NCBI GenBank assembly: GCA_002401345.1
Contig: NVSU01000005.1
Location: forward strand, 1-54,153
From: Candidatus Wolfebacteria bacterium
GTDB taxonomy: Bacteria; Patescibacteriota; Minisyncoccia; Phycocordibacterales; NVSU01
Reading direction: 5' to 3'
DNA length: 54,153 nucleotides
Part shown: positions 1-54,153 of the stretch, one piece after another
How the letters are laid out: each line of letters opens with the position of its first letter
How positions within the stretch are numbered: position 1 is the stretch's first letter
The notes under the pieces: generated by a model
The model's input: only the letters and a program-made list of their open reading frames with translations
What the model was told of the DNA's origin: nothing
Database searches by the model: none
Made by a program: the position numbers and the translations under genes

Positions 1-111
1 TCAAGAGCGAAGCGATTGATTTTAAAATAGTGCGTTCACCCACAGGGCACAGGTCGTAGCAAGCTTACTTGCGAGATGCGAATCCTACCGGGCGGACAAA
101 AATAAAAAAAC

Positions 112-140
112 CACCCTACTGTGTAGTAGGGTGCTTTTTT
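112..140 (+). terminator. Rho-independent terminator hairpin
   Basis: caccctact-gtgt-agtagggtg perfect 9-bp stem followed by TTTTTT. A preceding A-run makes it potentially bidirectional. Confidence 0.6.
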
Positions 141-152
141 ATATCAATAAAG

Positions 153-161
153 TTATCCACA
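153..161 (+). promoter_or_regulatory. Perfect DnaA-box 9-mer TTATCCACA
   Basis: Exact match to the canonical DnaA box, intergenic, about 10 nt upstream of a candidate -35 element. Confidence 0.4.
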
Positions 162-168
162 GGTATTG

Positions 169-198
169 TTTGCTAGTTTGTATTGTGATCATTATAAT
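169..198 (+). promoter_or_regulatory. Candidate sigma70 promoter (TTTGCT-N18-TATAAT)
   Basis: Perfect TATAAT at 193-198 with a weak -35 at 169-174. No ATG-initiated ORF lies downstream before the terminator at 327-372. Confidence 0.3.
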
Positions 199-204
199 AG
201 TTAC

Positions 205-372
205 AGAGTCGCTTAAAAGAATTTATTTAACTCCGCCGAGGATTTCGGTCTTAAATTTGAAATAAACATCTTCTAAAGTACGACACAATTAGTACATCAC
301 TCACAATAAAATATTCCACTTATTAAAGCCTCTTAAGGTAACGCAACAATCGTCCTTACGGGGCTTTTTTTA
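205..372 (+). ncRNA. Candidate small non-coding RNA, family unknown
   Basis: Stretch of about 165 nt between a TATAAT box and a hairpin plus U-run. I saw no ATG in it. It contains a small ccga-ggat-tcgg hairpin. No match to an RNA family I can recognise. Confidence 0.2.
327..372 (+). terminator. Rho-independent terminator
   Basis: agcctcttaagg pairs imperfectly with ccttacggggct (about 11 bp), followed by TTTTTTT. Confidence 0.5.
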
Positions 373-376
373 TTCC

Positions 377-1105
377 CTATAAAGAAGTCAGGATAAAATG
401 TTCTACATCAATAGAAGTATCTCTATTTGAAGTTCGACTGCCATGATGCAGTGCCACAAGTTGAGATGAAATTTTTTTTAATTCAACAAGCCTGAAATTA
501 GAACTTGCAGCAAAAGCTTTTTTAAATACATACGGATTTAGTCCAGTTTGTTTCACACTCTCTGGATTATTTTTTTTCTCCTTCACCAAAAGTAAACTTT
601 TTATGTACCAAAATAAAATATTAATCACTTCTTCAGATAGTACACCCTTTCGAAGTGCCTTTTGATATAACGTCCATACATTTTTCTTATCTCTCCTGCC
701 ATATGCATCAGTAAGAGAAAATATATTAAATTCACTCTTTGTTTTTACCTCCTTGGGAAGAATAAATGACTTCACCTCTTCAGAGTGTGTATTAAATCGA
801 TCACTTACTTTTTTTAATGCTGATCTCTCAAGCACAATAAAGACATTCTTTGAATTTTTCATATCCTTAAGCTGAGAGAGTATATATTCTTCGTTTTCTT
901 TCTTTTCGAGAATATTTTCAAGCACTATTATGCTTTCTGAACTAAAAAGACTCGAGCTGGAGATATGTTCTTTGAGTGTGTCATGTGTAAAATTTGAATC
1001 ATCAAGTATATACAGGGATTTATCTGATGCATTCAAAGACTGAAGAAGTGCATTGTATGCATCCTTCTTTTGGGAACTATTATCGCCGTAGAAAAAATAG
1101 ATCAT
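377..1105 (-). CDS. holA: DNA polymerase III delta subunit-like (HolA-like)
   Basis: 242-aa ORF. N-terminal IYFFYGDN, LF..IIVLEN, FSLTDAYG and LNPYVFKK motif order follows the HolA pattern. Shorter than proteobacterial HolA. Motif recognition only. Confidence 0.55.
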   Translation of the reverse strand: MIYFFYGDNSSQKKDAYNALLQSLNASDKSLYILDDSNFTHDTLKEHISSSSLFSSESIIVLENILEKKENEEYILSQLKDMKNSKNVFIVLERSALKKVSDRFNTHSEEVKSFILPKEVKTKSEFNIFSLTDAYGRRDKKNVWTLYQKALRKGVLSEEVINILFWYIKSLLLVKEKKNNPESVKQTGLNPYVFKKAFAASSNFRLVELKKISSQLVALHHGSRTSNRDTSIDVEHFILTSL

Positions 1106-1121
1106 ACGAACTTATGTGTAC

Positions 1122-1616
1122 TTAGAGCCAAGTTCTCACTGCCTCCCTATATTCTAAATAATCTTCACCATATGTATCCTTAAGGAACTTCTCTTCACGA
1201 GGAAGAATATATGTGTGGACAAAAATAAACGCAATTATCAGTGCAAAGAAAATAAAAATGGAGTTGATCAATAAACTAAAACCAAGCACAAGAAATACTA
1301 ATCCTAAATATATTGGATTTCGACTAAACTTGTATGGGCCACGCCTAAAATGATGTACCTTAATATTCTCTATTTCGTGTGCCTTATTTTTTCTAGCCAA
1401 GAAGTAAGTTGAATTATGTGCCCAGAATATTAACAGAGGAGCGATAATTAAAAACAATACACCAAGAACAATTGAAATGTCCTCAGGAAGGATACGAATA
1501 TTTACAATAAGATCTACAATAAGACCCACCACGAGTGCGCCAAGATATATGAACGGTGGATAAAATGTCATATGAGATACTATTGTTTCTTTGGTGTGTT
1601 TTTTTTCAGGATTCAT
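1122..1616 (-). CDS. ICMT / phospholipid methyltransferase family membrane protein
   Basis: 164 aa with several hydrophobic helices. RRGPYKFSRNPIYLGLVFLVLG matches the isoprenylcysteine carboxyl methyltransferase family signature. Confidence 0.6.
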   Translation of the reverse strand: MNPEKKHTKETIVSHMTFYPPFIYLGALVVGLIVDLIVNIRILPEDISIVLGVLFLIIAPLLIFWAHNSTYFLARKNKAHEIENIKVHHFRRGPYKFSRNPIYLGLVFLVLGFSLLINSIFIFFALIIAFIFVHTYILPREEKFLKDTYGEDYLEYREAVRTWL

Positions 1617-1752
1617 CCCGTAGTGAAAAATGACATAGCTCTTTGAGGAGCATATATGCCACAGTTTTTTAATTGCTTATATAATTTCGACTTATGTGAT
1701 ACATAATAACGTATACTATTCCCTTAATGTCATTTTCTACTACGGGATTCAT
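1615..1752 (-). repeat. Diverged copy of the MNPV small-ORF / inverted-repeat cassette abutting a start codon
   Basis: 22-nt inverted repeat atcccgtagtgaaaaatgacat (1615-1636) / atgtcattttctactacgggat (1727-1748). Minus-strand ORF ATGAATCCCGTA... (MNPVVENDIKGIVYVIMYHISRNYISN, 1752..1669). The element ends ...ACGGG directly followed by the ATG (1616) of the ICMT-like gene. Confidence 0.5.
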
Positions 1753-1774
1753 AATAATAAAGTATATCACACAA

Positions 1775-4165
1775 CTATACTACTTTCATTTCACCCCAAT
1801 TTGGACCCGATTCGACATTCACGAGCATTGGTATATCTTTTTTACCTTTTCTATACTTCTTAGGAATAGCTTCTTCCATAGCTTCTTTAATAACCTTAGT
1901 TGCCTTTTCAACAGCTTCGTTCTTTATTTCATATACAAGCTCATCATGAACTTGAAGAATAAGATGAGCATCCTTAATAAGCTTTGCATCAACAAGTGCA
2001 CCGTGAGCATCCTTCATAGCAAGCTTAAATATATCTGCAGATGTCCCCTGAATCGGAAAATTCATTGCCATACGTTCTGCAGCTGCTCGCTTGAATGGCA
2101 ATTTTGATTTTATATCAGGAAAATATCTTCTTCTTTCAAAAAGTGTTTCGCTAAATCCCTGTTTCATTGAAAGTGCCTTAATGTTTTCAATGTACGTTTG
2201 TATAGAGGGAAATGATTCAAAATATTCGTCATGAAATTTTTTTGCTTCGGCGCGCGTAGATCCAAGATTTTTCTGAAGTGCAACCACACCCATACCATAC
2301 ATAATTCCAAAGTTTATTACCTTTGCTTTTCGTCGCATGTCAGACGTCACATTATCTTCACTCACCTCAAATACTCTCGCAGCGACAGCTGTGTGAATAT
2401 CATCACCTCTCATAAATGCTTCTCGCAAATATGTATCTTCTGAAAACATAGCCATCACACGAAAATCTATTTGAGAATAATCAAATGCAACCATCGTATG
2501 TCCTGGTGCTGCAACAAATCCATTTCTAATCTTCTTCCCCAGATCTCCTCGAATTGGAATGTTTTGTAAATTTGGATTTGCAGATGCAAATCTTCCAGTA
2601 GTGGTGCCAGTTTGAATGAAGTCAGCATGAAGTCTGTTATCCTTATCTACAAAGGTTGGAATAGGGTCTATATAGGTAGAAAGGAGTTTTTGTAATTCTC
2701 TATATGAAATAATTTCTTTAATTATTGGGTGCACGTCGATGAGCTTTTCAAGCTCTGATATACGAGTCGAACGTGCGCCTCCTGCGCTCTTTTTTAATCC
2801 CTTTGCCCATAACTGAAGTTTATCAAATAGAATTTCTCCCAATTGTTTTGGTGAATTAATATTAAATTCACCGTCTGAATATGTGTAGATTTTTTTTCTA
2901 ATAATCTCTAATTTCTTATGATATTCTTTTGAGAGTTTTTTAAGAAATTCTACATCAATCTGCACTCCTCTTTTTTCCATTTGTTCAACTATTGGAATAA
3001 TTGGGAGTTCAATATTAGTGAAGACGAATTCTAGATTCTTTTCCTTTATTTCTTTTTTAATTACCTCTACAGCTTCCTTAAACAACGTAGTATGAGTATA
3101 TTCCAAAATATCAGTGAGAGATGGTTTGCTCAAATCAGAATTGAGAAGCCACACCGCCAATGCAACCTTTTTAAACTCTATTGGGTCTACTTTTTCTTCT
3201 CCGCCAGCTGGCGGATTTTTTTCTTCGCGAGGTGACGAAACCTCATCTCCTTCGTGCAATACTTTCTTAAATCGATCTAAGAGTGTCCTAAAGCTCAATT
3301 CTATATATAACTTCTCAACATTTTTCTCATCAACACTTTCGCGCCATACCTTCTCAGGATATGAGAACGTAATGGGAGCATCTCTTCTTATAAGTCCAAG
3401 CGTTTTTGAAAACAATGCCTCCTCTTCCCCTTCTCTCAATAGATTTATAATACGAGGCTTAATTCCAACTTTCTCTAATTCCTCAGAATCTTTTTTTATA
3501 GTCTTATATATATTTTCTATTGTTCCAAAATTGGATATCAGTTGAGTTGCGGTCTTTTCACCTATGCCTCTAATGCCGATAATATTATCTGATGGATCAC
3601 CTCGCAATCCTTTATAGTCTGGAAGTAAGGTCGGATCAAATCCATATCTTGCAATGACTGCTTTTTCATCATAGAGAATTGTGTCACTTAATCCTTTCCG
3701 TAATGTATAGACTTGTACTTTCTTTCCAGTCACCAACTGAAGCGTGTCGAGATCACCGGATGCAATAATTATATCTGCATCTTTATCATCTTTTAGTTGT
3801 TCTACTATAGTTCCCAATATATCATCAGCCTCAAATCCTGGTGCATCATATATAGGTATATTGTAAGCTGCGAATACATCTCTGGATCTCTCAAGTTGCT
3901 TTATCAATTCATCATCTGCTTTTGGTCGACCTGCTTTGTAGTCTTTGTAGACCACATGCCTGAATGTCGCTTCTGGTAAGTCATAACATGCAATCACGTA
4001 ATCTGGCTTCAAGTCATTTATAATTTTTAATAACATCGAGGAAAGGCCGTACAGTGCACCTGTTGGCTCTCCTTTTTGAGATACAAAATCCGGCAATGCA
4101 TGATATGCACGATGAATAATCGCATGCGCATCTAGCAATACAACTTTTTTCTTCTTTGCTTTCAT
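1775..4165 (-). CDS. polA: DNA polymerase I with a vestigial 3'-5' exonuclease region
   Basis: 5'-3' exonuclease motifs (VVLLDAHAIIHRAYHA, GFEADD) and family-A polymerase motifs (DYSQIDFRV, RRKAKVINFGIMYGM, QVHDELVYE). Start moved to ATG 4165 because the track start at 4222 is a TTG inside the upstream terminator hairpin. Confidence 0.9.
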   Translation of the reverse strand: MKAKKKKVVLLDAHAIIHRAYHALPDFVSQKGEPTGALYGLSSMLLKIINDLKPDYVIACYDLPEATFRHVVYKDYKAGRPKADDELIKQLERSRDVFAAYNIPIYDAPGFEADDILGTIVEQLKDDKDADIIIASGDLDTLQLVTGKKVQVYTLRKGLSDTILYDEKAVIARYGFDPTLLPDYKGLRGDPSDNIIGIRGIGEKTATQLISNFGTIENIYKTIKKDSEELEKVGIKPRIINLLREGEEEALFSKTLGLIRRDAPITFSYPEKVWRESVDEKNVEKLYIELSFRTLLDRFKKVLHEGDEVSSPREEKNPPAGGEEKVDPIEFKKVALAVWLLNSDLSKPSLTDILEYTHTTLFKEAVEVIKKEIKEKNLEFVFTNIELPIIPIVEQMEKRGVQIDVEFLKKLSKEYHKKLEIIRKKIYTYSDGEFNINSPKQLGEILFDKLQLWAKGLKKSAGGARSTRISELEKLIDVHPIIKEIISYRELQKLLSTYIDPIPTFVDKDNRLHADFIQTGTTTGRFASANPNLQNIPIRGDLGKKIRNGFVAAPGHTMVAFDYSQIDFRVMAMFSEDTYLREAFMRGDDIHTAVAARVFEVSEDNVTSDMRRKAKVINFGIMYGMGVVALQKNLGSTRAEAKKFHDEYFESFPSIQTYIENIKALSMKQGFSETLFERRRYFPDIKSKLPFKRAAAERMAMNFPIQGTSADIFKLAMKDAHGALVDAKLIKDAHLILQVHDELVYEIKNEAVEKATKVIKEAMEEAIPKKYRKGKKDIPMLVNVESGPNWGEMKVV
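3201..3214. repeat. Short form of the in-frame GC-rich palindromic element (ccgccagctggcgg)
   Basis: Perfect 14-nt palindrome inside polA. Its flanks (tttttcttct / attttt ttc) match the flanks of the 44-nt palindrome in virB4 at 34231-34274. Encodes NPPAGGEEK in the polA interdomain linker. Confidence 0.7.
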
Positions 4166-4205
4166 GTTTATTATTGTATCACCAACACCTTGATTCTCAA
4201 TTTCA

Positions 4206-4237
4206 ATAAAAAAACCGCCCAATCAATCCGGCGGTTT
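4206..4237 (-). terminator. Rho-independent terminator of the 4243-4680 gene
   Basis: aaaccgcc / ggcggttt stem with an A-run on the plus strand (U-run on the minus transcript). Confidence 0.6.
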
Positions 4238-4242
4238 AATAT

Positions 4243-4680
4243 TTATAGTTCTTCTAGTTTTCCTAGCTTATTTTCTAATTTTTTTGTCTCATTATTATAC
4301 ACAAGTATCAAATCCTGATATTTTGTATATAAATATTCAGCTTTCTTTATACAATTAAGACTAAGAAGAGAATTTGAAAAGGTCTCAAGTTTTAATTTCT
4401 CATTAGATAAATCTTCAATAACTTCATGAAAGTATATTTTTGCATTCTCAATCCATGGATCCTCTAAAAATTGACTCATTTTATCTATATCAAATTGAGT
4501 AAGGTCATATTTAAGCTTGGCGACAATATATCTGTTAGAAAGTTCCAAATATTTAATCTCAAACGAAAAAGTTGTATCTATACATGTAGAGTAACTAGTA
4601 TCCGTAATTGAATAATCGTTTGAGTGAGATAAGCCTGGAAGAAAAAGTATGGCTATCAACACTAGAGTTATTTTTTTCAT
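4243..4680 (-). CDS. Secreted hypothetical protein
   Basis: 145-aa ORF with N-terminal signal-like MKKITLVLIAILFLPGLSHS. Own promoter and terminator. No family recognised. Confidence 0.5.
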   Translation of the reverse strand: MKKITLVLIAILFLPGLSHSNDYSITDTSYSTCIDTTFSFEIKYLELSNRYIVAKLKYDLTQFDIDKMSQFLEDPWIENAKIYFHEVIEDLSNEKLKLETFSNSLLSLNCIKKAEYLYTKYQDLILVYNNETKKLENKLGKLEEL

Positions 4681-4747
4681 TTTATTCAGTTTTTAAAATT
4701 GGAACTATGTTTGTTTTTTGAATACAAACTTTAATTAACTAGTGAAT

Positions 4748-4775
4748 ATTATATCATAAAATTGAGAAAAGACAA
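4748..4775 (-). promoter_or_regulatory. Sigma70-type promoter (TTGTCT-N16-TATAAT)
   Basis: Read on the minus strand: -35 at 4770-4775, perfect TATAAT at 4748-4753. Confidence 0.5.
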
Positions 4776-4797
4776 GTTTTGCGTGTTCAAAAAAATA

Positions 4798-5286
4798 TTA
4801 TGTGCATTCTTGAATTACTATACTTCTATGTGTTTCATCAACATGAGTTAAGCGTACTTGTATGTGATCATCTGGTAAAATTCCCTTCGCATTGACTGGC
4901 CATTCAATAAAAATTAAATTATCTTTATTACCCATAATTTCCTCCCAACCAAGCGCGAGAAGTTCTTCTTCTTTCTCTATTCTATATGCGTCTATGTGAA
5001 TAAGCTGAGTATAGGGAACATTAATAGTCTTTCCATTAGTTGCTTCAAACGACTTCTGTTCTATAGGATATTTTCTCTCTATAACAAATGTTGGACTGGC
5101 AACCCCTTCTTGAATACCGAGCATGTGAGCCATTTCCTTTGTAAGTGTTGTCTTACCAGAACCCAGGTCTCCATATAGACCAACAACGCGCGCCTTATCT
5201 TTGGCTCGCGGTGTAACCATACTATATGAGAGAATTGCAGATGCTATATCTTTTATCTGAGTTATATCAAAAAATTTTTCTGCCAT
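4798..5286 (-). CDS. tsaE: tRNA t6A37 biosynthesis protein TsaE (YjeE-type P-loop ATPase)
   Basis: GLYGDLGSGKTTLTKEMAHMLGI, SPTFVI and HIDAYRI motifs. Start set at MAEKFF (5286). Confidence 0.8.
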   Translation of the reverse strand: MAEKFFDITQIKDIASAILSYSMVTPRAKDKARVVGLYGDLGSGKTTLTKEMAHMLGIQEGVASPTFVIERKYPIEQKSFEATNGKTINVPYTQLIHIDAYRIEKEEELLALGWEEIMGNKDNLIFIEWPVNAKGILPDDHIQVRLTHVDETHRSIVIQECT

Positions 5287-5340
5287 AATGCTATTGTAAA
5301 GCACAACCCATTTATAAACAACGGAGTATATATTCGGTCA

Positions 5341-5381
5341 CATAACAAAAACCCCTCTAGTAAAGAGGGGTTTTTGTTATG
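5341..5381. terminator. Bidirectional terminator, 18-bp perfect palindrome
   Basis: cataacaaaaacccctct-agtaa-agaggggtttttgttatg. Confidence 0.7.
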
Positions 5382-5395
5382 TGACTATTAATTGA

Positions 5396-7915
5396 TTAGT
5401 CAATTTGGATGTCTTTTCCACCCGGATTTTGAGCATTAAATGCACTAAATGGGTCTAGAGATTCATCTTCCATAGATTCATCAATCATGTCATCGGATAC
5501 TTTTGTTTTCTTAAGATTAAGCTTGTAGTATCTATGACCAAGTACAGAGAGTCCACCGAGTACTACGAATAGAATAATCCATTCAACTACTGAGTTAGGG
5601 AATCCAAAGTCTCCAAAAATTGCTGCTGCTGAAAGAAGGCTACCGTCAGTATCATCGTGCTTCACGTTTTGTAATGCATATGATATTACGTCTTCTCCTG
5701 CTTCAGAATCTGGGTTAGTGAATACAAGAATTCCTGTTGTAATAAGAACCTCTTGTCTTCGTGCCTTTCCAAGCACTTCTCCTTGAATTTTAATTTCTCC
5801 TGTGTCTCCTGATTTAAATTCTCCAATTTCAAGTGTGATTGTATTATCAGATCGTGAGAATGATCCTTCACTTGTCTTTTCAAAACTTATTTCTTCAGGA
5901 AGGATGATTCGAAGTATTGCATCATCTATAGTCTTATTGCTTACGTTCTTGTATTCAATAGTATAGTTTACAGTGTCTCCTACCTCTACGTCATCAAATA
6001 TAGTTCTAAGTGAAAGTGACGCAAGAGATGAATTTCCAGGATCTTGAATTGTTACCACAGGATTTGTTCCTGCCTTAAGTGTTCTAAAGACCACTGTTGT
6101 ATCTCCTGTATCGCTTACGTTTGCATTTGATGCTGACGCTCGGAAGTAATATATTGTATTCGGTTGAAGACCTCTAATTGTGTGAACAAATGACTGAGAT
6201 CCTGTTGATCCAATTGAGTGATCGTGTGTTCGATTATCAACATCTATAGTTTGTCCATAGTTAAACCATGCTACTGTCTCTGCGTTTCCTCCTATAAGAA
6301 TTATTCCGCTTAACTTAGCACTTGTACTTGTGATTGAAGTTGCAACTGTTGTAAATGCTGCAAGTTCATCTGAAGTACCTGTAGTTATAAGACTTCGTAC
6401 GCTTCCACATGTCTGATCAATAGTGTTTTGAGCACATGCTCGGAAGAAATATTCAGTTCCACTTGAAAGACCTGTGAGTGTAAATGGTGATGCGATACTT
6501 ACTGATCCATTACCAAGGTTTTTGTTTCCTACTATAGTGTTCAAATTACTTGAACTTATTCCATACTCATACCACATGTTTGTAGGTGTTCCGTTTGGAA
6601 TAATAGATGAATTCAATATTGCTGAATTAGAAGTAATACTTGAAGCTGGGTTTGTAGCTACAACTGGTGCAAGATCTGAAACCACTGCACTTGTTGTAAA
6701 ACTCAGACTAGATCCACTCGTAGATCCTAAGTCATTTGCTGCAAGAATTCTAAATGTATATGAAGTATCTGAATCAAGGTTACTTACTGTATATCCTGAG
6801 AGAGTAATAAGAGATGTTCCATTTCCAATAGCTTCTGTAAATACAACATTTCCATTAAGTTCGTATGACACAGTTGTAGATGATCCATTAGCATTTACTT
6901 GACCATTCAATACTGCTGAATTTAAAGTAATATCTGAGGCGCTATTTGTAATAGCTGTTGGTATCTCAGCTGAGATTACCTCTGCTGGTAGTGTAGTAAA
7001 ACTAAATCTAGAGCTTGCTACCGTATCAACACTATTAGAAATATGCGCTTTGTAGTAGTAGGTTGTATTTGGAGTAAGTCCGGTAATTGTTTTTTCATAT
7101 TCCGCACTACCTAGAATTGCGTCTATAGAAGTAGATGCTCCTCCTGCAATAGAAGGTGATGTTCCATATTCAAACCAAATGCTTGATTTTACTCCCTTTG
7201 TATCAAATGAAGTAACAAGTGTTGCATCTGTTGCTCCAATATTAGTTGCTGACATTATATCAAGAGTTGGACTTTCAGTATTATTAACATCAGGTGATCC
7301 GCTTACTTCAAATCGCAATACCATTGATCCTTGCTTACAAGAAAGGTTTGAACCTGCACATGAATATTGTGACCTTATAGTTCCAATATTAATTCCACTT
7401 GTGAATATATCTGATTCACTTTGTCCTGCGGGCAATGCAGATGGACTTGTAGATTGGTTTGGATACCACTTTAGGGATCCGTCTACAAATGTAAGATTCT
7501 CAGCATTTGAAATATTTACTGATACTGAGTTCTCAGCTGGCGCTGCAGTCGTTGAATTATCAGCAGTAACTGATCCTGAGAATGAATGAGATGAAGCTTG
7601 CGCACTTGAAGGTGCATCAAGTTGAATAACAGTGTTGAGTGCATCCCAACTACCTGAGTTGTGATACCACACTCGTACATCAATCTCATCACCTGGATCT
7701 GCTGATAGTGATGTTGACCATCCACTGTTCTTAGTTACATTTAACACTTGAACTGTATCTGGATCTGAAGGATCAGAGTTAAATATAGTTACCACTTGCG
7801 CATGTGCCTGTGGTACTGCAAGTAATCCGAATCCAATAAGAATTGACCCTAAAATAATCGCCTTTTTTAGAGCTCGTATTGCATTATATGCAATTGTATT
7901 TGTAATATTTTTCAT
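5396..7915 (-). CDS. Large cell-surface protein with repeated FN3-like modules, a DUF11-like domain and a C-terminal TM anchor
   Basis: 839 aa. N-terminal signal/TM. At least four repeats ending in FN3-like strands (TPNTTYYYKAH, DTSYTFRILA, GTEYFFRACA, PNTIYYFRASA). VGDTVNYTIEYKN resembles the DUF11 repeat. Hydrophobic anchor WIILFVVLGGLSVLG lies near the C-terminus. Confidence 0.65.
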   Translation of the reverse strand: MKNITNTIAYNAIRALKKAIILGSILIGFGLLAVPQAHAQVVTIFNSDPSDPDTVQVLNVTKNSGWSTSLSADPGDEIDVRVWYHNSGSWDALNTVIQLDAPSSAQASSHSFSGSVTADNSTTAAPAENSVSVNISNAENLTFVDGSLKWYPNQSTSPSALPAGQSESDIFTSGINIGTIRSQYSCAGSNLSCKQGSMVLRFEVSGSPDVNNTESPTLDIMSATNIGATDATLVTSFDTKGVKSSIWFEYGTSPSIAGGASTSIDAILGSAEYEKTITGLTPNTTYYYKAHISNSVDTVASSRFSFTTLPAEVISAEIPTAITNSASDITLNSAVLNGQVNANGSSTTVSYELNGNVVFTEAIGNGTSLITLSGYTVSNLDSDTSYTFRILAANDLGSTSGSSLSFTTSAVVSDLAPVVATNPASSITSNSAILNSSIIPNGTPTNMWYEYGISSSNLNTIVGNKNLGNGSVSIASPFTLTGLSSGTEYFFRACAQNTIDQTCGSVRSLITTGTSDELAAFTTVATSITSTSAKLSGIILIGGNAETVAWFNYGQTIDVDNRTHDHSIGSTGSQSFVHTIRGLQPNTIYYFRASASNANVSDTGDTTVVFRTLKAGTNPVVTIQDPGNSSLASLSLRTIFDDVEVGDTVNYTIEYKNVSNKTIDDAILRIILPEEISFEKTSEGSFSRSDNTITLEIGEFKSGDTGEIKIQGEVLGKARRQEVLITTGILVFTNPDSEAGEDVISYALQNVKHDDTDGSLLSAAAIFGDFGFPNSVVEWIILFVVLGGLSVLGHRYYKLNLKKTKVSDDMIDESMEDESLDPFSAFNAQNPGGKDIQID

Positions 7916-8001
7916 AATTATATTGTAAAATCCACTTTAATTAAAAAATAACCTAAAATGGGTTTGACTTATTTAAAATCTATTATTTTATTAACACAGG
8001 G

Positions 8002-8030
8002 ATTGTATCATATATGTATTTATTTGTCAA
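8002..8030 (-). promoter_or_regulatory. Sigma70 promoter (TTGACA-N17-TACAAT)
   Basis: Read on the minus strand: tgtcaa at 8025-8030, attgta at 8002-8007. Confidence 0.6.
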
Positions 8031-8032
8031 TA

Positions 8033-8066
8033 GAAAAAGCCTATCTGGATTAACCAGATAGGCTTT
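8033..8066 (-). terminator. Rho-independent terminator of the 8116-9366 gene
   Basis: agcctatctgg-attaa-ccagataggct stem flanked by an A-run on the plus strand. Confidence 0.65.
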
Positions 8067-8115
8067 GAAAAAATTGGCTTTTTAAGGCTCAGCGTGTACC
8101 ACATTCTGTACCAGC

Positions 8116-9366
8116 TTACCTACCGTACATAAGGCGATGACCACCGTAAAAGTTACGTGTTCCACCATGACTGTGTCCATAGTTGCCATACGACTCGTTT
8201 AATGTTCCACGAGGTCCACGGTGAACATGATGATTATTTCCATGATTACCATACGACTCGTTCAATATACCACGAGGTCGATAATAACTATTTACACGAC
8301 CATAACCAGCAAAGTAATTATTATTAAAAGTACTATATCGACTACCATAATAATATCCATGAAGAGCATCATAATATATTCCACCATATCCGCACGCTCG
8401 TCCATGGTTCACACGGCAATCATTGCAAAATGGAGATGAACGGTAATATCCAAGTCCATAGTAATATCCACGTCCAACTGAATATGATATTAATCCAGAA
8501 CTACATGTACCACGATGATACCCATTATGAGAGTTGCAATATGGAGAATACGTATAATAACGCGCTGGCTTCCTTTTTTGCACTACAGGCTGTTGAGTGT
8601 ACTCTTTAGTTTCAGCTTTTTGAGTAGAACTCTGAGCTGTTTGCTCGGGAAATGTATAGTTATTATTCACTATCACCGTACATCCTTTACATTCACTTTC
8701 CTTGATCACTTCTCTAATAATCGTCTCAACTGGTTTCTGTGTAACCACAGGTTCAGTATGAGTAACCACTAGATCAGGGGCGGGCTCAACGTTGGGCTCC
8801 ACTGGTACATTTTTCACAGGTTCTGCAATTACTGTTTCTGTAATTGTTTCCGTTACTACTACTGTTTCCACCTGAGCTTCAACTGATGCGTTTCTGAAAT
8901 CACGTATCGGATTATAGCACGATGACGAAACAATAAAGACACCTTCGAATTCAAACACATATTCACCTGGTCGAGAATCTCTTTTTCTCCACCCCACCTC
9001 ACCAGTTACTTTATGTAAACGAGCTAGTGTAATGTTGTCAGATTCTTTCCATGATGCTTCAACTATGTCTGAATTCAATAAAATCCATAATACATTTTCA
9101 GGAGTAGGAAAACTCTTAAAACCCCAATCATGAATTTTATTTAATGTATCGATTGTTTCAGCTAATGACATAATGAATACATCAACGGAGCAATTAAAAT
9201 GTGGACTTGTACCAGTCTTTTGACGTACTGCGTCCATTATATGCTCGGTTGATCCATTCACACCAGTTGAAAGTCCTCCTTTTCTGAAGTAATCCCAATC
9301 TCCTGCTAAAACAGAAGGTCCATAAGTCATAAAAATAACTAAAAATATTACAAAGAACTTTTTCAT
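8116..9366 (-). CDS. Secreted protein with a P/V/E/T-rich linker and a Tyr/Gly/Arg/His-rich Cys-containing C-terminal tail
   Basis: Signal-like MKKFFVIFLVIFMTYGPSVLA. The track start at 9387 is a GTG, so ATG 9366 is preferred. The N-domain is paralogous to the 9534-10064 product. Confidence 0.6.
   Translation of the reverse strand: MKKFFVIFLVIFMTYGPSVLAGDWDYFRKGGLSTGVNGSTEHIMDAVRQKTGTSPHFNCSVDVFIMSLAETIDTLNKIHDWGFKSFPTPENVLWILLNSDIVEASWKESDNITLARLHKVTGEVGWRKRDSRPGEYVFEFEGVFIVSSSCYNPIRDFRNASVEAQVETVVVTETITETVIAEPVKNVPVEPNVEPAPDLVVTHTEPVVTQKPVETIIREVIKESECKGCTVIVNNNYTFPEQTAQSSTQKAETKEYTQQPVVQKRKPARYYTYSPYCNSHNGYHRGTCSSGLISYSVGRGYYYGLGYYRSSPFCNDCRVNHGRACGYGGIYYDALHGYYYGSRYSTFNNNYFAGYGRVNSYYRPRGILNESYGNHGNNHHVHRGPRGTLNESYGNYGHSHGGTRNFYGGHRLMYGR
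8185..8279 (-). repeat. Two 32-nt direct repeats 63 nt apart inside the tail-coding region
   Basis: gccatacgactcgtttaatgttccacgaggtc (8185) versus accatacgactcgttcaatataccacgaggtc (8248). They encode RG(T/I)LNESYGN(Y/H)G. Confidence 0.7.
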
Positions 9367-9425
9367 ATCTTTCCGAATTAAGTCCACCTAAGGTAGACGG
9401 GTTATACAGTATTTTATTTAACCAA

Positions 9426-9454
9426 ATACTATCATAAATGATGTATTTTGTCAA
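9426..9454 (-). promoter_or_regulatory. Sigma70 promoter (TTGACA-N17-TAGTAT)
   Basis: Minus-strand reading: tgtcaa at 9449-9454, atacta at 9426-9431. Confidence 0.55.
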
Positions 9455-9481
9455 TATTGGGTGTTTTCTCCTATTACACAT

Positions 9482-9515
9482 AAAAAAATCCTACTTATAT
9501 CACTATAAGTAGGAT
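9482..9515 (-). terminator. Rho-independent terminator of the 9534-10064 gene
   Basis: atcctacttata-tcac-tataagtaggat 12-bp stem preceded by an A-run on the plus strand. Confidence 0.7.
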
Positions 9516-9533
9516 TGTTAATACCCTAAATCA

Positions 9534-10064
9534 CTATATCCTTAAATCATAAATGGTTTGACAACTATAGAGCGATAGAATAATTTTCCCTTTGTATTCA
9601 AGGAAAAGCTCTCCATCATATGCCGGTCGTGTCCCATATCCTGTGAATTTATTGGATTTGACATACAGTATCTTCATGTATTTTTCTTCTTCCTTGCTCC
9701 ATCCTGAGTCAACTATGTTACATTGACCAAGAATCCTAATAACAACATCTGCAGTCAACGTCTTGTTATCAAATCCCCAATAAGATTTTTTATTATGATA
9801 TCCTAAAATTAAATTTAATTGCAATATCATCTCTGCATATGCATTTACAAGTACATCGCCTTTACTTGATTTCATATAGACCTCAACAAATAAATGTTTT
9901 AGGTTCTCTTTATCTTTATCAAGAAGATATGCCCGAGTAACATTACAAAAAGTGTTCGTAATATATTTGCTCTGTATAAGTCCTCTATATGCTGGATTTG
10001 TTTTATTTTCTGAAACCGCGGTGGTAATGATGAATGTAAAAAAAATTACAAAGAACGTTTTCAT
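9534..10064 (-). CDS. Secreted hypothetical protein, paralog of the N-domain of the 8116-9366 product
   Basis: 176 aa with a signal-like N-terminus. WGFDNKTL..VDSGWSKEE..GELFLEYKGKIILSLYSCQTIYDL aligns with WGFKSFPT..VEASWKESD..GEYVFEFEGVFIVSSSCYNPIRDF. Confidence 0.6.
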   Translation of the reverse strand: MKTFFVIFFTFIITTAVSENKTNPAYRGLIQSKYITNTFCNVTRAYLLDKDKENLKHLFVEVYMKSSKGDVLVNAYAEMILQLNLILGYHNKKSYWGFDNKTLTADVVIRILGQCNIVDSGWSKEEEKYMKILYVKSNKFTGYGTRPAYDGELFLEYKGKIILSLYSCQTIYDLRI

Positions 10065-10088
10065 GTCTGAATGTTTTGATTCAGTAAT

Positions 10089-10116
10089 ATATTACCATAA
10101 TTATGTAAAATGTCAA
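10089..10116 (-). promoter_or_regulatory. Sigma70 promoter (TTGACA-N16-TAATAT)
   Basis: Minus-strand reading: tgtcaa at 10111-10116, atatta at 10089-10094. Confidence 0.55.
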
Positions 10117-10148
10117 TAAAAAAACCCCGCTCATTGCTGAGACGGGGC
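10117..10148 (-). terminator. Rho-independent terminator of the 10164-11732 gene
   Basis: ccccg...cgggg stem with an inner ctca/tgag extension and an A-run on the plus strand. Confidence 0.55.
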
Positions 10149-10163
10149 TTACTTTTGTGATTC

Positions 10164-11732
10164 TTAGAAATTCACACCAAATGTCACTACTCCAGTGTTA
10201 AACACTGAATGGTTTTCATTTACATATGCACCTTCCAAATCATAAGAACTAGACAGACTTTTGAATTTAGTACTCACAAATGCGAAATCCAAAAATATTT
10301 CTGTTCCATCATCATCTCCTCCAAGGAATCCGTGGAATCCAAAACCAGCACTCAGGCTGGACTTATTGAATGCTGCATCAAGCTTGCTTGACTTTGCACT
10401 CGTAGGATTTTCATGAGCTGGACTACCAGAAAGCTTGTACCCTGCTCTCACAGTGAAAATCTTTCCTACATCTGCCCGGCCTCCGATACCAATATTTGAC
10501 GTATTCTTATACGTCGATTGAATATCATCGTTTTCATCAAAAAATGATGATGTAGACCTCAAGCGTACATTTTGATAGTTAATCCATTTGTATGTGAGCC
10601 CAATGGCTGCGGTCTCCCAAATGAGAACTGTCACATCTGCTGCAAAATTCATTGGCGTTGATGTTTGATACAACGTCTCACGTAAACGAGATTGAATTGT
10701 ACCAAGGTCTCTATTGTCATCATATTCTGGTGTAATAGTTGATGCATCACTTTCGGTCATGGTCAGTACCGATGGAGCCTTAAAGGAACCACCGACCCTG
10801 AGCCAATAAATAGGCTTTGCCATGAAACCAACTTTCACATTGTATCCTTGAATCGTGGTAAGTACAGATTGAGTGTACAAAAACGATTTAAAAAACAAGA
10901 TCTCGTTATTCTGATCGACTTCCTTATGACTGATCTCCCTACTATAGAATCCGCGCTGCATAGCAAATGCGAGTCCTAAGTAGAACTTGTCATTGTAACT
11001 AGAACCTACAGACAATGCACTTTCCCATAATTTTCCAGTGGTCTCCGAAGAGTGATGTTGAAATACTCCCGCATTCGGCACAATGCTGTACCATACGGTT
11101 TCATCATTTATCTTTCCACCTGGATCAGGCTGAATGAGCAATGCTTCAAATGCAAGAGCTGCTGAACTCGTCGGGTCAAGCATTGATACATCAATACCTA
11201 CACCATTAGAGTTATGCGCATCTCGCATAAATACATCAATAAGTGAATTATCTTCATTGGACACCGAGTTTTTACTTCGGAAATGAAAATTATTCTGCCT
11301 ATTGAGAGAAAAGCCGACATTCAGCGCTTCCCATCCATCCAATCCGGCAATGCCACCCTCTTCATAGAGACTGAACACACCTGAGAGATTTGAAAAACCA
11401 AAATTCGAACTGTTATCACTACTCACAATCTCAACTTGAGTTTCATTATCAATTTTACCGGGGTAAAAAGAAGATGATCCTTGCATAAAGACTGCGGGTG
11501 AAAATGAAAAACCTGATTTCTTAGCCAATCCAATCACAGCTGGATTTCCGTTATTGATGTATGAGGGATCATATGTATCACCCACATTACTTCCGGCTGA
11601 TCCAATATATGCTGCGGTTCCGATTGGAGAAATTGGCTCTACGACAACAATAGCGTCTTCACCATTTTGTGCATTACTTTCAAAATTAATTGAGAAATAA
11701 AAAATAGACAGAAAAATTACGATTTTCTTCAT
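10164..11732 (-). CDS. Outer-membrane-like beta-barrel candidate (FadL/TodX-like?)
   Basis: 522 aa. Signal peptide ending SNA-Q. GNPAVIGLA resembles the NPAGLA motif near FadL-family N-termini. Amphipathic alternating segments run throughout. C-terminal VVTFGVNF ends in Phe like a BAM beta-signal. Confidence 0.45.
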   Translation of the reverse strand: MKKIVIFLSIFYFSINFESNAQNGEDAIVVVEPISPIGTAAYIGSAGSNVGDTYDPSYINNGNPAVIGLAKKSGFSFSPAVFMQGSSSFYPGKIDNETQVEIVSSDNSSNFGFSNLSGVFSLYEEGGIAGLDGWEALNVGFSLNRQNNFHFRSKNSVSNEDNSLIDVFMRDAHNSNGVGIDVSMLDPTSSAALAFEALLIQPDPGGKINDETVWYSIVPNAGVFQHHSSETTGKLWESALSVGSSYNDKFYLGLAFAMQRGFYSREISHKEVDQNNEILFFKSFLYTQSVLTTIQGYNVKVGFMAKPIYWLRVGGSFKAPSVLTMTESDASTITPEYDDNRDLGTIQSRLRETLYQTSTPMNFAADVTVLIWETAAIGLTYKWINYQNVRLRSTSSFFDENDDIQSTYKNTSNIGIGGRADVGKIFTVRAGYKLSGSPAHENPTSAKSSKLDAAFNKSSLSAGFGFHGFLGGDDDGTEIFLDFAFVSTKFKSLSSSYDLEGAYVNENHSVFNTGVVTFGVNF

Positions 11733-11777
11733 GATTTGAAAATTAAATTAACAATGTTCGGTTTATTATCTGGCTAT

Positions 11778-11805
11778 ATTATACATAAGTCATGAAAAAT
11801 GTCAA
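11778..11805 (-). promoter_or_regulatory. Sigma70 promoter (TTGACA-N16-TATAAT)
   Basis: Consensus boxes on the minus strand. Shares the 14-nt tattatacataagt with the promoter at 12689-12716. Confidence 0.65.
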
Positions 11806-11812
11806 TAGACAT

Positions 11813-11843
11813 AAAAAACCCCTTACATATTAAATGTAAGGGG
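11813..11843 (-). terminator. Rho-independent terminator of the 11862-12644 gene
   Basis: ccccttacat-attaa-atgtaagggg 10-bp stem preceded by an A-run on the plus strand. Confidence 0.7.
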
Positions 11844-11861
11844 TGTGAGGGTGAAAAAAGA

Positions 11862-12644
11862 TCAATTAGTTGAAACTGAATTAGTTTCCGCTCGCCGAAG
11901 CCAAGGAGATCCCGAAGAATTCTTCTCATTTCTCGTCTCAAATTCAGCTGCAGCCATAAAACTGAATCCCTCAGTATAGCGATACTTACCCTCATCCTTT
12001 ATCTTCTTAAGGGCCTTAATCACTGGATCAAGTTCCTTGCTTTTATTGCGTGGGTCAGTAAGTTTCCTTAGCCTTGTTTCCAATTGAGCTTTTTCCTCAA
12101 GACGTATGTGTCGATCTCTCGCCTTCTCATCCGGAGGTACATTTGCTTTTTCTATGATTTTAGTTTCAATACCTGAAATCAAGGCCAAGCGATGCCTTTC
12201 AACTAAAAAATTGGTAACGACATCATCCAACGGAGTACAGTAAAGGATGACAACCGTCCCCTTTTCTTGAAAATATTTCATCATTGTTGAAAGATCTTCA
12301 TTAATTCCAATTCGGACACTTTGATTTCCCACATTACTGTGTACAAAACCGCTGTCTGTTTTTGTCGCATACGCTATCATTTCACCCAAAAAAGCTCCTG
12401 CCAATACCGTGACAAATTTTGATCCTCCGGTTTTCCTGAAATTCTCATCAACCTCATAAACTGCGATCCGTGTTACATACGGAGCTCCTACAATTTGTAA
12501 TGAGTTGATTTTGAAATCTATTACATAAGGTCTCAACTTGGCATCAGCCTCAGGTGGCTCTGGAATGACATTTTGAGCATACGCTCCGTTTGTAATTAAA
12601 AACAAACCTGAAAATACAACTAAAAGTTTGATTACTTTTTTCAT
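11862..12644 (-). CDS. Secreted hypothetical protein
   Basis: 260 aa. Signal MKKVIKLLVVFSGLFLITNGAYA-Q. The only gene in the window that I found ending in TGA. Confidence 0.55.
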   Translation of the reverse strand: MKKVIKLLVVFSGLFLITNGAYAQNVIPEPPEADAKLRPYVIDFKINSLQIVGAPYVTRIAVYEVDENFRKTGGSKFVTVLAGAFLGEMIAYATKTDSGFVHSNVGNQSVRIGINEDLSTMMKYFQEKGTVVILYCTPLDDVVTNFLVERHRLALISGIETKIIEKANVPPDEKARDRHIRLEEKAQLETRLRKLTDPRNKSKELDPVIKALKKIKDEGKYRYTEGFSFMAAAEFETRNEKNSSGSPWLRRAETNSVSTN

Positions 12645-12688
12645 AACTTTATAATTTAATTAGTAATGTTCAATTTGGTTCTGGCCGT

Positions 12689-12716
12689 ATTATACATAAG
12701 TGTCAAAAATTGTCAA
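12689..12716 (-). promoter_or_regulatory. Sigma70 promoter (TTGACA-N16-TATAAT)
   Basis: tgtcaa at 12711-12716, attata at 12689-12694 (minus-strand reading). Confidence 0.65.
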
Positions 12717-12780
12717 GTATTTACAAAGCCCCCTATTTCCATGCATTTGCAGTGCTATTTTGCTATACTTGAACCAAATC

Positions 12781-14484
12781 ATGCCTACCTTTGATGAAGA
12801 AAAACAGAAGAAAAAACTAGAGGAGCTACGAAAACAAGAGGAGGAGGAACTTGTGGAAGTTCTCGCTGAGTCAAAATACAACCTTCCATATATAAATTTA
12901 GCAGCTGTTCCTATAGATAATGAATCACTCAGAATTATACCTGAAGAAGAATCTAAAAAATTAGAAGTTGGACCATTTAAACTTCTCGGAAAAAAAATAG
13001 ATATCGCTGTCATTTCACCTCAGAAACAAAATGTACAACAACTAAAACAAACACTTGAACAAAAAGGCTTTGAGGTTACGTATTACATGGCCTCTCATCA
13101 AAGCATACAAAAAATATGGAGTCGTTATGCAGAAATATCATTGGCGGAACAAGCCAAAGCGGGCGGACTTGATGTCTCTGGTGATGTATTGATCACAATT
13201 GGAGAACGAATTAAAAAGATTTCTGATGTTGAGTCAGTAATAAAAGAAGAAACAGCAAAAACAAAAATACATAAGATTTCCGTCATGCTTGAGATTATTC
13301 TTGCGGGTGCAATTGCCATAAATGCATCTGATGTACATATTGAAGCTGAAGAAGATGATGTGCTTGTTAGATTTCGTCTTGATGGAGTATTGCAAGATAT
13401 AATGCACATAGATTTTAAGACATATAAATTTATTAACTCGAGAATCAAACTTCTCTCAGGAATGAAAATAACAAATGTAGCCGAGGCGCAGGATGGAAGG
13501 TTTAGTATTTTCCTAAAAGAAAATGAAGTAAACGTGCGAACTTCAACTGTTCCAGGACAATATGGAGAATCAATAGTTATGAGAATATTGAATCCAGAAT
13601 CCATTCAGGTTGAACTTAGTGAACTTGGAATTGCTCCCGACTTGTTAGATATTTTTGAAAAAGAAATCAGGAAGCCAAATGGTCTTATACTTGTTACTGG
13701 ACCTACTGGTTCTGGTAAAACAACCACACTCTATGCCTTTCTGCGAAAGATATATTCACCTGACCTTAAAATAATAACCATTGAAGACCCAGTAGAATAT
13801 CACCTCAAGGGAATCACTCAGACTCAGACTGATCATGATAAAGGGTATGATTTTCTCGCTGGTCTACGTGCGGCACTCAGGCAAGATCCTGATATCCTAA
13901 TGGTCGGGGAAATTCGAGATTCAGAAACTGCAAAAATAGCCATTGATGCATCACTTACAGGTCACATTGTCTTTTCTACACTTCACACCAATAATGCAGC
14001 AGGTGTAATACCTCGACTGTTTGACCTTGGTGTAAATCCAAAAATTATTCCTTCAGCACTCTCACTTTCAATTGCACAACGGCTTCTAAGAAAACTTTGT
14101 GTTACATGTAAAAAAGAAAAAACTCCTACAAAAGAGGAGGGGGAGATAATACGAAGTATTTTGAAAAATGCTGAAGCAGTGGGCAAAAACATAACTGCGC
14201 ACGGTGCAAGTGTGGACCAAGACATTGTCCTTTGGGATGCAGTCGGATGTGAAGAGTGTAATAACACTGGATATAAAGGGCGAATTGGAGTATTTGAAGC
14301 AATACTTTCAGATGAAGCAGTTGAAAATATAGTAAATACAAATCCAAGTGAAAGAGAAATAAAAAAGGCAACATTGCCACAAGGAATTCTTAATATGAAA
14401 GAGGATGGAATAATCAACAAAGTACTTACAGGTGTCACTACACTAGATGAACTAAAGAAGGTTGTTGATATATTTGAAGAATAG
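12781..14484 (+). CDS. GspE/PilB-family type II secretion / type IV pilus assembly ATPase
   Basis: T2SSE N-domain-like start, Walker A GPTGSGKTTT, GEIRD, and a C-terminal tetra-Cys (CVTC...CEEC). Start set at ATG 12781 because the track start at 12700 is a GTG overlapping the divergent promoter. No other pilus genes lie next to it. Confidence 0.85.
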   Translation: MPTFDEEKQKKKLEELRKQEEEELVEVLAESKYNLPYINLAAVPIDNESLRIIPEEESKKLEVGPFKLLGKKIDIAVISPQKQNVQQLKQTLEQKGFEVTYYMASHQSIQKIWSRYAEISLAEQAKAGGLDVSGDVLITIGERIKKISDVESVIKEETAKTKIHKISVMLEIILAGAIAINASDVHIEAEEDDVLVRFRLDGVLQDIMHIDFKTYKFINSRIKLLSGMKITNVAEAQDGRFSIFLKENEVNVRTSTVPGQYGESIVMRILNPESIQVELSELGIAPDLLDIFEKEIRKPNGLILVTGPTGSGKTTTLYAFLRKIYSPDLKIITIEDPVEYHLKGITQTQTDHDKGYDFLAGLRAALRQDPDILMVGEIRDSETAKIAIDASLTGHIVFSTLHTNNAAGVIPRLFDLGVNPKIIPSALSLSIAQRLLRKLCVTCKKEKTPTKEEGEIIRSILKNAEAVGKNITAHGASVDQDIVLWDAVGCEECNNTGYKGRIGVFEAILSDEAVENIVNTNPSEREIKKATLPQGILNMKEDGIINKVLTGVTTLDELKKVVDIFEE

Positions 14485-14519
14485 CTGAATCAAGGAGCGA
14501 AGCGACTATGATGAATTTA

Positions 14520-14618
14520 CCCCGCCCCCTATGCTCGTTGAATTGATTTCATAGTAGGTAGGGTTTTATAATAACGAATATTATTTTATTGGTTTAATAA
14601 AAAGCTTAGAGGGCGGGG
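14520..14618. repeat. Gene-less relic of the GIY-YIG cassette
   Basis: Bounded by ccccgcccccta (14520-14531) and tagagggcgggg (14607-14618), the same inverted repeat that bounds the intact GIY-YIG gene at 16005-16253. Retains ccccgccccctATGCT followed by an early stop. Confidence 0.7.
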
Positions 14619-14671
14619 TTCTCAAAAAATATATTTCGCTTCTCTACATTATTTTTTGGAAAATAAAAAAA

Positions 14672-14819
14672 GCACAAATCTCTAAACAATCTCTTTTATT
14701 AATGAAAATAAAAGTAACATACGTTTGAAGGATAGATCCAGCGCTCTCACCAAGGTGAGAACCACATCGTCCTTTCGCACGCACATCTAGGCGGAACCTG
14801 ATAGTTTAGAGATTTGTAC
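14672..14819. repeat. 148-nt element closed by a 16-nt inverted repeat (MITE-like element or structured RNA)
   Basis: gcacaaatctctaaac (14672-14687) pairs with gtttagagatttgtac (14804-14819) with one mismatch. Internal hairpins cttttatt/aataaaag and ctcacc-aag-gtgag. No ORF. Confidence 0.45.
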
Positions 14820-14880
14820 CTTCTTAATGAACAGGAAACTTATTGTACTATACATGTTCCTGTCGAAGAATTTGATTTTG

Positions 14881-14909
14881 TTAATAAACCTGTGGATAAA
14901 TGATATAAT
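14881..14909 (+). promoter_or_regulatory. Candidate ruvB promoter (TTAATA-N17-TATAAT) with a perfect DnaA box in the spacer
   Basis: TATAAT at 14904-14909. TGTGGATAA (reverse complement of TTATCCACA) at 14891-14899. Confidence 0.45.
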
Positions 14910-14946
14910 TACTATATCAAAAATATCATATCATAACTGATTAATT

Positions 14947-15972
14947 ATGTCAAGCGATTCAAAACAATCCGACCCAAAAAAGCCTGAAACAGTTGGTTAT
15001 TTAGACCAGACACTTCGTCCAGATAACTGGGATGAATACATTGGACAACAGCATATTAAAGATAATGTTCGCATATTGCTGCAAGCCGCAGAAGAACGGG
15101 GACAACCTTCGGAACATCTTCTCTTTCATGGTCCACCCGGTCTTGGAAAAACGACATTAGCCCATCTTATTGCTCATGAGACTGGACGACAAATAAAGGT
15201 AACGTCAGGTCCTGCCATAGAAAAAGTGGGTGACCTTGCATCTATTCTTACAAATCTTTCTCCTGGTGACATAGTCTTTATAGATGAAATTCATCGTTTG
15301 AATAAAATGGTTGAAGAAATTCTCTATCCAGCCATGGAGTCAGGAGTGCTGGATATTATTATTGGAAAAGGACCTTCTGCACGAACAATTCAACTTGAAC
15401 TTCCCCCATTTACACTTATAGCGGCTACCACTCGTATTGCACTTCTCTCTTCTCCACTACGTTCTCGATTTTCTGGTGGATCATTCCGTCTCGAATTTTA
15501 TACAAACGAAGAACTAGGTGAAATAATAAAACGATCAAGTGCACTTCTTGAAACAAATGCTGATGAAGATGCATTGGAGGAAATCGCCAAAAGGAGTCGT
15601 TATACTCCACGAACAGCGAATTACTTTTTAAAACGCTGTCGAGATTATGCTCAAGTTCATAAAAAAAATCTTGATAAAGACTCAGTGTGCAAAGCACTTG
15701 AGTTACTTGAGGTAGATGACATCGGACTTACTTCATCAGACAGAAAAGTACTTTCGGTTATTATTGAAAAATTCGGTGGTGGGCCTGTAGGTTTAAAAAC
15801 TATTGCAGCCGCAACAAGTGAAGAAGAGGCCACAATCGAAGAAGTTATAGAGCCGTATTTAATACAATCAGGTTTATTAGAAAAAACTCCTCGAGGACGC
15901 ATGGTGACTGCTCGTGCATATACACATTTACAATTTAACCTTCCTGAACACATTCAGGAGAAATTATTATAA
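14947..15972 (+). CDS. ruvB: Holliday junction branch migration helicase RuvB
   Basis: LLFHGPPGLGKTTLA Walker A, FIDEIHRL, TRIALLSSPLRSRF, RGTPRIA-like YTPRTANYFLKR. Confidence 0.95.
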   Translation: MSSDSKQSDPKKPETVGYLDQTLRPDNWDEYIGQQHIKDNVRILLQAAEERGQPSEHLLFHGPPGLGKTTLAHLIAHETGRQIKVTSGPAIEKVGDLASILTNLSPGDIVFIDEIHRLNKMVEEILYPAMESGVLDIIIGKGPSARTIQLELPPFTLIAATTRIALLSSPLRSRFSGGSFRLEFYTNEELGEIIKRSSALLETNADEDALEEIAKRSRYTPRTANYFLKRCRDYAQVHKKNLDKDSVCKALELLEVDDIGLTSSDRKVLSVIIEKFGGGPVGLKTIAAATSEEEATIEEVIEPYLIQSGLLEKTPRGRMVTARAYTHLQFNLPEHIQEKLL

Positions 15973-16004
15973 ATTAAGGAGTAAAACGATTATAATTTAT
16001 ATAA

Positions 16005-16253
16005 CCCCGCCCCCTATGCTTTATGTTATACGTTTATATATTAAAATGGAAAAGTACTGGCGATTTATACATAGGATATACAAATGATCTCAAACGAAGA
16101 ATGAGGGAGCATAATAATGAAGCGTCTTGTACTATAATTTATTATGAAGCCTATCAAACTGAGGATTTAGCTCGAGATCGAGAGAGGAAGCTTAAACACT
16201 ATGGTAGCTCTTGGAGAGCTCTCGGAAAGCGAATAACTTCCTAGGGGGCGGGG
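16005..16253 (+). mobile_element. GIY-YIG mini-cassette bounded by a 12-nt GC inverted repeat
   Basis: ccccgcccccta (16005-16016) and tagggggcgggg (16242-16253). The right repeat contains the TAG stop of the enclosed gene. Confidence 0.7.
16023..16244 (+). CDS. GIY-YIG nuclease family protein (UPF0213/YhbQ-like)
   Basis: 73 aa. YVYIL..GDLYIGYTNDLKRRMREH matches the GIY-(X10)-YIG plus R..H core. Confidence 0.8.
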   Translation: MLYVYILKWKSTGDLYIGYTNDLKRRMREHNNEASCTIIYYEAYQTEDLARDRERKLKHYGSSWRALGKRITS

Positions 16254-16295
16254 ATACTCAAAATTAATATTCATTATCATTCATTAAATTTTGGT

Positions 16296-16823
16296 ATGAG
16301 TGGACATAATAAATGGTCAAAAATTAAACACAAAAAAGCAGCAACTGATGCAGTAAAGAGCAAAATCTTCTCTAAGCTTGTTCGTCTTATTACAGTGGAA
16401 GCTAAACTATCAGGAGGAGACACAAATTCTCCGGGATTGCGTATGGCAATGGATAAAGCAAGAGCTGCCAACATGCCTTCAGACAACATTGATCGAGCAA
16501 TAAAAAAAGCCAATGAAAGTTCTGAGAATATGGAGAATGTCACATACGAAGCATATGGACCTGGAGGAGTAGGACTCATAATTGAGGGACTTACCTCAAA
16601 TAGAAATAAAGCTGCTGCAGAAATCAGGCATATTCTTTCCAAAAATAATGCATCACTTGGTGCTCAAGGTTCTGTGTCATGGGGATTTACAAAAGAAAAT
16701 ATGGAATGGAAACCAAGTACGACTATTGATCTCTCAGATGAAGATCTAGAAAAACTCTCAAAACTAGTGGATGCACTTGAGGATAATGACGAAGTACAAG
16801 AAGTATTCACGAATGCTGAATAA
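16296..16823 (+). CDS. yebC: YebC/PmpR-family regulator, short form
   Basis: MSGHNKWSKIKHKKA, NMPSDNIDRAIKKA, YEAYGPGGVGLIIE and a C-terminal LVDALEDNDEVQEVFTNAE. Only 175 aa, because the middle domain of canonical YebC appears absent. Confidence 0.85.
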   Translation: MSGHNKWSKIKHKKAATDAVKSKIFSKLVRLITVEAKLSGGDTNSPGLRMAMDKARAANMPSDNIDRAIKKANESSENMENVTYEAYGPGGVGLIIEGLTSNRNKAAAEIRHILSKNNASLGAQGSVSWGFTKENMEWKPSTTIDLSDEDLEKLSKLVDALEDNDEVQEVFTNAE

Positions 16824-16855
16824 AGATTCAAATACAATATTGGGGGAAATATAAA

Positions 16856-16887
16856 ATCCCGACATTTCTTTTAAGAAATGTCGGGAT
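16856..16887. terminator. Hairpin between convergent genes (bidirectional terminator)
   Basis: atcccgacatttct-tttaag... 13-bp stem (atcccgacatttc / gaaatgtcgggat). Confidence 0.6.
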
Positions 16888-16907
16888 AAGTTCAAGGTGT
16901 TTAAGTG

Positions 16908-17561
16908 CTATCTGCGTCTGGAAAAGACAAGAAAACTTTCTTGACCAAACCATGTACACTTATCATACACATGCATACCCCACCCGTCACCAAAATCTGC
17001 GATGTCATACATAGATTGACAAGTTGCAAACATTCTAATTCCATTTATATAAATTGGAAACATATTTAAATTACCATCTGTTAACAACTTCCCTATCTCC
17101 AAATTTGACTGTTTTGAAAAAAGATGAATCCAAGCCATACCAAGTTCTATATTTGAGAGTGGTTCAGGATGGATATGGCGTGAAATTTCATTATCATTTG
17201 TGGGTCCGATTACTTGGTAAATATTAAGCCAAAACCCAGGGTGTGATTTAATTTTCCTAAGGTCATTACCAATACATCTATAATAGGTATTTGTATGCCG
17301 AAGGTTGGCAACTGCCTTACTTTTGTTCATGCTCAAAAGATCTTTGAGGTCAACTTGCTTGATTGACGGAATATAAACACTGTCAACAAGCAGTGGGAAA
17401 CTAATTAACCCGCTATCAATTAATATTCCACTTGTATCATAAACTGAATAAGTTGATTTTTGAGTATTGTTTTGATATTCAATCTTCTCATTATCAGACG
17501 TTCCACAGGACGAAATAAAAAGAGGTAATAGTGTGTAGAGAAAAATATGCATATTTTTCAT
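16908..17561 (-). CDS. Lipoprotein, hypothetical
   Basis: 217 aa. Lipobox-like LFISSC. C-terminal ..FATCQSMYDI loosely resembles the SCQTIYDL / SCYNPIRDF ends of the 9534 and 8116 domains. Confidence 0.5.
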   Translation of the reverse strand: MKNMHIFLYTLLPLFISSCGTSDNEKIEYQNNTQKSTYSVYDTSGILIDSGLISFPLLVDSVYIPSIKQVDLKDLLSMNKSKAVANLRHTNTYYRCIGNDLRKIKSHPGFWLNIYQVIGPTNDNEISRHIHPEPLSNIELGMAWIHLFSKQSNLEIGKLLTDGNLNMFPIYINGIRMFATCQSMYDIADFGDGWGMHVYDKCTWFGQESFLVFSRRR

Positions 17562-17607
17562 AAGTATTTGATTTTAAAAGAATTGGACTTTATTTTTATC
17601 TATTTGT

Positions 17608-17635
17608 ATTATATCAAATAAATAAAAAATGTCAA
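17608..17635 (-). promoter_or_regulatory. Sigma70 promoter (TTGACA-N16-TATAAT)
   Basis: tgtcaa at 17630-17635, attata at 17608-17613 (minus-strand reading). Confidence 0.65.
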
Positions 17636-17673
17636 TGTTTCTTGTTTTTATATTTTAATGTTTTAATGTTTAT

Positions 17674-17793
17674 ATGAATCCCGTTAGAGATCACAATGTT
17701 ATGAAAGCGGAATATAGAATTTTAAAAGAAATAATTTACAATAATTACGATAGGTATGAGTTACACGGAAATGTAACCATTTCCTATCTCTAA
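17674..17793 (+). CDS. 39-codon small ORF (MNPV cassette peptide) immediately upstream of ruvC
   Basis: MNPVRDHNVMKAEYRILKEIIYNNYDRYELHGNVTISYL. A same-length homolog lies at 45904-46023. TAA stop, then CGGG, then the ruvC ATG. Confidence 0.4.
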   Translation: MNPVRDHNVMKAEYRILKEIIYNNYDRYELHGNVTISYL

Positions 17794-17799
17794 CGGGAT
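17678..17799 (+). repeat. Inverted repeats of the MNPV cassette (atcccgttagagat / atctctaacgggat)
   Basis: Perfect 14-nt inverted repeat at 17678-17691 and 17786-17799. The right arm overlaps the first two nt of the ruvC start codon. Internal perfect hairpin ggaaatg-taac-catttcc. Confidence 0.8.
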
Positions 17800-18322
17800 G
17801 AAAATATTATCTATAGATCCAGGATATGAGCGCGTTGGTATTGCTATTCTTGAAAAGAATATCAATACGCCAGTTGCTAGAGGCCAGAAGCCAGAGGCTT
17901 TGATATATTCCAGTTGTTTTAAAACGGATGCCGCACTTCTTCTTACTGAACGCATTTCACTCATTGGAAATGAGATTAATCGTGTAATAAAAAAATATTC
18001 ACCAGATGCACTCGCTATAGAAACTCTTTTCTTCACAGTTAATAAAAAAACTGCAATGGGTGTAGCTGAAGCACGTGGAGTAATTATGTATGAATGTTCA
18101 CAGGCTCATCTAAAAATATTTGAATATACTCCTCTTCAAATTAAGATCGCTGTTACAAGTTATGGAAAATCAACAAAAGATCAGGTGATAATGATGACAA
18201 AAAAATTGATCACTATGGATGAATCTATCACTTCAGATGATGAAATCGATGCCATTGCTATTGGATTAACCTGTTTTGCCCACGAAAAATCACTTACCTC
18301 AGCACCAAATTTTACAAAATAA
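17798..18322 (+). CDS. ruvC: Crossover junction endodeoxyribonuclease RuvC
   Basis: MKILSIDPGYERVGIAILE start and the ..DAIAIGL.. catalytic-Asp context. Confidence 0.85.
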   Translation: MKILSIDPGYERVGIAILEKNINTPVARGQKPEALIYSSCFKTDAALLLTERISLIGNEINRVIKKYSPDALAIETLFFTVNKKTAMGVAEARGVIMYECSQAHLKIFEYTPLQIKIAVTSYGKSTKDQVIMMTKKLITMDESITSDDEIDAIAIGLTCFAHEKSLTSAPNFTK

Positions 18323-18478
18323 ACACACAGCAGCCCACTGCGTCCATTGAGGTATGTGCTATTCGCACACGTAGGCTGCGAAATATGTTCGAATATAATC
18401 TTAAAATCAGACTAACTTAAGAAATCCGAGGTAAAATTGGTGCGGGGTTCTCTAATTTTATAGTCGCTTCTCTCCTTA
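18299..18478. repeat. Diverged cassette remnant with a right end like the GIY-YIG relic
   Basis: cagcaccaaatttta (overlapping the ruvC 3' end) pairs with taaaattggtgcgg. The following ggggttctctaattttatagtcgcttctctcctt parallels ggggttctcaaaaaatatatttcgcttctctac at 14614-14647. Confidence 0.4.
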
Positions 18479-18539
18479 AAAGTTAGGAAAAATAAGGGAT
18501 TTTTGTTTATTCACCGGATATCCACAGTTCCAAGATATA

Positions 18540-19763
18540 TTAGACAACTTTTATTTTAAGAAAATGCTTTTTGCCTATTTTAAGTATTATATCGCTCTCT
18601 ATAATTGCCGAACTATCGGCAATTTTTGTTTTTGTTTCTAAATCACTTACCGCACCTTGATCAACGAGTCGTCTAAATTCACTTTTTGATTTTATTAATC
18701 CTTCTTTTGTAAGAATATCTACAAGTTTCTCCCCAGAGACTGCCGTTACTTCTTTTATAGCGTCAGGAATTTTTTTCTTTTGAAATATATTACTAAATTC
18801 TTCTTCAGCCTTCTCTGCGTTTTTTTCTCCATGAATTATTTTTACAATTTCATACGCGGCACGTTTCTTTGATTCAAGAGGATTATTTTTTATATCCATA
18901 TCTTTTATTTCATCCAATGGCACACGTGTAGTATTTATAAAAAGAATTTCAATCATCTCATCTGGTTGTGCCATGATTTCACCATACATTTCTGATGGAA
19001 AAGACTCGAGAAACACTCCTGTACCTCTGCTTTTTGACATCAATTCGCCAGTTTTAGGATTTTCCATCAAATTAACTGCGACTACAAATTTCTCCTTTCC
19101 TTTAAGTCGTTTAAGTAACGTTCGTCCTGCTAAAGAATTAAAAATTTGATCGGTTCCGGACAATTCCGCATCCACCTCCAGTACCACACTATCGTATCCT
19201 TGCATTAAGGGATATAAAAACTCATGAAGAAAGATTGGATTATTGTTTTTTATTCTTTTTTCAAACATGTCTCTCTCCAACATGTGTTGAACTGTAAAGT
19301 TAGAAGCGAGCTCTATTATTTCTTCGAGTGTAAGTTTGGAAAGCCAAGTACTGTTAAATACAATCTTTGGAGGATTTTTTTTATCTGAAAAATCTAATAG
19401 TGGCTTTATTTGTTTTGACCACTCTTTAACATTTTCTTTAACATCTTTCTCTGTTAACTGTGATCTCACATTACTATTATCAGAAGGATCACCAATTCGT
19501 GCAGTAAAATCGCCAAACAATACAATCACCTCATGACCAAGTTTTCTAAATTCCTCAAGGAGCATGTAGTTTTTTGCATGACTCAAGTGTAATGATTTTG
19601 ACGTTGGATCGGCACCTATATAGAGCTTGATTTTCTCTCCTGAGAGAAGCTTTTCTCTAAATTTCTCCTTACTTGGTAAAAAGGTTGTAATAACCCCTCT
19701 ATCAAGTATTTCATCTACTATTTTTTTATCTGTATTGACTTTCATACCTAATAACTTTACCAT
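18540..19763 (-). CDS. tyrS: Tyrosine--tRNA ligase
   Basis: HIGH-like SLHLSHA, KMSKS (LMSKSRGTG) and a C-terminal S4-like domain. Start set at MVKLLG (19763), which lies 5 nt after a GAGGGGGG Shine-Dalgarno sequence. Confidence 0.9.
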   Translation of the reverse strand: MVKLLGMKVNTDKKIVDEILDRGVITTFLPSKEKFREKLLSGEKIKLYIGADPTSKSLHLSHAKNYMLLEEFRKLGHEVIVLFGDFTARIGDPSDNSNVRSQLTEKDVKENVKEWSKQIKPLLDFSDKKNPPKIVFNSTWLSKLTLEEIIELASNFTVQHMLERDMFEKRIKNNNPIFLHEFLYPLMQGYDSVVLEVDAELSGTDQIFNSLAGRTLLKRLKGKEKFVVAVNLMENPKTGELMSKSRGTGVFLESFPSEMYGEIMAQPDEMIEILFINTTRVPLDEIKDMDIKNNPLESKKRAAYEIVKIIHGEKNAEKAEEEFSNIFQKKKIPDAIKEVTAVSGEKLVDILTKEGLIKSKSEFRRLVDQGAVSDLETKTKIADSSAIIESDIILKIGKKHFLKIKVV

Positions 19764-19808
19764 ACTAGCCCCCCTCATAATACTATATAAGGACATTCAT
19801 ATGGTATT

Positions 19809-22340
19809 ATGTACATAATTATGGCAAAACAACAAAAATTTAAAACTTTTATAAAAAATGGAGTGCTCTTTGGAATAAGCGTAGGGTTTATTGCCACTGC
19901 TATTGTTATTTTTTCTTTTGGAGCTTCCAAAATACCTGATTTTGAATCGTTTGATGAACGAAAAGTAGCTCGTTCAACAAAAATCTATGATCGGACTGGA
20001 GAAATAGTACTCTTTAATATCCACGAAGATATCAAACGTACAGTGCTTCCATTTGAAGAAATGGGGGTATATATAAAAAATGCATCTGTCGCTATTGAAG
20101 ATTCTGAATTCTATAACCACCGTGGAATACGTCCCAAAGCAATTCTTCGAGCGGTGTGGGTCAATCTTACAAGCGGACAACTCAAACAAGGTGGTTCTAC
20201 TATAACTCAACAAATTGTTAAAAATACACTTCTTACTCGAGAAAAAACAATCGTGAGGAAATTAAAAGAGTGGAGCCTTTCATTAAAGATTGAACAAGTA
20301 ATGACTAAGGAAGAAATTCTTGGAATATATTTGAATGAAGCACCGTATGGAGGAAATATATATGGGATTCAGGAAGCATCAAATTCTTTTTTTGGTGTTG
20401 ATCCTGTAGATCTGACACTTGCACAGGCATCATACTTAGCAGGTATCCCTAAAGCTCCTACATTTTTTTCTCCCTACGGAAAAAATACAGATAAATTAGA
20501 GGCACGAAAAAATACTGTGCTTAAAAGAATGTTTGATCTTGAGTTTATTACCCAGGAAGAATTAGAGTCGGCATTGAATGAAAAAGTAGAATTTCAACCA
20601 CCTCAACAATTTGGTATTCAGGCACCTCATTTTGTATTCTTTGTTCGAGAATATTTAGAAAATAAATATGGAAAAGATGTCGTAGAACAAGGCGGACTAA
20701 AAGTGATCACATCACTCGACTTTGATCTACAGCAGAAGGCCGAAGAAATAGTCCTCAGACACGCTCTGAAGAACGAGGCCGACTGGGATGCATCAAATGC
20801 GGGATTAGTTGCTATAGATCCAAAAACGGGCCAAATATTAACAATGGTTGGATCTCGTAATTACTTTGATGAAGAAATCGATGGGAATTTTAATATTGCG
20901 GTGGCAGAGAGACAACCTGGTTCTTCATTCAAGCCATTTATATATGCGACTGCATATAATAAAGGATACACACCAGATACTGTGCTATTTAATCTTCGTA
21001 CAGAATTTCAACTCACATGTGACATACATGGAAATGCACTTCCCGGACAAGACCAAGAAGAGTGTTATAGTCCTTCAAACTTCAATGATGTATATAGTGG
21101 ACCCATTACCACACGAGACGCACTAGGACAATCAGTGAACGTAGCTTCAGTTAAACTTTTATACTTAGCTGGACTTAATGATTCTGTTAAAACTGCAAAA
21201 AATATGGGAATTAAAACTTTGGGTGATCCAAATACATATGGACTCACACTTGCACTTGGAGGTGGAGAAGTTTCACTATTGGATATGACATCTGCGTACT
21301 CTACTTTTGCAACAGGAGGTATTCATCATGATTTTAAAAGTATTCTTCTTGTAGAAGATTCTGAAGGTAATGTACTAGAACAATATAGAGATACGAGTCA
21401 AAGAGCACTTCCTAAAAACACTGCACTTCTAATATCAGATGTACTTTCTGATAATGAAGCTCGAACACCTCTCTTTGGTGCAAATTCATTTATGTATTTT
21501 GGAGAAAATAGAGATGTTGCTGGAAAAACTGGAACTACAAATGATAATCGTGATGCGTGGATGCTTGGGTATAGTCCCAATATTGCAGTCGGAGTGTGGT
21601 CTGGTAATAATGACAACTCCCCAATGAAAAAAGGATCTTCAATCTCAGGACGACTGTGGAGAGAGTTTATGGATGTTGCGCTTGCAAAACTTCCTAATGA
21701 ACAATTTGAATCTCCTATAATTACATATGATACTCCTGACACAAAACCTATATTACGCGGTATATGGCAAGGTAACGATATAGTAACAATAGACACTGTA
21801 TCAGGAAAATTAGCTACTGAACTTACTCCAAAAGAAACACTTAAAGAACTCGTGATTACAAATGTTCACTCTATTCTTTATTGGATAGATAAAAAAAATC
21901 CAACTGGAGATATTCCAACGGATCCATTTGTTGATAAGCAAACAGAGAGATGGGAAGAACTTGTTGCAAATTGGTGGCAGGCTAATGCGTCATTAAATAA
22001 TACTATTGATGAAAGTGATATCCCTACTGAATTTGATGATGTACATACTATTGAAAATCAACCAATTGCTTCTATAGTAGGAATAGATGAAAGTAGAATA
22101 TATAATCAAAACGAACAAATTACATTATCTCTAGATTATTCTGGTGCATTTCCATTACAAAAAATTGATGTGTTTGTGAATAATACATACGTAGGATCAG
22201 ATTCGACATTACCATATAACTATACATTCAATCTTTCAGATATAAATAACATAACTTCAGCTACTCAGATAAAGATAGTTGGATTTGATTCAATATTCAA
22301 CAATGTCTCCAATACTTCAGTTGTTCAGGTAAATATATAA
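19809..22340 (+). CDS. Class A penicillin-binding protein (PBP1A family) with a C-terminal extension of about 200 aa
   Basis: GT51 motifs EDSEFYNHRGI and GGSTITQQ. Transpeptidase motifs SSFKP and KTGTTND. N-terminal TM. The start could be 19809 or 19821. Confidence 0.9.
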   Translation: MYIIMAKQQKFKTFIKNGVLFGISVGFIATAIVIFSFGASKIPDFESFDERKVARSTKIYDRTGEIVLFNIHEDIKRTVLPFEEMGVYIKNASVAIEDSEFYNHRGIRPKAILRAVWVNLTSGQLKQGGSTITQQIVKNTLLTREKTIVRKLKEWSLSLKIEQVMTKEEILGIYLNEAPYGGNIYGIQEASNSFFGVDPVDLTLAQASYLAGIPKAPTFFSPYGKNTDKLEARKNTVLKRMFDLEFITQEELESALNEKVEFQPPQQFGIQAPHFVFFVREYLENKYGKDVVEQGGLKVITSLDFDLQQKAEEIVLRHALKNEADWDASNAGLVAIDPKTGQILTMVGSRNYFDEEIDGNFNIAVAERQPGSSFKPFIYATAYNKGYTPDTVLFNLRTEFQLTCDIHGNALPGQDQEECYSPSNFNDVYSGPITTRDALGQSVNVASVKLLYLAGLNDSVKTAKNMGIKTLGDPNTYGLTLALGGGEVSLLDMTSAYSTFATGGIHHDFKSILLVEDSEGNVLEQYRDTSQRALPKNTALLISDVLSDNEARTPLFGANSFMYFGENRDVAGKTGTTNDNRDAWMLGYSPNIAVGVWSGNNDNSPMKKGSSISGRLWREFMDVALAKLPNEQFESPIITYDTPDTKPILRGIWQGNDIVTIDTVSGKLATELTPKETLKELVITNVHSILYWIDKKNPTGDIPTDPFVDKQTERWEELVANWWQANASLNNTIDESDIPTEFDDVHTIENQPIASIVGIDESRIYNQNEQITLSLDYSGAFPLQKIDVFVNNTYVGSDSTLPYNYTFNLSDINNITSATQIKIVGFDSIFNNVSNTSVVQVNI

Positions 22341-22342
22341 AT

Positions 22343-22370
22343 TTGACAAATTAATTATATATTATATAAT
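22343..22370 (+). promoter_or_regulatory. Sigma70 promoter (TTGACA-N16-TATAAT)
   Basis: Both hexamers are perfect consensus, about 50 nt upstream of the 22419 ORF. Confidence 0.6.
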
Positions 22371-22418
22371 AATAAAAGATAAGTAAATTCATAATTTTTA
22401 ACTTTTAATCTTTTAATC

Positions 22419-22601
22419 ATGTCAATTAAAAAACTTAAAAAAGATCTGGAAAACAGAAAAATTGAAATAGAACAGCTAGTAAAAATAATAAACGATCAAC
22501 TCTCAAGGAAAAAGGTATGGGAATTATCTCAAATTACTATCCCTGAATCCGGTGGCAGAATCCACTATTCTATTGATTATACAGAATGGGATCAAGATTA
22601 A
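22419..22601 (+). CDS. Small hypothetical protein (60 aa)
   Basis: ORF framed by a consensus promoter and a strong terminator. No family recognised. Confidence 0.35.
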   Translation: MSIKKLKKDLENRKIEIEQLVKIINDQLSRKKVWELSQITIPESGGRIHYSIDYTEWDQD

Positions 22602-22610
22602 TAAAAAAAC

Positions 22611-22644
22611 AAAGTACTCAAATAATATTTGAGTACTTTTATTT
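22611..22644. terminator. Bidirectional terminator
   Basis: aaagtactcaaata / tatttgagtacttt near-perfect palindrome flanked by A- and T-runs. Confidence 0.7.
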
Positions 22645-22896
22645 TATATCATTTATTATTTTATTTGTTATACGACTCCGTAATGTAGTTAATATACTAT
22701 CTTTTTTAAGATACATTTCATTCTTTATTATTGGATTTGTTTTAATATAGAGTATTTTGTTTTGTATCTTAATGTCTCCTGACTTTAATTCTACTCCAAT
22801 ACTCTCCTGTATAGTTTTTATAATAGTATCTATTATTTCTCTATCATCCTTGAGAATTCTCTTAAATTTATCTAAGAATGAATGTAATGCCTTCAT
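22639..22896 (-). CDS. DUF721 / DciA-like protein
   Basis: 85 aa directly downstream of dnaN. The pattern ..GDIKIQNKILYIKTNPIIKNEMYLKKDSIL.. resembles the DUF721 core. Position-based plus weak motif support. Confidence 0.4.
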   Translation of the reverse strand: MKALHSFLDKFKRILKDDREIIDTIIKTIQESIGVELKSGDIKIQNKILYIKTNPIIKNEMYLKKDSILTTLRSRITNKIINDIK

Positions 22897-22905
22897 ATGA
22901 TTATA

Positions 22906-24003
22906 TTATCTGTTCATTGGCATAATAAGGTATGTGAATGAATTATCAGATTGACCTTTAATTACAAGAGGTTTATTTTCCCCATTTAAATTAATTATAA
23001 TACTATCATGAGGTAATGATTGGAATGCATCCATAAAGTATTTAAAATTAAAACTCACATCTATATCATCCCCTGTAAGCGCTGCACTTACTTGGGTATT
23101 ATTCTCTCCTACATCAGCGTTTTTTGATTGCAGTTCAAATAATTTCTCAACTGGCTTCACACGCAGTGTTATTTGATTAAATTTATCAGAAAAAATATTG
23201 GACAATTTTAATGCATTCAGTAAATCAGTTTTTAATACTATTGCCTCTGTGGTATGTGTCTTAGGAATTATTTGCTTGTAATCAGGAAATACTCCATCGA
23301 TAATTCGTGATGATAAATATATACCATTTCCTGAAAACGATATTTGATTTTCACTAAATGTAATTTCAAGATCAGACTGCATATTGTCGAAAAGTCTAAT
23401 AATTTCAGGGATATTTTTAAATGGAATAATAATATTTTTAAATTCCCCTATCTTTTTAACTGGAATCTTCTTCTCAGCTAATCTAAATGAATCAGTAGAT
23501 ACAAATACAAGGAAATCTTCTTCAGAATATATATACACGCTTGAAATTTCTGGTTTTATATCTGAAACGGCAGCACTATAAAATACAGATTTCATACCAT
23601 CAATAAATTTATTAGCAGGAATGGTAATACTAGTACCAGTTACCATTGGTATAGTAGGGAAATCATCGTGAGGGTAATTTTTTACAAGAATACTGTTATT
23701 TGATGTTTGAATTGAAAGATTATCATTAATCAATTCAAGGTATACATTTTCATTCTGATTTATAGAAGAAAAAATATTTGATACTACACTTCCCTGAAGT
23801 GCTGCAACTCCCTCTTTTTCCACTTTAGCGGGAATTTCTATCTCAATACCCAAACTTAGGTTTGTTGCACGAATTTTAAGTTTTTTATCTGTGGCAATAA
23901 GTAATACAGAACTCAAAATAGGTAAGCTTAAATTTTTACCTGTAATTCGATCTGCTTGAGAAATTGCATTTTTTAGTTTTTCTATTGAACATTCTACTTT
24001 CAT
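22906..24003 (-). CDS. dnaN: DNA polymerase III beta sliding clamp
   Basis: 365 aa with a three-domain clamp-like pattern, directly downstream of dnaA. C-terminal ..YLIMPMN. Confidence 0.9.
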   Translation of the reverse strand: MKVECSIEKLKNAISQADRITGKNLSLPILSSVLLIATDKKLKIRATNLSLGIEIEIPAKVEKEGVAALQGSVVSNIFSSINQNENVYLELINDNLSIQTSNNSILVKNYPHDDFPTIPMVTGTSITIPANKFIDGMKSVFYSAAVSDIKPEISSVYIYSEEDFLVFVSTDSFRLAEKKIPVKKIGEFKNIIIPFKNIPEIIRLFDNMQSDLEITFSENQISFSGNGIYLSSRIIDGVFPDYKQIIPKTHTTEAIVLKTDLLNALKLSNIFSDKFNQITLRVKPVEKLFELQSKNADVGENNTQVSAALTGDDIDVSFNFKYFMDAFQSLPHDSIIINLNGENKPLVIKGQSDNSFTYLIMPMNR

Positions 24004-24268
24004 ATTTTCGTTTTCATTTAATTTATAATTATTTATATATAAAATATTATTATTACTATTAGGGCTGTTGATATGTGTATAAGTTGTAAATCATATTATA
24101 TTTATTGAGTATTTAGAGAATTTATTTTTATAATATGTGAACAAAAAATAATTACTTGTGCATTACTATTATATTATTTTTTTATGGTCATACTTTTACT
24201 TTTTTATGCACATTTTTTATTTATTTTATTCAGTAGTTATTTGTAATTTATTAACAGTCTTGTACACA
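24004..24268. other. Candidate oriC (dnaA-dnaN intergenic, extremely AT-rich, degenerate DnaA boxes)
   Basis: TGTGTATAA at 24074-24082 (1 mismatch), TTATGCACA at 24204-24212 (1 mismatch), TGTGAACAA at 24136-24144 and TTGTACACA at 24260-24268 (2 mismatches each). Long A/T tracts. Confidence 0.5.
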
Positions 24269-25627
24269 TTATTTCAACATGGCACGTAACTGTTCTACCT
24301 CTTGTGTAAGTGATGTATCAACTTTTAAATCTTTTTTTATTTTCAAACATGAATGAATAACAGTTGTGTGGTCTTTTCCTCCAAGTTTCTGTCCTATAAG
24401 TGGATAGGACACATTGAAATCCTCTCTTAAAATATACATAACTAATTGACGTGCTTTAACAATTTCTTTTCTACGAGTTTTTTCATATATAGATGCTTCT
24501 TCAATATTATAGAAACCAGATATCACTTTAACAATTTCAGCAATAGAAACGTTTTTCTTAGGCTGAATACTGTTTTTTATAAGGGTTTTTACTTCATTAA
24601 GAGTTAAATCTCTATTTTTTAGTTGAGTCTGACAAATTACAGAGTTTAGACTCCCTTCCAATTCACGAACATTTCCCTGTATAGCTGATGCAACATATTG
24701 GATTATTTCGTCAGGTAAAATAATTTCATTTTGTAAGAGTTTAGATTTTAAAATAGCTAATCGAGACTCAAATTCAGGTTCATTAATGTCAACTATCATT
24801 CCGGCCGCAAAACGAGATTTCAATCTGTCTTCAAGGCCAGGCATATAGTTAGGATGTTTATCAGATGAGAATATAATTTGTTTGTTGTTTTCATATAATG
24901 TATTAAACAGATGAAAAAGCTCTTCCTGAGTTTTTTCCTTATTTGAAACAAACTGAATGTCATCCATTATAATGACGTCATATTTTCTGTATTTTTCCTT
25001 AAACACATTAGGTTTGTTTTTTTGAAGCGAGGTTACATAGTCTACAGCGAACTTTTCAAGTGTAATGTACAATATTTTTTTACCATCATGTTTTTCTTTT
25101 ATTGCATTTCCTATTGCTTGTATTAAATGAGTTTTTCCTAATCCAGTACCCCCATAAATAAAGAATGGATTGTAGGACATACCAGGACTTTTTACTATTG
25201 CTTGTGCAGCAGCTTGTGCAAGTTCATTAAAAGGACCTACTACAAATGAGTCGAAGGTGTATCGAGCATTGAGATTGTCTTCCTTGTTGATATATAGATC
25301 ATTAAGAGGAAGTGTACTAGTAGTGAGTAATTTACTTTCTTCAGCAAGATTTTGTTGCTTGTTTTTTATATCAATTTTATAAATAACATATTCAACACTT
25401 CTCATTTTGTGGAATATGTCACCTACTGTTTTTGTGATAAGACTGTGATATTTATTAAATAACCAATCTTTTACAAACTCATTGGGAACACCAATATGAA
25501 CAATACCTTCTTCTTCCTTTAAAATATTGGTATTTTTAAACCATGTACTAAAATTAGCTTTAGAGAGGTTTAACTCAATTTCATCAAGGCATTCAGACCA
25601 AAGTTTTTCTTTATTCATAGTAGTCAT
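24269..25627 (-). CDS. dnaA: Chromosomal replication initiator DnaA
   Basis: Walker A GGTGLGKTHL, box VII and sensor motifs, and a C-terminal DNA-binding domain (..GGKDHTTVIHSC..). Confidence 0.95.
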   Translation of the reverse strand: MTTMNKEKLWSECLDEIELNLSKANFSTWFKNTNILKEEEGIVHIGVPNEFVKDWLFNKYHSLITKTVGDIFHKMRSVEYVIYKIDIKNKQQNLAEESKLLTTSTLPLNDLYINKEDNLNARYTFDSFVVGPFNELAQAAAQAIVKSPGMSYNPFFIYGGTGLGKTHLIQAIGNAIKEKHDGKKILYITLEKFAVDYVTSLQKNKPNVFKEKYRKYDVIIMDDIQFVSNKEKTQEELFHLFNTLYENNKQIIFSSDKHPNYMPGLEDRLKSRFAAGMIVDINEPEFESRLAILKSKLLQNEIILPDEIIQYVASAIQGNVRELEGSLNSVICQTQLKNRDLTLNEVKTLIKNSIQPKKNVSIAEIVKVISGFYNIEEASIYEKTRRKEIVKARQLVMYILREDFNVSYPLIGQKLGGKDHTTVIHSCLKIKKDLKVDTSLTQEVEQLRAMLK

Positions 25628-25758
25628 ACTCTATTGTAGCTTAAAATTAATTATGATAAGAAATAAACGAAACAGCACTCTTTATCTAAGTGATTTCATT
25701 ATATAGTAATTAAACTAAATAGAAAAATTTATGAAACCTGACTTTCATGTTGATAATA

Positions 25759-25767
25759 TGTGGATAA
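25759..25767. promoter_or_regulatory. Perfect DnaA box (TGTGGATAA) upstream of dnaA
   Basis: Exact 9-mer in the dnaA / rpmH divergent intergenic region. Confidence 0.5.
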
Positions 25768-25840
25768 GAGACTACATTTTGTGGTTGATTTTTAAAATAG
25801 TACCGTATAAAAAATCAGACATGGTATAGTGTGAATATTC

Positions 25841-25869
25841 TTGTATTTTATAGTGTTCTGGTATAGAAT
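25841..25869 (+). promoter_or_regulatory. Candidate rpmH promoter (TTGTAT-N17-TAGAAT)
   Basis: Hexamers at 25841-25846 and 25864-25869, about 30 nt upstream of the rpmH ATG. Confidence 0.45.
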
Positions 25870-25901
25870 AATCTCACTATATAAATAGACTACATACTAT
25901 T

Positions 25902-26036
25902 ATGTCTCAAACATATAATCCATCACGAAAAAAAAGAAACACGACTCACGGATATCTCGTCCGGTCTTCTTCTAAGGGAGGTAAACAAATACTTAAAAAC
26001 AGAAGAAGAAAAGGTAGAAGTAAACTTTCTGTGTAG
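25902..26036 (+). CDS. rpmH: 50S ribosomal protein L34 (not in the ORF track, below the 60-aa cutoff)
   Basis: My own translation is MSQTYNPSRKKRNTTHGYLVRSSSKGGKQILKNRRRKGRSKLSV, which matches the L34 consensus. Canonical position before rnpA. Confidence 0.9.
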   Translation: MSQTYNPSRKKRNTTHGYLVRSSSKGGKQILKNRRRKGRSKLSV

Positions 26037-26070
26037 ATAGTACGTTTTTGACCTTAGAATTTAACTATCT

Positions 26071-26415
26071 ATGCGTTCTAAACAGAATAAAATATCAAGG
26101 CAGCATTTTGATGAACTTTTACGTTCAGGAAGGTCTCTACACTCCCCTCATGTCAAACTTGTATATATATTGAATGCATCTGATGTTACACATAATAAAT
26201 ATTCATTTATTATTTCAAAAAAAGTAGCAAAAAAGGCAGTACAAAGAAATAAATTAAAACGGAGAGGATATTATATTATTTCAAAAAATAAAGCATATAT
26301 TAAAGCACAGTCAGTATTATTTTTATTCTTTAAAAAAGGAGCATTAGATATAACATTCAAAGAGCTTGAAGATGAAATCACAGATTTGCTTAGAAAAGCA
26401 AAACTGCTTAAATAA
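26071..26415 (+). CDS. rnpA: Ribonuclease P protein component
   Basis: 114 aa, basic. KKAVQRNKLKRRG motif. rpmH-rnpA-yidD-yidC synteny. Confidence 0.8.
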   Translation: MRSKQNKISRQHFDELLRSGRSLHSPHVKLVYILNASDVTHNKYSFIISKKVAKKAVQRNKLKRRGYYIISKNKAYIKAQSVLFLFFKKGALDITFKELEDEITDLLRKAKLLK

Positions 26416-26426
26416 TTTTTTATACT

Positions 26427-26639
26427 ATGAAACATATATTACTTTTTTTTATAACTGGATATCAAAAATTATTTTCACCACTCTTGAAAAGGAATACATG
26501 TGCGTTTTATCCTACATGTTCACACTATGCCAAAGAAGCTATAGAGAAACACGGTGCTGCAAAAGGTTCATTAATGGCAGTTAAACGAATTGGAAGGTGT
26601 CATCCATGGCAACATGATCACATTGATCCGGTACAGTAA
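26427..26639 (+). CDS. yidD: Membrane protein insertion efficiency factor YidD
   Basis: YQKLFSPLL...C.FYPTCSHYAKEAIEKHG...RIGRCHPW. Confidence 0.85.
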   Translation: MKHILLFFITGYQKLFSPLLKRNTCAFYPTCSHYAKEAIEKHGAAKGSLMAVKRIGRCHPWQHDHIDPVQ

Positions 26640-26647
26640 GAGTGTAT

Positions 26648-26674
26648 AAAAAAGCCTCCTCGGAGGCTTTTTTA
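26648..26674 (+). terminator. Rho-independent terminator
   Basis: agcctcc-tc-ggaggct stem followed by TTTTTT. Confidence 0.6.
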
Positions 26675-26719
26675 TTATGTCTTTTGATTTATTTGTATAT
26701 TTAATATACAATCAAAAAC

Positions 26720-27469
26720 ATGATAAGAGCTATATGGACAACATTATTTTTTGATCCTTTGCAGAATGCGCTCGCATTTCTTACCTCAGTTGTTCCTGGG
26801 GGGGATATCGGTATAGCAGTTATTCTTTTGACCGTTATTGTAAAGCTTATACTTGCGCCACTTAGTAGAAAATCTATTAAAAGCCAGGCTCAATTGAAGA
26901 TACTCGATCCTGAAATAAAGAAGATTAAAGAGGAGTATAAGGATAAAGAGGAACAAGCTCGAAAAACATTTGAGCTCTATAAGAAACATAAAGTAAACCC
27001 TTTTTCTGGGTGTTTACTCATTTTAATTCAATTGCCTATTATTTTGGCGCTCTATTTTGTTTTCTTAAAAGGATTAGATTTTACAGGAGGAAATTTTTAT
27101 TCTTTCATCTCCGTTCCAGAAACGTTTAATGTAAACTTTCTAGGATTGATAGATATGCAGAGTAGGAGTCTCTTGCTCGGTCTTTTAGCTGGTGTAACTC
27201 AATTCTTCCAAATAAAACTATCCGCTCCCAAAATTGCTTCAAACTCAAATCAACAGGGATCATTTATGGATAAGGTCACAAAGAACATGAGTGTACAGAT
27301 GAAATATTTTATGCCAATTTTTGTTGCGGTAATTGCATATCAAATTTCAGCTGCGGTTGCATTATATTGGGTTACAAGTAATAGTTTTGCGATTGTTCAA
27401 GAGATTCTTATACGAAGAAAGATGAAATCAACATCAGACAAGAATACACTCGCTCTTAAAGAAGCCTAA
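26720..27469 (+). CDS. yidC: Membrane protein insertase YidC, short monoderm type
   Basis: 249 aa. KLILAPL..KS, KVNPFSGCLLILIQLPI. No large periplasmic P1 domain. Confidence 0.85.
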   Translation: MIRAIWTTLFFDPLQNALAFLTSVVPGGDIGIAVILLTVIVKLILAPLSRKSIKSQAQLKILDPEIKKIKEEYKDKEEQARKTFELYKKHKVNPFSGCLLILIQLPIILALYFVFLKGLDFTGGNFYSFISVPETFNVNFLGLIDMQSRSLLLGLLAGVTQFFQIKLSAPKIASNSNQQGSFMDKVTKNMSVQMKYFMPIFVAVIAYQISAAVALYWVTSNSFAIVQEILIRRKMKSTSDKNTLALKEA

Positions 27470-27479
27470 CAAAACGATT

Positions 27480-27971
27480 ATGGATACTACAGAAATGAAA
27501 AAAATAATAGAAAGCTTGGTAGATATGACCACATTCAACGTGGATGAAATGAGTACTTCATATGATGAAGGTAAAAATCAACTGTGGTGTTCTGTAAAGA
27601 CGAATGAAGCAAAATATTTTATAGGAAGAAATGGCGAGACGATTATGGCACTTAATCATATTGCGAGACGTATTATCGATAAAAAGAGCTCAGTTGGCGC
27701 GTCAGCCCCTTTGGATAGAAAAGAAATGACATCTATCACTATAGATGTAAACAATTTCCAAAAGAAAAGAATAGACAATGTGAATGCAATGGCTCATATG
27801 ATGGCTGAACGAGCACGATATTTTAAGAGTAATGTTGAATGTGAACCCATGTCTTCATATGAAAGACGCATAGTTCATGAATTCTTGTCGGATCTACCCG
27901 ATATAGAAACAGAATCAACGGGTGAAGGAAAGGATAGACGTGTAGTAATAAAATTTTCTTCAGGAATATAA
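27480..27971 (+). CDS. Jag/KhpB-like KH plus R3H RNA-binding protein
   Basis: FIGRNGETIMALNHI (KH-like) and ERRIVHEFL (R3H). Canonical position after yidC. Confidence 0.7.
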   Translation: MDTTEMKKIIESLVDMTTFNVDEMSTSYDEGKNQLWCSVKTNEAKYFIGRNGETIMALNHIARRIIDKKSSVGASAPLDRKEMTSITIDVNNFQKKRIDNVNAMAHMMAERARYFKSNVECEPMSSYERRIVHEFLSDLPDIETESTGEGKDRRVVIKFSSGI

Positions 27972-28000
27972 AAACAGTCTCATATATGAGACTGTTTTTT
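27970..28000. terminator. Bidirectional terminator between convergent operons
   Basis: cagtctcat-at-atgagactg palindrome flanked by AAAAA and TTTTTT. Confidence 0.7.
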
Positions 28001-29522
28001 AATTAAGTGTGAGTGACCAAAGGTATGAATCGTTTTTATTTATGAATGTAAGATAGTTGTTGTCATGGGAGAGCGAAAGATTAGTTCCATCAATGTCTTC
28101 TCCAGCGTCAACTAATGGAGTGGCGAGTATAGTAGCTCTGTCGGTGAGTACATTTATCTCCCATAATGCATCTGAAAAACTAATTGCACCCTGATACCAG
28201 CTGTCAGGATAGACTGCTGACCCAATAGAGGTTGGCACTGAACAAAAGACTGTGATACTCGAAGATGACCACGTACATTTCTCAGGTAATGTAGCTACTG
28301 AAAATCGAGTTGATTGCCGGGTGTCTGTATTATACAAATATGTTTGTATAGAATTATCTAATGACTCGCTATAGAGAATAAGTTTTCCATTGGGACTTGT
28401 AAGAGTGGTAAGACCTGCGATGTCTCCTAGAAGTTTATCGAATGATTCTGTGTCAGGATCAAGTCTATAGGCAAATCCATGAACTAATCCAGAAGCTTTT
28501 GTAGTTAGTGTGATCATGCGGTCATTTGCCCACTGAGATATCCACTCAGAAAATTCTGAAATAAATATTTGTTTTTTGTTTTTGTTCTCAAATGTTGAGG
28601 TGAGTCCTATTGTATTAGGGCCAATTGTATTCATATAAAAGAATGATGATGAATCAGGTGACGCTGATATAGTAGAAACATTTTGAGGAAGAAATATTCC
28701 ATCGAGCTCACGTACACGGTCAGATTGTGTTTCTTCCTCCAGTATCCCTGAGAAAGACTCAATGGTTGATCTGTTGCTGCTTATATATCGAAGTACTATT
28801 GAATCTCCATTATTACCAAAGACCACTTCTTGTATCTTAGGAATTGTTGTATTTGAAATCTTTCTTTCTGAAATATCATCGAGAAATGTCTCATATATAT
28901 GACCGCTCGATTTTTTTACATATCGTACTGCAGCAACTGTTTCTATTTGAGGTCCATTTATTCCCTGGAATGCATTCAATGCAGCAAATGTATTTTTTCC
29001 AGCTATTCCATCGGCTACTAAGTTATTATTTTTTTGGAATGCTATAACTGCTGCTCTTGTTGATTCATCATATTCTCCAGAGAGTTCTAAATTGGGAGAT
29101 GGATCTTGTCTGTTTAATATTGTCTGAATGCTTTGTATTTCCTCTCCAGTACTTCCTAGACGCATAGTTTTAAATGATGAGACATCGATTGGCTGTTCGA
29201 TTTCCTCTTCTTTCTCGAGCACACGCTCTTTTGTGATTGTTGTCGCACCTGCTACTGCAAAAGATGATATTTTTGTAAGTTTTGAAATTATAGGCGCAGT
29301 TGTTGGGATTTCAATTTCAGTCACATCTATAATTTCTTCTTCTGGTTGGGTGACATCTATGAAGTCTTCTTTTTCTTCTCGTGAGCCAAACGGTAAAAAG
29401 TCTCTCATTTTAATCTCTTGCGCCTGTCTTTGGGAGCGTCCTTGAATAAGGGCTGCAATTGAGAATATTATGGCAAGCCCGACTATGATTGAAATTATTA
29501 TTATGATTGTTTTCTTAGGCAT
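27999..29522 (-). CDS. Membrane-anchored protein with a peptidoglycan-binding domain and a beta-rich C-terminal domain
   Basis: N-terminal TM. GSTGEEIQSIQTILN...DESTRAAVIAFQKNNNLVADGIAGKNTFAAL resembles the PG_binding_1 domain. Last gene of the T4SS-like operon. Confidence 0.6.
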   Translation of the reverse strand: MPKKTIIIIISIIVGLAIIFSIAALIQGRSQRQAQEIKMRDFLPFGSREEKEDFIDVTQPEEEIIDVTEIEIPTTAPIISKLTKISSFAVAGATTITKERVLEKEEEIEQPIDVSSFKTMRLGSTGEEIQSIQTILNRQDPSPNLELSGEYDESTRAAVIAFQKNNNLVADGIAGKNTFAALNAFQGINGPQIETVAAVRYVKKSSGHIYETFLDDISERKISNTTIPKIQEVVFGNNGDSIVLRYISSNRSTIESFSGILEEETQSDRVRELDGIFLPQNVSTISASPDSSSFFYMNTIGPNTIGLTSTFENKNKKQIFISEFSEWISQWANDRMITLTTKASGLVHGFAYRLDPDTESFDKLLGDIAGLTTLTSPNGKLILYSESLDNSIQTYLYNTDTRQSTRFSVATLPEKCTWSSSSITVFCSVPTSIGSAVYPDSWYQGAISFSDALWEINVLTDRATILATPLVDAGEDIDGTNLSLSHDNNYLTFINKNDSYLWSLTLN

Positions 29523-29540
29523 ATATAAATCAGTTTATCA

Positions 29541-32261
29541 TTAAAAATCAACTATTAAATTTCCTCCTTCTGCGCCAAATTTACTAAAGTGCATAGGATC
29601 TTTTTTTCCGGTCCAATTACCTCCCCATCCCCAACCCTCTGTTGTATTTGCAAATAGTTGCCAAAAAGGAGGATTTTGACCATCCATGTCTGTTTTTAGT
29701 TTTGTTTTAAATGGGTTTGTTTTTTGATTTATATCGAGTGCGAGTCCAAATGCATGTATAGACATTTTATCAGTTCCCCTAATAATACGACAACTGAAAC
29801 TCCCGATAGTATTTACCTTATAGTAATTATTGCCTCCCAAATTTTTCCACCTTTGATCTATTGCAGTTAAACTTTTAACTACACCTTTGTGTACAGTCAC
29901 TTGTTTTTCGAATAACGTAATGGTTTGCAAGTCTCCTCGTATGTCTGCACAATTATTACTTGTATTTGAGTTCAATAATACAGATGATCCATCTTTATTT
30001 ATTACTGCAAGTGATGTTCCTCTTGTAACACCAAACCCCGGTTCATTTTTTGGATCAATATTTATAAAGGCCTTTCTAATACCAAGATTCAAATTAACCA
30101 AGTCGGGATTTATAGTGAAGAGTATTGCAAAGGCACCGAGCGCAAGAAGAAGGCCTCCAATTGCTGATGTTATCCTCTTTTTCGCCTCACCCTTTGCAAG
30201 TATAGATTCTTCCATCATGTATTGGATTCCACCCATAACAATCATGACAACTGCGAGCACACCTGCTATTCCAATTAATAGTTTAAATATAAGTTCGAAA
30301 TATTTACCAAGCTTATCAGCAGATGTATCGATAGTTCCATCTGTACCAGGTAAGGGTGCTAAAAGAGTATACGGACCACTTAGATCAAATGTTATATCTC
30401 CAGGCAGGGGACCAATTTCGGGTGATTCGATTTTTTCTAAGGACCAATCCTGCCAACATCCACCTCCTAGAAGTGATACATCAGCTGAAGAGGGGTCGCA
30501 ATTATAGTTGAGTTCCCCATTTGGTTTTCCTTGAGATATGTATGTAGCAATAGGAGCTGGTCCTGTGACCTTAATATAGTATTGACACTCTGGACTCCCT
30601 GCTCTGTCACACTCGTCTTCTCCTGCAAGGAGACTTATAATTGTCTTTTCTAGAAAAGAACCCTTGTCTTCCGGTATTATTTTTATAATTCCATCATCGC
30701 CGATTGTATCATCTACAATGTTATCTCCAGCTGCAATAAATGTATCATCCTCCCATATTGAGACGCTTAATTCTTGTCCGACACAATTGATAGTTTCTAT
30801 CTCAAGATTGACTTTTGGATGGTTTGCATCATCAAAAAAAGTATCTTCGTTAACATGACTGGGGCTAAATTCAGCAGATACAACACTACATTGACCAGTC
30901 AATGCTGCATCAGGAATTTCATCAGGAGAGTTAACTTGTACACACTCACTCACGGCTGCGATGGTTATACCGTACGCACCACTAGTAACAATGTTTTCTA
31001 TAGCTGCCGAGCATTCATCTCTTGTATCAAATCCTCCTTCTGAGGTGATTTGCGAATTAAAATCTATTTTTTTAAACCACCATTTTAATCCTCCAATAAC
31101 TTTCCATCCAGTTCCACATAGACCATCACAATCGTACGATATAGTTCCATCAGCTTTTCGCTTAGAAGAAAATTCTTCAATACCGCTTCCTGTTATTTTT
31201 GCATAATATGATGCATCTGGATCAACAGATAAATCACCCTGGAAGTCTCCTGCCCTTAATTTTATTTCTAGTTTATTATTTAGAGGAACTTTGATATTTC
31301 CAATGGTTTTTGCAATATCATCATCTGAGTCATCGGTTTCATCAGTTTCATTATCTATTTCCCATAATCGAATAAATATCAACTCATCTTCACAATTGCG
31401 TGTCTCGATAGTGAGGAGAACTTCAGGCTGATTATCTTCATCCATGAAACTTGTTTTAGGGGGAGGGTTTGTGTCATCAGATGGAGTAAATGTTGCTGAT
31501 AAGATTTTACATACAGTAGTAGTGTCTGCGAGCGCATCGGTGAGTAAAGACAATACTATCCCTTCTCTGTCTCCACCAGTATTATTTCCAAGCAATTTAA
31601 AAAAATATGTTTTATTCGGGTTGAGATTTGTAATAGTTTCGCTAATATTTCCAGAGCCATTTCCGCGGGATATAAGATTGGTTGTGCTGGATGGAGTGTT
31701 GTTCTCATTAAATATTTGGGACCCAGATTTTATTGTTCCATATTCAAATGCTGTATCCACCCCGTCTTTTTTAAAGCCATTGTCACTCCAAAAACCATTT
31801 AATGTTGCAGAAGTTGTAGTTACATTTGTTGCTGAAAATGTTTTGATAATTGGAGGAGGTGCCAGTGTTACAAATTGATGCGGTGGGTCAACAAATATTT
31901 GTGCGGGTGAAATCGCATCATTTTTAACAGTGAAATAGTAGAGAGTGTCCGAGTCAAGTGCAGTTAGGTTTTTAGTTATAGGGATGCCTTGTGCAGCTAT
32001 GGAACCTTTAAATACAGAGGCTTTTTGAGTGAGCGAGGATTTGCTTGTTCCATAATATATATTTATATCTACATCAATTCCTCCTGATGGAAATAGATTA
32101 AAATTAATTCGTGCCGAATTATGAGTTTCTTCAGTTACTGACAGATTGATTATTTGCCCCTGCGCAAAAGCTGTAGAATGAGCCGCGAAAAAAAATACAA
32201 CCATCAGTGCTACGAGAAGAATAGTACGATATATGGTTGTCGGATGAAAAGAAAATCTCAT
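29541..32261 (-). CDS. Multidomain secreted/membrane protein: FN3-like modules, two Cys-containing repeats, a T4SS-pilin-like 2-TM module and an M15 (LAS-family) peptidase
   Basis: LLAPLPG...LIGIAGVLAVVMIVMGGIQYM...AIGGLLLALGAFAILFTINP resembles the CPR TrbC/VirB2-like pilin module. The C-terminal HAFGLALDIN...WGWGGNW...DPMHF resembles M15 / VanY-type metallopeptidases. Confidence 0.6.
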   Translation of the reverse strand: MRFSFHPTTIYRTILLVALMVVFFFAAHSTAFAQGQIINLSVTEETHNSARINFNLFPSGGIDVDINIYYGTSKSSLTQKASVFKGSIAAQGIPITKNLTALDSDTLYYFTVKNDAISPAQIFVDPPHQFVTLAPPPIIKTFSATNVTTTSATLNGFWSDNGFKKDGVDTAFEYGTIKSGSQIFNENNTPSSTTNLISRGNGSGNISETITNLNPNKTYFFKLLGNNTGGDREGIVLSLLTDALADTTTVCKILSATFTPSDDTNPPPKTSFMDEDNQPEVLLTIETRNCEDELIFIRLWEIDNETDETDDSDDDIAKTIGNIKVPLNNKLEIKLRAGDFQGDLSVDPDASYYAKITGSGIEEFSSKRKADGTISYDCDGLCGTGWKVIGGLKWWFKKIDFNSQITSEGGFDTRDECSAAIENIVTSGAYGITIAAVSECVQVNSPDEIPDAALTGQCSVVSAEFSPSHVNEDTFFDDANHPKVNLEIETINCVGQELSVSIWEDDTFIAAGDNIVDDTIGDDGIIKIIPEDKGSFLEKTIISLLAGEDECDRAGSPECQYYIKVTGPAPIATYISQGKPNGELNYNCDPSSADVSLLGGGCWQDWSLEKIESPEIGPLPGDITFDLSGPYTLLAPLPGTDGTIDTSADKLGKYFELIFKLLIGIAGVLAVVMIVMGGIQYMMEESILAKGEAKKRITSAIGGLLLALGAFAILFTINPDLVNLNLGIRKAFINIDPKNEPGFGVTRGTSLAVINKDGSSVLLNSNTSNNCADIRGDLQTITLFEKQVTVHKGVVKSLTAIDQRWKNLGGNNYYKVNTIGSFSCRIIRGTDKMSIHAFGLALDINQKTNPFKTKLKTDMDGQNPPFWQLFANTTEGWGWGGNWTGKKDPMHFSKFGAEGGNLIVDF

Positions 32262-32264
32262 ATA

Positions 32265-33260
32265 TTATCTATTGAGGAACATACTAAATAAAGATGAATC
32301 TGATTGGAAAAGTTTTGAAAGACTTTTTATACCTAATGAAATCTCTGCTACACCTCCTGTGTCTCGGTCAAATTGAAGTGACAGTACATTTTTTGTAGAC
32401 TGTGTTTGAGTTGTTTCATTATTGAGCTTCCAGGAATAAATGAAATCAGAGTCGACTGCATTTTTAGATGAGAAAAAGAATGGTTCTGCGACAATTGTCA
32501 CTTGATTTGTGCGCGGTGTAAAGCCTCTGTCGAGTGAAAAGGTATAATTTGTTCCTTCTAGTTCAGAGTCTTCATAAAAAAGAATTTGAGGAGAACGCAA
32601 TTGAATTGCGACTTGTCCTAATCCTTTTGAGCTTTGATTTAATCTTGAGACTTCAACCCCAATGGTCTCTACGTCGTCCAAATAGTCATTTTTAAATGTG
32701 TAACTTTTTCTGCCAAACCCCGAGCTATTTTGAATGTTCTGAAAATTCTTTTTCCAATTATAGACCAAGTCAGATGACTTGATTTGACTTGACCCTAGTG
32801 AGAGTGAAGGTAGTGCAACTACTTTTATTTGAGTTTCAGATGTAGGGAGGGCTTTTCCTTTATAAAATGGTGGCACATAAGAATCTATTGCTTCCCACAA
32901 AAGATCTACGCTCGTTGGCCTAATTGTTATCTGCTTTGTGATGAGCTTTCCTGTGCTCACTGTGATGGCGATATCTACAAGGGTAGTTGATCCCAGAGCA
33001 CCAGATTTTACCGTAAAACTTTTTCTACCGATACCTTGCAACTTTGTATTTCCGTCTACTTTCCATGTAATAGACGCCCTATTTAAATCAAAACTAAACG
33101 TCGAAACTGTAATGGAAACGTCTTCAAATGCATCAGGAGAGCTCGGGAAAAGAGATACTGCAACAGTACTGTCTTGAGTCTGTCCAAAGGAGACCAATGG
33201 CATTAATAATGCCAGTAGTACAAGTAGTGTATATATAGAGTTGTGTAGACGCATATTCAT
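32265..33260 (-). CDS. Secreted hypothetical protein
   Basis: 331 aa with a signal-like N-terminus, beta-rich. No family recognised. Confidence 0.5.
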   Translation of the reverse strand: MNMRLHNSIYTLLVLLALLMPLVSFGQTQDSTVAVSLFPSSPDAFEDVSITVSTFSFDLNRASITWKVDGNTKLQGIGRKSFTVKSGALGSTTLVDIAITVSTGKLITKQITIRPTSVDLLWEAIDSYVPPFYKGKALPTSETQIKVVALPSLSLGSSQIKSSDLVYNWKKNFQNIQNSSGFGRKSYTFKNDYLDDVETIGVEVSRLNQSSKGLGQVAIQLRSPQILFYEDSELEGTNYTFSLDRGFTPRTNQVTIVAEPFFFSSKNAVDSDFIYSWKLNNETTQTQSTKNVLSLQFDRDTGGVAEISLGIKSLSKLFQSDSSLFSMFLNR

Positions 33261-33263
33261 TAT

Positions 33264-33941
33264 TTATTCTAGTTCTTTGTGAGCCTCTTCTTCCAGTTTC
33301 TTTATTTCTTCTTCCAGTATTTCAATTTTTTTGATTTCATCTTGAAGTTTTGTGTCTATGTGTTGCAGATCTTTGATTTCTTTTATGTCTTGTCCGAGCT
33401 CTTCCTTTAATTTTTTTAATGTGTCGAGTCCGGCGCGAACATCACTCTCATCATTTTGAATTTTAGATAGTATTTTATCGTGAAGTGCTTGTAGGTCATC
33501 CACTTTCTTCTTAAAGTTCGTTAGTTGTATTTCGGGGATACTCGTATCCGCTATAGACCCTATCTCTTTTTCTACTTGTGCCTCTAATTCTTTTATTTCA
33601 GTAGCAGTATCCTCTCCAGTCCGCTTCGACGAAGCTTCAGCGAGGCGAGTTGATGGAGGGGTCGCTACCTCTTCACTGGGTACAGGCTGTGTGGCAGTTT
33701 CAGGGATAATTATGTTATCAGCGTCTCCGCCAGCCCGCTTCGACTCAGCGAGGCGAGCTGGTGGATGAGTCTCTTCTGCTTTATCAGGTGTTGGTTGTGC
33801 AGGTGGTGGTACATTTGCATCAGCCTGCTCAGATGGCGCAGTTGTTTCTTTGGATGGTTGATTTTCATCAACAAATTCTACGTCAGGCGTAGTATCGGCA
33901 GTTGTATCAGTTGGAATTATTTTATTGTTATCATCATTCAT
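33264..33941 (-). CDS. Acidic Pro-rich / coiled-coil protein carrying two in-frame palindromic elements
   Basis: 225 aa, no signal peptide. PPARLAESKRAGG and PPSTRLAEASSKRTGE are encoded by the GC-rich palindromes. The C-terminal heptad-like EEEIKKLEEE is shared with the VirB4 tail. Confidence 0.5.
   Translation of the reverse strand: MNDDNNKIIPTDTTADTTPDVEFVDENQPSKETTAPSEQADANVPPPAQPTPDKAEETHPPARLAESKRAGGDADNIIIPETATQPVPSEEVATPPSTRLAEASSKRTGEDTATEIKELEAQVEKEIGSIADTSIPEIQLTNFKKKVDDLQALHDKILSKIQNDESDVRAGLDTLKKLKEELGQDIKEIKDLQHIDTKLQDEIKKIEILEEEIKKLEEEAHKELE
33614..33658. repeat. In-frame GC-rich palindromic element, copy with degenerate outer arms
   Basis: Core ccgcttcgacgaagcttcagcgaggcga is identical to the reverse complement of the core at 34239-34266. 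Confidence 0.8.
33727..33764. repeat. In-frame GC-rich palindromic element, 38-nt variant
   Basis: ccgccagc-ccgcttcgactcagcgaggcga-gctggtgg. Lacks the central 6 nt (gaagct) relative to the 44-nt form. Confidence 0.8.
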
Positions 33942-34007
33942 TATATTGTAAGGTTATTTTTTAATACTATTATTATATCAGTTTAATTCTTAAGAAAATA
34001 ATACGGA

Positions 34008-36179
34008 TTAAAGGTTTTTAAATTCTTCTTCAAGTGTTTTAATTTCATCCTCTATTTGCTGTTTGGTTGTTTCCATTTGTGCTATGCGACCTTTTTTCTT
34101 TTGTGGAGTGGGTTTCTTCTTTATGGGCGCTATTTCAGTGTCTGCGACTGGTATGGGTGTAGGTTGTTCGGGTGGTGCACTTTCTTCTGCGGTGACGGGT
34201 TCTTCTGTAATTTCAGGTTCTTTTTCTTCTCCGCCAGCTCGCCTCGCTGAAGCTTCGTCGAAGCGGGCTGGCGGATTTTCTTCCCTAGGTGGTGTTTCTA
34301 TTTCAGGGACAATAAGTTCCGGTTCCTCGAGTTCTTCTGCAGCTTTTGCTTCTGCGAGCTCCCTTTTAGCTTTTTGAATAGTGAGGAGTTGAGATGGATC
34401 TGAAGTGATAATTTGATCCTCAGTATATGAGGCGATGATTTTTATTGCGACGTGTTTCAATCCAGCAAAGAAAATTCCCTCACCAATATCAGATTCCAAT
34501 AGAAGAAACTTTTCTTCATCAGTGAGACTAAAGGTCTTTTGAAGAAGATCAATTGCACTAGGAGATTGTTTCAAGAGCAATTGAAGTGAAGAGTTTGTAA
34601 CAATTGGAACTCCATAAGGTGACTTCATAAAGTCCCCTACGTCCTGCGTAATAGTTGCGAGACCTAAAAAATATTTTCGGCCACGTTTTGCAATACTATA
34701 GAGGAACGATGCGGTGTCTTCTGATTTCATCATCCACCATGCCTCATCAACTACAAGTAGTCTTTTTTTCAAATTTTTTCGTACTGCATTCCAAATATAG
34801 TGAGTAATAATGTACATCGCTGCTGGCTTCAGCTCGTCTTCCATATCTCTCACAGAGAATACGATAAATTTTTTATTTATATCAATATTAGTTGGTTGGT
34901 TTATGAACTGAGCCCATGATCCCTTTGTATATTTACTGAGTCGCTGAACAATTGACTCACTTCCCTCCATTCCTGAGAGTACAAGTTCAAAATCTGAAAG
35001 CAGAGGGGGCTCAATGGTTGCAAAGTCTGACTCAGGTGTAATATCTTTAAGTGCATAGGTTTCGGAAATAGCTCGATCAATAATAGAGTCTTCTTCAGGA
35101 GTAAGACCACCAAGCATGATTCTAAAGAGCCCTACAAGTTGAATAATATTTGACCGTAATACGTCGGAAGGTGTCTCGTCTTCTCGTGGTGGTGGTAGGT
35201 CAAAGGGATTTATATGGTGCTGTGAAGACAGTGACATATTGAAATATCGGCCCCCCACAGCCTCAACAAGATAGGTGTACTCTTTCTCAGGGTCAATCAC
35301 AATCACATCTGTATCAAACATAAGTGATCTCAGTATCTCTAGTTTTGTTGCATAGCTTTTTCCTGCACCTGACTTTGCAAAGATGATCGAATTGTAATTT
35401 TCTAATGAAAATCTGTCAAAAATAACTAAACTCGCATTATGTCTATTTACTCCATAAAGAATTCCTTTATCTGAGGTGAGGTCAAATGATACAAATGGGA
35501 AAATACTCGACAGGGGTTCAGAATTTAGCTTTTGGTGCACCTTCAGTAAGTCTGTGCCTGTGGGAATCACACTCTTAAATCCTTCTTCTTGTTGGAAAAG
35601 TGCAGGTTTAATATATACAAGCTTTGCATCAAGGATTGATTTGATTTCATTTTCTATCTTAAAGAGTTCGGTTTCGTCATCTGCATAAATAGTTATATAG
35701 AGTCCCACTTCAAATATTTTTTGCTGAGCTTGTTGCAATGTATCACGCAATGATTCCAGGTCTTGGAATGCAGTATCAAGAATCGGATCTCGTACAAGTC
35801 CTCGCGCTCGTCGTGCATTGATCTGACTTTGCACTTCAGCAACTTTCTTCTGAAATTGTTTTAATATTTTTGCAGTATCAACTGGGTGTATAAAAATTGA
35901 AATATCGAAAATTTTATCAAGATTTATGATTGGAGAAAACCAATTATCTGTTAAAAAACGAGGATATGAAATAACAAAAAAGGTTCGAGCAATTTTTTCT
36001 CCTAGATTGAGAGATTTTGCATCTATCTTCAGTGCTGAAGGTGCAATAATATCCTGAAGCTCGAGCTTTGCTGCCTCATAAATATCTTCTGGAAGCACAG
36101 GAAGTACTGTAGGTTCTGGAGCGTGCACTCCTCCCTTTTTCTTTCCTATTTTTTTAAAAATGTTGTCGAATAGTGCCAT
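34008..36179 (-). CDS. virB4: VirB4-family T4SS ATPase (C-terminal two-thirds of a Gram-positive-type VirB4) with a disordered / coiled-coil tail
   Basis: IAPSALKI..RTFFVISYPRFL, Walker A KSGAGKSY, Walker B LLVVDEAW. Start set at ATG 36179 because the track start at 36200 is a GTG inside an inverted-repeat element. Confidence 0.85.
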   Translation of the reverse strand: MALFDNIFKKIGKKKGGVHAPEPTVLPVLPEDIYEAAKLELQDIIAPSALKIDAKSLNLGEKIARTFFVISYPRFLTDNWFSPIINLDKIFDISIFIHPVDTAKILKQFQKKVAEVQSQINARRARGLVRDPILDTAFQDLESLRDTLQQAQQKIFEVGLYITIYADDETELFKIENEIKSILDAKLVYIKPALFQQEEGFKSVIPTGTDLLKVHQKLNSEPLSSIFPFVSFDLTSDKGILYGVNRHNASLVIFDRFSLENYNSIIFAKSGAGKSYATKLEILRSLMFDTDVIVIDPEKEYTYLVEAVGGRYFNMSLSSQHHINPFDLPPPREDETPSDVLRSNIIQLVGLFRIMLGGLTPEEDSIIDRAISETYALKDITPESDFATIEPPLLSDFELVLSGMEGSESIVQRLSKYTKGSWAQFINQPTNIDINKKFIVFSVRDMEDELKPAAMYIITHYIWNAVRKNLKKRLLVVDEAWWMMKSEDTASFLYSIAKRGRKYFLGLATITQDVGDFMKSPYGVPIVTNSSLQLLLKQSPSAIDLLQKTFSLTDEEKFLLLESDIGEGIFFAGLKHVAIKIIASYTEDQIITSDPSQLLTIQKAKRELAEAKAAEELEEPELIVPEIETPPREENPPARFDEASARRAGGEEKEPEITEEPVTAEESAPPEQPTPIPVADTEIAPIKKKPTPQKKKGRIAQMETTKQQIEDEIKTLEEEFKNL
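34231..34274. repeat. In-frame GC-rich palindromic element, full 44-nt form
   Basis: ccgccagctcgcctcgctgaagcttcgtcgaagcgggctggcgg folds into a stem of about 22 bp with 2 mismatches. 32 of 44 nt are G/C by my count. Encodes NPPARFDEASARRAGGEEK. Confidence 0.85.
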
Positions 36180-36189
36180 AAATATTTTA

Positions 36190-36320
36190 GCATCTAGCAC
36201 CTAGGCACTAGCATCTAGTTTCGTTATTAATAAATGTAACATTTTTATAATTTTATTATTGATTTCTTTCATATTGAATTTAATTTTAAGGCTAGTTGCC
36301 AGTCGCTAGTGCCTAGGTGC
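36190..36320. repeat. Decayed four-helix-bundle cassette (inverted-repeat-bounded relic)
   Basis: Perfect 16-nt inverted repeat gcacctaggcactagc (36197-36212) / gctagtgcctaggtgc (36305-36320). The interior keeps a 23-codon remnant MKEINNKIIKMLHLLITKLDASA, which resembles the last helix of four-helix-bundle proteins. Confidence 0.65.
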
Positions 36321-36325
36321 TTTTA

Positions 36326-36967
36326 CTATTCTTCAAACTTTACAGTCCCAGTAGGATCACCGGGGTTAAATGTCTTATAAAAGAGCTCCACAACCTCTTC
36401 TGTGCCCAATTGAACACTTCGCACACCCATTCGTGCCAGTCCACCCTGGATGACCCCCACTCGTTGTTCGAGTTGTGATTGTTTTTCTGCAAAATCAATT
36501 CCCTCTTGTACCTTTGTTTTTTTCTTAGATGAAAAAATACTTGTGAGTCCCTTAAGTCCTGAAGCGGGACCAAGTGCGGGTGCAGTATAGGGAACGACTA
36601 TAATAAAACTTTTTGTCATAATATTACGCGACTCTGTGAAGTTTCTAATGAATTGTATATATTCACGAGTTTGAATTTTTAACAAAGGTTCTACCTGCTC
36701 TTTCATTCTATTTTCAAGAAGTATGATGTAGGGGCGGATGTCGAGTTTTCGTGATTGAACAACTATTTGTGTTGAGAAATCCAATGAATTCAAAAATGAC
36801 TGGAATTGACGAATTGTTGCATTCTGTTCATCAAGGGACTTTAATGAAAGATTTATTGATGAAGCCATGAGAACTGCTCGGAGTCCCCCATCTTTTAAAA
36901 CCACAATCCCATTTCGGATTTCTTTTATTGGGACAAAATTTTGAGTTGCTCGTGCTGCAAGTGCCAT
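36326..36967 (-). CDS. Protein resembling the N-terminal segment of Gram-positive (Tn916 Orf16 / CD1110-type) VirB4
   Basis: TQNFVPIKEIRNGIVVLKDGGLRAVLMASSINLSLKSLDEQ..FQSFLNSLDFSTQIVVQS... and ..MGVRSVQLGTEEVVELFYKTFNP follow the pattern I recall for the first ~220 aa of that family. No TM, no NTPase motif. Confidence 0.5.
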   Translation of the reverse strand: MALAARATQNFVPIKEIRNGIVVLKDGGLRAVLMASSINLSLKSLDEQNATIRQFQSFLNSLDFSTQIVVQSRKLDIRPYIILLENRMKEQVEPLLKIQTREYIQFIRNFTESRNIMTKSFIIVVPYTAPALGPASGLKGLTSIFSSKKKTKVQEGIDFAEKQSQLEQRVGVIQGGLARMGVRSVQLGTEEVVELFYKTFNPGDPTGTVKFEE

Positions 36968-36973
36968 ATATAT

Positions 36974-37413
36974 GAGTTAAGAGTTAAGAATAATGATTAA
37001 TGACTGAAAGTTTTAGATTTTTTAATTAATCCATTGATAAGTTTATGGGTTGTTACTGTTCTGTTTGCAATATCATTAGATCCTTTTTGATCTATGAACC
37101 CTAAATCCTTCGTGATTAATATTTGATTCTGAATTTCTGTAAGTGATCCAAGAGCTATCAAATAGAACCTTATTTTATCAGGATAAGAACCCCGACTAAA
37201 CCCTTCAGCTAAATTGGATGTTATTGAAACAGAGGCCCTTTTCATTTGTGAAGTTAGTCCAAATTGTTCTTCTCTTGGAAATTTTATTGTCATTTCATAC
37301 ATAATCATAACTAATTTATGGCCTTCTTTCCATGCATAAAGATCAGTAAAAGATTTAATTTTATTTTCTTCCTTATTCATACTTCATTATTCCTTAATCT
37401 TTATTCTTTATTG
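36974..37413 (-). mobile_element. Intact four-helix-bundle mini-cassette with imperfect inverted-repeat flanks
   Basis: ttaagaataatg (36984-36995) versus cattattccttaa (37385-37397), bracketing the 127-aa gene. The flanks overlap the stop codons of the cassette gene and of the upstream prgI-like gene. Confidence 0.6.
36997..37380 (-). CDS. Four-helix-bundle protein (23S rRNA intervening-sequence protein family)
   Basis: FTDLYAWKEGHKL, FPREEQFGLTSQMKRASVSITSNLAEGFSR, LIALGSLTEIQNQ. Confidence 0.8.
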   Translation of the reverse strand: MNKEENKIKSFTDLYAWKEGHKLVMIMYEMTIKFPREEQFGLTSQMKRASVSITSNLAEGFSRGSYPDKIRFYLIALGSLTEIQNQILITKDLGFIDQKGSNDIANRTVTTHKLINGLIKKSKTFSH

Positions 37414-37827
37414 TTCTTTTTCTTTCATATCCAACACATCAAGACTCCATGAAATATCTTTTAATCTGCCTTCAGAGAGCCGAGGAATATACGCTTTCTC
37501 TGATATTTCCTTTTCTTCTGGTGTAGGTTGTGTCGCAGCCTTCTTTTTTTTGCTCTTTTTCCATATATAGAGTTTTCCCTGAAAAAGGTATTTTACGTAG
37601 GCTTCAAGAATGTATATAAACGGTTTATTGTTTATCTTATAGAACGTAAGTGCCAAAGAAAGTGATACCACAGGAATGATTATAAGTATGGCAATAAAAT
37701 TTGGAAGTACTTTGAATGCAACAAAGGATATTCCCGCACCCCCAATCAAATAGACAAACTGTTTGAACGTAAATGGTCCAAAGATTTTGTCTTCTATATC
37801 AATAAATTGTGGAACTCTAAATCTCAT
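37408..37827 (-). CDS. PrgI-family (VirB3-like) T4SS membrane protein
   Basis: VPQFIDIEDKIFGPFTFKQFVYLIGGAGISFVAF followed by a second TM helix. Confidence 0.7.
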   Translation of the reverse strand: MRFRVPQFIDIEDKIFGPFTFKQFVYLIGGAGISFVAFKVLPNFIAILIIIPVVSLSLALTFYKINNKPFIYILEAYVKYLFQGKLYIWKKSKKKKAATQPTPEEKEISEKAYIPRLSEGRLKDISWSLDVLDMKEKEQ

Positions 37828-37840
37828 ATATTAGCCTCTC

Positions 37841-38005
37841 GCACCTAGGCACTGGCACCTAGCATGCCTACGACAGGTAGCATTAATTTATTAATAAACG
37901 AATTTAACATTTTTATAATTTTATTGTTGATTTCTTTCATATTTAATATGTACATTGCAAATTTTTAATGATTGAGCTAGTTGCTAGGAGTTAATGACTA
38001 GGTGC
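37841..38005. repeat. Second decayed four-helix-bundle cassette
   Basis: gcacctaggcactggcacctagc / gctagttgctaggagttaatgactaggtgc flanks. A 40-nt core (aacatttttataattttattgttgatttctttcatatt) is nearly identical to 36239-36277. Remnant ORF MKEINNKIIKMLNSFINKLMLPVVGMLGASA. Confidence 0.65.
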
Positions 38006-38010
38006 TTTTA

Positions 38011-38802
38011 CTATTCTTGAATTCTTTCTCTGTAGGGATCTTGCGTTGGTCCTGTGTCTGAATAATCATGAGTCTCTCTTTTTAGTGTAAACGGCTCTTT
38101 TAATTTTTTCTCGACAATACTCTCTTTTGGAGTTGCTAATAGGGGTTCTTCCGTATGTGTTGGTATCTCTTTTTTTAAATCTTGTTGTAATGGAACGGTC
38201 GTCTGTTGTGGTAGTGGAACATATGAATTTTTCTTTGATTGTATTTTGACTCCAGAGGATTCCAATATTTTTTCATCTTTTGTGTCTATGGTCGGTATAT
38301 TTTTTTGAAGAGTAATGTCCTCTTGTGTCTCAGTCGCAACAATATCTATACCCGTTTTTTTTAATACCCCAATGTCCTTTGAAGGGAGATGCGATGGAGT
38401 AGTTGAAGGGAAATCTTCTTCCAATAATCGTTCAATATCTTCATCAGTGATATCAATTTCTGGTTTTTTCTGTGGAACTTCTGGTTCACCATGGAGATGT
38501 TTAAGTGCACTTCTAATTTTTTCAAATACTTGTGTGTTTATGTCATTAACAATCTGATCAACCTGTGTTGAAGAGAGGGATAGTGTACGCTTAAGATTTT
38601 TTGCAAAGTCTTTTGGATGGGACAGGCCGAGAATTATTAAATTACTTTCATAGACAAGTTTTCCAATATCAGAAACTGTAAGAGTGTGTTTCTTTCCTAT
38701 AGAGAGGATTTTTTCTCCCACACTTGCATCAAGAACCGCAGATCGTACATCATCTGGGAGCTTGCTAAATTTTTCAGTTATTTCTTTGCTTGAAAGTTTC
38801 AT
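38011..38802 (-). CDS. Hypothetical protein (no signal peptide)
   Basis: 263 aa. The N-domain ..ILSIGKKHTLTVSDIGKLVYESNLIILGLSHPKDFAKNL.. and C-terminal DPYRE resemble a domain I recall from other CPR hypothetical proteins. Confidence 0.45.
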   Translation of the reverse strand: MKLSSKEITEKFSKLPDDVRSAVLDASVGEKILSIGKKHTLTVSDIGKLVYESNLIILGLSHPKDFAKNLKRTLSLSSTQVDQIVNDINTQVFEKIRSALKHLHGEPEVPQKKPEIDITDEDIERLLEEDFPSTTPSHLPSKDIGVLKKTGIDIVATETQEDITLQKNIPTIDTKDEKILESSGVKIQSKKNSYVPLPQQTTVPLQQDLKKEIPTHTEEPLLATPKESIVEKKLKEPFTLKRETHDYSDTGPTQDPYRERIQE

Positions 38803-38825
38803 ATTATAACGTGCATTAGTGATTA

Positions 38826-41285
38826 TTATTTCTTAGCTGAGTCTCCACTTTTTTTTGCTGAACCAATTTTTTCCTGGAGTTTTTCCTTTTGATCCTTCTT
38901 CTTTTCTATTTTCTCTTCTAACTTCTCTTGCGTGTCAATTATCGTTTCCATGCCTTTTATTTCTTGTTCTGCTCTCAGTATTTCCACCCTTGTTTCTGTC
39001 ATCTTTTGTTTGTCCCTTTCGTCGCCAGTGTTTTTGTATGCTACCTCGATAGTTTGTAATTGATTGTTTAATTCTGTTAATCGAGTTTGTTTTTCTGAAA
39101 CATCATAATTTATTTGCTCTTTTATTTGGGCTCTGGTGAGTGTATGTAGCTCCTCTGGTTTAATGTTATTTCGAAGCGCAGCATTAGTCTTAATTTTAGT
39201 GAGTATCTTATTTCCTTCTTTAACATCTATGTCAATATCTTCAATGTCATTGTCTAATTTTTTAATTGCCTTTTTGTAAGATTCCACTTTGTCAGTTGCA
39301 AGACCTTTTCTAAGTTCTAAGGCTGCACGTAAGTCACCTTGTGCAGCAAACGCAGCAGCCGGACCAGTAGGTGAAACCTTGCTAATAACTCCCAAGTTTT
39401 TAAGTAGAACCTGTGATGTACCAGCTTCAAGCGTATTAGCATAGTCAGTTTGACGTTGTTCATTAATTTTCTTTGAAGTGCTGACTTCAGGTGATCCAGT
39501 GATGGCTTCTCCCTTTACCGTTAATGGTTCCCCTTTTGTATAGGCATCTTTAAATTCTTTTTCATTAAAGATTTGCCCCTTGCCTTCAGTTTCTTCACGA
39601 GCATCATCTCTCATGTCTCCATAGGCTTTTTCCCAATTTCTGGCATTTTGATCTTGTCGAGCAGCCTCAAGTCCTTTCATTTTTATTTGTTCAAATAGAT
39701 CCATTCGTTCCTTCCTCCTTTCTTCGACACGTCCTTCATATCCACCTACTCCCGCGGCAGCTCCAAGACCAACTCCCTGCAGTACTCGATTATCAAGATT
39801 GATTCCACCCGCTCCAGCAGCTTCTGAAACCCCAGGAGCTTGGCGTATATCAAAACTTGCACCTCGTAGATAATTTGCTAATCGTAGCTTAGTCCGTGCA
39901 CCAAATTGTCCTTCAGCAGCAGCTTGTTGAAGTCCTTTACTCTCAGCTGCACCAGCAGCAGCTAGACCAGCTGTACTACGTAGGGCGAGGCCTCCTACTC
40001 CTGCAGCTGCACCAAGGGCAGCACCTCCAACGGCACCGACTTTTTTAGCTGCAGCTGTTACTACCTTACCGGCTTCACCTGCAAGATTTTCTGCAAGTTT
40101 TTTTGCCATGATAAGGAGCATGGCAATAATAGAGAGCGGGAATACTATATTTAATACTGCTTGAACTGTCGATAGATTCTCTCCCTTGCCAAATGCACTT
40201 CCAATAATATCAGTCTCAAGGAACATTACGATTAAAAAGAGGAAGAAAATAAAGACAGGAGCTAGAAAAGAAAGCTTGAGGAGATTTCCCCACCATTTTT
40301 GTTGAAAGTCACCTATTTGCGGGATGGCGTATGAGATAAATGCGAAAGGAGCAGAGATCATTACAATCCATAATCCAAGTGTACGGGCAATAAAAAGAAT
40401 TGCGACAGTAAAGAATACCCAAATGGCGACTATATTTATACCTGCAGCAAGTAAAGACACAAGTGAGAAAAAGGATGCATAGGCATCTCTACTCAAGCCC
40501 CTCGCTGTTAATATGCTTGAGGTAGGATCATTACTCACACGTTCAATGTTTGGCCCTGACGCAACTTGTGCAAAAAGTTTTTGTGGTTCAAATTTTGATA
40601 TGACGGCAATAGAAATAGACTTTGCTCCGCTGACTTTTACAAATTCTGCAGGACCGGTGACTTCTATCGCATTATAGAAAATCCTCGCAACGATATTTGA
40701 GCTATCAACAACAACTTTGGTGAAAAAGAGACTAAAGTTTATAAGAAGCGCGACTACCACAACATTTGCAATGGTTCTTTTTGTGTCAGCACCAGCGATG
40801 CCCAATATTGTTTTTATTGCTACAAATACAAGTATGAATATAAAGAGAATATTGGAGATATCCCTTGTGATCTTCCATCCTTCTGTAATAAATGAGGTGC
40901 CAGTATATGATGCACTATCAAGAGTGTAGGCAAGAGTAAAGTCCAAAAATTTTCCAATAAGCGCGAGAATAAATGCAGTAGGAACAAAAAGAATGTAGTA
41001 GATCACCTGCGCAATACATCCCATAACACCTCCTTGAGTGTCTTCACCAAATAAGTCACATGCGGGAAGTACGTTTTCATCTTTCGCAGGGTCAGTGTCA
41101 TCAAATTCACCTGTATGAGTGGCATATGCGACATTGGTGTGTACTGTGGGAGTGAGAGAAGTTGGGTGAATTGAAACAGAGACCGGAGAAAAGAAACCAA
41201 AGATAAATACCACAGCAAATACAAGAATGGCAAATTTTTTACCAAGTGTACTCTTATGTGTAGTTTTATTTGTTTTATTGTTCAT
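38826..41285 (-). CDS. Polytopic membrane protein, VirB6/TrbL (Tn916 Orf15)-like, with an Ala/Gly-rich segment and a K/E-rich coiled-coil tail
   Basis: 819 aa. Signal/TM, then about 7 hydrophobic helices. Position relative to prgI/virB4 fits the channel subunit. No sequence motif proof. Confidence 0.5.
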   Translation of the reverse strand: MNNKTNKTTHKSTLGKKFAILVFAVVFIFGFFSPVSVSIHPTSLTPTVHTNVAYATHTGEFDDTDPAKDENVLPACDLFGEDTQGGVMGCIAQVIYYILFVPTAFILALIGKFLDFTLAYTLDSASYTGTSFITEGWKITRDISNILFIFILVFVAIKTILGIAGADTKRTIANVVVVALLINFSLFFTKVVVDSSNIVARIFYNAIEVTGPAEFVKVSGAKSISIAVISKFEPQKLFAQVASGPNIERVSNDPTSSILTARGLSRDAYASFFSLVSLLAAGINIVAIWVFFTVAILFIARTLGLWIVMISAPFAFISYAIPQIGDFQQKWWGNLLKLSFLAPVFIFFLFLIVMFLETDIIGSAFGKGENLSTVQAVLNIVFPLSIIAMLLIMAKKLAENLAGEAGKVVTAAAKKVGAVGGAALGAAAGVGGLALRSTAGLAAAGAAESKGLQQAAAEGQFGARTKLRLANYLRGASFDIRQAPGVSEAAGAGGINLDNRVLQGVGLGAAAGVGGYEGRVEERRKERMDLFEQIKMKGLEAARQDQNARNWEKAYGDMRDDAREETEGKGQIFNEKEFKDAYTKGEPLTVKGEAITGSPEVSTSKKINEQRQTDYANTLEAGTSQVLLKNLGVISKVSPTGPAAAFAAQGDLRAALELRKGLATDKVESYKKAIKKLDNDIEDIDIDVKEGNKILTKIKTNAALRNNIKPEELHTLTRAQIKEQINYDVSEKQTRLTELNNQLQTIEVAYKNTGDERDKQKMTETRVEILRAEQEIKGMETIIDTQEKLEEKIEKKKDQKEKLQEKIGSAKKSGDSAKK

Positions 41286-41319
41286 TTTGTCTACTAACTA
41301 TTTGCTACTTTCTGTGTAT

Positions 41320-41357
41320 CCCGACGTAAAGTCGGGACCCCGACTGTAGCGTCGGGG
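41320..41357. repeat. Tandem GC-rich hairpins (REP-like)
   Basis: cccgac-gtaaa-gtcggg, then a, then ccccgac-tgtagc-gtcgggg, in the intergenic spacer of the operon. Confidence 0.7.
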
Positions 41358-41365
41358 CTATTCTC

Positions 41366-43642
41366 CTAATATATCCGTATTTCGTCTTCCCATCTCGAAA
41401 AATTTTGACTAGTAGACAAGCTTATCTCTAGTGTATCGAGGCTGTCTTGATCTGTTATTCCAGATGTATCAGGCTTGTCATTTGGAAGGAATGTACATCC
41501 GAATCCTGGAATAGGATTGAAACAACCTCCAACTCCAGGATAGTCTCTTCGCTCTGCGGGATATATATTTGGATTGTAATTTGGATTAACTGGAGCAGTT
41601 TGAGCAGTACATTGTAAGTTAAGAAACTCAATATATGTGTTATCTGTGCCTAGATTTTCTCTGTCAGCTATTACATTTTTTATGGCTGCAGTGTTTGCGA
41701 GTTGTGGTGCGATTCTGATAAATCGAGTTCTGAGCAGATTAAATTCTTCTACTTGAGTTTCATCAGCTATTCCATCATTCACAAGTGTTTGAACTTCAGC
41801 CAATAGGAATTCCAATTTGATACGTTCTCTGTTGGCAAGTGTTATTTTTTGAGAGTTTACACTTTGTACTTGATCATATTCCTCTATTCTTCTCACCTCA
41901 GTAATAGATTCTTCTACAAAGATAAATCCACCATCAAATATGTTTTGAGTAGAAAATCTATTAGCTATGAGTTGTGCATAGTCTCTAAGGAACGTATTGT
42001 ATGCAGTTGTAATGTTTATAATAGCTTGCTGTTTTTTCTCCGTTATTGTTTGTCCAATAATAGGGATGACTTCCCATCCACTAAAATTCCCATTAATAGC
42101 ACTAGCAATTTCTTGTGTTCGTTCAATAGTTCTCACTTGCGCTCTTTGAAACCATGTAGGAGTTGGTCCAGGAATACAATAATCGAGTGAACGTAGACCA
42201 GCTCCAAGTACACCTAGTTCAGTGTTGTAGGTGTTCAATTCAGTAACATAATCAAGTTGATTTTGAATAAGTGTTGGCAGTTCGTCTACAAGACTCAGGG
42301 TTTCTTCTGGAGCTGTGCCAAGGTGATCTATAATACCTTGATCGTCAAAGCTGGTTCCGAATACATGTCCCCCAAAGGTACCTGAGCTTGTTGTGACAGC
42401 ACCGTCATCTGTAAATTCGATTTGAGAAAGTCCTTCTTGAATAAGTTGATTTAGAAGTGCATCAATCATGGCTGAAATTACTTCATTGAGCTCATCAGCA
42501 AGCTCAAGCTGATTTTGTTTTGAACCGAGCGTAATATTTGCTTGATGTGCAATTGTTTGTCCGGGTGTTGCATTAGCCCAGCGTGCACAGTTTTGATCAT
42601 CCCAATCAATATTTGGATTTGTGACATTGTCTTTGTCTAATACACAGAGTTTTGTAGAAAGAAATCCATTACCTTGATTAAGTTCATCTCGGAATTGTTC
42701 AGCAAGAGAAAGTCGTGTTCCTCTGGTTCTGCGAAGATTTTCTTGGGCAGTTATGAAGCGAAAGCCAATCGGGTTGTTTTGTGGCAGAAGTGTCATCGCA
42801 AGCCATGCACCCCAGCCCCCCACTCTAAAGTCTGCATTAAAATCAGTATGATTAAATCCCTCTAAGAGAACTTCATTTAAGGTAAAGCGTGCATTTCTCT
42901 CGAATTGAAACGTTATAGAATTTTTTAATGATGCGGCAACCTCAGCGCCAAATGGATAATTGATAGGATCAAACCCAATTACGCTTACCAATCCATTTAC
43001 TTCTCTTTTGTACAGATTTTCAAAAAAAGATTGAGGATTTTCTAAAAATAATGGTTGTCCTTGAAAACCATTGTTGATCCATGCGATGGTCTGCACTCCA
43101 AGCTCTCGTACGAGTTCTTTTGCTGCAAAGAATGCAATCGCATCCAAACATGTTTCCTTATTATTTGCTGCTACTTCTTCCTTTTGTATTTTTTTGTTTA
43201 TTTTTTTGATGTTTTTAGCTATTTGATTACCTGTTCGTTGTGCTGCTATTGCCCCTGCGTCATGTGTGGGTACGCTTGTACCGGCAATATTAGTTACAGT
43301 TCCAGCAAGATTTGTTCCTATTATTCCTGTAAGACTTTCATCAATTCCGAGTTCTTCAATTTCATCTACAGGGAACACTGGTAGATCATCACCTCCAAAA
43401 AAATCTTTTATACCCCCTATACCACCTGCACATCCTAGAATAGTAGTTGCAAGACCGCCAAGTGAGACATTTCCCAACACACCAGTTCCACCACCAAATG
43501 TACCAGCTCCACCAGCTCCAAATGTACTTATAGATTGAGCATGCACAGGATATGACGGAACAAGTAATAGAGATGGAACAAGTATTCCTATCATGAAAAT
43601 AAATGAAGTAATTTTTTTTGTTTGTGTTTTTATTTTTATCAT
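41366..43642 (-). CDS. Large secreted hypothetical protein
   Basis: 758 aa. Signal peptide (..SYPVHA-Q), Gly-rich N-terminal segment, no recognised domain. Confidence 0.5.
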   Translation of the reverse strand: MIKIKTQTKKITSFIFMIGILVPSLLLVPSYPVHAQSISTFGAGGAGTFGGGTGVLGNVSLGGLATTILGCAGGIGGIKDFFGGDDLPVFPVDEIEELGIDESLTGIIGTNLAGTVTNIAGTSVPTHDAGAIAAQRTGNQIAKNIKKINKKIQKEEVAANNKETCLDAIAFFAAKELVRELGVQTIAWINNGFQGQPLFLENPQSFFENLYKREVNGLVSVIGFDPINYPFGAEVAASLKNSITFQFERNARFTLNEVLLEGFNHTDFNADFRVGGWGAWLAMTLLPQNNPIGFRFITAQENLRRTRGTRLSLAEQFRDELNQGNGFLSTKLCVLDKDNVTNPNIDWDDQNCARWANATPGQTIAHQANITLGSKQNQLELADELNEVISAMIDALLNQLIQEGLSQIEFTDDGAVTTSSGTFGGHVFGTSFDDQGIIDHLGTAPEETLSLVDELPTLIQNQLDYVTELNTYNTELGVLGAGLRSLDYCIPGPTPTWFQRAQVRTIERTQEIASAINGNFSGWEVIPIIGQTITEKKQQAIINITTAYNTFLRDYAQLIANRFSTQNIFDGGFIFVEESITEVRRIEEYDQVQSVNSQKITLANRERIKLEFLLAEVQTLVNDGIADETQVEEFNLLRTRFIRIAPQLANTAAIKNVIADRENLGTDNTYIEFLNLQCTAQTAPVNPNYNPNIYPAERRDYPGVGGCFNPIPGFGCTFLPNDKPDTSGITDQDSLDTLEISLSTSQNFSRWEDEIRIY

Positions 43643-43660
43643 AAAACGCAGACTATTTTG

Positions 43661-44572
43661 TTAAAGTATACCATTTTGAGCAAAGTAATTATTGAGTTTT
43701 TCAGCAGAGGAGACAAAAATATCACTTGAAGATCGATAGCGTGCAATCCCACTAATTCCGACGACTGGATTTGAAAATATTTGCTTCATATCTTCGATTG
43801 ACGCACCGATAGCAAGTGCTCCATTCACCAAATCTAAATGTGTTGACTGAATAGCTGTGGGAACTGAAATATTTTTGCTCTCTTTTGCAAATGACACGTA
43901 TGCCAGACCCAATTCTTGAAGTTGGGTAATGACAGTTTTGTCTCCTGTTTGGATTGCGAGTGCTAAAAGTTCAAGTTCAGATCCAAGATTAGAATTTTTA
44001 TAGTTCGCTCGGACAGTATCCAAGTCTTCTTTATACGTACTCGTATTTGTTGACGAAGAAGAAACTGTAGTGAGGTCTGTGAGAGCGTAGCTTAGTGGAG
44101 TGTCCCCAGATAAAATAGAGTCACTTAGAGAATTTGAGAGATCATTGATTGACTCCTCAGTTAATCCACCAGACTGTTGAAGCGCAATAACAGTTGTGAA
44201 AAATTCTCGAGCAAATGTTTCGGTTTCATTTAGGTCACCATTTATTTCGGAGCCATTTTGTACTGAAGGAAGTTCTTGTCGTCGGGCTTCAATTTCTTCT
44301 CCATCAAGAGTTCCGTCATTGTCTGTGTCGGGATTAAATGGGTCAGTCCCCCATAGAGATTCTTCCCAATCTTTGAGACCATCTCCATCTGTATCTGCTT
44401 CGATCACATCTCCAAATTCTACCGCCTCAAGTGACGCAGTCGGGATGCGATTGTTTTTGAAAGAGATTTTTTTACTACTTCCGAGATTGAGCAATAAAAA
44501 AAGTATCACTAGTACTACTAATGATGAAAGTGCAATGAGTATAAATTTTTTACTCGGTAAATAGTTGTTCAT
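43661..44572 (-). CDS. Membrane-anchored protein with thrombospondin type-3-like calcium-binding repeats
   Basis: N-terminal TM. DTDGDGLKDWEESLWGTDPFNPDTDNDGTLDGEE. Confidence 0.55.
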   Translation of the reverse strand: MNNYLPSKKFILIALSSLVVLVILFLLLNLGSSKKISFKNNRIPTASLEAVEFGDVIEADTDGDGLKDWEESLWGTDPFNPDTDNDGTLDGEEIEARRQELPSVQNGSEINGDLNETETFAREFFTTVIALQQSGGLTEESINDLSNSLSDSILSGDTPLSYALTDLTTVSSSSTNTSTYKEDLDTVRANYKNSNLGSELELLALAIQTGDKTVITQLQELGLAYVSFAKESKNISVPTAIQSTHLDLVNGALAIGASIEDMKQIFSNPVVGISGIARYRSSSDIFVSSAEKLNNYFAQNGIL

Positions 44573-44584
44573 AATAAGTTATGA

Positions 44585-44935
44585 CTATCGCATCGATACA
44601 CCAAAGAGTGTAATTGAAAATGTTGGGACAGGTACTGGAGGAGTAGTAGTTGTAAAACATGACCCAGGAGTTAATATAGGATTATAGAGACCCAATATCC
44701 ATTGCCCAGGTGAAACAACTTTTTTAGTTGCAGTAATTATGTAGGGGGCAGGGGGAAATAAGGCTACAGGGACAATGGCGATGACTCCATGTTGAGCAGC
44801 ACACTTTACTCCAGGTATTTTGGTCGAAATGATTTTCCCTCCGAATGGTCTAAGGAGACTTTGGGCAAATGTAGTTTGTGCGACAAAAAATATTGTGAGC
44901 GCAATAAAAAAAATCGTAAATTTGGATGTGTTCAT
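44585..44935 (-). CDS. Small secreted protein (first gene of the T4SS-like locus)
   Basis: 116 aa. Signal ..AQTTFA-Q. Two Cys and a Pro-rich C-terminus. Confidence 0.5.
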   Translation of the reverse strand: MNTSKFTIFFIALTIFFVAQTTFAQSLLRPFGGKIISTKIPGVKCAAQHGVIAIVPVALFPPAPYIITATKKVVSPGQWILGLYNPILTPGSCFTTTTPPVPVPTFSITLFGVSMR

Positions 44936-44992
44936 ATTGCTTTCATTATAGCACTATATTTCCTTACATAACCCTTGTGTTGTAAGGGGTTT

Positions 44993-45001
44993 TGTGGATA
45001 A
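44993..45001. promoter_or_regulatory. Perfect DnaA box (TGTGGATAA)
   Basis: Exact 9-mer in the spacer between rsmA and the T4SS-like locus. Confidence 0.35.
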
Positions 45002-45020
45002 ATTAGATACATATAAAGAG

Positions 45021-45899
45021 CTAAGAATTGATTCCTTTTGTGAGACATTTCCAGTCGTTCAAAGTAAGATTTTCAGCCCGAGAATTATCTGGTAATGCAC
45101 ATGCACTCAGAATTTCTTTTTTATCTGTCTGAATGGATGACTTTTCGGTCTCATTAAAAAGAGGTTTAATGTTGCTCATGAGTAATTTTCGTTTATGTGA
45201 GAATCCAGCCTTCAGAACTTTAAAAAAATCTGTTTCGTTTATGGTATCAAAAAAATCTCGTGATATTTTGCGTACAGAAAGTATAGCTGAGTCTACTTTT
45301 GGGGCAGGAGAGAATAGTCGAGCAGGTACTTTTTCTACATACGTTGGCATTCCATATGCCTTTACACTTATTGAGAGAATGCTTTCCCTAAATCGCCTTT
45401 CGGGCGATCGGGCGACTGCGCCCGCTGGGCGCGGTTTAGCCTTTTTTCTTCGTTTTTCTATCCCAACAATTCGACGGGCAACTTCTTTTTGAACAAGTAT
45501 GGTAATAATTTCTGGTTGATGTTCTGTTTCGAGGAATTTTTTTAATATTGCCCCTGTAATGTAATACGGTATATTGGCCACTATTTTATAGGGGTTTTTA
45601 TCCAAATCAGCACTTTTAGGTTCAAAATCGAGAATATCTCCCTCGAGTAGGGTAAGTGTCCCTTTGTCTATCTCTTTTTTGAACTTTTCTTTTAAATATT
45701 CGACTAGTCTAGTGTCTTTTTCAATTGCGATAATTTTTTTTGCATGTGTCAGAAGTTTTTCTGTGAGGATTCCCTTCCCGGGACCGATTTCTAACACAAT
45801 ATCGTTCTCATTTATATTAGATGCATTCAACATAGACATCACAACTTTCTGTGATTTTAGGAAATTTTGTCCAAAAGTTTTGTTTGGTCTGAGGTTCAT
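45021..45899 (-). CDS. rsmA: 16S rRNA (adenine1518/1519-N6)-dimethyltransferase RsmA/KsgA with an internal insertion
   Basis: FGQNFL, VLEIGPGKGILTEKL, VANIPYYITG, VQKEVARRI, PKVDSAIL. An extra basic segment KRRKKAKPRPAGAVARSPERRFRES follows VQKEVARRIVG. Confidence 0.9.
   Translation of the reverse strand: MNLRPNKTFGQNFLKSQKVVMSMLNASNINENDIVLEIGPGKGILTEKLLTHAKKIIAIEKDTRLVEYLKEKFKKEIDKGTLTLLEGDILDFEPKSADLDKNPYKIVANIPYYITGAILKKFLETEHQPEIITILVQKEVARRIVGIEKRRKKAKPRPAGAVARSPERRFRESILSISVKAYGMPTYVEKVPARLFSPAPKVDSAILSVRKISRDFFDTINETDFFKVLKAGFSHKRKLLMSNIKPLFNETEKSSIQTDKKEILSACALPDNSRAENLTLNDWKCLTKGINS
45392..45441. repeat. GC-rich multi-hairpin insertion inside rsmA
   Basis: atcgcc-tttcg-ggcgat and cgggcg-actg-cgcccg (alternative gcgccc-gct-gggcgc). 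36 of 50 nt are G/C by my count, in an AT-rich gene. Confidence 0.7.
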
Positions 45900-46023
45900 C
45901 CCGTTAGAGATAGGAAATGATTACATTTCCGTGTAACTCATTCCTATGATCATTATTGTTAATTATTTTGTCTACTACTCTTCCTCCCATATACATAACA
46001 TTGCGATCTCTAACGGGATTCAT
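45898..46023 (-). repeat. Second copy of the MNPV cassette, abutting the rsmA start codon
   Basis: atcccgttagagat (45898-45911) / atctctaacgggat (46006-46019). On the minus strand ...TAA CGGG ATG(rsmA). Internal hairpin ggaaatg-taat-catttcc. Confidence 0.8.
45904..46023 (-). CDS. 39-codon small ORF (MNPV cassette peptide) immediately upstream of rsmA
   Basis: MNPVRDRNVMYMGGRVVDKIINNNDHRNELHGNVIISYL. Same length and same termini as the ruvC-linked copy. The longer 64-aa track ORF is probably an artefactual extension. Confidence 0.4.
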   Translation of the reverse strand: MNPVRDRNVMYMGGRVVDKIINNNDHRNELHGNVIISYL

Positions 46024-46489
46024 AATATTTTTCAAAATGATCTCTTTAGTATAGCAATATATTGTGATTTTTTTGACACTTATAGATAAATTAGTCAATT
46101 TTTTGATTATCCCCAGACCCTCTCTAGGTGCTTGACATAATTATGCTATTTGATACCATAGGGGCGTACAGATATTTCCAGATTTTCGAAGAAATCCCTT
46201 GTAAATAAAGGTTTTTTGGAGAAAAGAAGCGGTTGAAATCACGTAATAATCATTAGATTTAATACAGACTTCTTAAAGATTTTTTAGGTAGTTTTCAAAA
46301 TCTAATGACCACATACTCTTTGTAAGAGTTATCGGAAGAAATATACAGTATTTTCAATAATCCGACTCTTATAATTGAGAAAAAAGACTTATAATACTCG
46401 ACAAAAAAGACCCTGATCCCTCTTTATCAGATACGACTAGAAATCAGGATACATACAAATCATCATCTCTTCAGATTAAGAAGGTAGGA

Positions 46490-47518
46490 GTGTTTGTGTT
46501 GGCTATGATGATAACTTTTAGTATTCCACTTTCGACAATGGCAAGCTTTTTGTCTGTCGTAGGTGATATTTTTTCATCCGATAGGAATAAAGTAGTGGAA
46601 GTTGAATACAATTCTCAAACATTACAACTTTTGGAAACTTCCTTAGTGTCTGACATTAATGTTGCACGAGGTGGTCCAGAAATAACTATTAGTGATAACA
46701 CTGCACTCGTTCCTGAACTAAGTCCACTCGGATATGCAATAGAATTTAAAGAAGACTTAGCCTCATCAGATGAGATTAGTCTTTATGTGGTACGAGATGG
46801 AGATACACTTTCTCAAATAGCTAAAATGTTTGGTGTATCAATAAATACTATTAAATGGGCAAATGACATTAGTGTTCGTGGGTCTATAAAGCCTGGGCAA
46901 ACTCTTACAATACTTCCTATATCTGGAATTAAATATACTATTAAAAAAGGAGATACATTAAGAAGTATCACAAAGAAACATAAAGGTGACATTAAAGAGA
47001 TCGGTATCTTTAATGGAATAACCGAGGATACTATACTTGCGATAGGTGATGAGATCATTATTCCGGACGGAGAATTTGGTTCAACATCTACAAAGAAATC
47101 TAAAAAGAAGAGTAAGAAAAAATCATTACGTGCACCAGCTGCAAACGGATTCTACGGACAACCTGTGGCCGCGCGGTTTGGAAGAAAGACACAAGGATTT
47201 CACGGTCCATATCAAGCGGTAGACTTTGGGGCACCAACAGGTACTCCTGTTGTTGCGATGGCTGCGGGTACTGTTATAACAGTACGATCTCCTGATAGAT
47301 GGAATGGAGGATATGGAGGAATGGTTGTAATCAAGCATGATAACAACTCTCAAACATTGTATGCCCACAACAGTAAAAATATTGTTTCAGTAGGTCAGAA
47401 AGTAACAAAAGGAGAAAAGATTGCTGAAGTTGGATCAACTGGACGCTCAACTGGCCCTCATGTTCACTTTGAAGTTAGAGGAATAGGAGAACCAATCAAG
47501 ACACCACGAGTTTATTAA
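46490..47518 (+). CDS. Two LysM domains plus an M23 family peptidase
   Basis: LysM: YVVRDGDTLSQIAKMFGVSINTIKWAN and YTIKKGDTLRSITKKH. M23: GFHGPYQAVDFGAPTGTPV, GSTGRSTGPHVHFEVR. Start uncertain (GTG 46490 or 46496, or ATG 46505) after aaggtaggag. Confidence 0.85.
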   Translation: MFVLAMMITFSIPLSTMASFLSVVGDIFSSDRNKVVEVEYNSQTLQLLETSLVSDINVARGGPEITISDNTALVPELSPLGYAIEFKEDLASSDEISLYVVRDGDTLSQIAKMFGVSINTIKWANDISVRGSIKPGQTLTILPISGIKYTIKKGDTLRSITKKHKGDIKEIGIFNGITEDTILAIGDEIIIPDGEFGSTSTKKSKKKSKKKSLRAPAANGFYGQPVAARFGRKTQGFHGPYQAVDFGAPTGTPVVAMAAGTVITVRSPDRWNGGYGGMVVIKHDNNSQTLYAHNSKNIVSVGQKVTKGEKIAEVGSTGRSTGPHVHFEVRGIGEPIKTPRVY

Positions 47519-47544
47519 TAAGTGTTCTAGAAAAATACTCAATA

Positions 47545-47576
47545 TAAAAAAATCCCTCTCACGAGGGATTTTTTTA
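47545..47576. terminator. Bidirectional terminator between convergent genes
   Basis: aatccctc-tcac-gagggatt flanked by A- and T-runs. Confidence 0.7.
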
Positions 47577-47579
47577 TAT

Positions 47580-49118
47580 CTAACGGGGTCGGTATTGGAG
47601 TGCTTCTAGGATATGAGTGTCATGTATAGACTCACTTGTATCAAGGTCCGCGATGGTTTGGGCGAGTTTTAATACGCGATGGTATCCTCGTGGTGAGAGA
47701 TTAAGTTTTTTCGCACTCTCGTTCAGTAGTGTTTTAACATCGTCACTGAGAGATATGGTTGATTGAAGATCTTTCACGTTCATTTCACTATTTTTTTGAA
47801 TGTTTCGTTCAAGTTTTTCAAATCGTTTCCTTTGAATGTCTCGCGCATCCTCAACTCTCTTTTTTATGACCTTTGTTTCATCTCCACTTTTACTCTTTGA
47901 GCTCAATGTATCAAAATCTATATTTTCTACTTGTACCCACATATCAATTCTATCCATAATCGGTCCTGAAACTTTTCTTTGATATCGCGCGAGGTCTGAC
48001 GGAGTACAAATACATTCCTTTGCATTTGTTCTGTAGTTACCACACGGACAGGGATTCATCGCTGCAATTAAAATAAAGTTTGAAGGAAAGTGAGCTGTTC
48101 CCTTTGCACGAGAGATCACTACAATATTATCTTCAAGTGGTTGTCGCAGAGATTCTATTGCCCGACGTTCAAACTCAGGGAACTCATCTAAGAAAAGCAC
48201 ACCTCTGTGTGCCAGGGTCACTTCTCCGGGTTTTGGATATGTTCCACCACCTATTAACGACACATATGAAGAGGTATGGTGAGGAGATCTGAAAGGTGGA
48301 TCTGTAACGAGTCCATCTTTAATTGCCCCTGCAATAGAGTGAATTCCAGTAATCTCTAGAATATCATCGTGTGAGAGTTTGGGAAGAATTGAAGAAAACA
48401 CACGTGCAAGCATTGTTTTTCCTGTCCCTGGTGGTCCTGACATTGCAATATTATGTCCTCCGGCCGCAGCAATCTCGAGTCCGCGTTTAACTGACGCTTG
48501 TCCTTTGATATCAGAAAAGTCGATGGTGTATTTTTGATCTTTGTACTTAATTTTAGTTTTGGGGAGTGCTTCAAGTGAAAAATCTTCTCCTTCATTTTCA
48601 ATAAGGTGGTCAATAATTTCTTTTAAGGTAGAGACTCCGTATATTGTTATTCCATCAACGAGTGCAGCCTCTTGAGCATTTTCTTTGGGAAGATAGAGTT
48701 CTTTAAACCCATTACGTTTTGCTTCTTGAGCTATTGGAAGTGCACCACGAATAGGTCGCAGTTCCCCATTGAGTGAGAGTTCACCAATGAACAATTTCTC
48801 TTCTGGATTAAATGAAATATATTTTTCTGAGAGCAAATATCCGAGTGCGATGGATAAATCAAAATATGAACCCTCCTTTTTAATCTCAGCTGGCGAAAGA
48901 GACACAATAATTTTTTGATATTGTTGTTTTGGCGGTTTATGGCCAGTATTTTTAATTGCTGATGACACACGGTCACGTGCTTCTTCAACTGCTTTATCAG
49001 GAAGACCAACTATAGAGAATGCATGAAGTGTATTTTTAGATACATCTACTTCAACGTCAATGATTTGACCCTTTAATGCGTTTGTTTGAGCTGAATATAC
49101 CCTTGAGAAGTTACTCAT
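47580..49118 (-). CDS. comM: YifB/ComM-family Mg-chelatase-like AAA+ ATPase
   Basis: Lon-like N-domain, Walker A MSGPPGTGKTM, VLFLDEFPEF, C-terminal ..ILEALQYR. Confidence 0.9.
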   Translation of the reverse strand: MSNFSRVYSAQTNALKGQIIDVEVDVSKNTLHAFSIVGLPDKAVEEARDRVSSAIKNTGHKPPKQQYQKIIVSLSPAEIKKEGSYFDLSIALGYLLSEKYISFNPEEKLFIGELSLNGELRPIRGALPIAQEAKRNGFKELYLPKENAQEAALVDGITIYGVSTLKEIIDHLIENEGEDFSLEALPKTKIKYKDQKYTIDFSDIKGQASVKRGLEIAAAGGHNIAMSGPPGTGKTMLARVFSSILPKLSHDDILEITGIHSIAGAIKDGLVTDPPFRSPHHTSSYVSLIGGGTYPKPGEVTLAHRGVLFLDEFPEFERRAIESLRQPLEDNIVVISRAKGTAHFPSNFILIAAMNPCPCGNYRTNAKECICTPSDLARYQRKVSGPIMDRIDMWVQVENIDFDTLSSKSKSGDETKVIKKRVEDARDIQRKRFEKLERNIQKNSEMNVKDLQSTISLSDDVKTLLNESAKKLNLSPRGYHRVLKLAQTIADLDTSESIHDTHILEALQYRPR

Positions 49119-49141
49119 ATAGTTATTTTACCACTCTTTTT
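49071..49141. repeat. Direct repeat DR1 (comM 5' end plus upstream 23 nt)
   Basis: 71 nt, repeated at 49771-49841 exactly 700 nt away, with 5 substitutions and no indel. Confidence 0.9.
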
Positions 49142-49191
49142 TGTGCATAAAAAATAAATTGAAATTGATTTGAAAGACATATTGGTTAGTT

Positions 49192-49434
49192 TTATAATTT
49201 TTTATATATAGCATCTCCTCGTATGCTTATACAATCGATGATCATTAGATTATTTTCTGATCTAAAAATTATCCGTATCCTTCCCTTTCTAACACGAAAC
49301 ATATTATCAAACCCTTTCAATTTCCTTATATCAAGATATTTGGTATCTTTATTTTTTATCTTATCAATTATTTCCCTCACTCTTTTTCTGTCTTCTTTGT
49401 TTAGTTTTCGAAATTGTTTTTCCTTTTTATCCAT
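49192..49434 (-). CDS. RelE/ParE-family type II toxin
   Basis: 80 aa. ..LKGFDNMFRVRKGRIRIIFRSENNLMIIDCISIRGDAIY follows the RelE/ParE core pattern. Overlaps the antitoxin gene by 8 nt. Confidence 0.7.
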   Translation of the reverse strand: MDKKEKQFRKLNKEDRKRVREIIDKIKNKDTKYLDIRKLKGFDNMFRVRKGRIRIIFRSENNLMIIDCISIRGDAIYKKL

Positions 49435-49678
49435 CTATATTTTTAAGAGTTTTAAGGGCATCATCTAATGATATTCCACCAATATCTCTAAAATCAACAA
49501 CTGTCTCCCATGCTCCTTCGTCTCCCCAGGGATCTGTTGGTGAGATTTTAAAAACAGGAGAAGATCGACGAACAACGGTGAATGATTCGCCTTTTGTGAC
49601 ACGTTTTATATATTGCTCCATATTTTCACGAAGCTCCTTAAGTCCCACTATATTAGTTTTTTGTTTTAGTTTAGCCAT
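49427..49678 (-). CDS. Phd/YefM-like antitoxin
   Basis: 83 aa. VGLKELRENMEQYIKRVTKGESFTVVRRSSPVFKI resembles the Phd/YefM N-domain. Upstream of and overlapping the toxin. Confidence 0.6.
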   Translation of the reverse strand: MAKLKQKTNIVGLKELRENMEQYIKRVTKGESFTVVRRSSPVFKISPTDPWGDEGAWETVVDFRDIGGISLDDALKTLKNIDG

Positions 49679-49684
49679 ACTTAA

Positions 49685-49713
49685 AGTTTATCTTAAGATT
49701 AACTTACTGTCAA
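49685..49713 (-). promoter_or_regulatory. TA-module promoter (TTGACA-N17-TAAACT)
   Basis: tgtcaa at 49708-49713, agttta at 49685-49690 (minus-strand reading). Confidence 0.5.
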
Positions 49714-49722
49714 ATACATTTT

Positions 49723-49818
49723 CTAACCTCTTATATTAAAAATGAAGGAGGTCCAACCTCCTTCATTGCTCTTTAATGCGTTTGTTTGAGCCGAATAAAC
49801 CCGAGAAAAGTTACTCAT
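49723..49818 (-). pseudogene. Truncated duplicate of the comM 5' end
   Basis: MSNFSRVYSAQTNALK is identical to ComM residues 1-16. It then runs into the terminator hairpin and stops (31 codons). Confidence 0.65.
49741..49768 (-). terminator. Rho-independent terminator after the comM fragment
   Basis: aatgaaggaggt-ccaa-cctccttcatt. Followed by TTTTT on the minus strand. Confidence 0.65.
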
Positions 49819-49841
49819 ATAGTTATTTTACCACTCTTTTT
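49771..49841. repeat. Direct repeat DR2
   Basis: See DR1. All 5 differences fall at synonymous positions of the comM reading frame. Confidence 0.9.
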
Positions 49842-49852
49842 GTTTTTAAAAT

Positions 49853-49884
49853 AAAAAAAGCTCAACAAGAATTGTTGAGCTTTT
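49853..49884 (-). terminator. Rho-independent terminator of the dksA-like gene
   Basis: agctcaacaa-gaa-ttgttgagct with an A-run on the plus strand. Confidence 0.7.
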
Positions 49885-49900
49885 AATAATTTATAGAATA

Positions 49901-50263
49901 TTAGTCGTTGATGTGGTTTTTGCAGGTTCGTGCTGCGGGATTTGCGTCGAGACGGTCTGCCTCAATTTGTTCTCCGCCCTTTTCACATATACCATATGTT
50001 CCATCTTCCATTCTTTTGAGTGCATCTTTTATATTATTGTATCGAATTTCAAGTTCCCCTAGTATTCCAGCCTTTTCTCCGAATTCTTCATCTCTATCAG
50101 CCAATGTATTTTTGTCGGCTATGTCTGCACTACTGATAGCGTTTGGAATTGCCCCCCAGTCATTATTTTCTGGATCTCGTATACCAAGATTCGCAAGCTC
50201 CTTTAAAAGAAGTGCTTTTTCATTTTCTAATGCGTCTTTATATTTATGTGTATCTATTTCCAT
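49901..50263 (-). CDS. DksA/TraR-family protein with a degenerate zinc finger
   Basis: ..ALKRMEDGTYGICEKGGEQIEADRLDANPAARTCKNH follows the TraR/DksA C-terminal pattern, but only two of the four usual Cys positions are Cys. Confidence 0.6.
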   Translation of the reverse strand: MEIDTHKYKDALENEKALLLKELANLGIRDPENNDWGAIPNAISSADIADKNTLADRDEEFGEKAGILGELEIRYNNIKDALKRMEDGTYGICEKGGEQIEADRLDANPAARTCKNHIND

Positions 50264-50295
50264 AATTAAGAGTATATCATGAAATTATAATATTG

Positions 50296-51246
50296 TTATT
50301 GTGTGAGTGATTGAATTCTAAGCCGGTCTAATACATCACCAAGAAGTAATTCGTTTCGGGAGATGACTATCGTTGTGTCATCGACAAATGTGTAGAGAAG
50401 CACGATAGTTCCCGTGGAATCACGAAGCACACGAGCATTGTTGTTGTCTATAAGTGCTTCTTCGAAGTCTTTATCAAATAATGCCTTATTTTCACCACTT
50501 GTAGGCAGATCAAATATTTGATGGAAATCAGTAAACAATTTGTCTTCCCATTCACTCATTCCCTCATATACTCTAAATGGACTTGAAGATCTTAGAATAA
50601 TAAATGGCTGATTAATGCCGCTTGAATACGTTCCAACCATAAATTCAGTTAATGAAGAGAGCAAAAAGGAAGGAATGGAAGCTTCTATTGATGTGAGGAA
50701 CTCTTGAACACCCACAAGTCGTCTACCAGAGTCGTCCGCTTGTGTGAAAATTATATTTTTTATATCACCCACCCCAAGTTTCGCATTTTTAACCTCACTA
50801 CGAATTGTGCCAATAAGTTTATGTGGAGAGGTTTTTGTAATATCAATCTGTTTATGTTGTTCCGAGAAAAGTAATGTGGGAAAGAAAAGTTGCGGCAACA
50901 CAGTTGTCATCTTTTTAGGAACAATAAATACGAAAATGATAATAATCGCGACAACACTGAAGACAGTGCCGCCTATCAAAAAGAATTTATTTTTCTTTGA
51001 GGTGAGAGATCGAGCAGCAACTTCTTTTTCTTTTCTTCGCTCATTTTGTATTGTTTTTTTTATGAATGCTCCCTTACTTCCTCCTTCTTGTAATACATGG
51101 GCAGTATCGGATGCAAGAGTATGACTCGCTTTTGGTGTTTCTTTTTGATCTTCCTTAGACACCCCGACGGACGCCAGGGTGTCGAGTGACTCAAGACGAG
51201 ACTTTGTCTCATCGAGGTTAGTCTTTTTTTCTTCCTCTCCGTTCAT
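50296..51246 (-). CDS. Single-pass membrane protein, hypothetical
   Basis: 316 aa. Charged N-terminus, one TM (FFLIGGTVFSVVAIIIIFVFIV), then an extracytoplasmic domain. Confidence 0.45.
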   Translation of the reverse strand: MNGEEEKKTNLDETKSRLESLDTLASVGVSKEDQKETPKASHTLASDTAHVLQEGGSKGAFIKKTIQNERRKEKEVAARSLTSKKNKFFLIGGTVFSVVAIIIIFVFIVPKKMTTVLPQLFFPTLLFSEQHKQIDITKTSPHKLIGTIRSEVKNAKLGVGDIKNIIFTQADDSGRRLVGVQEFLTSIEASIPSFLLSSLTEFMVGTYSSGINQPFIILRSSSPFRVYEGMSEWEDKLFTDFHQIFDLPTSGENKALFDKDFEEALIDNNNARVLRDSTGTIVLLYTFVDDTTIVISRNELLLGDVLDRLRIQSLTQ

Positions 51247-51265
51247 AACGATCTTATTATACTAT

Positions 51266-51670
51266 TTAAAATGATGTTGCAACTATAAAGGCTATAAGGG
51301 CAATAAATCCAATAAACGCGAGAATTACAACACCTATAGTTATGAGTAAATATTTAAGCCATTTAGGGAGACGTTTTTTCTCCTGACCTACTTCTGTGAG
51401 AACAGTTTTTTCATTTACATTGATATTGAACCATCTACGGTCATACGCAATAAGCGGTACTAGTGCTGATATTAATGCTGGAATAACAAAGAAGAATACC
51501 ACTGCTATATTTCCGTCATCGAATAATGGTGCCACTTTTATAGAAATAATTCGTAGAGGTATTGTAATTAGCAATAAAAATAAAATTGCTTTGAATATTT
51601 TTTTTGGAGAATTATTGCTCTTCTTTAAATAATATCCGTAAATAAATAAAGCAACTATAAGAATAATCAT
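51266..51670 (-). CDS. Small polytopic membrane protein, hypothetical
   Basis: 134 aa with about 4 hydrophobic helices. Confidence 0.45.
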   Translation of the reverse strand: MIILIVALFIYGYYLKKSNNSPKKIFKAILFLLLITIPLRIISIKVAPLFDDGNIAVVFFFVIPALISALVPLIAYDRRWFNINVNEKTVLTEVGQEKKRLPKWLKYLLITIGVVILAFIGFIALIAFIVATSF

Positions 51671-51698
51671 AACGATATTATTATACTACAGGTTAAGG

Positions 51699-53915
51699 TT
51701 ATTTTGCTTGTGGAGGAAAGAAATCGGGATTTGCTTTTTTGATTGAGAGGTTGATCCTTCCTTTTTCATCAACTTTTATAACTTCAACAGGGACTACGTC
51801 TCCAATTTTAAGTAGAGATTCAACGTTATCAACTCTGTAGGGTGCAATTTCTGAGATATGAACCATTCCATCATTTTGACTGTTACCTAATTGTACAAAT
51901 GCACCAAAATCAAGAACTTTAACAACTTTTCCTTCAAGTTTTTCTCCCACACTGTATTCGTGAGTAATATCCTCAATTATTTTCAATGCTGCTGCTGCAC
52001 CATCACTTGATCCAGTTATGTAAATCATTCCATCATCCTCTATTTGAATATCAGTACCTGTTTTTTCTCGTATTTCATTTATAACCTTTCCACCAGATCC
52101 AATTACAAGACCAATTTGTTTTGGTTTGATTTGTGTAGTTAATATTTTGGGTGCATTTGTAGAAATATCTTCACGTGGCTTTGCAATTTCACTCTCTATA
52201 ACATCCAATATTCCAAGTCGTGCCTTCTTTGCTTCAACTAATGCCTCTTTCAAGATTTGCGGAGGAATTCCATCAACTTTAATATCGAGTTGGAGCGCAG
52301 TCACACCTTCACGTGTCCCTGCAACCTTGAAGTCCATGTCTCCGTGGTGATCTTCTGGACCTTGAATATCTGTGAGTATTTTATATTTTGATGAGTCTTC
52401 GTCTATCATAAGACCCATGGCAATTCCAGCAACAGGTGCTTTTATTGGAACACCACCATCCATAAGTGCGATTGTTGATCCACATATTGCGGCTTGAGAC
52501 GTTGATCCATTCGATGCCATTGATTCTGATACGAGACGAATTGTATAAGGGAAATCATCTAAGGAAGGGATAATAGGTCGAAGTGCTTTCTCTGCAAGCA
52601 TTCCGTGTCCAATTTCCCGTCGATTAGTAAATCCTACACGTCCAGTTTCTCCCGCAGAATATGGAGGGAAATTGTAATGATGCATAAAGTGTTTCTTTTC
52701 TTTTGATTTCATTCCTTCATAAAGATATGTTGCATCGGGTCCGGCAAGCGTAAGAGTGGAGAGAATATGCGTTTCTCCTCGATAAAATATTCCAGAACCA
52801 TGTAATACAGGTGAGACTCCGCCAGCTTGTGCGAAAATGTTTCGCACTGTATCCATTGCACGTCCATCTGCCCTCTTTTCATTTTCAAGTGCTCCCTTAT
52901 GGAGTACGTCATCTATGTGTAGATAAAATAGTTCGCCTGCAAATCCTTTTACTTTTCCTTCGTCCAGTCCATATTTTTCAACAAGTGTATCTGATATATG
53001 TGCGACTTCTTCCATCCATTCGTTTTCTAATTCACTAATCTCTCGCTTTCCCATATGTGGCTCGTGCCAGATGTTTCTGGGGTGTACTTCCACTTTTGAG
53101 TCTGTACTACTTGTAAACAGCGCGTCTTCCATCTTTGGAGATATTTTTTCAATGAAAAGTGTCTTTAATTCTTCTGGAGTTTCAAGTTTTGCTATAACTT
53201 TCTTTTCTTTACCCATTTCGACTACTATATCTTTTTGGAATTTTTCTAATTTTGAAATTTCTTCTACTGCTCGATCAAATATTTCACCGATTTCATCTTC
53301 TTTTTTTTCAAATGACATCGCTTCAATCATATTGATGTTGCCATCTTTCCCACACACAATCAGATCTAAATCGAATAATTCTTCCTTTATAACTGCTTCA
53401 TTTGGTCGTGGTTGAAGATGAGAGTTCACTATTATTTCGCTTTCTCCTTTGAGTTTTCCTATTTGAATTGCTCCGACAGGTCCTTTCCATGGAATATCTG
53501 AAACAGCGAGGGCCAGAGATGCGGCGTTTACTGCCAAAATAGCTGGATCTTGTTTTCCCACAGATAACACTGTCACAATAACTTGAATTGCATTTTTAAT
53601 GTGTTTCTCAAAAAGAGGTCGTATTGTTCGGTCGATCACACGTGCAGCGAGTATTGCTTCATCTGATGGTCTTCCTTCCCTTCTCATAAATCTACTTCCA
53701 AGAATTTCTCCTGCTGCATAGTATTTTTCTAAATAGTCGACTGTGAGGTTAAAAAAACCTAAATCACGCTCCCCGGCTGACATTGCCGTAGTTGCAAGCA
53801 CAACAGTATCCTCAGATTCTAAAATAACTGAGCCATTTGCTTGATTTGCAAGATCTGAAAAACGAGCGGTAATTGTTTTTCCGCCTATTTCAATAGAGTA
53901 TTCTTTTTTATTCAT
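51699..53915 (-). CDS. pnp: Polyribonucleotide nucleotidyltransferase (PNPase)
   Basis: Two RNase PH-like domains (..FPPYSAGETGR.., ..DHHGDMDFKVAGT..), KH (IGLVIGSGGKVINEI) and S1 (GKVVKVLDFGAFV). Confidence 0.95.
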   Translation of the reverse strand: MNKKEYSIEIGGKTITARFSDLANQANGSVILESEDTVVLATTAMSAGERDLGFFNLTVDYLEKYYAAGEILGSRFMRREGRPSDEAILAARVIDRTIRPLFEKHIKNAIQVIVTVLSVGKQDPAILAVNAASLALAVSDIPWKGPVGAIQIGKLKGESEIIVNSHLQPRPNEAVIKEELFDLDLIVCGKDGNINMIEAMSFEKKEDEIGEIFDRAVEEISKLEKFQKDIVVEMGKEKKVIAKLETPEELKTLFIEKISPKMEDALFTSSTDSKVEVHPRNIWHEPHMGKREISELENEWMEEVAHISDTLVEKYGLDEGKVKGFAGELFYLHIDDVLHKGALENEKRADGRAMDTVRNIFAQAGGVSPVLHGSGIFYRGETHILSTLTLAGPDATYLYEGMKSKEKKHFMHHYNFPPYSAGETGRVGFTNRREIGHGMLAEKALRPIIPSLDDFPYTIRLVSESMASNGSTSQAAICGSTIALMDGGVPIKAPVAGIAMGLMIDEDSSKYKILTDIQGPEDHHGDMDFKVAGTREGVTALQLDIKVDGIPPQILKEALVEAKKARLGILDVIESEIAKPREDISTNAPKILTTQIKPKQIGLVIGSGGKVINEIREKTGTDIQIEDDGMIYITGSSDGAAAALKIIEDITHEYSVGEKLEGKVVKVLDFGAFVQLGNSQNDGMVHISEIAPYRVDNVESLLKIGDVVPVEVIKVDEKGRINLSIKKANPDFFPPQAK

Positions 53916-53932
53916 TGTGTTCTATAAACTAG

Positions 53933-53998
53933 AGTAGTCTTCAGACTTTAGGATTGAAATTTGCGCCGTATCTCAACACTACATGTCTACAGACTACT
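53933..53998 (-). promoter_or_regulatory. Long hairpin in the pnp leader
   Basis: agtagtcttcagac (53933-53946) pairs with gtctacagactact (53985-53998) at 12 of 14 positions. It starts about 20 nt upstream of the pnp ATG. Confidence 0.35.
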
Positions 53999-54153
53999 TT
54001 TATTAGATTAGTTGCTAATTACCTAATAGTAGCAGTACTTTTTCGAATGTACAAGCTGAATTAACACCTGAAACGCACACACCCGTGGTGTAGAATAGTT
54101 TTGTTAACAACTAATCAAATACCACGGGCATGTCTACACATATTAAACGAGAT

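Follow-up and report, generated by a model that had tools for sequence, protein, structure and literature searches.

The four-helix-bundle (4HB) "23S rRNA IVS proteins" form a very large family to which, to our knowledge, no function has been assigned in thirty years. Where they have been discussed, it has mostly been as an oddity of rRNA genes or as the Avd partner of a retroelement. Stem-loops between cistrons are familiar from the REP/BIME intercistronic palindromes of enterobacteria, which can stabilise the upstream mRNA; REPs are 20-40 nt long, highly repeated genome-wide and linked to RAYT transposases. The intervening sequences (IVSs) of 23S rRNA include forms that carry a 4HB ORF (S23p or 23S_rRNA_IVP), for example in Leptospira and Coxiella burnetii, and ORF-less forms of the Salmonella, Yersinia and Campylobacter types (PMC4990558). 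For CPR bacteria, too, there are reports of 4HB ORFs inside rRNA insertions (PMC11270868), and the Avd accessory proteins of diversity-generating retroelements (DGRs) share the fold (PMC10053308). A further group of short elements, including the Correia/NEMIS sequences of Neisseria (PMC2649163) and bacterial MITEs (PMC10969869), is co-transcribed with host genes and forms hairpins which are RNase III targets and alter mRNA fate.

In the region described here and in its relatives, the same stem-enclosed 4HB cassette is found in operons of protein-coding genes, where it is invariably sense-oriented and occupies the exact boundary between two cistrons. Like the ORF-bearing 23S rRNA IVS, it has a PF05635 gene within terminal inverted repeats forming a long stem, lies in sense orientation within its host transcript and shows a sporadic distribution with signs of horizontal spread. 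In contrast to the rRNA elements, the host transcript is protein-coding, the site runs precisely from stop to start codon, and the arms are tandem short repeats which supply stop codons. RNase III excises the rRNA IVSs from their transcript without religation; for the operon cassettes such excision is a prediction.

The window (the whole stretch of DNA analysed, 54,153 nt, from an uncultured candidate-phyla bacterium) contains on its minus strand a secretion-system operon with, in the order of transcription, a gene X (38011..38802; 263 aa), an element which we call E2 and which gene X adjoins on its upstream side, a VirB3-like PrgI gene (37408..37827; PF12666, 7e-10), an intact 4HB gene, an ORF for a TraC-like VirB4 N-domain (36326..36967; 213 aa), a second element, E1, and a VirB4-type ATPase gene (34008..36179; 723 aa) whose true start is the ATG at 36179. 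The same sequence is found in contigs from three sources (ENA, Logan and JGI), with the E1 and E2 core matches at the same positions. An Rfam scan of the window found no family and no rRNA, and the elements lie between protein-coding genes, unlike rRNA IVSs, which occupy helix 25 or 45 of the 23S gene. The idea that E1 had split a VirB4 gene was rejected: the N-domain ORF is a stand-alone gene throughout the clade, with homologues of 211-235 aa in all 120 listed of about 7,900. The C-terminus of gene X (...DPYRERIQE before the stop) resembles the conserved ...DPYRE.PE end found upstream of relatives' 4HB cassettes (in the flanks of L034, L087, L048 and L077).

The intact cassette (36968..37407, minus strand) is of a GAATAA-arm type and comprises a 5' arm or leader (37381-37407), the gene (36997-37380; 127 aa, pI 9.6) and a 3' arm (36968-36996) into which the gene's final codons extend. 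The original prediction of a gene of the 23S rRNA IVS 4HB family between the prgI-like and virB4-N ORFs is confirmed by matches well above the cut-offs of both PF05635 (E 2.3e-32; 111.8 bits, cut-off 33.8) and TIGR02436 (E 1.2e-30; 105.9 bits, cut-off 24). The imperfect inverted repeats described around it are present as 30-nt arms of 73% complementarity, which are weak when taken alone (duplex -16.4 kcal/mol, z -1.8). The subfamily of this gene is one with AT-rich arms of the GAATAA type; the arms and C-terminus of the cassette are unlike those of E1 and E2, and relatives of the gene are located in unrelated operons. The cassette would represent an independent insertion, of a different subtype, between E1 and E2. 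Its basic protein is of the same fold and family as Avd (PF05635, bAvd-like). Unlike in a DGR, there is no reverse transcriptase domain in the ten operon proteins scanned (spanning 29541-43642) and no template/variable direct repeat pair in the window.

The elements seen in the two neighbouring spacers are indeed present: E1 (36180-36325) at the junction of the TraC-like and ATPase genes and E2 (37828..38010) at that of gene X and PrgI, both on the minus strand. As proposed, GC-richer, CTAG-rich inverted arms enclose an AT-rich core in each. E1 and E2 are homologous over their full length (81% identity; one indel of 17 nt and another of 24 nt), and the shared stretch of the core first described as a nearly identical 40 nt is identical at 38 of 39 nt. 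The E1 arms (5', 36305..36321; 3', 36196..36212; minus strand) form a perfect 17-bp stem, and the folded RNA reaches -41.7 kcal/mol (z -6.4), a value equalled by none of 200 shuffles. In E2 the 5' arm (37982..38005, transcribed minus strand; GCACCTAGTCATTAACTCCTAGCA) is degraded, its changes are uncompensated, and together with the 3' arm (37841..37864, minus strand) it gives a 24-nt stem of 79% complementarity (z -2.0). The long stems anticipated for both elements are therefore seen in E1 and have decayed in E2; more generally, the long terminal stem of the IVS type is found in E1 and in the cassettes (z -5 to -8) and is weak in the intact cassette and E2. The 12-mer GCACCTAGGCAC and its near copies are confined, within the 54-kb window, to the E1 and E2 spacers, both at gene junctions, bar one spurious match with two mismatches. 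The 54 kb contain just two such elements, and the same operon has the pair. They have a common deletion boundary and share 14-15 nt of flank beyond each arm.

We consider it probable that an IVS-type 4HB cassette of a CTAG-arm subtype gave rise to E1 and E2 by internal deletion, and that the two are its relics. The corresponding proteins have 119 aa and end in ...KMLNKLISQLEPSA, and their genes are bordered by CTAG/CCTAG arms. A subfamily HMM (labelled CTAG/GCTAA-arm) was built from 120 of these proteins and compared with the 1473 six-frame peptides of the window. The E1 and E2 ORFs rank second and third, right after the intact 4HB protein, with 9.9 and 7.9 bits, the best decoy scoring 4.0, and in both the alignment falls at the C-terminal end of the model. 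The two elements do not count as independent of each other, and the CTAG-type cassettes used for comparison come from other genomes. The E1 ORF (MKEINNKIIKMLHLLITKLDASA, 36201..36272, minus strand) is part of a frame open from 36305 that aligns to HMM positions 87-118 of 119, and the E2 ORF (MKEINNKIIKMLNSFINKLMLPVVGMLGASA, 37845..37940, minus strand) to positions 97-115. With the whole window as database the HMMER E-values are borderline (0.056 and 0.23), the similarity being short. Among 305 peptides from 68 junction spacers of 80 species, E1 (E 0.012) and E2 (E 0.048) are the sole matches. When five CTAG cassettes were used to build a DNA profile of their 3' ends, its best match in the 54-kb window, on either strand, was at E1 (E = 2.6e-4). 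The E1 tail KMLHLLITKLDASA and the subfamily end KMLNKLISQLEPSA are of equal length up to a TAG stop inside the 3' arm, and the E2 stop codon likewise lies within its 3' arm. Finally, the position fits: the 119-aa subfamily gene lies 17-18 nt upstream of PrgI in all five contigs sampled, which is the position of E2, and of the 11 GTDB loci with a 4HB gene in the operon, 9 have it next to PrgI on the upstream side.

The neighbouring intact cassette was also tried as the parent and rejected: an hmmsearch --max comparison with that subfamily gives 1.5 bits, hhalign aligns 8 columns at 0.4% probability, and tblastn with the intact protein misses both elements. These tests concern the wrong subfamily and alone would have wrongly sunk the 4HB claim. 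The view of the spacers as gene-less 4HB relatives thus holds through the CTAG subfamily, while they are not decayed copies of the intact neighbour. Similarly, the remnant ORFs, at first read as the last helix, correspond to the C-terminal end of a 4HB gene and span about its last 28-32 codons; and all three consecutive junctions hold this class of element, although in two different subtypes rather than as one family. The remnant peptides have no match in Pfam and NCBIfam at E values up to 10, so that the expected likeness to the family profile is found with the subfamily HMM and not with the general models. The E1 and E2 ORFs would accordingly be gene fragments and not members of PF05635/TIGR02436. 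A profile of the two peptides found no homologue in 1.84 billion representative proteins. Codon-degenerate DNA patterns for the core, which recover the window and sister contigs as a control, gave no match elsewhere in GTDB genomes or JGI metagenomes, so that this lineage alone shows the intermediate state.

The same architecture occurs in other genomes. In L034, L040, L087 and L106, ORF-less hairpins at the PrgI/TraC and TraC/VirB4 junctions share their repeat type with the 4HB cassette of the same genome. Across 80 related species these junctions are often occupied by 4HB cassettes or ORF-less hairpins: a 4HB gene is present in the operon in 11 of 80 loci, and gaps of at least 40 nt are found at 20 to 31 of 70-79 scored junctions. 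Junctions in relatives are tight, with median gaps of 9-12 nt. In the closest relative, L004, the 329-nt PrgI/TraC spacer shows no 4HB remnant. Within cassettes the arms show complementarity (-32 to -48 kcal/mol, z -5 to -8), which is specific to the arm type. The 4HB gene runs into the 3' arm with its last 5-6 codons and its stop, and the type of arm varies with the protein subfamily; the gene and its arms therefore travel as a unit. The presence of a 4HB gene is associated with a junction gap of at least 45 nt (9/11 vs 26/69, p = 0.008) and is not significantly associated with hairpins under a strict hairpin criterion (p = 0.22), both values being uncorrected for phylogeny. Gene-less hairpins of about 90-150 nt alongside ORF-bearing forms recall the ORF-less rRNA IVSs. 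In contrast to these, E1 and E2 are located in mRNA and retain a recognisable 3' gene fragment, which suggests a route from ORF-bearing to ORF-less elements. Among the copies found, only these two have kept part of the gene, and so they link the two forms.

These 4HB cassettes look mobile. The identity of the 4HB proteins is uncorrelated with that of TraC (r = 0.02), which decouples cassette type from host relatedness, and every cassette is co-directional with its operon. L111 and L112 are 97.2% identical, yet L111 has a 100-nt hairpin insertion at the PrgI stop, giving a filled and an empty site. No target-site duplication is visible at this insertion or at E1 and E2, and no transposase or other mobility function was identified. 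One possible reading, which we offer tentatively, is that 4HB cassettes are a distinct class of promoterless mobile gene cassette that homes, in candidate-phyla bacteria, to the stop/start junctions of operons, with rRNA helices as targets by extension. The arms would be the cis sites and the basic 4HB protein the trans factor, and ORF-less hairpins, E1 and E2 included, would be non-autonomous derivatives which can still be copied. If true, this would provide a function for the long-unexplained 23S rRNA IVS protein family.

Could the hairpins have come first? They might be operon punctuation selected by the host for processing or stability, with 4HB genes lodged in their loops later and E1 and E2 as hairpins with a captured gene fragment. 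Hairpin spacers are in fact commoner at these junctions than 4HB genes, most hairpins are without any gene trace, and rRNA has ORF-less and ORF-bearing IVSs alike. We nevertheless find this order of events unlikely: the overlap of arm and gene end and the covariation of arms with protein subtype make gene and arms one unit, and the 3' gene fragment of E1 and E2 has the right position and frame relative to the arm, which fits deletion better than capture.

Somewhat less probable still is that E1 and E2 are unrelated to 4HB genes and belong to a miniature inverted-repeat or REP-like element specific to the lineage, their ORF likeness being due to chance in AT-rich sequence. Their small size, terminal inverted arms and intergenic sites would suit such an element, as would the absence of matches to the remnant peptides in Pfam, NCBIfam and the 1.84 billion proteins, the lack of a significant match to the neighbouring 4HB subfamily, and the several unrelated hairpin families which occupy the same junctions in other genomes. 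Elements of this kind, Correia/NEMIS and MITEs, also resemble them in length (100-160 nt), in their inverted ends and in having filled and empty sites between strains. Against this stand the DNA profile match to E1, the E1 and E2 peptides outranking all 1472 decoys and aligning in register right up to where the model ends, the stop codon inside the 3' arm as in real cassettes, the location of E2 at the exact site of the CTAG-subfamily gene in relatives, and arms of the same CTAG repeat type as the cassettes. Two copies in 54 kb and a single operon are few for Correia/NEMIS or MITEs; moreover, E1 and E2 show no TA or other target duplication, and their parent would encode a 4HB protein, not a transposase. 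While they share with REP/BIME their place as stem-loops between cistrons, none of the 20-40-nt size, the genome-wide repetition or the RAYT link is seen. The remaining alternative, a core encoding a functional small protein, either an amphipathic one of 23-31 aa on the operon strand or a hydrophobic, type I toxin-like one on the opposite strand (...NIFIILLLISFI...), might account for a 38/39-nt core far better kept than the rest of the element (81%), for an indel of 24 nt, a multiple of three, and for a sole core substitution which by inspection is synonymous in both reading frames, but it is very improbable given that no homologue is found among the proteins or, by DNA pattern, in genomes and metagenomes, that the best E1/E2 DNA alignment shifts frame past residue 12, that the opposite-strand peptide has no start codon in E1 and that the ATG has no upstream ribosome-binding motif.

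Taking E1 and E2 as relics of a CTAG-arm cassette, their history may be outlined as follows. The cassette, a promoterless 4HB gene of about 360 nt between two mutually complementary arms, would insert along the operon direction exactly from the stop codon of one gene to the start codon of the next. The parent would be the CTAG-arm subtype sited just upstream of PrgI in many Nomurabacteria. Deletion of roughly the first 88 codons would leave the final 28-32 codons between the 5' and 3' arms, and the already-deleted unit would then come to occupy a second junction, that of the TraC-like and VirB4 ATPase genes. The shared 14-15-nt flanks suggest that recombination or conversion made the copy, more than a clean transposition with ends set by terminal repeats. 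Since the CTAG-rich arm gives TAG stops in all three frames, the upstream gene would be terminated cleanly; the element would end a few nucleotides before the next ATG, and this stop-supplying, junction-fitting design would make insertion nearly harmless.

By analogy with the 23S rRNA IVSs, the arms would pair in the polycistronic transcript. The stems, about 18-25 bp in E1 and 20-30 bp in intact cassettes, would be long enough to serve as RNase III substrates, and putative processing at the stems is plausible. By cleaving there, the enzyme would split the operon mRNA at the junction; alternatively, the stems may shield the upstream cistron from 3' exonucleases. E2, with its decayed stem, is most likely a neutral relic. 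The locus provides a concrete, testable system for cassette mobility, for the role of the 4HB protein and for the question whether hairpins cleave or protect operon transcripts in organisms whose regulatory machinery is minimal. An analysis of strand asymmetry in G.U pairs found no bias and hence no support for selection on the sense RNA. The stems fold equally well or better in antisense (22 antisense vs 16 sense hairpins; 11 vs 7 cassettes), so that nothing points specifically to sense RNA over DNA. Promoter and terminator scans gave no signal beyond the shuffled expectation; the scan identified no intrinsic terminator at E1, E2 or the intact cassette, where the loops are of 90-140 nt and no U-run follows the stem on the operon strand. 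A single promoter-like site lies on the antisense strand of E2, with a spacing which is not kept in E1.

The operon lies on the minus strand, and its genes are listed here from gene X (38011-38802, 263 aa), the upstream neighbour of the spacer E2 (37828-38010, 183 nt). These are followed by the PrgI gene (37408-37827), an intact gene for a four-helix-bundle protein of the 23S rRNA intervening-sequence (IVS) type (4HB; 36997-37380, 127 aa), a TraC-like VirB4 N-domain ORF (36326-36967, 213 aa), the second spacer, E1 (36180-36325, 146 nt), and a VirB4-type ATPase (34008-36179, 723 aa), which in fact starts at the ATG at 36179. The PF05635 and TIGR02436 cut-offs are far exceeded by the intact 4HB gene, whose product has a pI of 9.6. 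The operon is adjoined by chromosomal housekeeping genes (KsgA, PNPase, a ComM-like ATPase and an M23 peptidase), and its closest public relatives are found in Candidatus Nomurabacteria / Paceibacterota genomes of the candidate phyla radiation.

E1 and E2 are 81% identical over their whole length, with two indels of 17 and 24 nt. The aligned region begins with AAGAATAGTAAAAG-GCACCTAG, taking in the last two codons of the upstream gene and its TAG stop, and ends with CCTAGGTGC.AGA.GCTAA.ATAT directly before the next ATG. It includes a core in which 38 of 39 nt are identical (36237-36275 and 37905-37943). The original prediction of an intact 4HB gene accompanied by two related inverted-repeat spacers is thus confirmed, and the same sequence is found in contigs from ENA, Logan and JGI with both core matches at the same positions in all three. 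Given the lower overall identity and the decayed arms of E2, such a core would arise by chance with a probability of about 0.3% (a post hoc estimate); a recent conversion of the core, or constraint on it, is possible. E1 forms a perfect 17-bp stem (-41.7 kcal/mol, z -6.4), whereas the E2 arms are only 79% complementary (z -2.0), the 5′ arm having decayed without compensating changes. Scans of the source genome cover 54 kb, and the arm 12-mer has no other occurrence in the window. The first 27 nt of E1 carry stops in all three frames (GAA GAA TAG; ...ACC TAG; ...CAC TAG). In both spacers the 3′ arm ends 13-17 nt short of the next ATG, compared to 3-5 nt in other genomes. No promoter or terminator signal above chance was detected in E1, E2 or the cassette (the 4HB gene with its two complementary arms). 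Elsewhere in the window, a motif of about 44 nt present in four copies (10074-10117, 11763-11806, 12674-12717 and 17593-17636) reads on the minus strand as a near-consensus promoter (TTGACA, about 16 nt, TATAAT), from which canonical sigma-70-type promoters seem to be in use in this genome.

The homologous operon was retrieved from 80 species (the 80 best matches, uncorrected for phylogeny) and its junctions were measured. The median gap over these representatives is 9 nt for PrgI/TraC and 12 nt for TraC/VirB4, and loci L005-L008 have gaps of 17, 38 and 4 nt at the three junctions; in the window PrgI and TraC lie 440 nt apart, cassette included. Compared with this common state, E1, the 4HB cassette and E2 are insertions. 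Depending on the junction, between one in four and almost one in two scored loci have spacers of at least 40 nt, many of which form hairpins. Their arms consist of CCTAG/CTTAGG heptad repeats (L034, L087, L094, L106, L113), GCTAA/AGCTTAT repeats (L040) or AT-rich ACTTTATAACTTT repeats (L047, L054, L064, L077, L080, L100, L101), or are of the form TCCCGTTAGAAGC...GCTTCTAACGGG, abutting the ATG at the PrgI/TraC or TraC/VirB4 junction (L044, L053, L060, L082, L085). A 4HB gene is present in the operon in 11 of the 80 loci, always co-directional with it (11/11): nine are directly upstream of PrgI, one is at TraC/VirB4 and one further upstream. Cassette arms are complementary at -32 to -48 kcal/mol (z -5 to -8), and this complementarity is specific to arm type, since a 5′ arm paired with the 3′ arm of another type reaches background energies only. 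In four loci (L034, L087, L040, L106) the next two junctions hold ORF-less hairpins whose repeat type is that of the arms around the 4HB gene. One of these, L106, has the architecture of the window (X, 4HB cassette, PrgI, hairpin, TraC, hairpin, VirB4), so that the proposed run of three consecutive element-bearing junctions, all filled in the window, recurs in a relative.

The first comparison set was the family of the neighbouring intact 4HB gene, with C-terminus ...HKLINGLIKKSK.... Against it the short ORFs of E1 and E2 gave 1.5 bits (hmmsearch without filters) and eight columns at 0.4% probability (hhalign). They had no match in Pfam or NCBIfam, their profile had none among 1.84 billion proteins, and the core was not found in GTDB genomes or JGI metagenomes. 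Because the tests against this subfamily were negative and the intact cassette has AT-rich arms made up of GAATAA/TTATTC repeats, E1 and E2 at first looked unrelated to 4HB genes, an impression overturned by comparative genomics. The GAATAA/TTATTC arm type also flanks the 65-69%-identical relatives of the intact gene in other candidate-phyla genomes, and the nearest relatives of this cassette sit in unrelated operons.

The relevant subfamily is that with CTAG or GCTAA arms, whose 119-aa members usually lie upstream of PrgI. An HMM built from 120 members and run without filters on all 1473 six-frame peptides of the window placed the E1 ORF (9.9 bits) and the E2 ORF (7.9 bits) second and third behind the intact 4HB, with no decoy scoring above 4.0. 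The similarity is short: both ORFs align to the far end of the model, E1 at positions 87-118 of 119 and E2 at 97-115. When 305 peptides taken from 68 junction spacers of the 80 species were searched, only E1 (E 0.012) and E2 (E 0.048) matched, and shuffled spacers gave nothing comparable. A DNA profile of five CTAG cassettes, covering the last 105 or so nt of the gene and about 22 nt downstream (the 3′ arm), found its best match in the whole window in E1 (36250-36193, minus strand, E 2.6e-4), with E2 third. CTAG- and GCTAA-type proteins end in ...LLEEVMKMLNKLISQLEPSA or ...EEVMKMLNVMINKLSS before the stop, the E1 ORF in ...NKIIKMLHLLITKLDASA and the E2 ORF in ...NKIIKMLNSFINKL...GASA; in the CTAG-type gene the 3′ arm (GCCTAG) contains the TAG stop. 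Five further members, picked from the match list mostly for many or long contigs, are all situated 17-18 nt upstream of PrgI, exactly the position of E2. The combined evidence of sequence, arm type, stop-in-arm geometry and synteny identifies E2 as the probable decayed resident 4HB cassette of the X/PrgI junction and E1 as a probable copy of the same decayed unit. The remnant ORFs are thus probably 4HB C-terminal ends, as had been proposed, but the element is not the one shared with the neighbouring intact cassette, whose GAATAA-arm family tests negative.

E1 and E2 represent a single evolutionary event. The boundary between 5′ arm and gene remnant is identical in both, which places the loss of about 88 codons before the duplication. 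Their flanks agree as well, over 14 nt (AAGAATAGTAAAAG) before the 5′ arm and roughly 15 nt after the 3′ arm, and the end of gene X (...GAATAG) fits the conserved ...CCTGA(A/G)TAG end of X in relatives. These observations suggest that E2 came first and gave rise to E1, which took a little flank with it; the copying was probably due to recombination or conversion and not to a mechanism in which terminal repeats set the ends.

Cassettes of this class show signs of mobility, one of them being the unrelated operons that house the nearest relatives of the window's intact cassette. The identity of the host TraC is 80.0% between different cassette types and 79.6% within the same type, while 4HB identity falls from 83% to 41% across cassette types and is uncorrelated with TraC identity (r = 0.02). 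Loci L111 and L112 are 97.2% identical and carry the same 4HB protein, yet L111 has a 100-nt AT-type hairpin (3304-3405) inserted at the PrgI stop codon which is absent from L112 and replaces the PrgI stop by ...KEGGSS and a new stop, altering the C-terminus. Since the cassette of L111 is of the CTAG type, hairpin and cassette types can be mixed. Long spacers at other junctions are present in 9 of 11 loci with a 4HB gene and 26 of 69 without (Fisher p = 0.008, phylogeny ignored). A BrnT toxin / CopG antitoxin pair lies in the same operon in L102-L105 (2680-3290), two genes upstream of the 4HB cassette.

The closest known system is that of 23S rRNA IVSs with a 4HB ORF, and such ORFs have been reported inside rRNA insertions of candidate-phyla bacteria (PMC11270868). 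The operon cassettes resemble them in gene family, in being enclosed by a stem and in their sense orientation, but are found between the cistrons of protein-coding operons. They would act much as Correia or ERIC-type hairpin repeats do, and are without target duplication, high copy number or a transposase-bearing parent. No description of 4HB cassettes in operons was found in the literature searched, although this does not prove its absence. A role of the 4HB protein as a retroelement Avd was rejected since the operon proteins scanned (29541-43642) include no reverse transcriptase and the window contains no template/variable repeat pair. Nor did E1 split VirB4: in this clade VirB4 consists of two genes, the TraC-like N-domain ORF of about 213 aa and the ATPase (34008-36967 and relatives), and the former is encoded on its own in the relatives found (about 7,900 homologues, all of 211-235 aa among the 120 matches listed).

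The elements sit between stop and start codons, co-directional with the operon, and their arms may pair in its transcript as in rRNA IVSs, which are excised by RNase III (PMC4990558). Correia elements provide a precedent for the cutting of such hairpins in mRNAs by RNase III (PMC2649163). The stem could also protect against 3′ exonuclease, an activity that the PNPase gene of the window would supply. For hairpins and cassette arms alike, folding on the antisense strand is as good as on the sense strand or slightly better, which, with the uncompensated decay of the E2 5′ arm, counts against a specifically RNA-level role. We judge it about as likely as not that RNase III processes E1 and intact cassettes, and regard E2 as a neutral relic.

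Several other repeats were observed. A second inverted-repeat family, with ATCCCGTTAGAGAT arms and loops of about 85-95 nt, occurs at 17671-17806 and 45898-46019, with related arms at 1602-1761; one arm abuts a start codon (...CTCTAACGGG directly before ATG), and TCCCGTTAGAAGC...GCTTCTAACGGG before ATG is a related type, in whose junction spacers no 4HB remnant was detected in other species. The closest relative, L004 (TraC identity 75%), has a 329-nt, highly structured ORF-less PrgI/TraC spacer (4672-5000, -93.8 kcal/mol) with no detectable 4HB remnant and a 32-nt CTAG-repeat mini-spacer at TraC/VirB4. GC-rich, very stable spacers of unrelated sequence fill the same junctions in L022 (3344-3500, -69 kcal/mol) and, upstream of PrgI, in L091 (-64 kcal/mol). 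GC-rich near-palindromes of about 43 nt lie in frame inside two adjacent genes of the window, at 33616-33658 and 33726-33765 (225-aa ORF, 33264-33941) and, in the C-terminal tail of the VirB4 ATPase, at 34229-34275. Their translation is PPARLAE(A)S(S)KRAGG / PPARFDEASARRAGG, the same peptide whichever strand is read, and they resemble the in-frame palindromic insertions (RPE) of Rickettsia; a regular-expression search of the 80 related loci found none. Finally, an 88-nt direct repeat (49071-49158 and 49771-49858, 700 nt apart, 85% identity) spans the beginning of the ComM-like gene (47580-49118) and another, upstream site.

Follow-up and report, generated by a model that had tools for sequence, protein, structure and literature searches.

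The question raised by two similar gene junctions

The rsmA gene of this contig is preceded, up to the first base of its start codon, by a unit of about 120 bp that recurs ahead of ruvC. It was asked whether this unit is a coding cassette, a structured leader or a piece of mobile DNA and, if mobile, what moves it. The window is the whole stretch of DNA that was analysed, 54,153 nt in length.

The two copies of the element (45895–46023, minus strand, and 17674–17802, plus strand) align over 130 nt with 84% identity and no indels. As the original prediction had stated, they stand on opposite strands about 28 kb apart (28,092 nt between copies) in front of unrelated genes, identified by Pfam as RsmA (PF00398, E 1e-51) and RuvC (PF02075, E 9e-33). 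The 14-nt inverted repeat ATCCCGTTAGAGAT / ATCTCTAACGGGAT, also described earlier, is exact in both copies and occurs exactly four times in the window (17678–17691, plus; 17786–17799, minus; 45898–45911, plus; 46006–46019, minus), where 0.39 occurrences are expected at up to two mismatches and none of 100 shuffles scored as high. Since the outermost pair of this repeat is part of the duplicated TGAA, the element's own repeat is 13 bp long. The element is thus bounded by terminal inverted repeats of 13 bp (YCCCGTTAGAGAT), which are exact in the two window copies, and by a 4-bp target-site duplication, TGAA around both, and each copy is flanked on both sides by ATGAA. The internal hairpin (loop TAAT at 45930–45913 in the rsmA copy, TAAC in the ruvC copy), the 39-codon length and the 4-nt spacer to the downstream ATG were likewise recovered in both copies.

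On the minus strand the rsmA copy reads ATG (46023–46021) AAT CCC GTT AGA GAT ... TCC TAT CTC TAA (45906–45904) CGGG ATG (45899–45897), and the layout of the ruvC copy at 17674–17800 is the same. The features are as follows.

46021–46023, minus: original rsmA start codon ATG, now the first codon of the 39-codon upstream frame
46019–46022, minus: left target-site duplication TGAA, rsmA copy
46006–46018, minus: left terminal inverted repeat, T+CCCGTTAGAGAT, 5' arm of helix 1
45931–46005, minus: variable interior, 75 nt
45913–45930, minus: helix 2 hairpin GGAAATG-TAAT-CATTTCC, 1 nt from the right repeat
45904–46023, minus: upstream reading frame, 39 codons plus TAA, stop 4 nt ahead of the rsmA ATG
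45899–45911, minus: right terminal inverted repeat, ATCTCTAACGGG+A, 3' arm of helix 1
45895–45898, minus: right target-site duplication TGAA, bases 2–5 of rsmA
45021–45899, minus: host gene rsmA/ksgA (16S rRNA dimethyltransferase), intact from the rebuilt ATG
17675–17802, plus: sister copy ahead of ruvC
17675–17678 and 17799–17802, plus: target-site duplication TGAA, ruvC copy
17679–17691 and 17786–17798, plus: left and right terminal inverted repeats
17692–17766, plus: 75-nt interior
17767–17784, plus: hairpin, loop TAAC
17674–17793, plus: upstream reading frame
17798–18322, plus: ruvC

Insertion at start codons

The right repeat of the rsmA copy holds the stop codon of the upstream frame, and its final A (45899) is base 1 of the rebuilt rsmA ATG. 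The Pfam matches of RsmA and RuvC begin at residues 3 to 5, which identifies the right-hand ATG as the true N-terminus. The original rsmA ATG still has the native promoter and 5' UTR ahead of it. A −10-like box, TGcTATACT, can be read about 25 nt upstream of this codon on the minus strand.

The earlier proposal that the element donates the context of the start codon was borne out. In the Patescibacteria subfamily, with ends T...A, the element stands directly behind a host start codon (A|TGNN), the left side keeping the host ATG with its upstream signals and the right side combining the element's terminal A with the duplicated TG into a new ATG; in a sister subfamily the terminal base is G and the result is GTG. 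Among 66 short T...A copies from Patescibacteria, 59 coincide exactly with the ATG of an ORF that is 60 codons or longer. The junction could have been coincidental if the downstream genes normally started elsewhere, but RsmA relatives start in the same register and element-free orthologues begin ...GGA|ATGAAT (rsmA) and ...ATATT|ATGGAT (lepA). One supporting observation had to be set aside: the ATGAA start shared with the ICMT-like gene is uninformative, as 22 of the 45 genes in the window start this way. TGAA itself occurs 857 times in the window, at gene starts in 22 cases and between genes in 69.

In the reconstructed empty site, conservation is limited to ATGRA. The genes carrying the element are unrelated (rsmA, ruvC, lepA, frr, VWA and pilin genes), and at locus L098 it lies in frame within prepilin leader peptides. 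In some cases orthologous hosts of different genomes carry it at the same site (L002/L037, L156/L178 and, as a remnant at frr, L025).

A family of short copies

The repeat pair at a spacing of 80 to 110 nt was found at more than 116 genome loci, with hosts among the matches listed belonging to Patescibacteria, Omnitrophota, Planctomycetota, Elusimicrobiota and others. An exact 4-bp duplication on both sides was present in 66 of 119 listed copies, compared with 10.5 expected from shuffled pairs (maximum 22), in agreement with the target-site preference and the mobility suggested earlier. The duplications vary (TGGA, TGTA, TGAG, TGCG), the left copy equalling the right. About 45% of the listed copies have no exact duplication, above all in the C...G subfamily. 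The two terminal bases can pair, as T-A or C-G, in 116 of 119.

Assembly depth over the element is 15 to 30 times the flanking depth, from which the sample is estimated to contain tens of such copies, and contigs end at the element. Reads skipping the whole element, which would mark an insertion polymorphism, were absent from the four metagenome runs that contain this genome, a weak comparison as it was made on contigs. The window was looked for in RNA runs too and found in none. [quoted passage not shown]

The upstream reading frame

The 39-codon frame had been regarded as a coding cassette opening with MNPV. This did not hold. Between the two window copies there are 21 nucleotide differences in 14 codons, and none of the 14 is synonymous. 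In 69 family members located at start codons the frame stops after 0 to 42 codons, and the peptides have nothing in common beyond M-x-P-V-R-D, which is the repeat. Judged by these comparisons the frame is not a conserved peptide, and "MNPVRD" simply spells out, in codons, the left inverted repeat preceded by the host ATG and the duplicated target site.

The frame is open to the TAA of the right repeat in nine of 47 copies, each time in the TAA frame, where 3.2 would be expected (P = 0.0035); this excess speaks for translational coupling. Upon random mutation of the window copies 23% keep the frame open, so that an open frame in these two copies alone is not significant. Because 38 of the 47 family members have early stops, termination-reinitiation is not a general route of host-gene expression.

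A full-length element encoding a GIY-YIG nuclease

A longer form, bounded by the same 13-bp repeats and by a 4-bp duplication with the consensus TNNA, was found to measure about 279 bp (examples are L098 2565–2842, L003 and L117 1480–1758). A set of 67 non-redundant copies was collected from 80 metagenome loci. Their size is 273 to 284 bp in 65 of 67, and all 67 hold a single gene between the repeats, encoding a UPF0213/Slx1-like GIY-YIG nuclease of 86 aa. The right repeat itself serves as the final five codons of this gene, CTA TCT CTA ACG GGR (L-S-L-T-G). The gene has no stop codon of its own; TGA or TAA is supplied by the target-site duplication, directly after the right repeat in 20 of 22 T...A full-length copies. 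Sixteen of these 22 stand at the ATG of a long ORF, and the nuclease and host gene calls overlap by 4 nt, the ATGA comprising the stop codon over the new ATG.

The nuclease matched PF01541 with an E-value of 1.5e-16. Its relatives form more than 4,584 clusters at 90% identity, and 2,598 clusters at 50% identity with E 1e-10 or better; among the matches listed they are mostly exactly 86 aa long, end in LSLTG and are 74–91% identical to the query. Residues Y3, Y5, T17, G18, R24, R26, H30, E62 and N76 are invariant in 16 diverse members and Y16 is conserved in at least 90%, so that the catalytic domain carries the conserved Tyr/Tyr-Gly, Arg, Glu and Asn positions of the GIY-YIG superfamily. The AF2 model (pLDDT 82.7, secondary structure E-E-H-E-H-H) contains the beta-beta-alpha-beta-alpha fold. 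The best match by sequence among solved structures was the UPF0213 protein 1ZG2 (E 3e-9); Foldseek also placed 1ZG2 first, followed by Slx1 (7CQ2, 4XLG, 6SEI), and I-TevI and UvrC-N were among its further matches.

The 54-kb window contains no full-length copy with these repeats, and the four metagenome runs holding this genome contain none at least 80% identical to the full-length copy L185 of Patescibacteria. A search of 2.9 million viral contigs gave no relative of the nuclease. The DNA flanking the loci, about 0.9 Mb in all, has no repeat pair around a transposase-sized gene; it yielded only short variants of 190 and 278 nt and single ends, most of them degenerate.

Conserved helices and the origin of the short copies

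Covariation was analysed in 65 full-length sequences. At the helix positions 98.9% of the cells pair, versus about 47% in slid controls, and 109 double-sided changes were counted where 25.8 were expected, a number reached in none of 500 shuffles. Compensated pairs comprise five in the repeat stem and four of eight in helix 2. Of 120 short copies, 114 have the helix 2 hairpin; its arms occur in 69 different sequences, and in 93 cases a single nucleotide separates it from the repeat. Its mismatches are G-T in 17 cases and A-C in 10, a ratio compatible with a structure acting as RNA or as DNA. Scans for Rfam 15 families (gathering threshold) and for tRNAs gave no hits in the window. Consensus scans of the element gave neither a promoter exceeding chance nor a terminator, and a TATCTC that stands 7 nt upstream of the ATG does not have the conserved final T.

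Short copies have an interior of conserved length (family median 75, interquartile range 73–77), the sequence of which is not conserved. From the left repeat to helix 2 the distance is 75 nt in short copies and 77 nt in full-length elements, and a TACGGA motif is common to both. By position, the 75-nt interior corresponds to the spacer and nuclease codons 1 to 23 of the full-length elements. A comparison of this interior with the 5' and middle parts of the nuclease gene by nhmmer detected no homology, for which reason a pairwise alignment with scattered interior matches was not relied on. On the grounds of geometry, the TACGGA motif and the shared stem, the window copies are considered deletion derivatives of the full-length form. 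The deletion would have reduced about 160 nt between the arms of helix 2 to a 4-nt loop, retaining the repeats, the 75-nt spacing and the stem.

Comparison with known systems

Like the bacterial MITEs Correia/NEMIS of Neisseria, RUP of pneumococcus and MITEAba12, which measure 100 to 150 bp, the element has terminal inverted repeats and a short target-site duplication, is gene-less and present in many copies, and has a longer relative with the same ends; these MITEs also often lie beside genes, altering or preserving their expression. It differs from them in its parent, a 279-bp GIY-YIG nuclease unit instead of an IS with a DDE transposase, in its placement exactly on the start codon with an end base that rebuilds the ATG, and in its covarying sub-terminal hairpin at a fixed 75-nt spacing. 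The palindromic elements of Rickettsia (RPE) are also small palindromic repeats tolerated in or at the edge of genes of reduced genomes. They are not known, however, to possess a cognate nuclease gene, and as a rule they are translated within the host protein, while the window copies stand upstream of a rebuilt start codon, outside RsmA and RuvC.

REP/REPIN-RAYT and IS200/IS605 systems resemble the element as short structured repeats with hairpin-dependent recognition, moved in trans by a small nuclease gene. Their enzymes are of the HUH (Y1) type, and they have neither a target-site duplication nor terminal repeats of this kind; their hairpins contain conserved motifs such as GTAG, whereas the hairpin sequence of the element varies freely. 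The element thus has a duplication, no conserved hairpin tetranucleotide and a GIY-YIG rather than a HUH Y1 partner. The sequences GTTAGAG and TCTAAC match the integron attC consensus (RYYYAAC ... GTTRRRY) at six of seven positions, but the 4-bp duplication sets the element apart from attC sites, and no integrase was found in ten Pfam-scanned ORFs of the window, including the genes flanking both copies.

UPF0213/YhbQ and Slx1 are the closest matches of the nuclease in sequence and fold. Slx1 cuts branched and stem-loop DNA, an activity that, by analogy, would fit an element defined by two covarying helices, although Slx1 differs in needing Slx4 and a RING domain. To our knowledge UPF0213 proteins have no known role and have not been reported within repeat-bounded units.

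The GIY-YIG homing genes of T4-like phages (I-TevI, Seg, Mob) are, like the full-length form, selfish units with a GIY-YIG nuclease as sole product that spread horizontally over distant hosts, and the catalytic core of the nuclease is predicted to fold like that of I-TevI. In contrast to homing genes, which have an added DNA-binding domain and a target longer than 14 bp and are without terminal repeats or duplications, the element has no DNA-binding domain, intron or intein context or long recognition site, carries inverted repeats and duplications, and occurs at many unrelated genes. With piggyBac/IS1380 it has in common a duplication of 4 bp (4 to 5 bp in that group) of the T..A type and CCC ends (CC(C) termini), a resemblance only, since these transposons are 1.6–2.5 kb long and encode a DDE transposase, and the element is 279 bp with no DDE transposase between its ends.

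Weighing of the explanations

It is probable that the unit ahead of rsmA is a 120-bp non-autonomous, MITE-like copy belonging to a family of mobile elements of ultra-small size, whose full-length form encodes a GIY-YIG nuclease. The main competitor, itself improbable, is an ordinary MITE moved by a DDE transposase of the IS1380/piggyBac or IS5 kind encoded elsewhere, with the GIY-YIG gene as a passenger or an independent selfish gene. The 4-bp duplication and the ends starting with CCC would suit it, as would the sub-terminal palindrome adjoining the repeat; in piggyBac the terminal repeat is followed by a palindrome after 1 to 3 nt, the duplication is TTAA, and CCCGTTAGAGATA is similar to the piggyBac end CCCTAGAAAGATA. 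Moreover, GIY-YIG enzymes are not known to join DNA. The IS1380/piggyBac-type idea was nevertheless dropped when those ends proved to enclose the GIY-YIG gene. Every full-length unit carries this gene alone, at a nearly constant size, the roughly 0.9 Mb of DNA around the loci contains no repeat pair enclosing a transposase-sized gene, the nuclease frame runs on into the right repeat and ends at a stop codon supplied by the duplication, and the repeat and the stem within the coding region covary with the gene. The high identity of the nuclease across phyla is also what would be expected of the element's own mobility gene. A classical homing endonuclease, copied from allele to allele by double-strand-break repair and leaving short copies as relics decayed in place that never moved as short units, is less probable still. 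GIY-YIG enzymes are best known as homing endonucleases and some orthologous hosts do share the site, but the window copies have the same deletion architecture and high identity at unrelated genes, and the depth points to tens of such copies in the sample. Target-site duplications are not a product of homing, the conserved part of the empty site is far below the length of a homing site, and nothing beyond the 86-aa catalytic core is available for DNA binding.

A native cis-regulatory RNA such as a riboswitch, thermometer or attenuator, common to unrelated genes and not mobile, is given even slightly less weight than homing. The strong terminal stem and hairpin (RNA fold z-scores of −3 to −5), the covariation of both helices and the 5' leader position exactly at the start codon speak for it. 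Against this stand the lack of a match to Rfam families at threshold, an interior without conserved loops or sequence, the flanking duplications, the protein-coding full-length form, the unrelated host genes and the existence of orthologues without the element. A secondary regulatory effect on the host gene is possible. The least credible explanation is a real 39-residue peptide (leader peptide, small protein or toxin) ahead of rsmA and ruvC: both copies are open from an ATG with native upstream signals to 4 nt before the host ATG, but the differences between them are without exception non-synonymous, the frames of other family members end at scattered positions and encode otherwise unrelated peptides, and nearly a quarter of randomly mutated copies stay open as well.

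Proposed mechanism

We slightly favour the broader proposal that these elements form a new superfamily of DNA transposable elements, possibly with the smallest autonomous member (about 279 bp), in which the 86-residue GIY-YIG nuclease acts as a structure-recognising mobility enzyme. The nuclease would probably read folded DNA, composed of the repeat stem and the internal helix 2, and not sequence alone, and the short copies in the window, as MITEs of this element, would be moved by it in trans. For the joining step, host repair or ligase would be required. The GIY-YIG enzymes are nucleases that act by hydrolysis, and we know of none with strand transfer activity. The element would parasitise translation by borrowing the ribosome-binding signals and start codon of the host, taking its stop codon from the target duplication and returning a rebuilt start codon to the host gene.

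For rsmA and ruvC, ribosomes may start at the original ATG, read through the element while melting the repeat stem, stop at the TAA of the right repeat and restart 4 nt further on at the rebuilt ATG. Start codons would be the sites where copies persist: the full-length form can use the translation signals of the host at these sites, the host gene stays functional, and a deletion that is not precise would destroy it.

Novelty and implications

No published description of this element type was found in full-text searches of the literature, those with the exact repeat sequences included, and it seems to be undescribed. We know of no link between the GIY-YIG class and elements that have terminal repeats and target-site duplications, and the full-text searches gave none. 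GIY-YIG proteins have been listed among genes transferred from Patescibacteria (PMC12455944).

The findings point to a large mobile-element family that crosses phyla, with a GIY-YIG nuclease as its mobility gene. They also suggest a route by which selfish DNA may survive in minimal genomes with hardly any spare DNA, by occupying a start codon, rebuilding it and using host translation signals. The very small nuclease, which seems to read DNA structure, could be a reagent if its activity is confirmed. In practice, assemblies of Patescibacteria genomes break at these repeats. The nuclease proteins bear the annotation 'excinuclease ABC subunit C' or 'GIY-YIG nuclease family protein', and gene callers falsely extend their N-termini through the repeat, for instance in P0123 and P0125.

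Two element copies upstream of rsmA and ruvC

The window contains two short copies of the same gene-less element.

46023-45895, minus strand: rsmA copy, ATGAAT-CCCGTTAGAGAT...GGAAATG-TAAT-CATTTCC-T-ATCTCTAACGGG-ATGAA
17674-17802, plus strand: ruvC copy, layout as in the rsmA copy, loop TAAC

The copies lie 28 kb apart on opposite strands and are 84% identical over 130 nt with zero indels. The window has exactly four occurrences of their 14-nt inverted repeat, where chance would give 0.39. Each copy also contains a 39-codon frame whose terminal TAA is separated by 4 nt from the downstream gene's ATG. Those genes encode RsmA (PF00398) and RuvC (PF02075), with Pfam matches beginning at residues 3-5; the start of RsmA relatives falls in this register too, 4-10 residues ahead of KKSLGQNFL. 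The original prediction of a second copy in front of rsmA, with its repeats, hairpin, 39 codons and 4-nt spacer, is therefore borne out by the sequence of both copies. Rfam and tRNA scans of the window gave no family match and no tRNA.

Repeat family and target-site duplication

Scanning one genome per species for the pattern CCCGTTAGAGAT-N(80-110)-ATCTCTAACGGG recovered at least 116 loci. Among the matches listed, the hosts were Patescibacteria (including Saccharibacteria, Paceibacterota, Nomura-, Kaiser-, Lloyd- and Yanofskybacteria), Omnitrophota, Planctomycetota, Elusimicrobia, Ignavibacteria and others. Short-copy statistics rest on 119-120 copies. The bases flanking the two 12-mers are complementary (T...A in 66 and C...G in 50 of 119 copies, defining two subfamilies), and the repeat is therefore 13 bp. 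Beyond it, a 4-base direct repeat matched exactly in 66/119 copies, compared to 10.5 in shuffled pairs (maximum 22). The consensus of this duplication is TNNA, with TGAA most frequent; TGGA, TGTA, TGAG, TGCG, TAAA, TTTA and TCAA likewise agree between left and right. The interior shows no sequence conservation. A hairpin of 5-11 bp (typically 7 bp, loop 3-4 nt) was present in 114 of 120 copies, lying 1 nt from one repeat in 93, with 69 distinct arm sequences.

Some individual loci deviate. At comparison locus L113 (5896-5999) the repeat pair surrounds a tRNA-Ala(CGC) gene (5909-5982, minus strand) in place of the usual interior. In two Patescibacteria (L002, 2394-2516; L037, 4711-4828), orthologous host genes with 79% amino acid identity share an ATGGA start occupied by a short element, but the hairpin lies at the left end in one and the right end in the other. 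This suggests that recombination between the repeats inverted the interior, or that the two genes received the element independently. A lone degenerate end (ACCCCGTTAGATAT, minus strand) at 47576-47589 of the window, its partner repeat absent, overlaps the stop codon of a ComM/Mg-chelatase-like gene (47580-49118, minus strand) and adjoins a hairpin with a run of T behind it; with about 0.4 such matches expected by chance, this end may be either a relic or coincidental.

Placement on start codons

Of the 66 T...A short copies, mostly from Patescibacteria, 59 end on the A of an ATG that opens an ORF of at least 60 codons. Among the remaining seven, two are cut by the locus end and two adjoin long ORFs starting with ATA or ACT. 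The left flank mostly retains the original start codon, usually ATG and occasionally GTG or TTG; it is thus the element, and not the duplication, that supplies the first base of the start codon on the right. C...G copies rebuild GTG.

The reconstructed empty site is conserved at ATGRA only, with no Shine-Dalgarno signal. In the window, 22 of 45 genes start with ATGAA, and its 857 TGAA sites comprise 22 gene starts, 69 intergenic and 766 coding positions. Random insertion at TGAA followed by purging from coding sequence would leave about a quarter of survivors at gene starts, while about nine in ten were observed; local sequence therefore cannot explain the placement. A coincidental junction with the ATG, the alternative raised alongside the original prediction, disagrees with the element-less orthologues, which begin at the same ATG: rsmA in L210 (...AAAGGA/ATGAAT) and lepA in L050 (...ATATT/ATGGAT; filled orthologue in L088, 70% amino acid identity).

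Decayed and unusual insertions were also seen. An frr orthologue (L025, around 225, minus strand) holds a decayed right-repeat remnant, CTTCTAACGGG, directly before its ATG, where L065 (4989-5106) has an intact short copy; this comparison shows that old copies erode in place at one and the same gene start. Upstream of the RsmA homologues P0003 and P0004 (L211, 370-480; L212, 200-270), the called N-terminal extensions cross unrelated palindromic repeats, rich in G+C, that immediately precede the real ATGAA/ATGGC start, which suggests that other small repeats also settle at the rsmA start and mislead gene callers. At L098 (1780-3520, minus strand), three adjacent pseudopilin genes each have an element copy inside the leader peptide, at GGN-TTY-ACN (cleavage motif G/FT), flanked by a TTCA or TTTA duplication. 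One 44-codon short copy preserves the reading frame, and one full-length copy fuses the nuclease described below in frame to the pseudopilin; prepilin peptidase could free both parts. The left repeat in the pseudopilin frame reads T-P-L-E-I, resembling the motif G-F-T-L-I-E.

The 39-codon frame

A gene for a 39-codon peptide was considered. Between the window copies, 21 differences are spread over 14 codons, and all 14 codon changes are non-synonymous. Counted from the left start codon, the frame closes after 0-42 codons in the 69 family members located at gene starts. A peptide gene is therefore ruled out. An open frame ending beside the host ATG shows some sign of being favoured: it runs to the right repeat in 9/47 T...A copies, each of the nine in the register that terminates at the TAA within the repeat, compared to 3.2 ± 1.6 with shuffled interiors (P = 0.0035). 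This TAA frame class is the most frequent, with 23/47 T...A copies. Taken alone, the open frame in the two window copies is not significant (23% by simulation).

A full-length element encoding a GIY-YIG nuclease

A search for a larger unit revealed a 278-nt version at L098, with a small ORF encoding a GIY-YIG domain (PF01541, E 1.5e-16) as its interior. By tblastn, relatives were then detected in L016, L003, L019 and the window. A protein search returned more than 4,584 clusters at 90% identity, most of them exactly 86 aa long, with 74-91% identity to the query. In a 50%-identity library, 2,598 clusters matched with E values of 1e-10 or lower and 11,560 with E values of 1e-3 or lower. Hosts include Omnitrophota, Planctomycetota, Elusimicrobiota, WOR-3, several Patescibacteria lineages and Flavobacteriales, and annotations read only 'GIY-YIG nuclease family protein' or 'excinuclease ABC subunit C'. 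The 16 relatives retrieved end in, or run on through, ...KNRLKRFL[S/A/F]LTG, and some called proteins open with ...DPVRDKKQMFYTY, the left repeat translated. A metagenome scan for full-length units added 80 loci, and a scan of viral contigs for the nuclease element found zero.

Among 67 non-redundant full-length units, the core measured 273-284 bp in 65 and the nuclease ATG lay 4-9 nt after the left repeat in 62. Of 22 T...A units, 16 are at the ATG of a long ORF, the nuclease stop codon directly follows the right repeat in 20, and a spacer of 6 or 9 nt in 12 places the host start codon in frame with the nuclease. The other 45 units are C...G, and in 26 of these the flank gives an immediate TAA or TGA. 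In L003 and L117 the nuclease ORF crosses the right repeat (...TTC CTA TCT CTA ACG GGA TGA) and its TGA stop overlaps the host ATG; gene calls in L117-L123 share a 4-nt overlap.

The nearest solved structures by sequence were the uncharacterised UPF0213 proteins 1ZG2 and 1YWL. An AF2 model (pLDDT 82.7) was closest to 1ZG2, then to Slx1 and then to the I-TevI catalytic domain.

The window also holds a second, different GIY-YIG cassette and a gene-less copy of it.

16005-16253, plus strand: cassette with an intact 73-aa ORF at 16023-16244 (PF01541, E 2e-10)
14520-14618: gene-less copy of about 99 bp, same repeat with one mismatch

Another 12-nt inverted repeat, CCCCGCCCCCTA / TAGGGGGCGGGG, delimits this cassette, and the TAG stop falls within the right repeat; a clear target duplication was not seen. 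The design of a nuclease gene plus its own short copies therefore recurs with different ends.

Covarying helices and probable origin of the short copies

Covariation was assessed in an alignment of 65 full-length units over the repeat stem (helix 1, 13 bp) and a second stem (helix 2, 8 bp). Helix 2 pairs ACGGAAACGC (codons ~24-27, L-R-K-R-F) with GCGTTTCC (codons ~79-82, K-R-F-L), the 3' arm ending 1 nt from the right repeat. Over both helices 98.9% of cells pair, compared to about 47% in slid controls, and double-sided changes numbered 109 against 25.8 in shuffles, a value reached by 0/500 shuffles. Compensated changes affect five pairs of helix 1 and 4/8 pairs of helix 2 and include third-codon positions mirrored in the non-coding left arm.

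The 5' arm of the hairpin starts at a median of 75 nt after the left repeat in short copies (IQR 73-77) and at 77 nt (76-78) in full-length units, preceded in both by a TACGGA motif. Most simply, short copies would derive from full-length units by loss of about 160 nt between the arms of helix 2; this step is drawn from geometry, since homology between the short interior and the nuclease gene was not detectable. The window copies match this geometry: their interior measures 75 nt, and their hairpin, GGAAATG/CATTTCC, lies 1 nt from the repeat. As ssDNA or RNA their predicted fold is exactly helix 1 plus helix 2 (z-scores -3 to -5).

Proposed mobility and relation to known elements

The nuclease is likely the mobility enzyme, being the sole gene in the unit and conserved across phyla. 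Short copies retain exactly the covarying features, both helices and their spacing, which would fit a cis-acting structure recognised by the enzyme. Slx1, by the model its nearest characterised fold relative, is a structure-specific nuclease and offers a lead rather than a test. Because GIY-YIG enzymes hydrolyse DNA, joining and the 4-bp duplication would require host ligase or repair.

For the window copies, promoter and 5' UTR, as read from the sequence, would lie upstream of the left ATG. Ribosomes from this ATG would have to open the repeat stem, which otherwise would hold the A of the host ATG, stop at the TAA and could restart 4 nt downstream at the host ATG; copies with early stops would require a different route for host expression. 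About ten C...G copies in Shine-Dalgarno-using hosts separate GGAG(G) from ATG, with a combined spacing of 7-15 nt if the stem loops the element out, which suggests that the stem may also draw the flanks together in mRNA. As for the start-codon bias, the full-length form would lack its own promoter and ribosome-binding site, the host gene would survive insertion, and streamlined genomes could not lose a start-codon copy by imprecise deletion.

In every respect examined, the short copy has the properties of a MITE. Its parent differs from GIY-YIG homing endonuclease genes in lacking a DNA-binding domain and a long target and in having repeats and a duplication, and from IS1380/piggyBac elements in the absence of a DDE gene. 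REP/RAYT, integron attC sites and Rfam RNA families were also considered and none fits the parent. No published description was found in the full-text literature, exact repeat sequences included, a body of text lying mostly outside subscription journals. On balance, we lean slightly towards regarding the family as a new transposon superfamily.

Copy number and other repeats

In two metagenome runs holding this genome, depth over the element was 144-488, compared to 16-20 in the flanks. Contigs break at the element and matching ends occur on 27-37 contigs, many at the depth of the host contig, which fits tens of copies in this genome or its community. Metagenome runs holding this genome yielded no full-length cognate at 80% identity or above.

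Other repeats in the window were as follows.

10074, 11763, 12674 and 17593: promoter-like 44-nt repeats upstream of divergently transcribed genes
36182-36336 and 37826-38021; 49071-49158 and 49771-49858: direct repeats, 79-97% identical

The minus strand of the 44-nt repeats holds TTGACA-16-TATAAT, matching 12 of 12 at 17635-17608. The direct repeats lie in the upstream regions of neighbouring small genes and are unrelated to the nuclease element.
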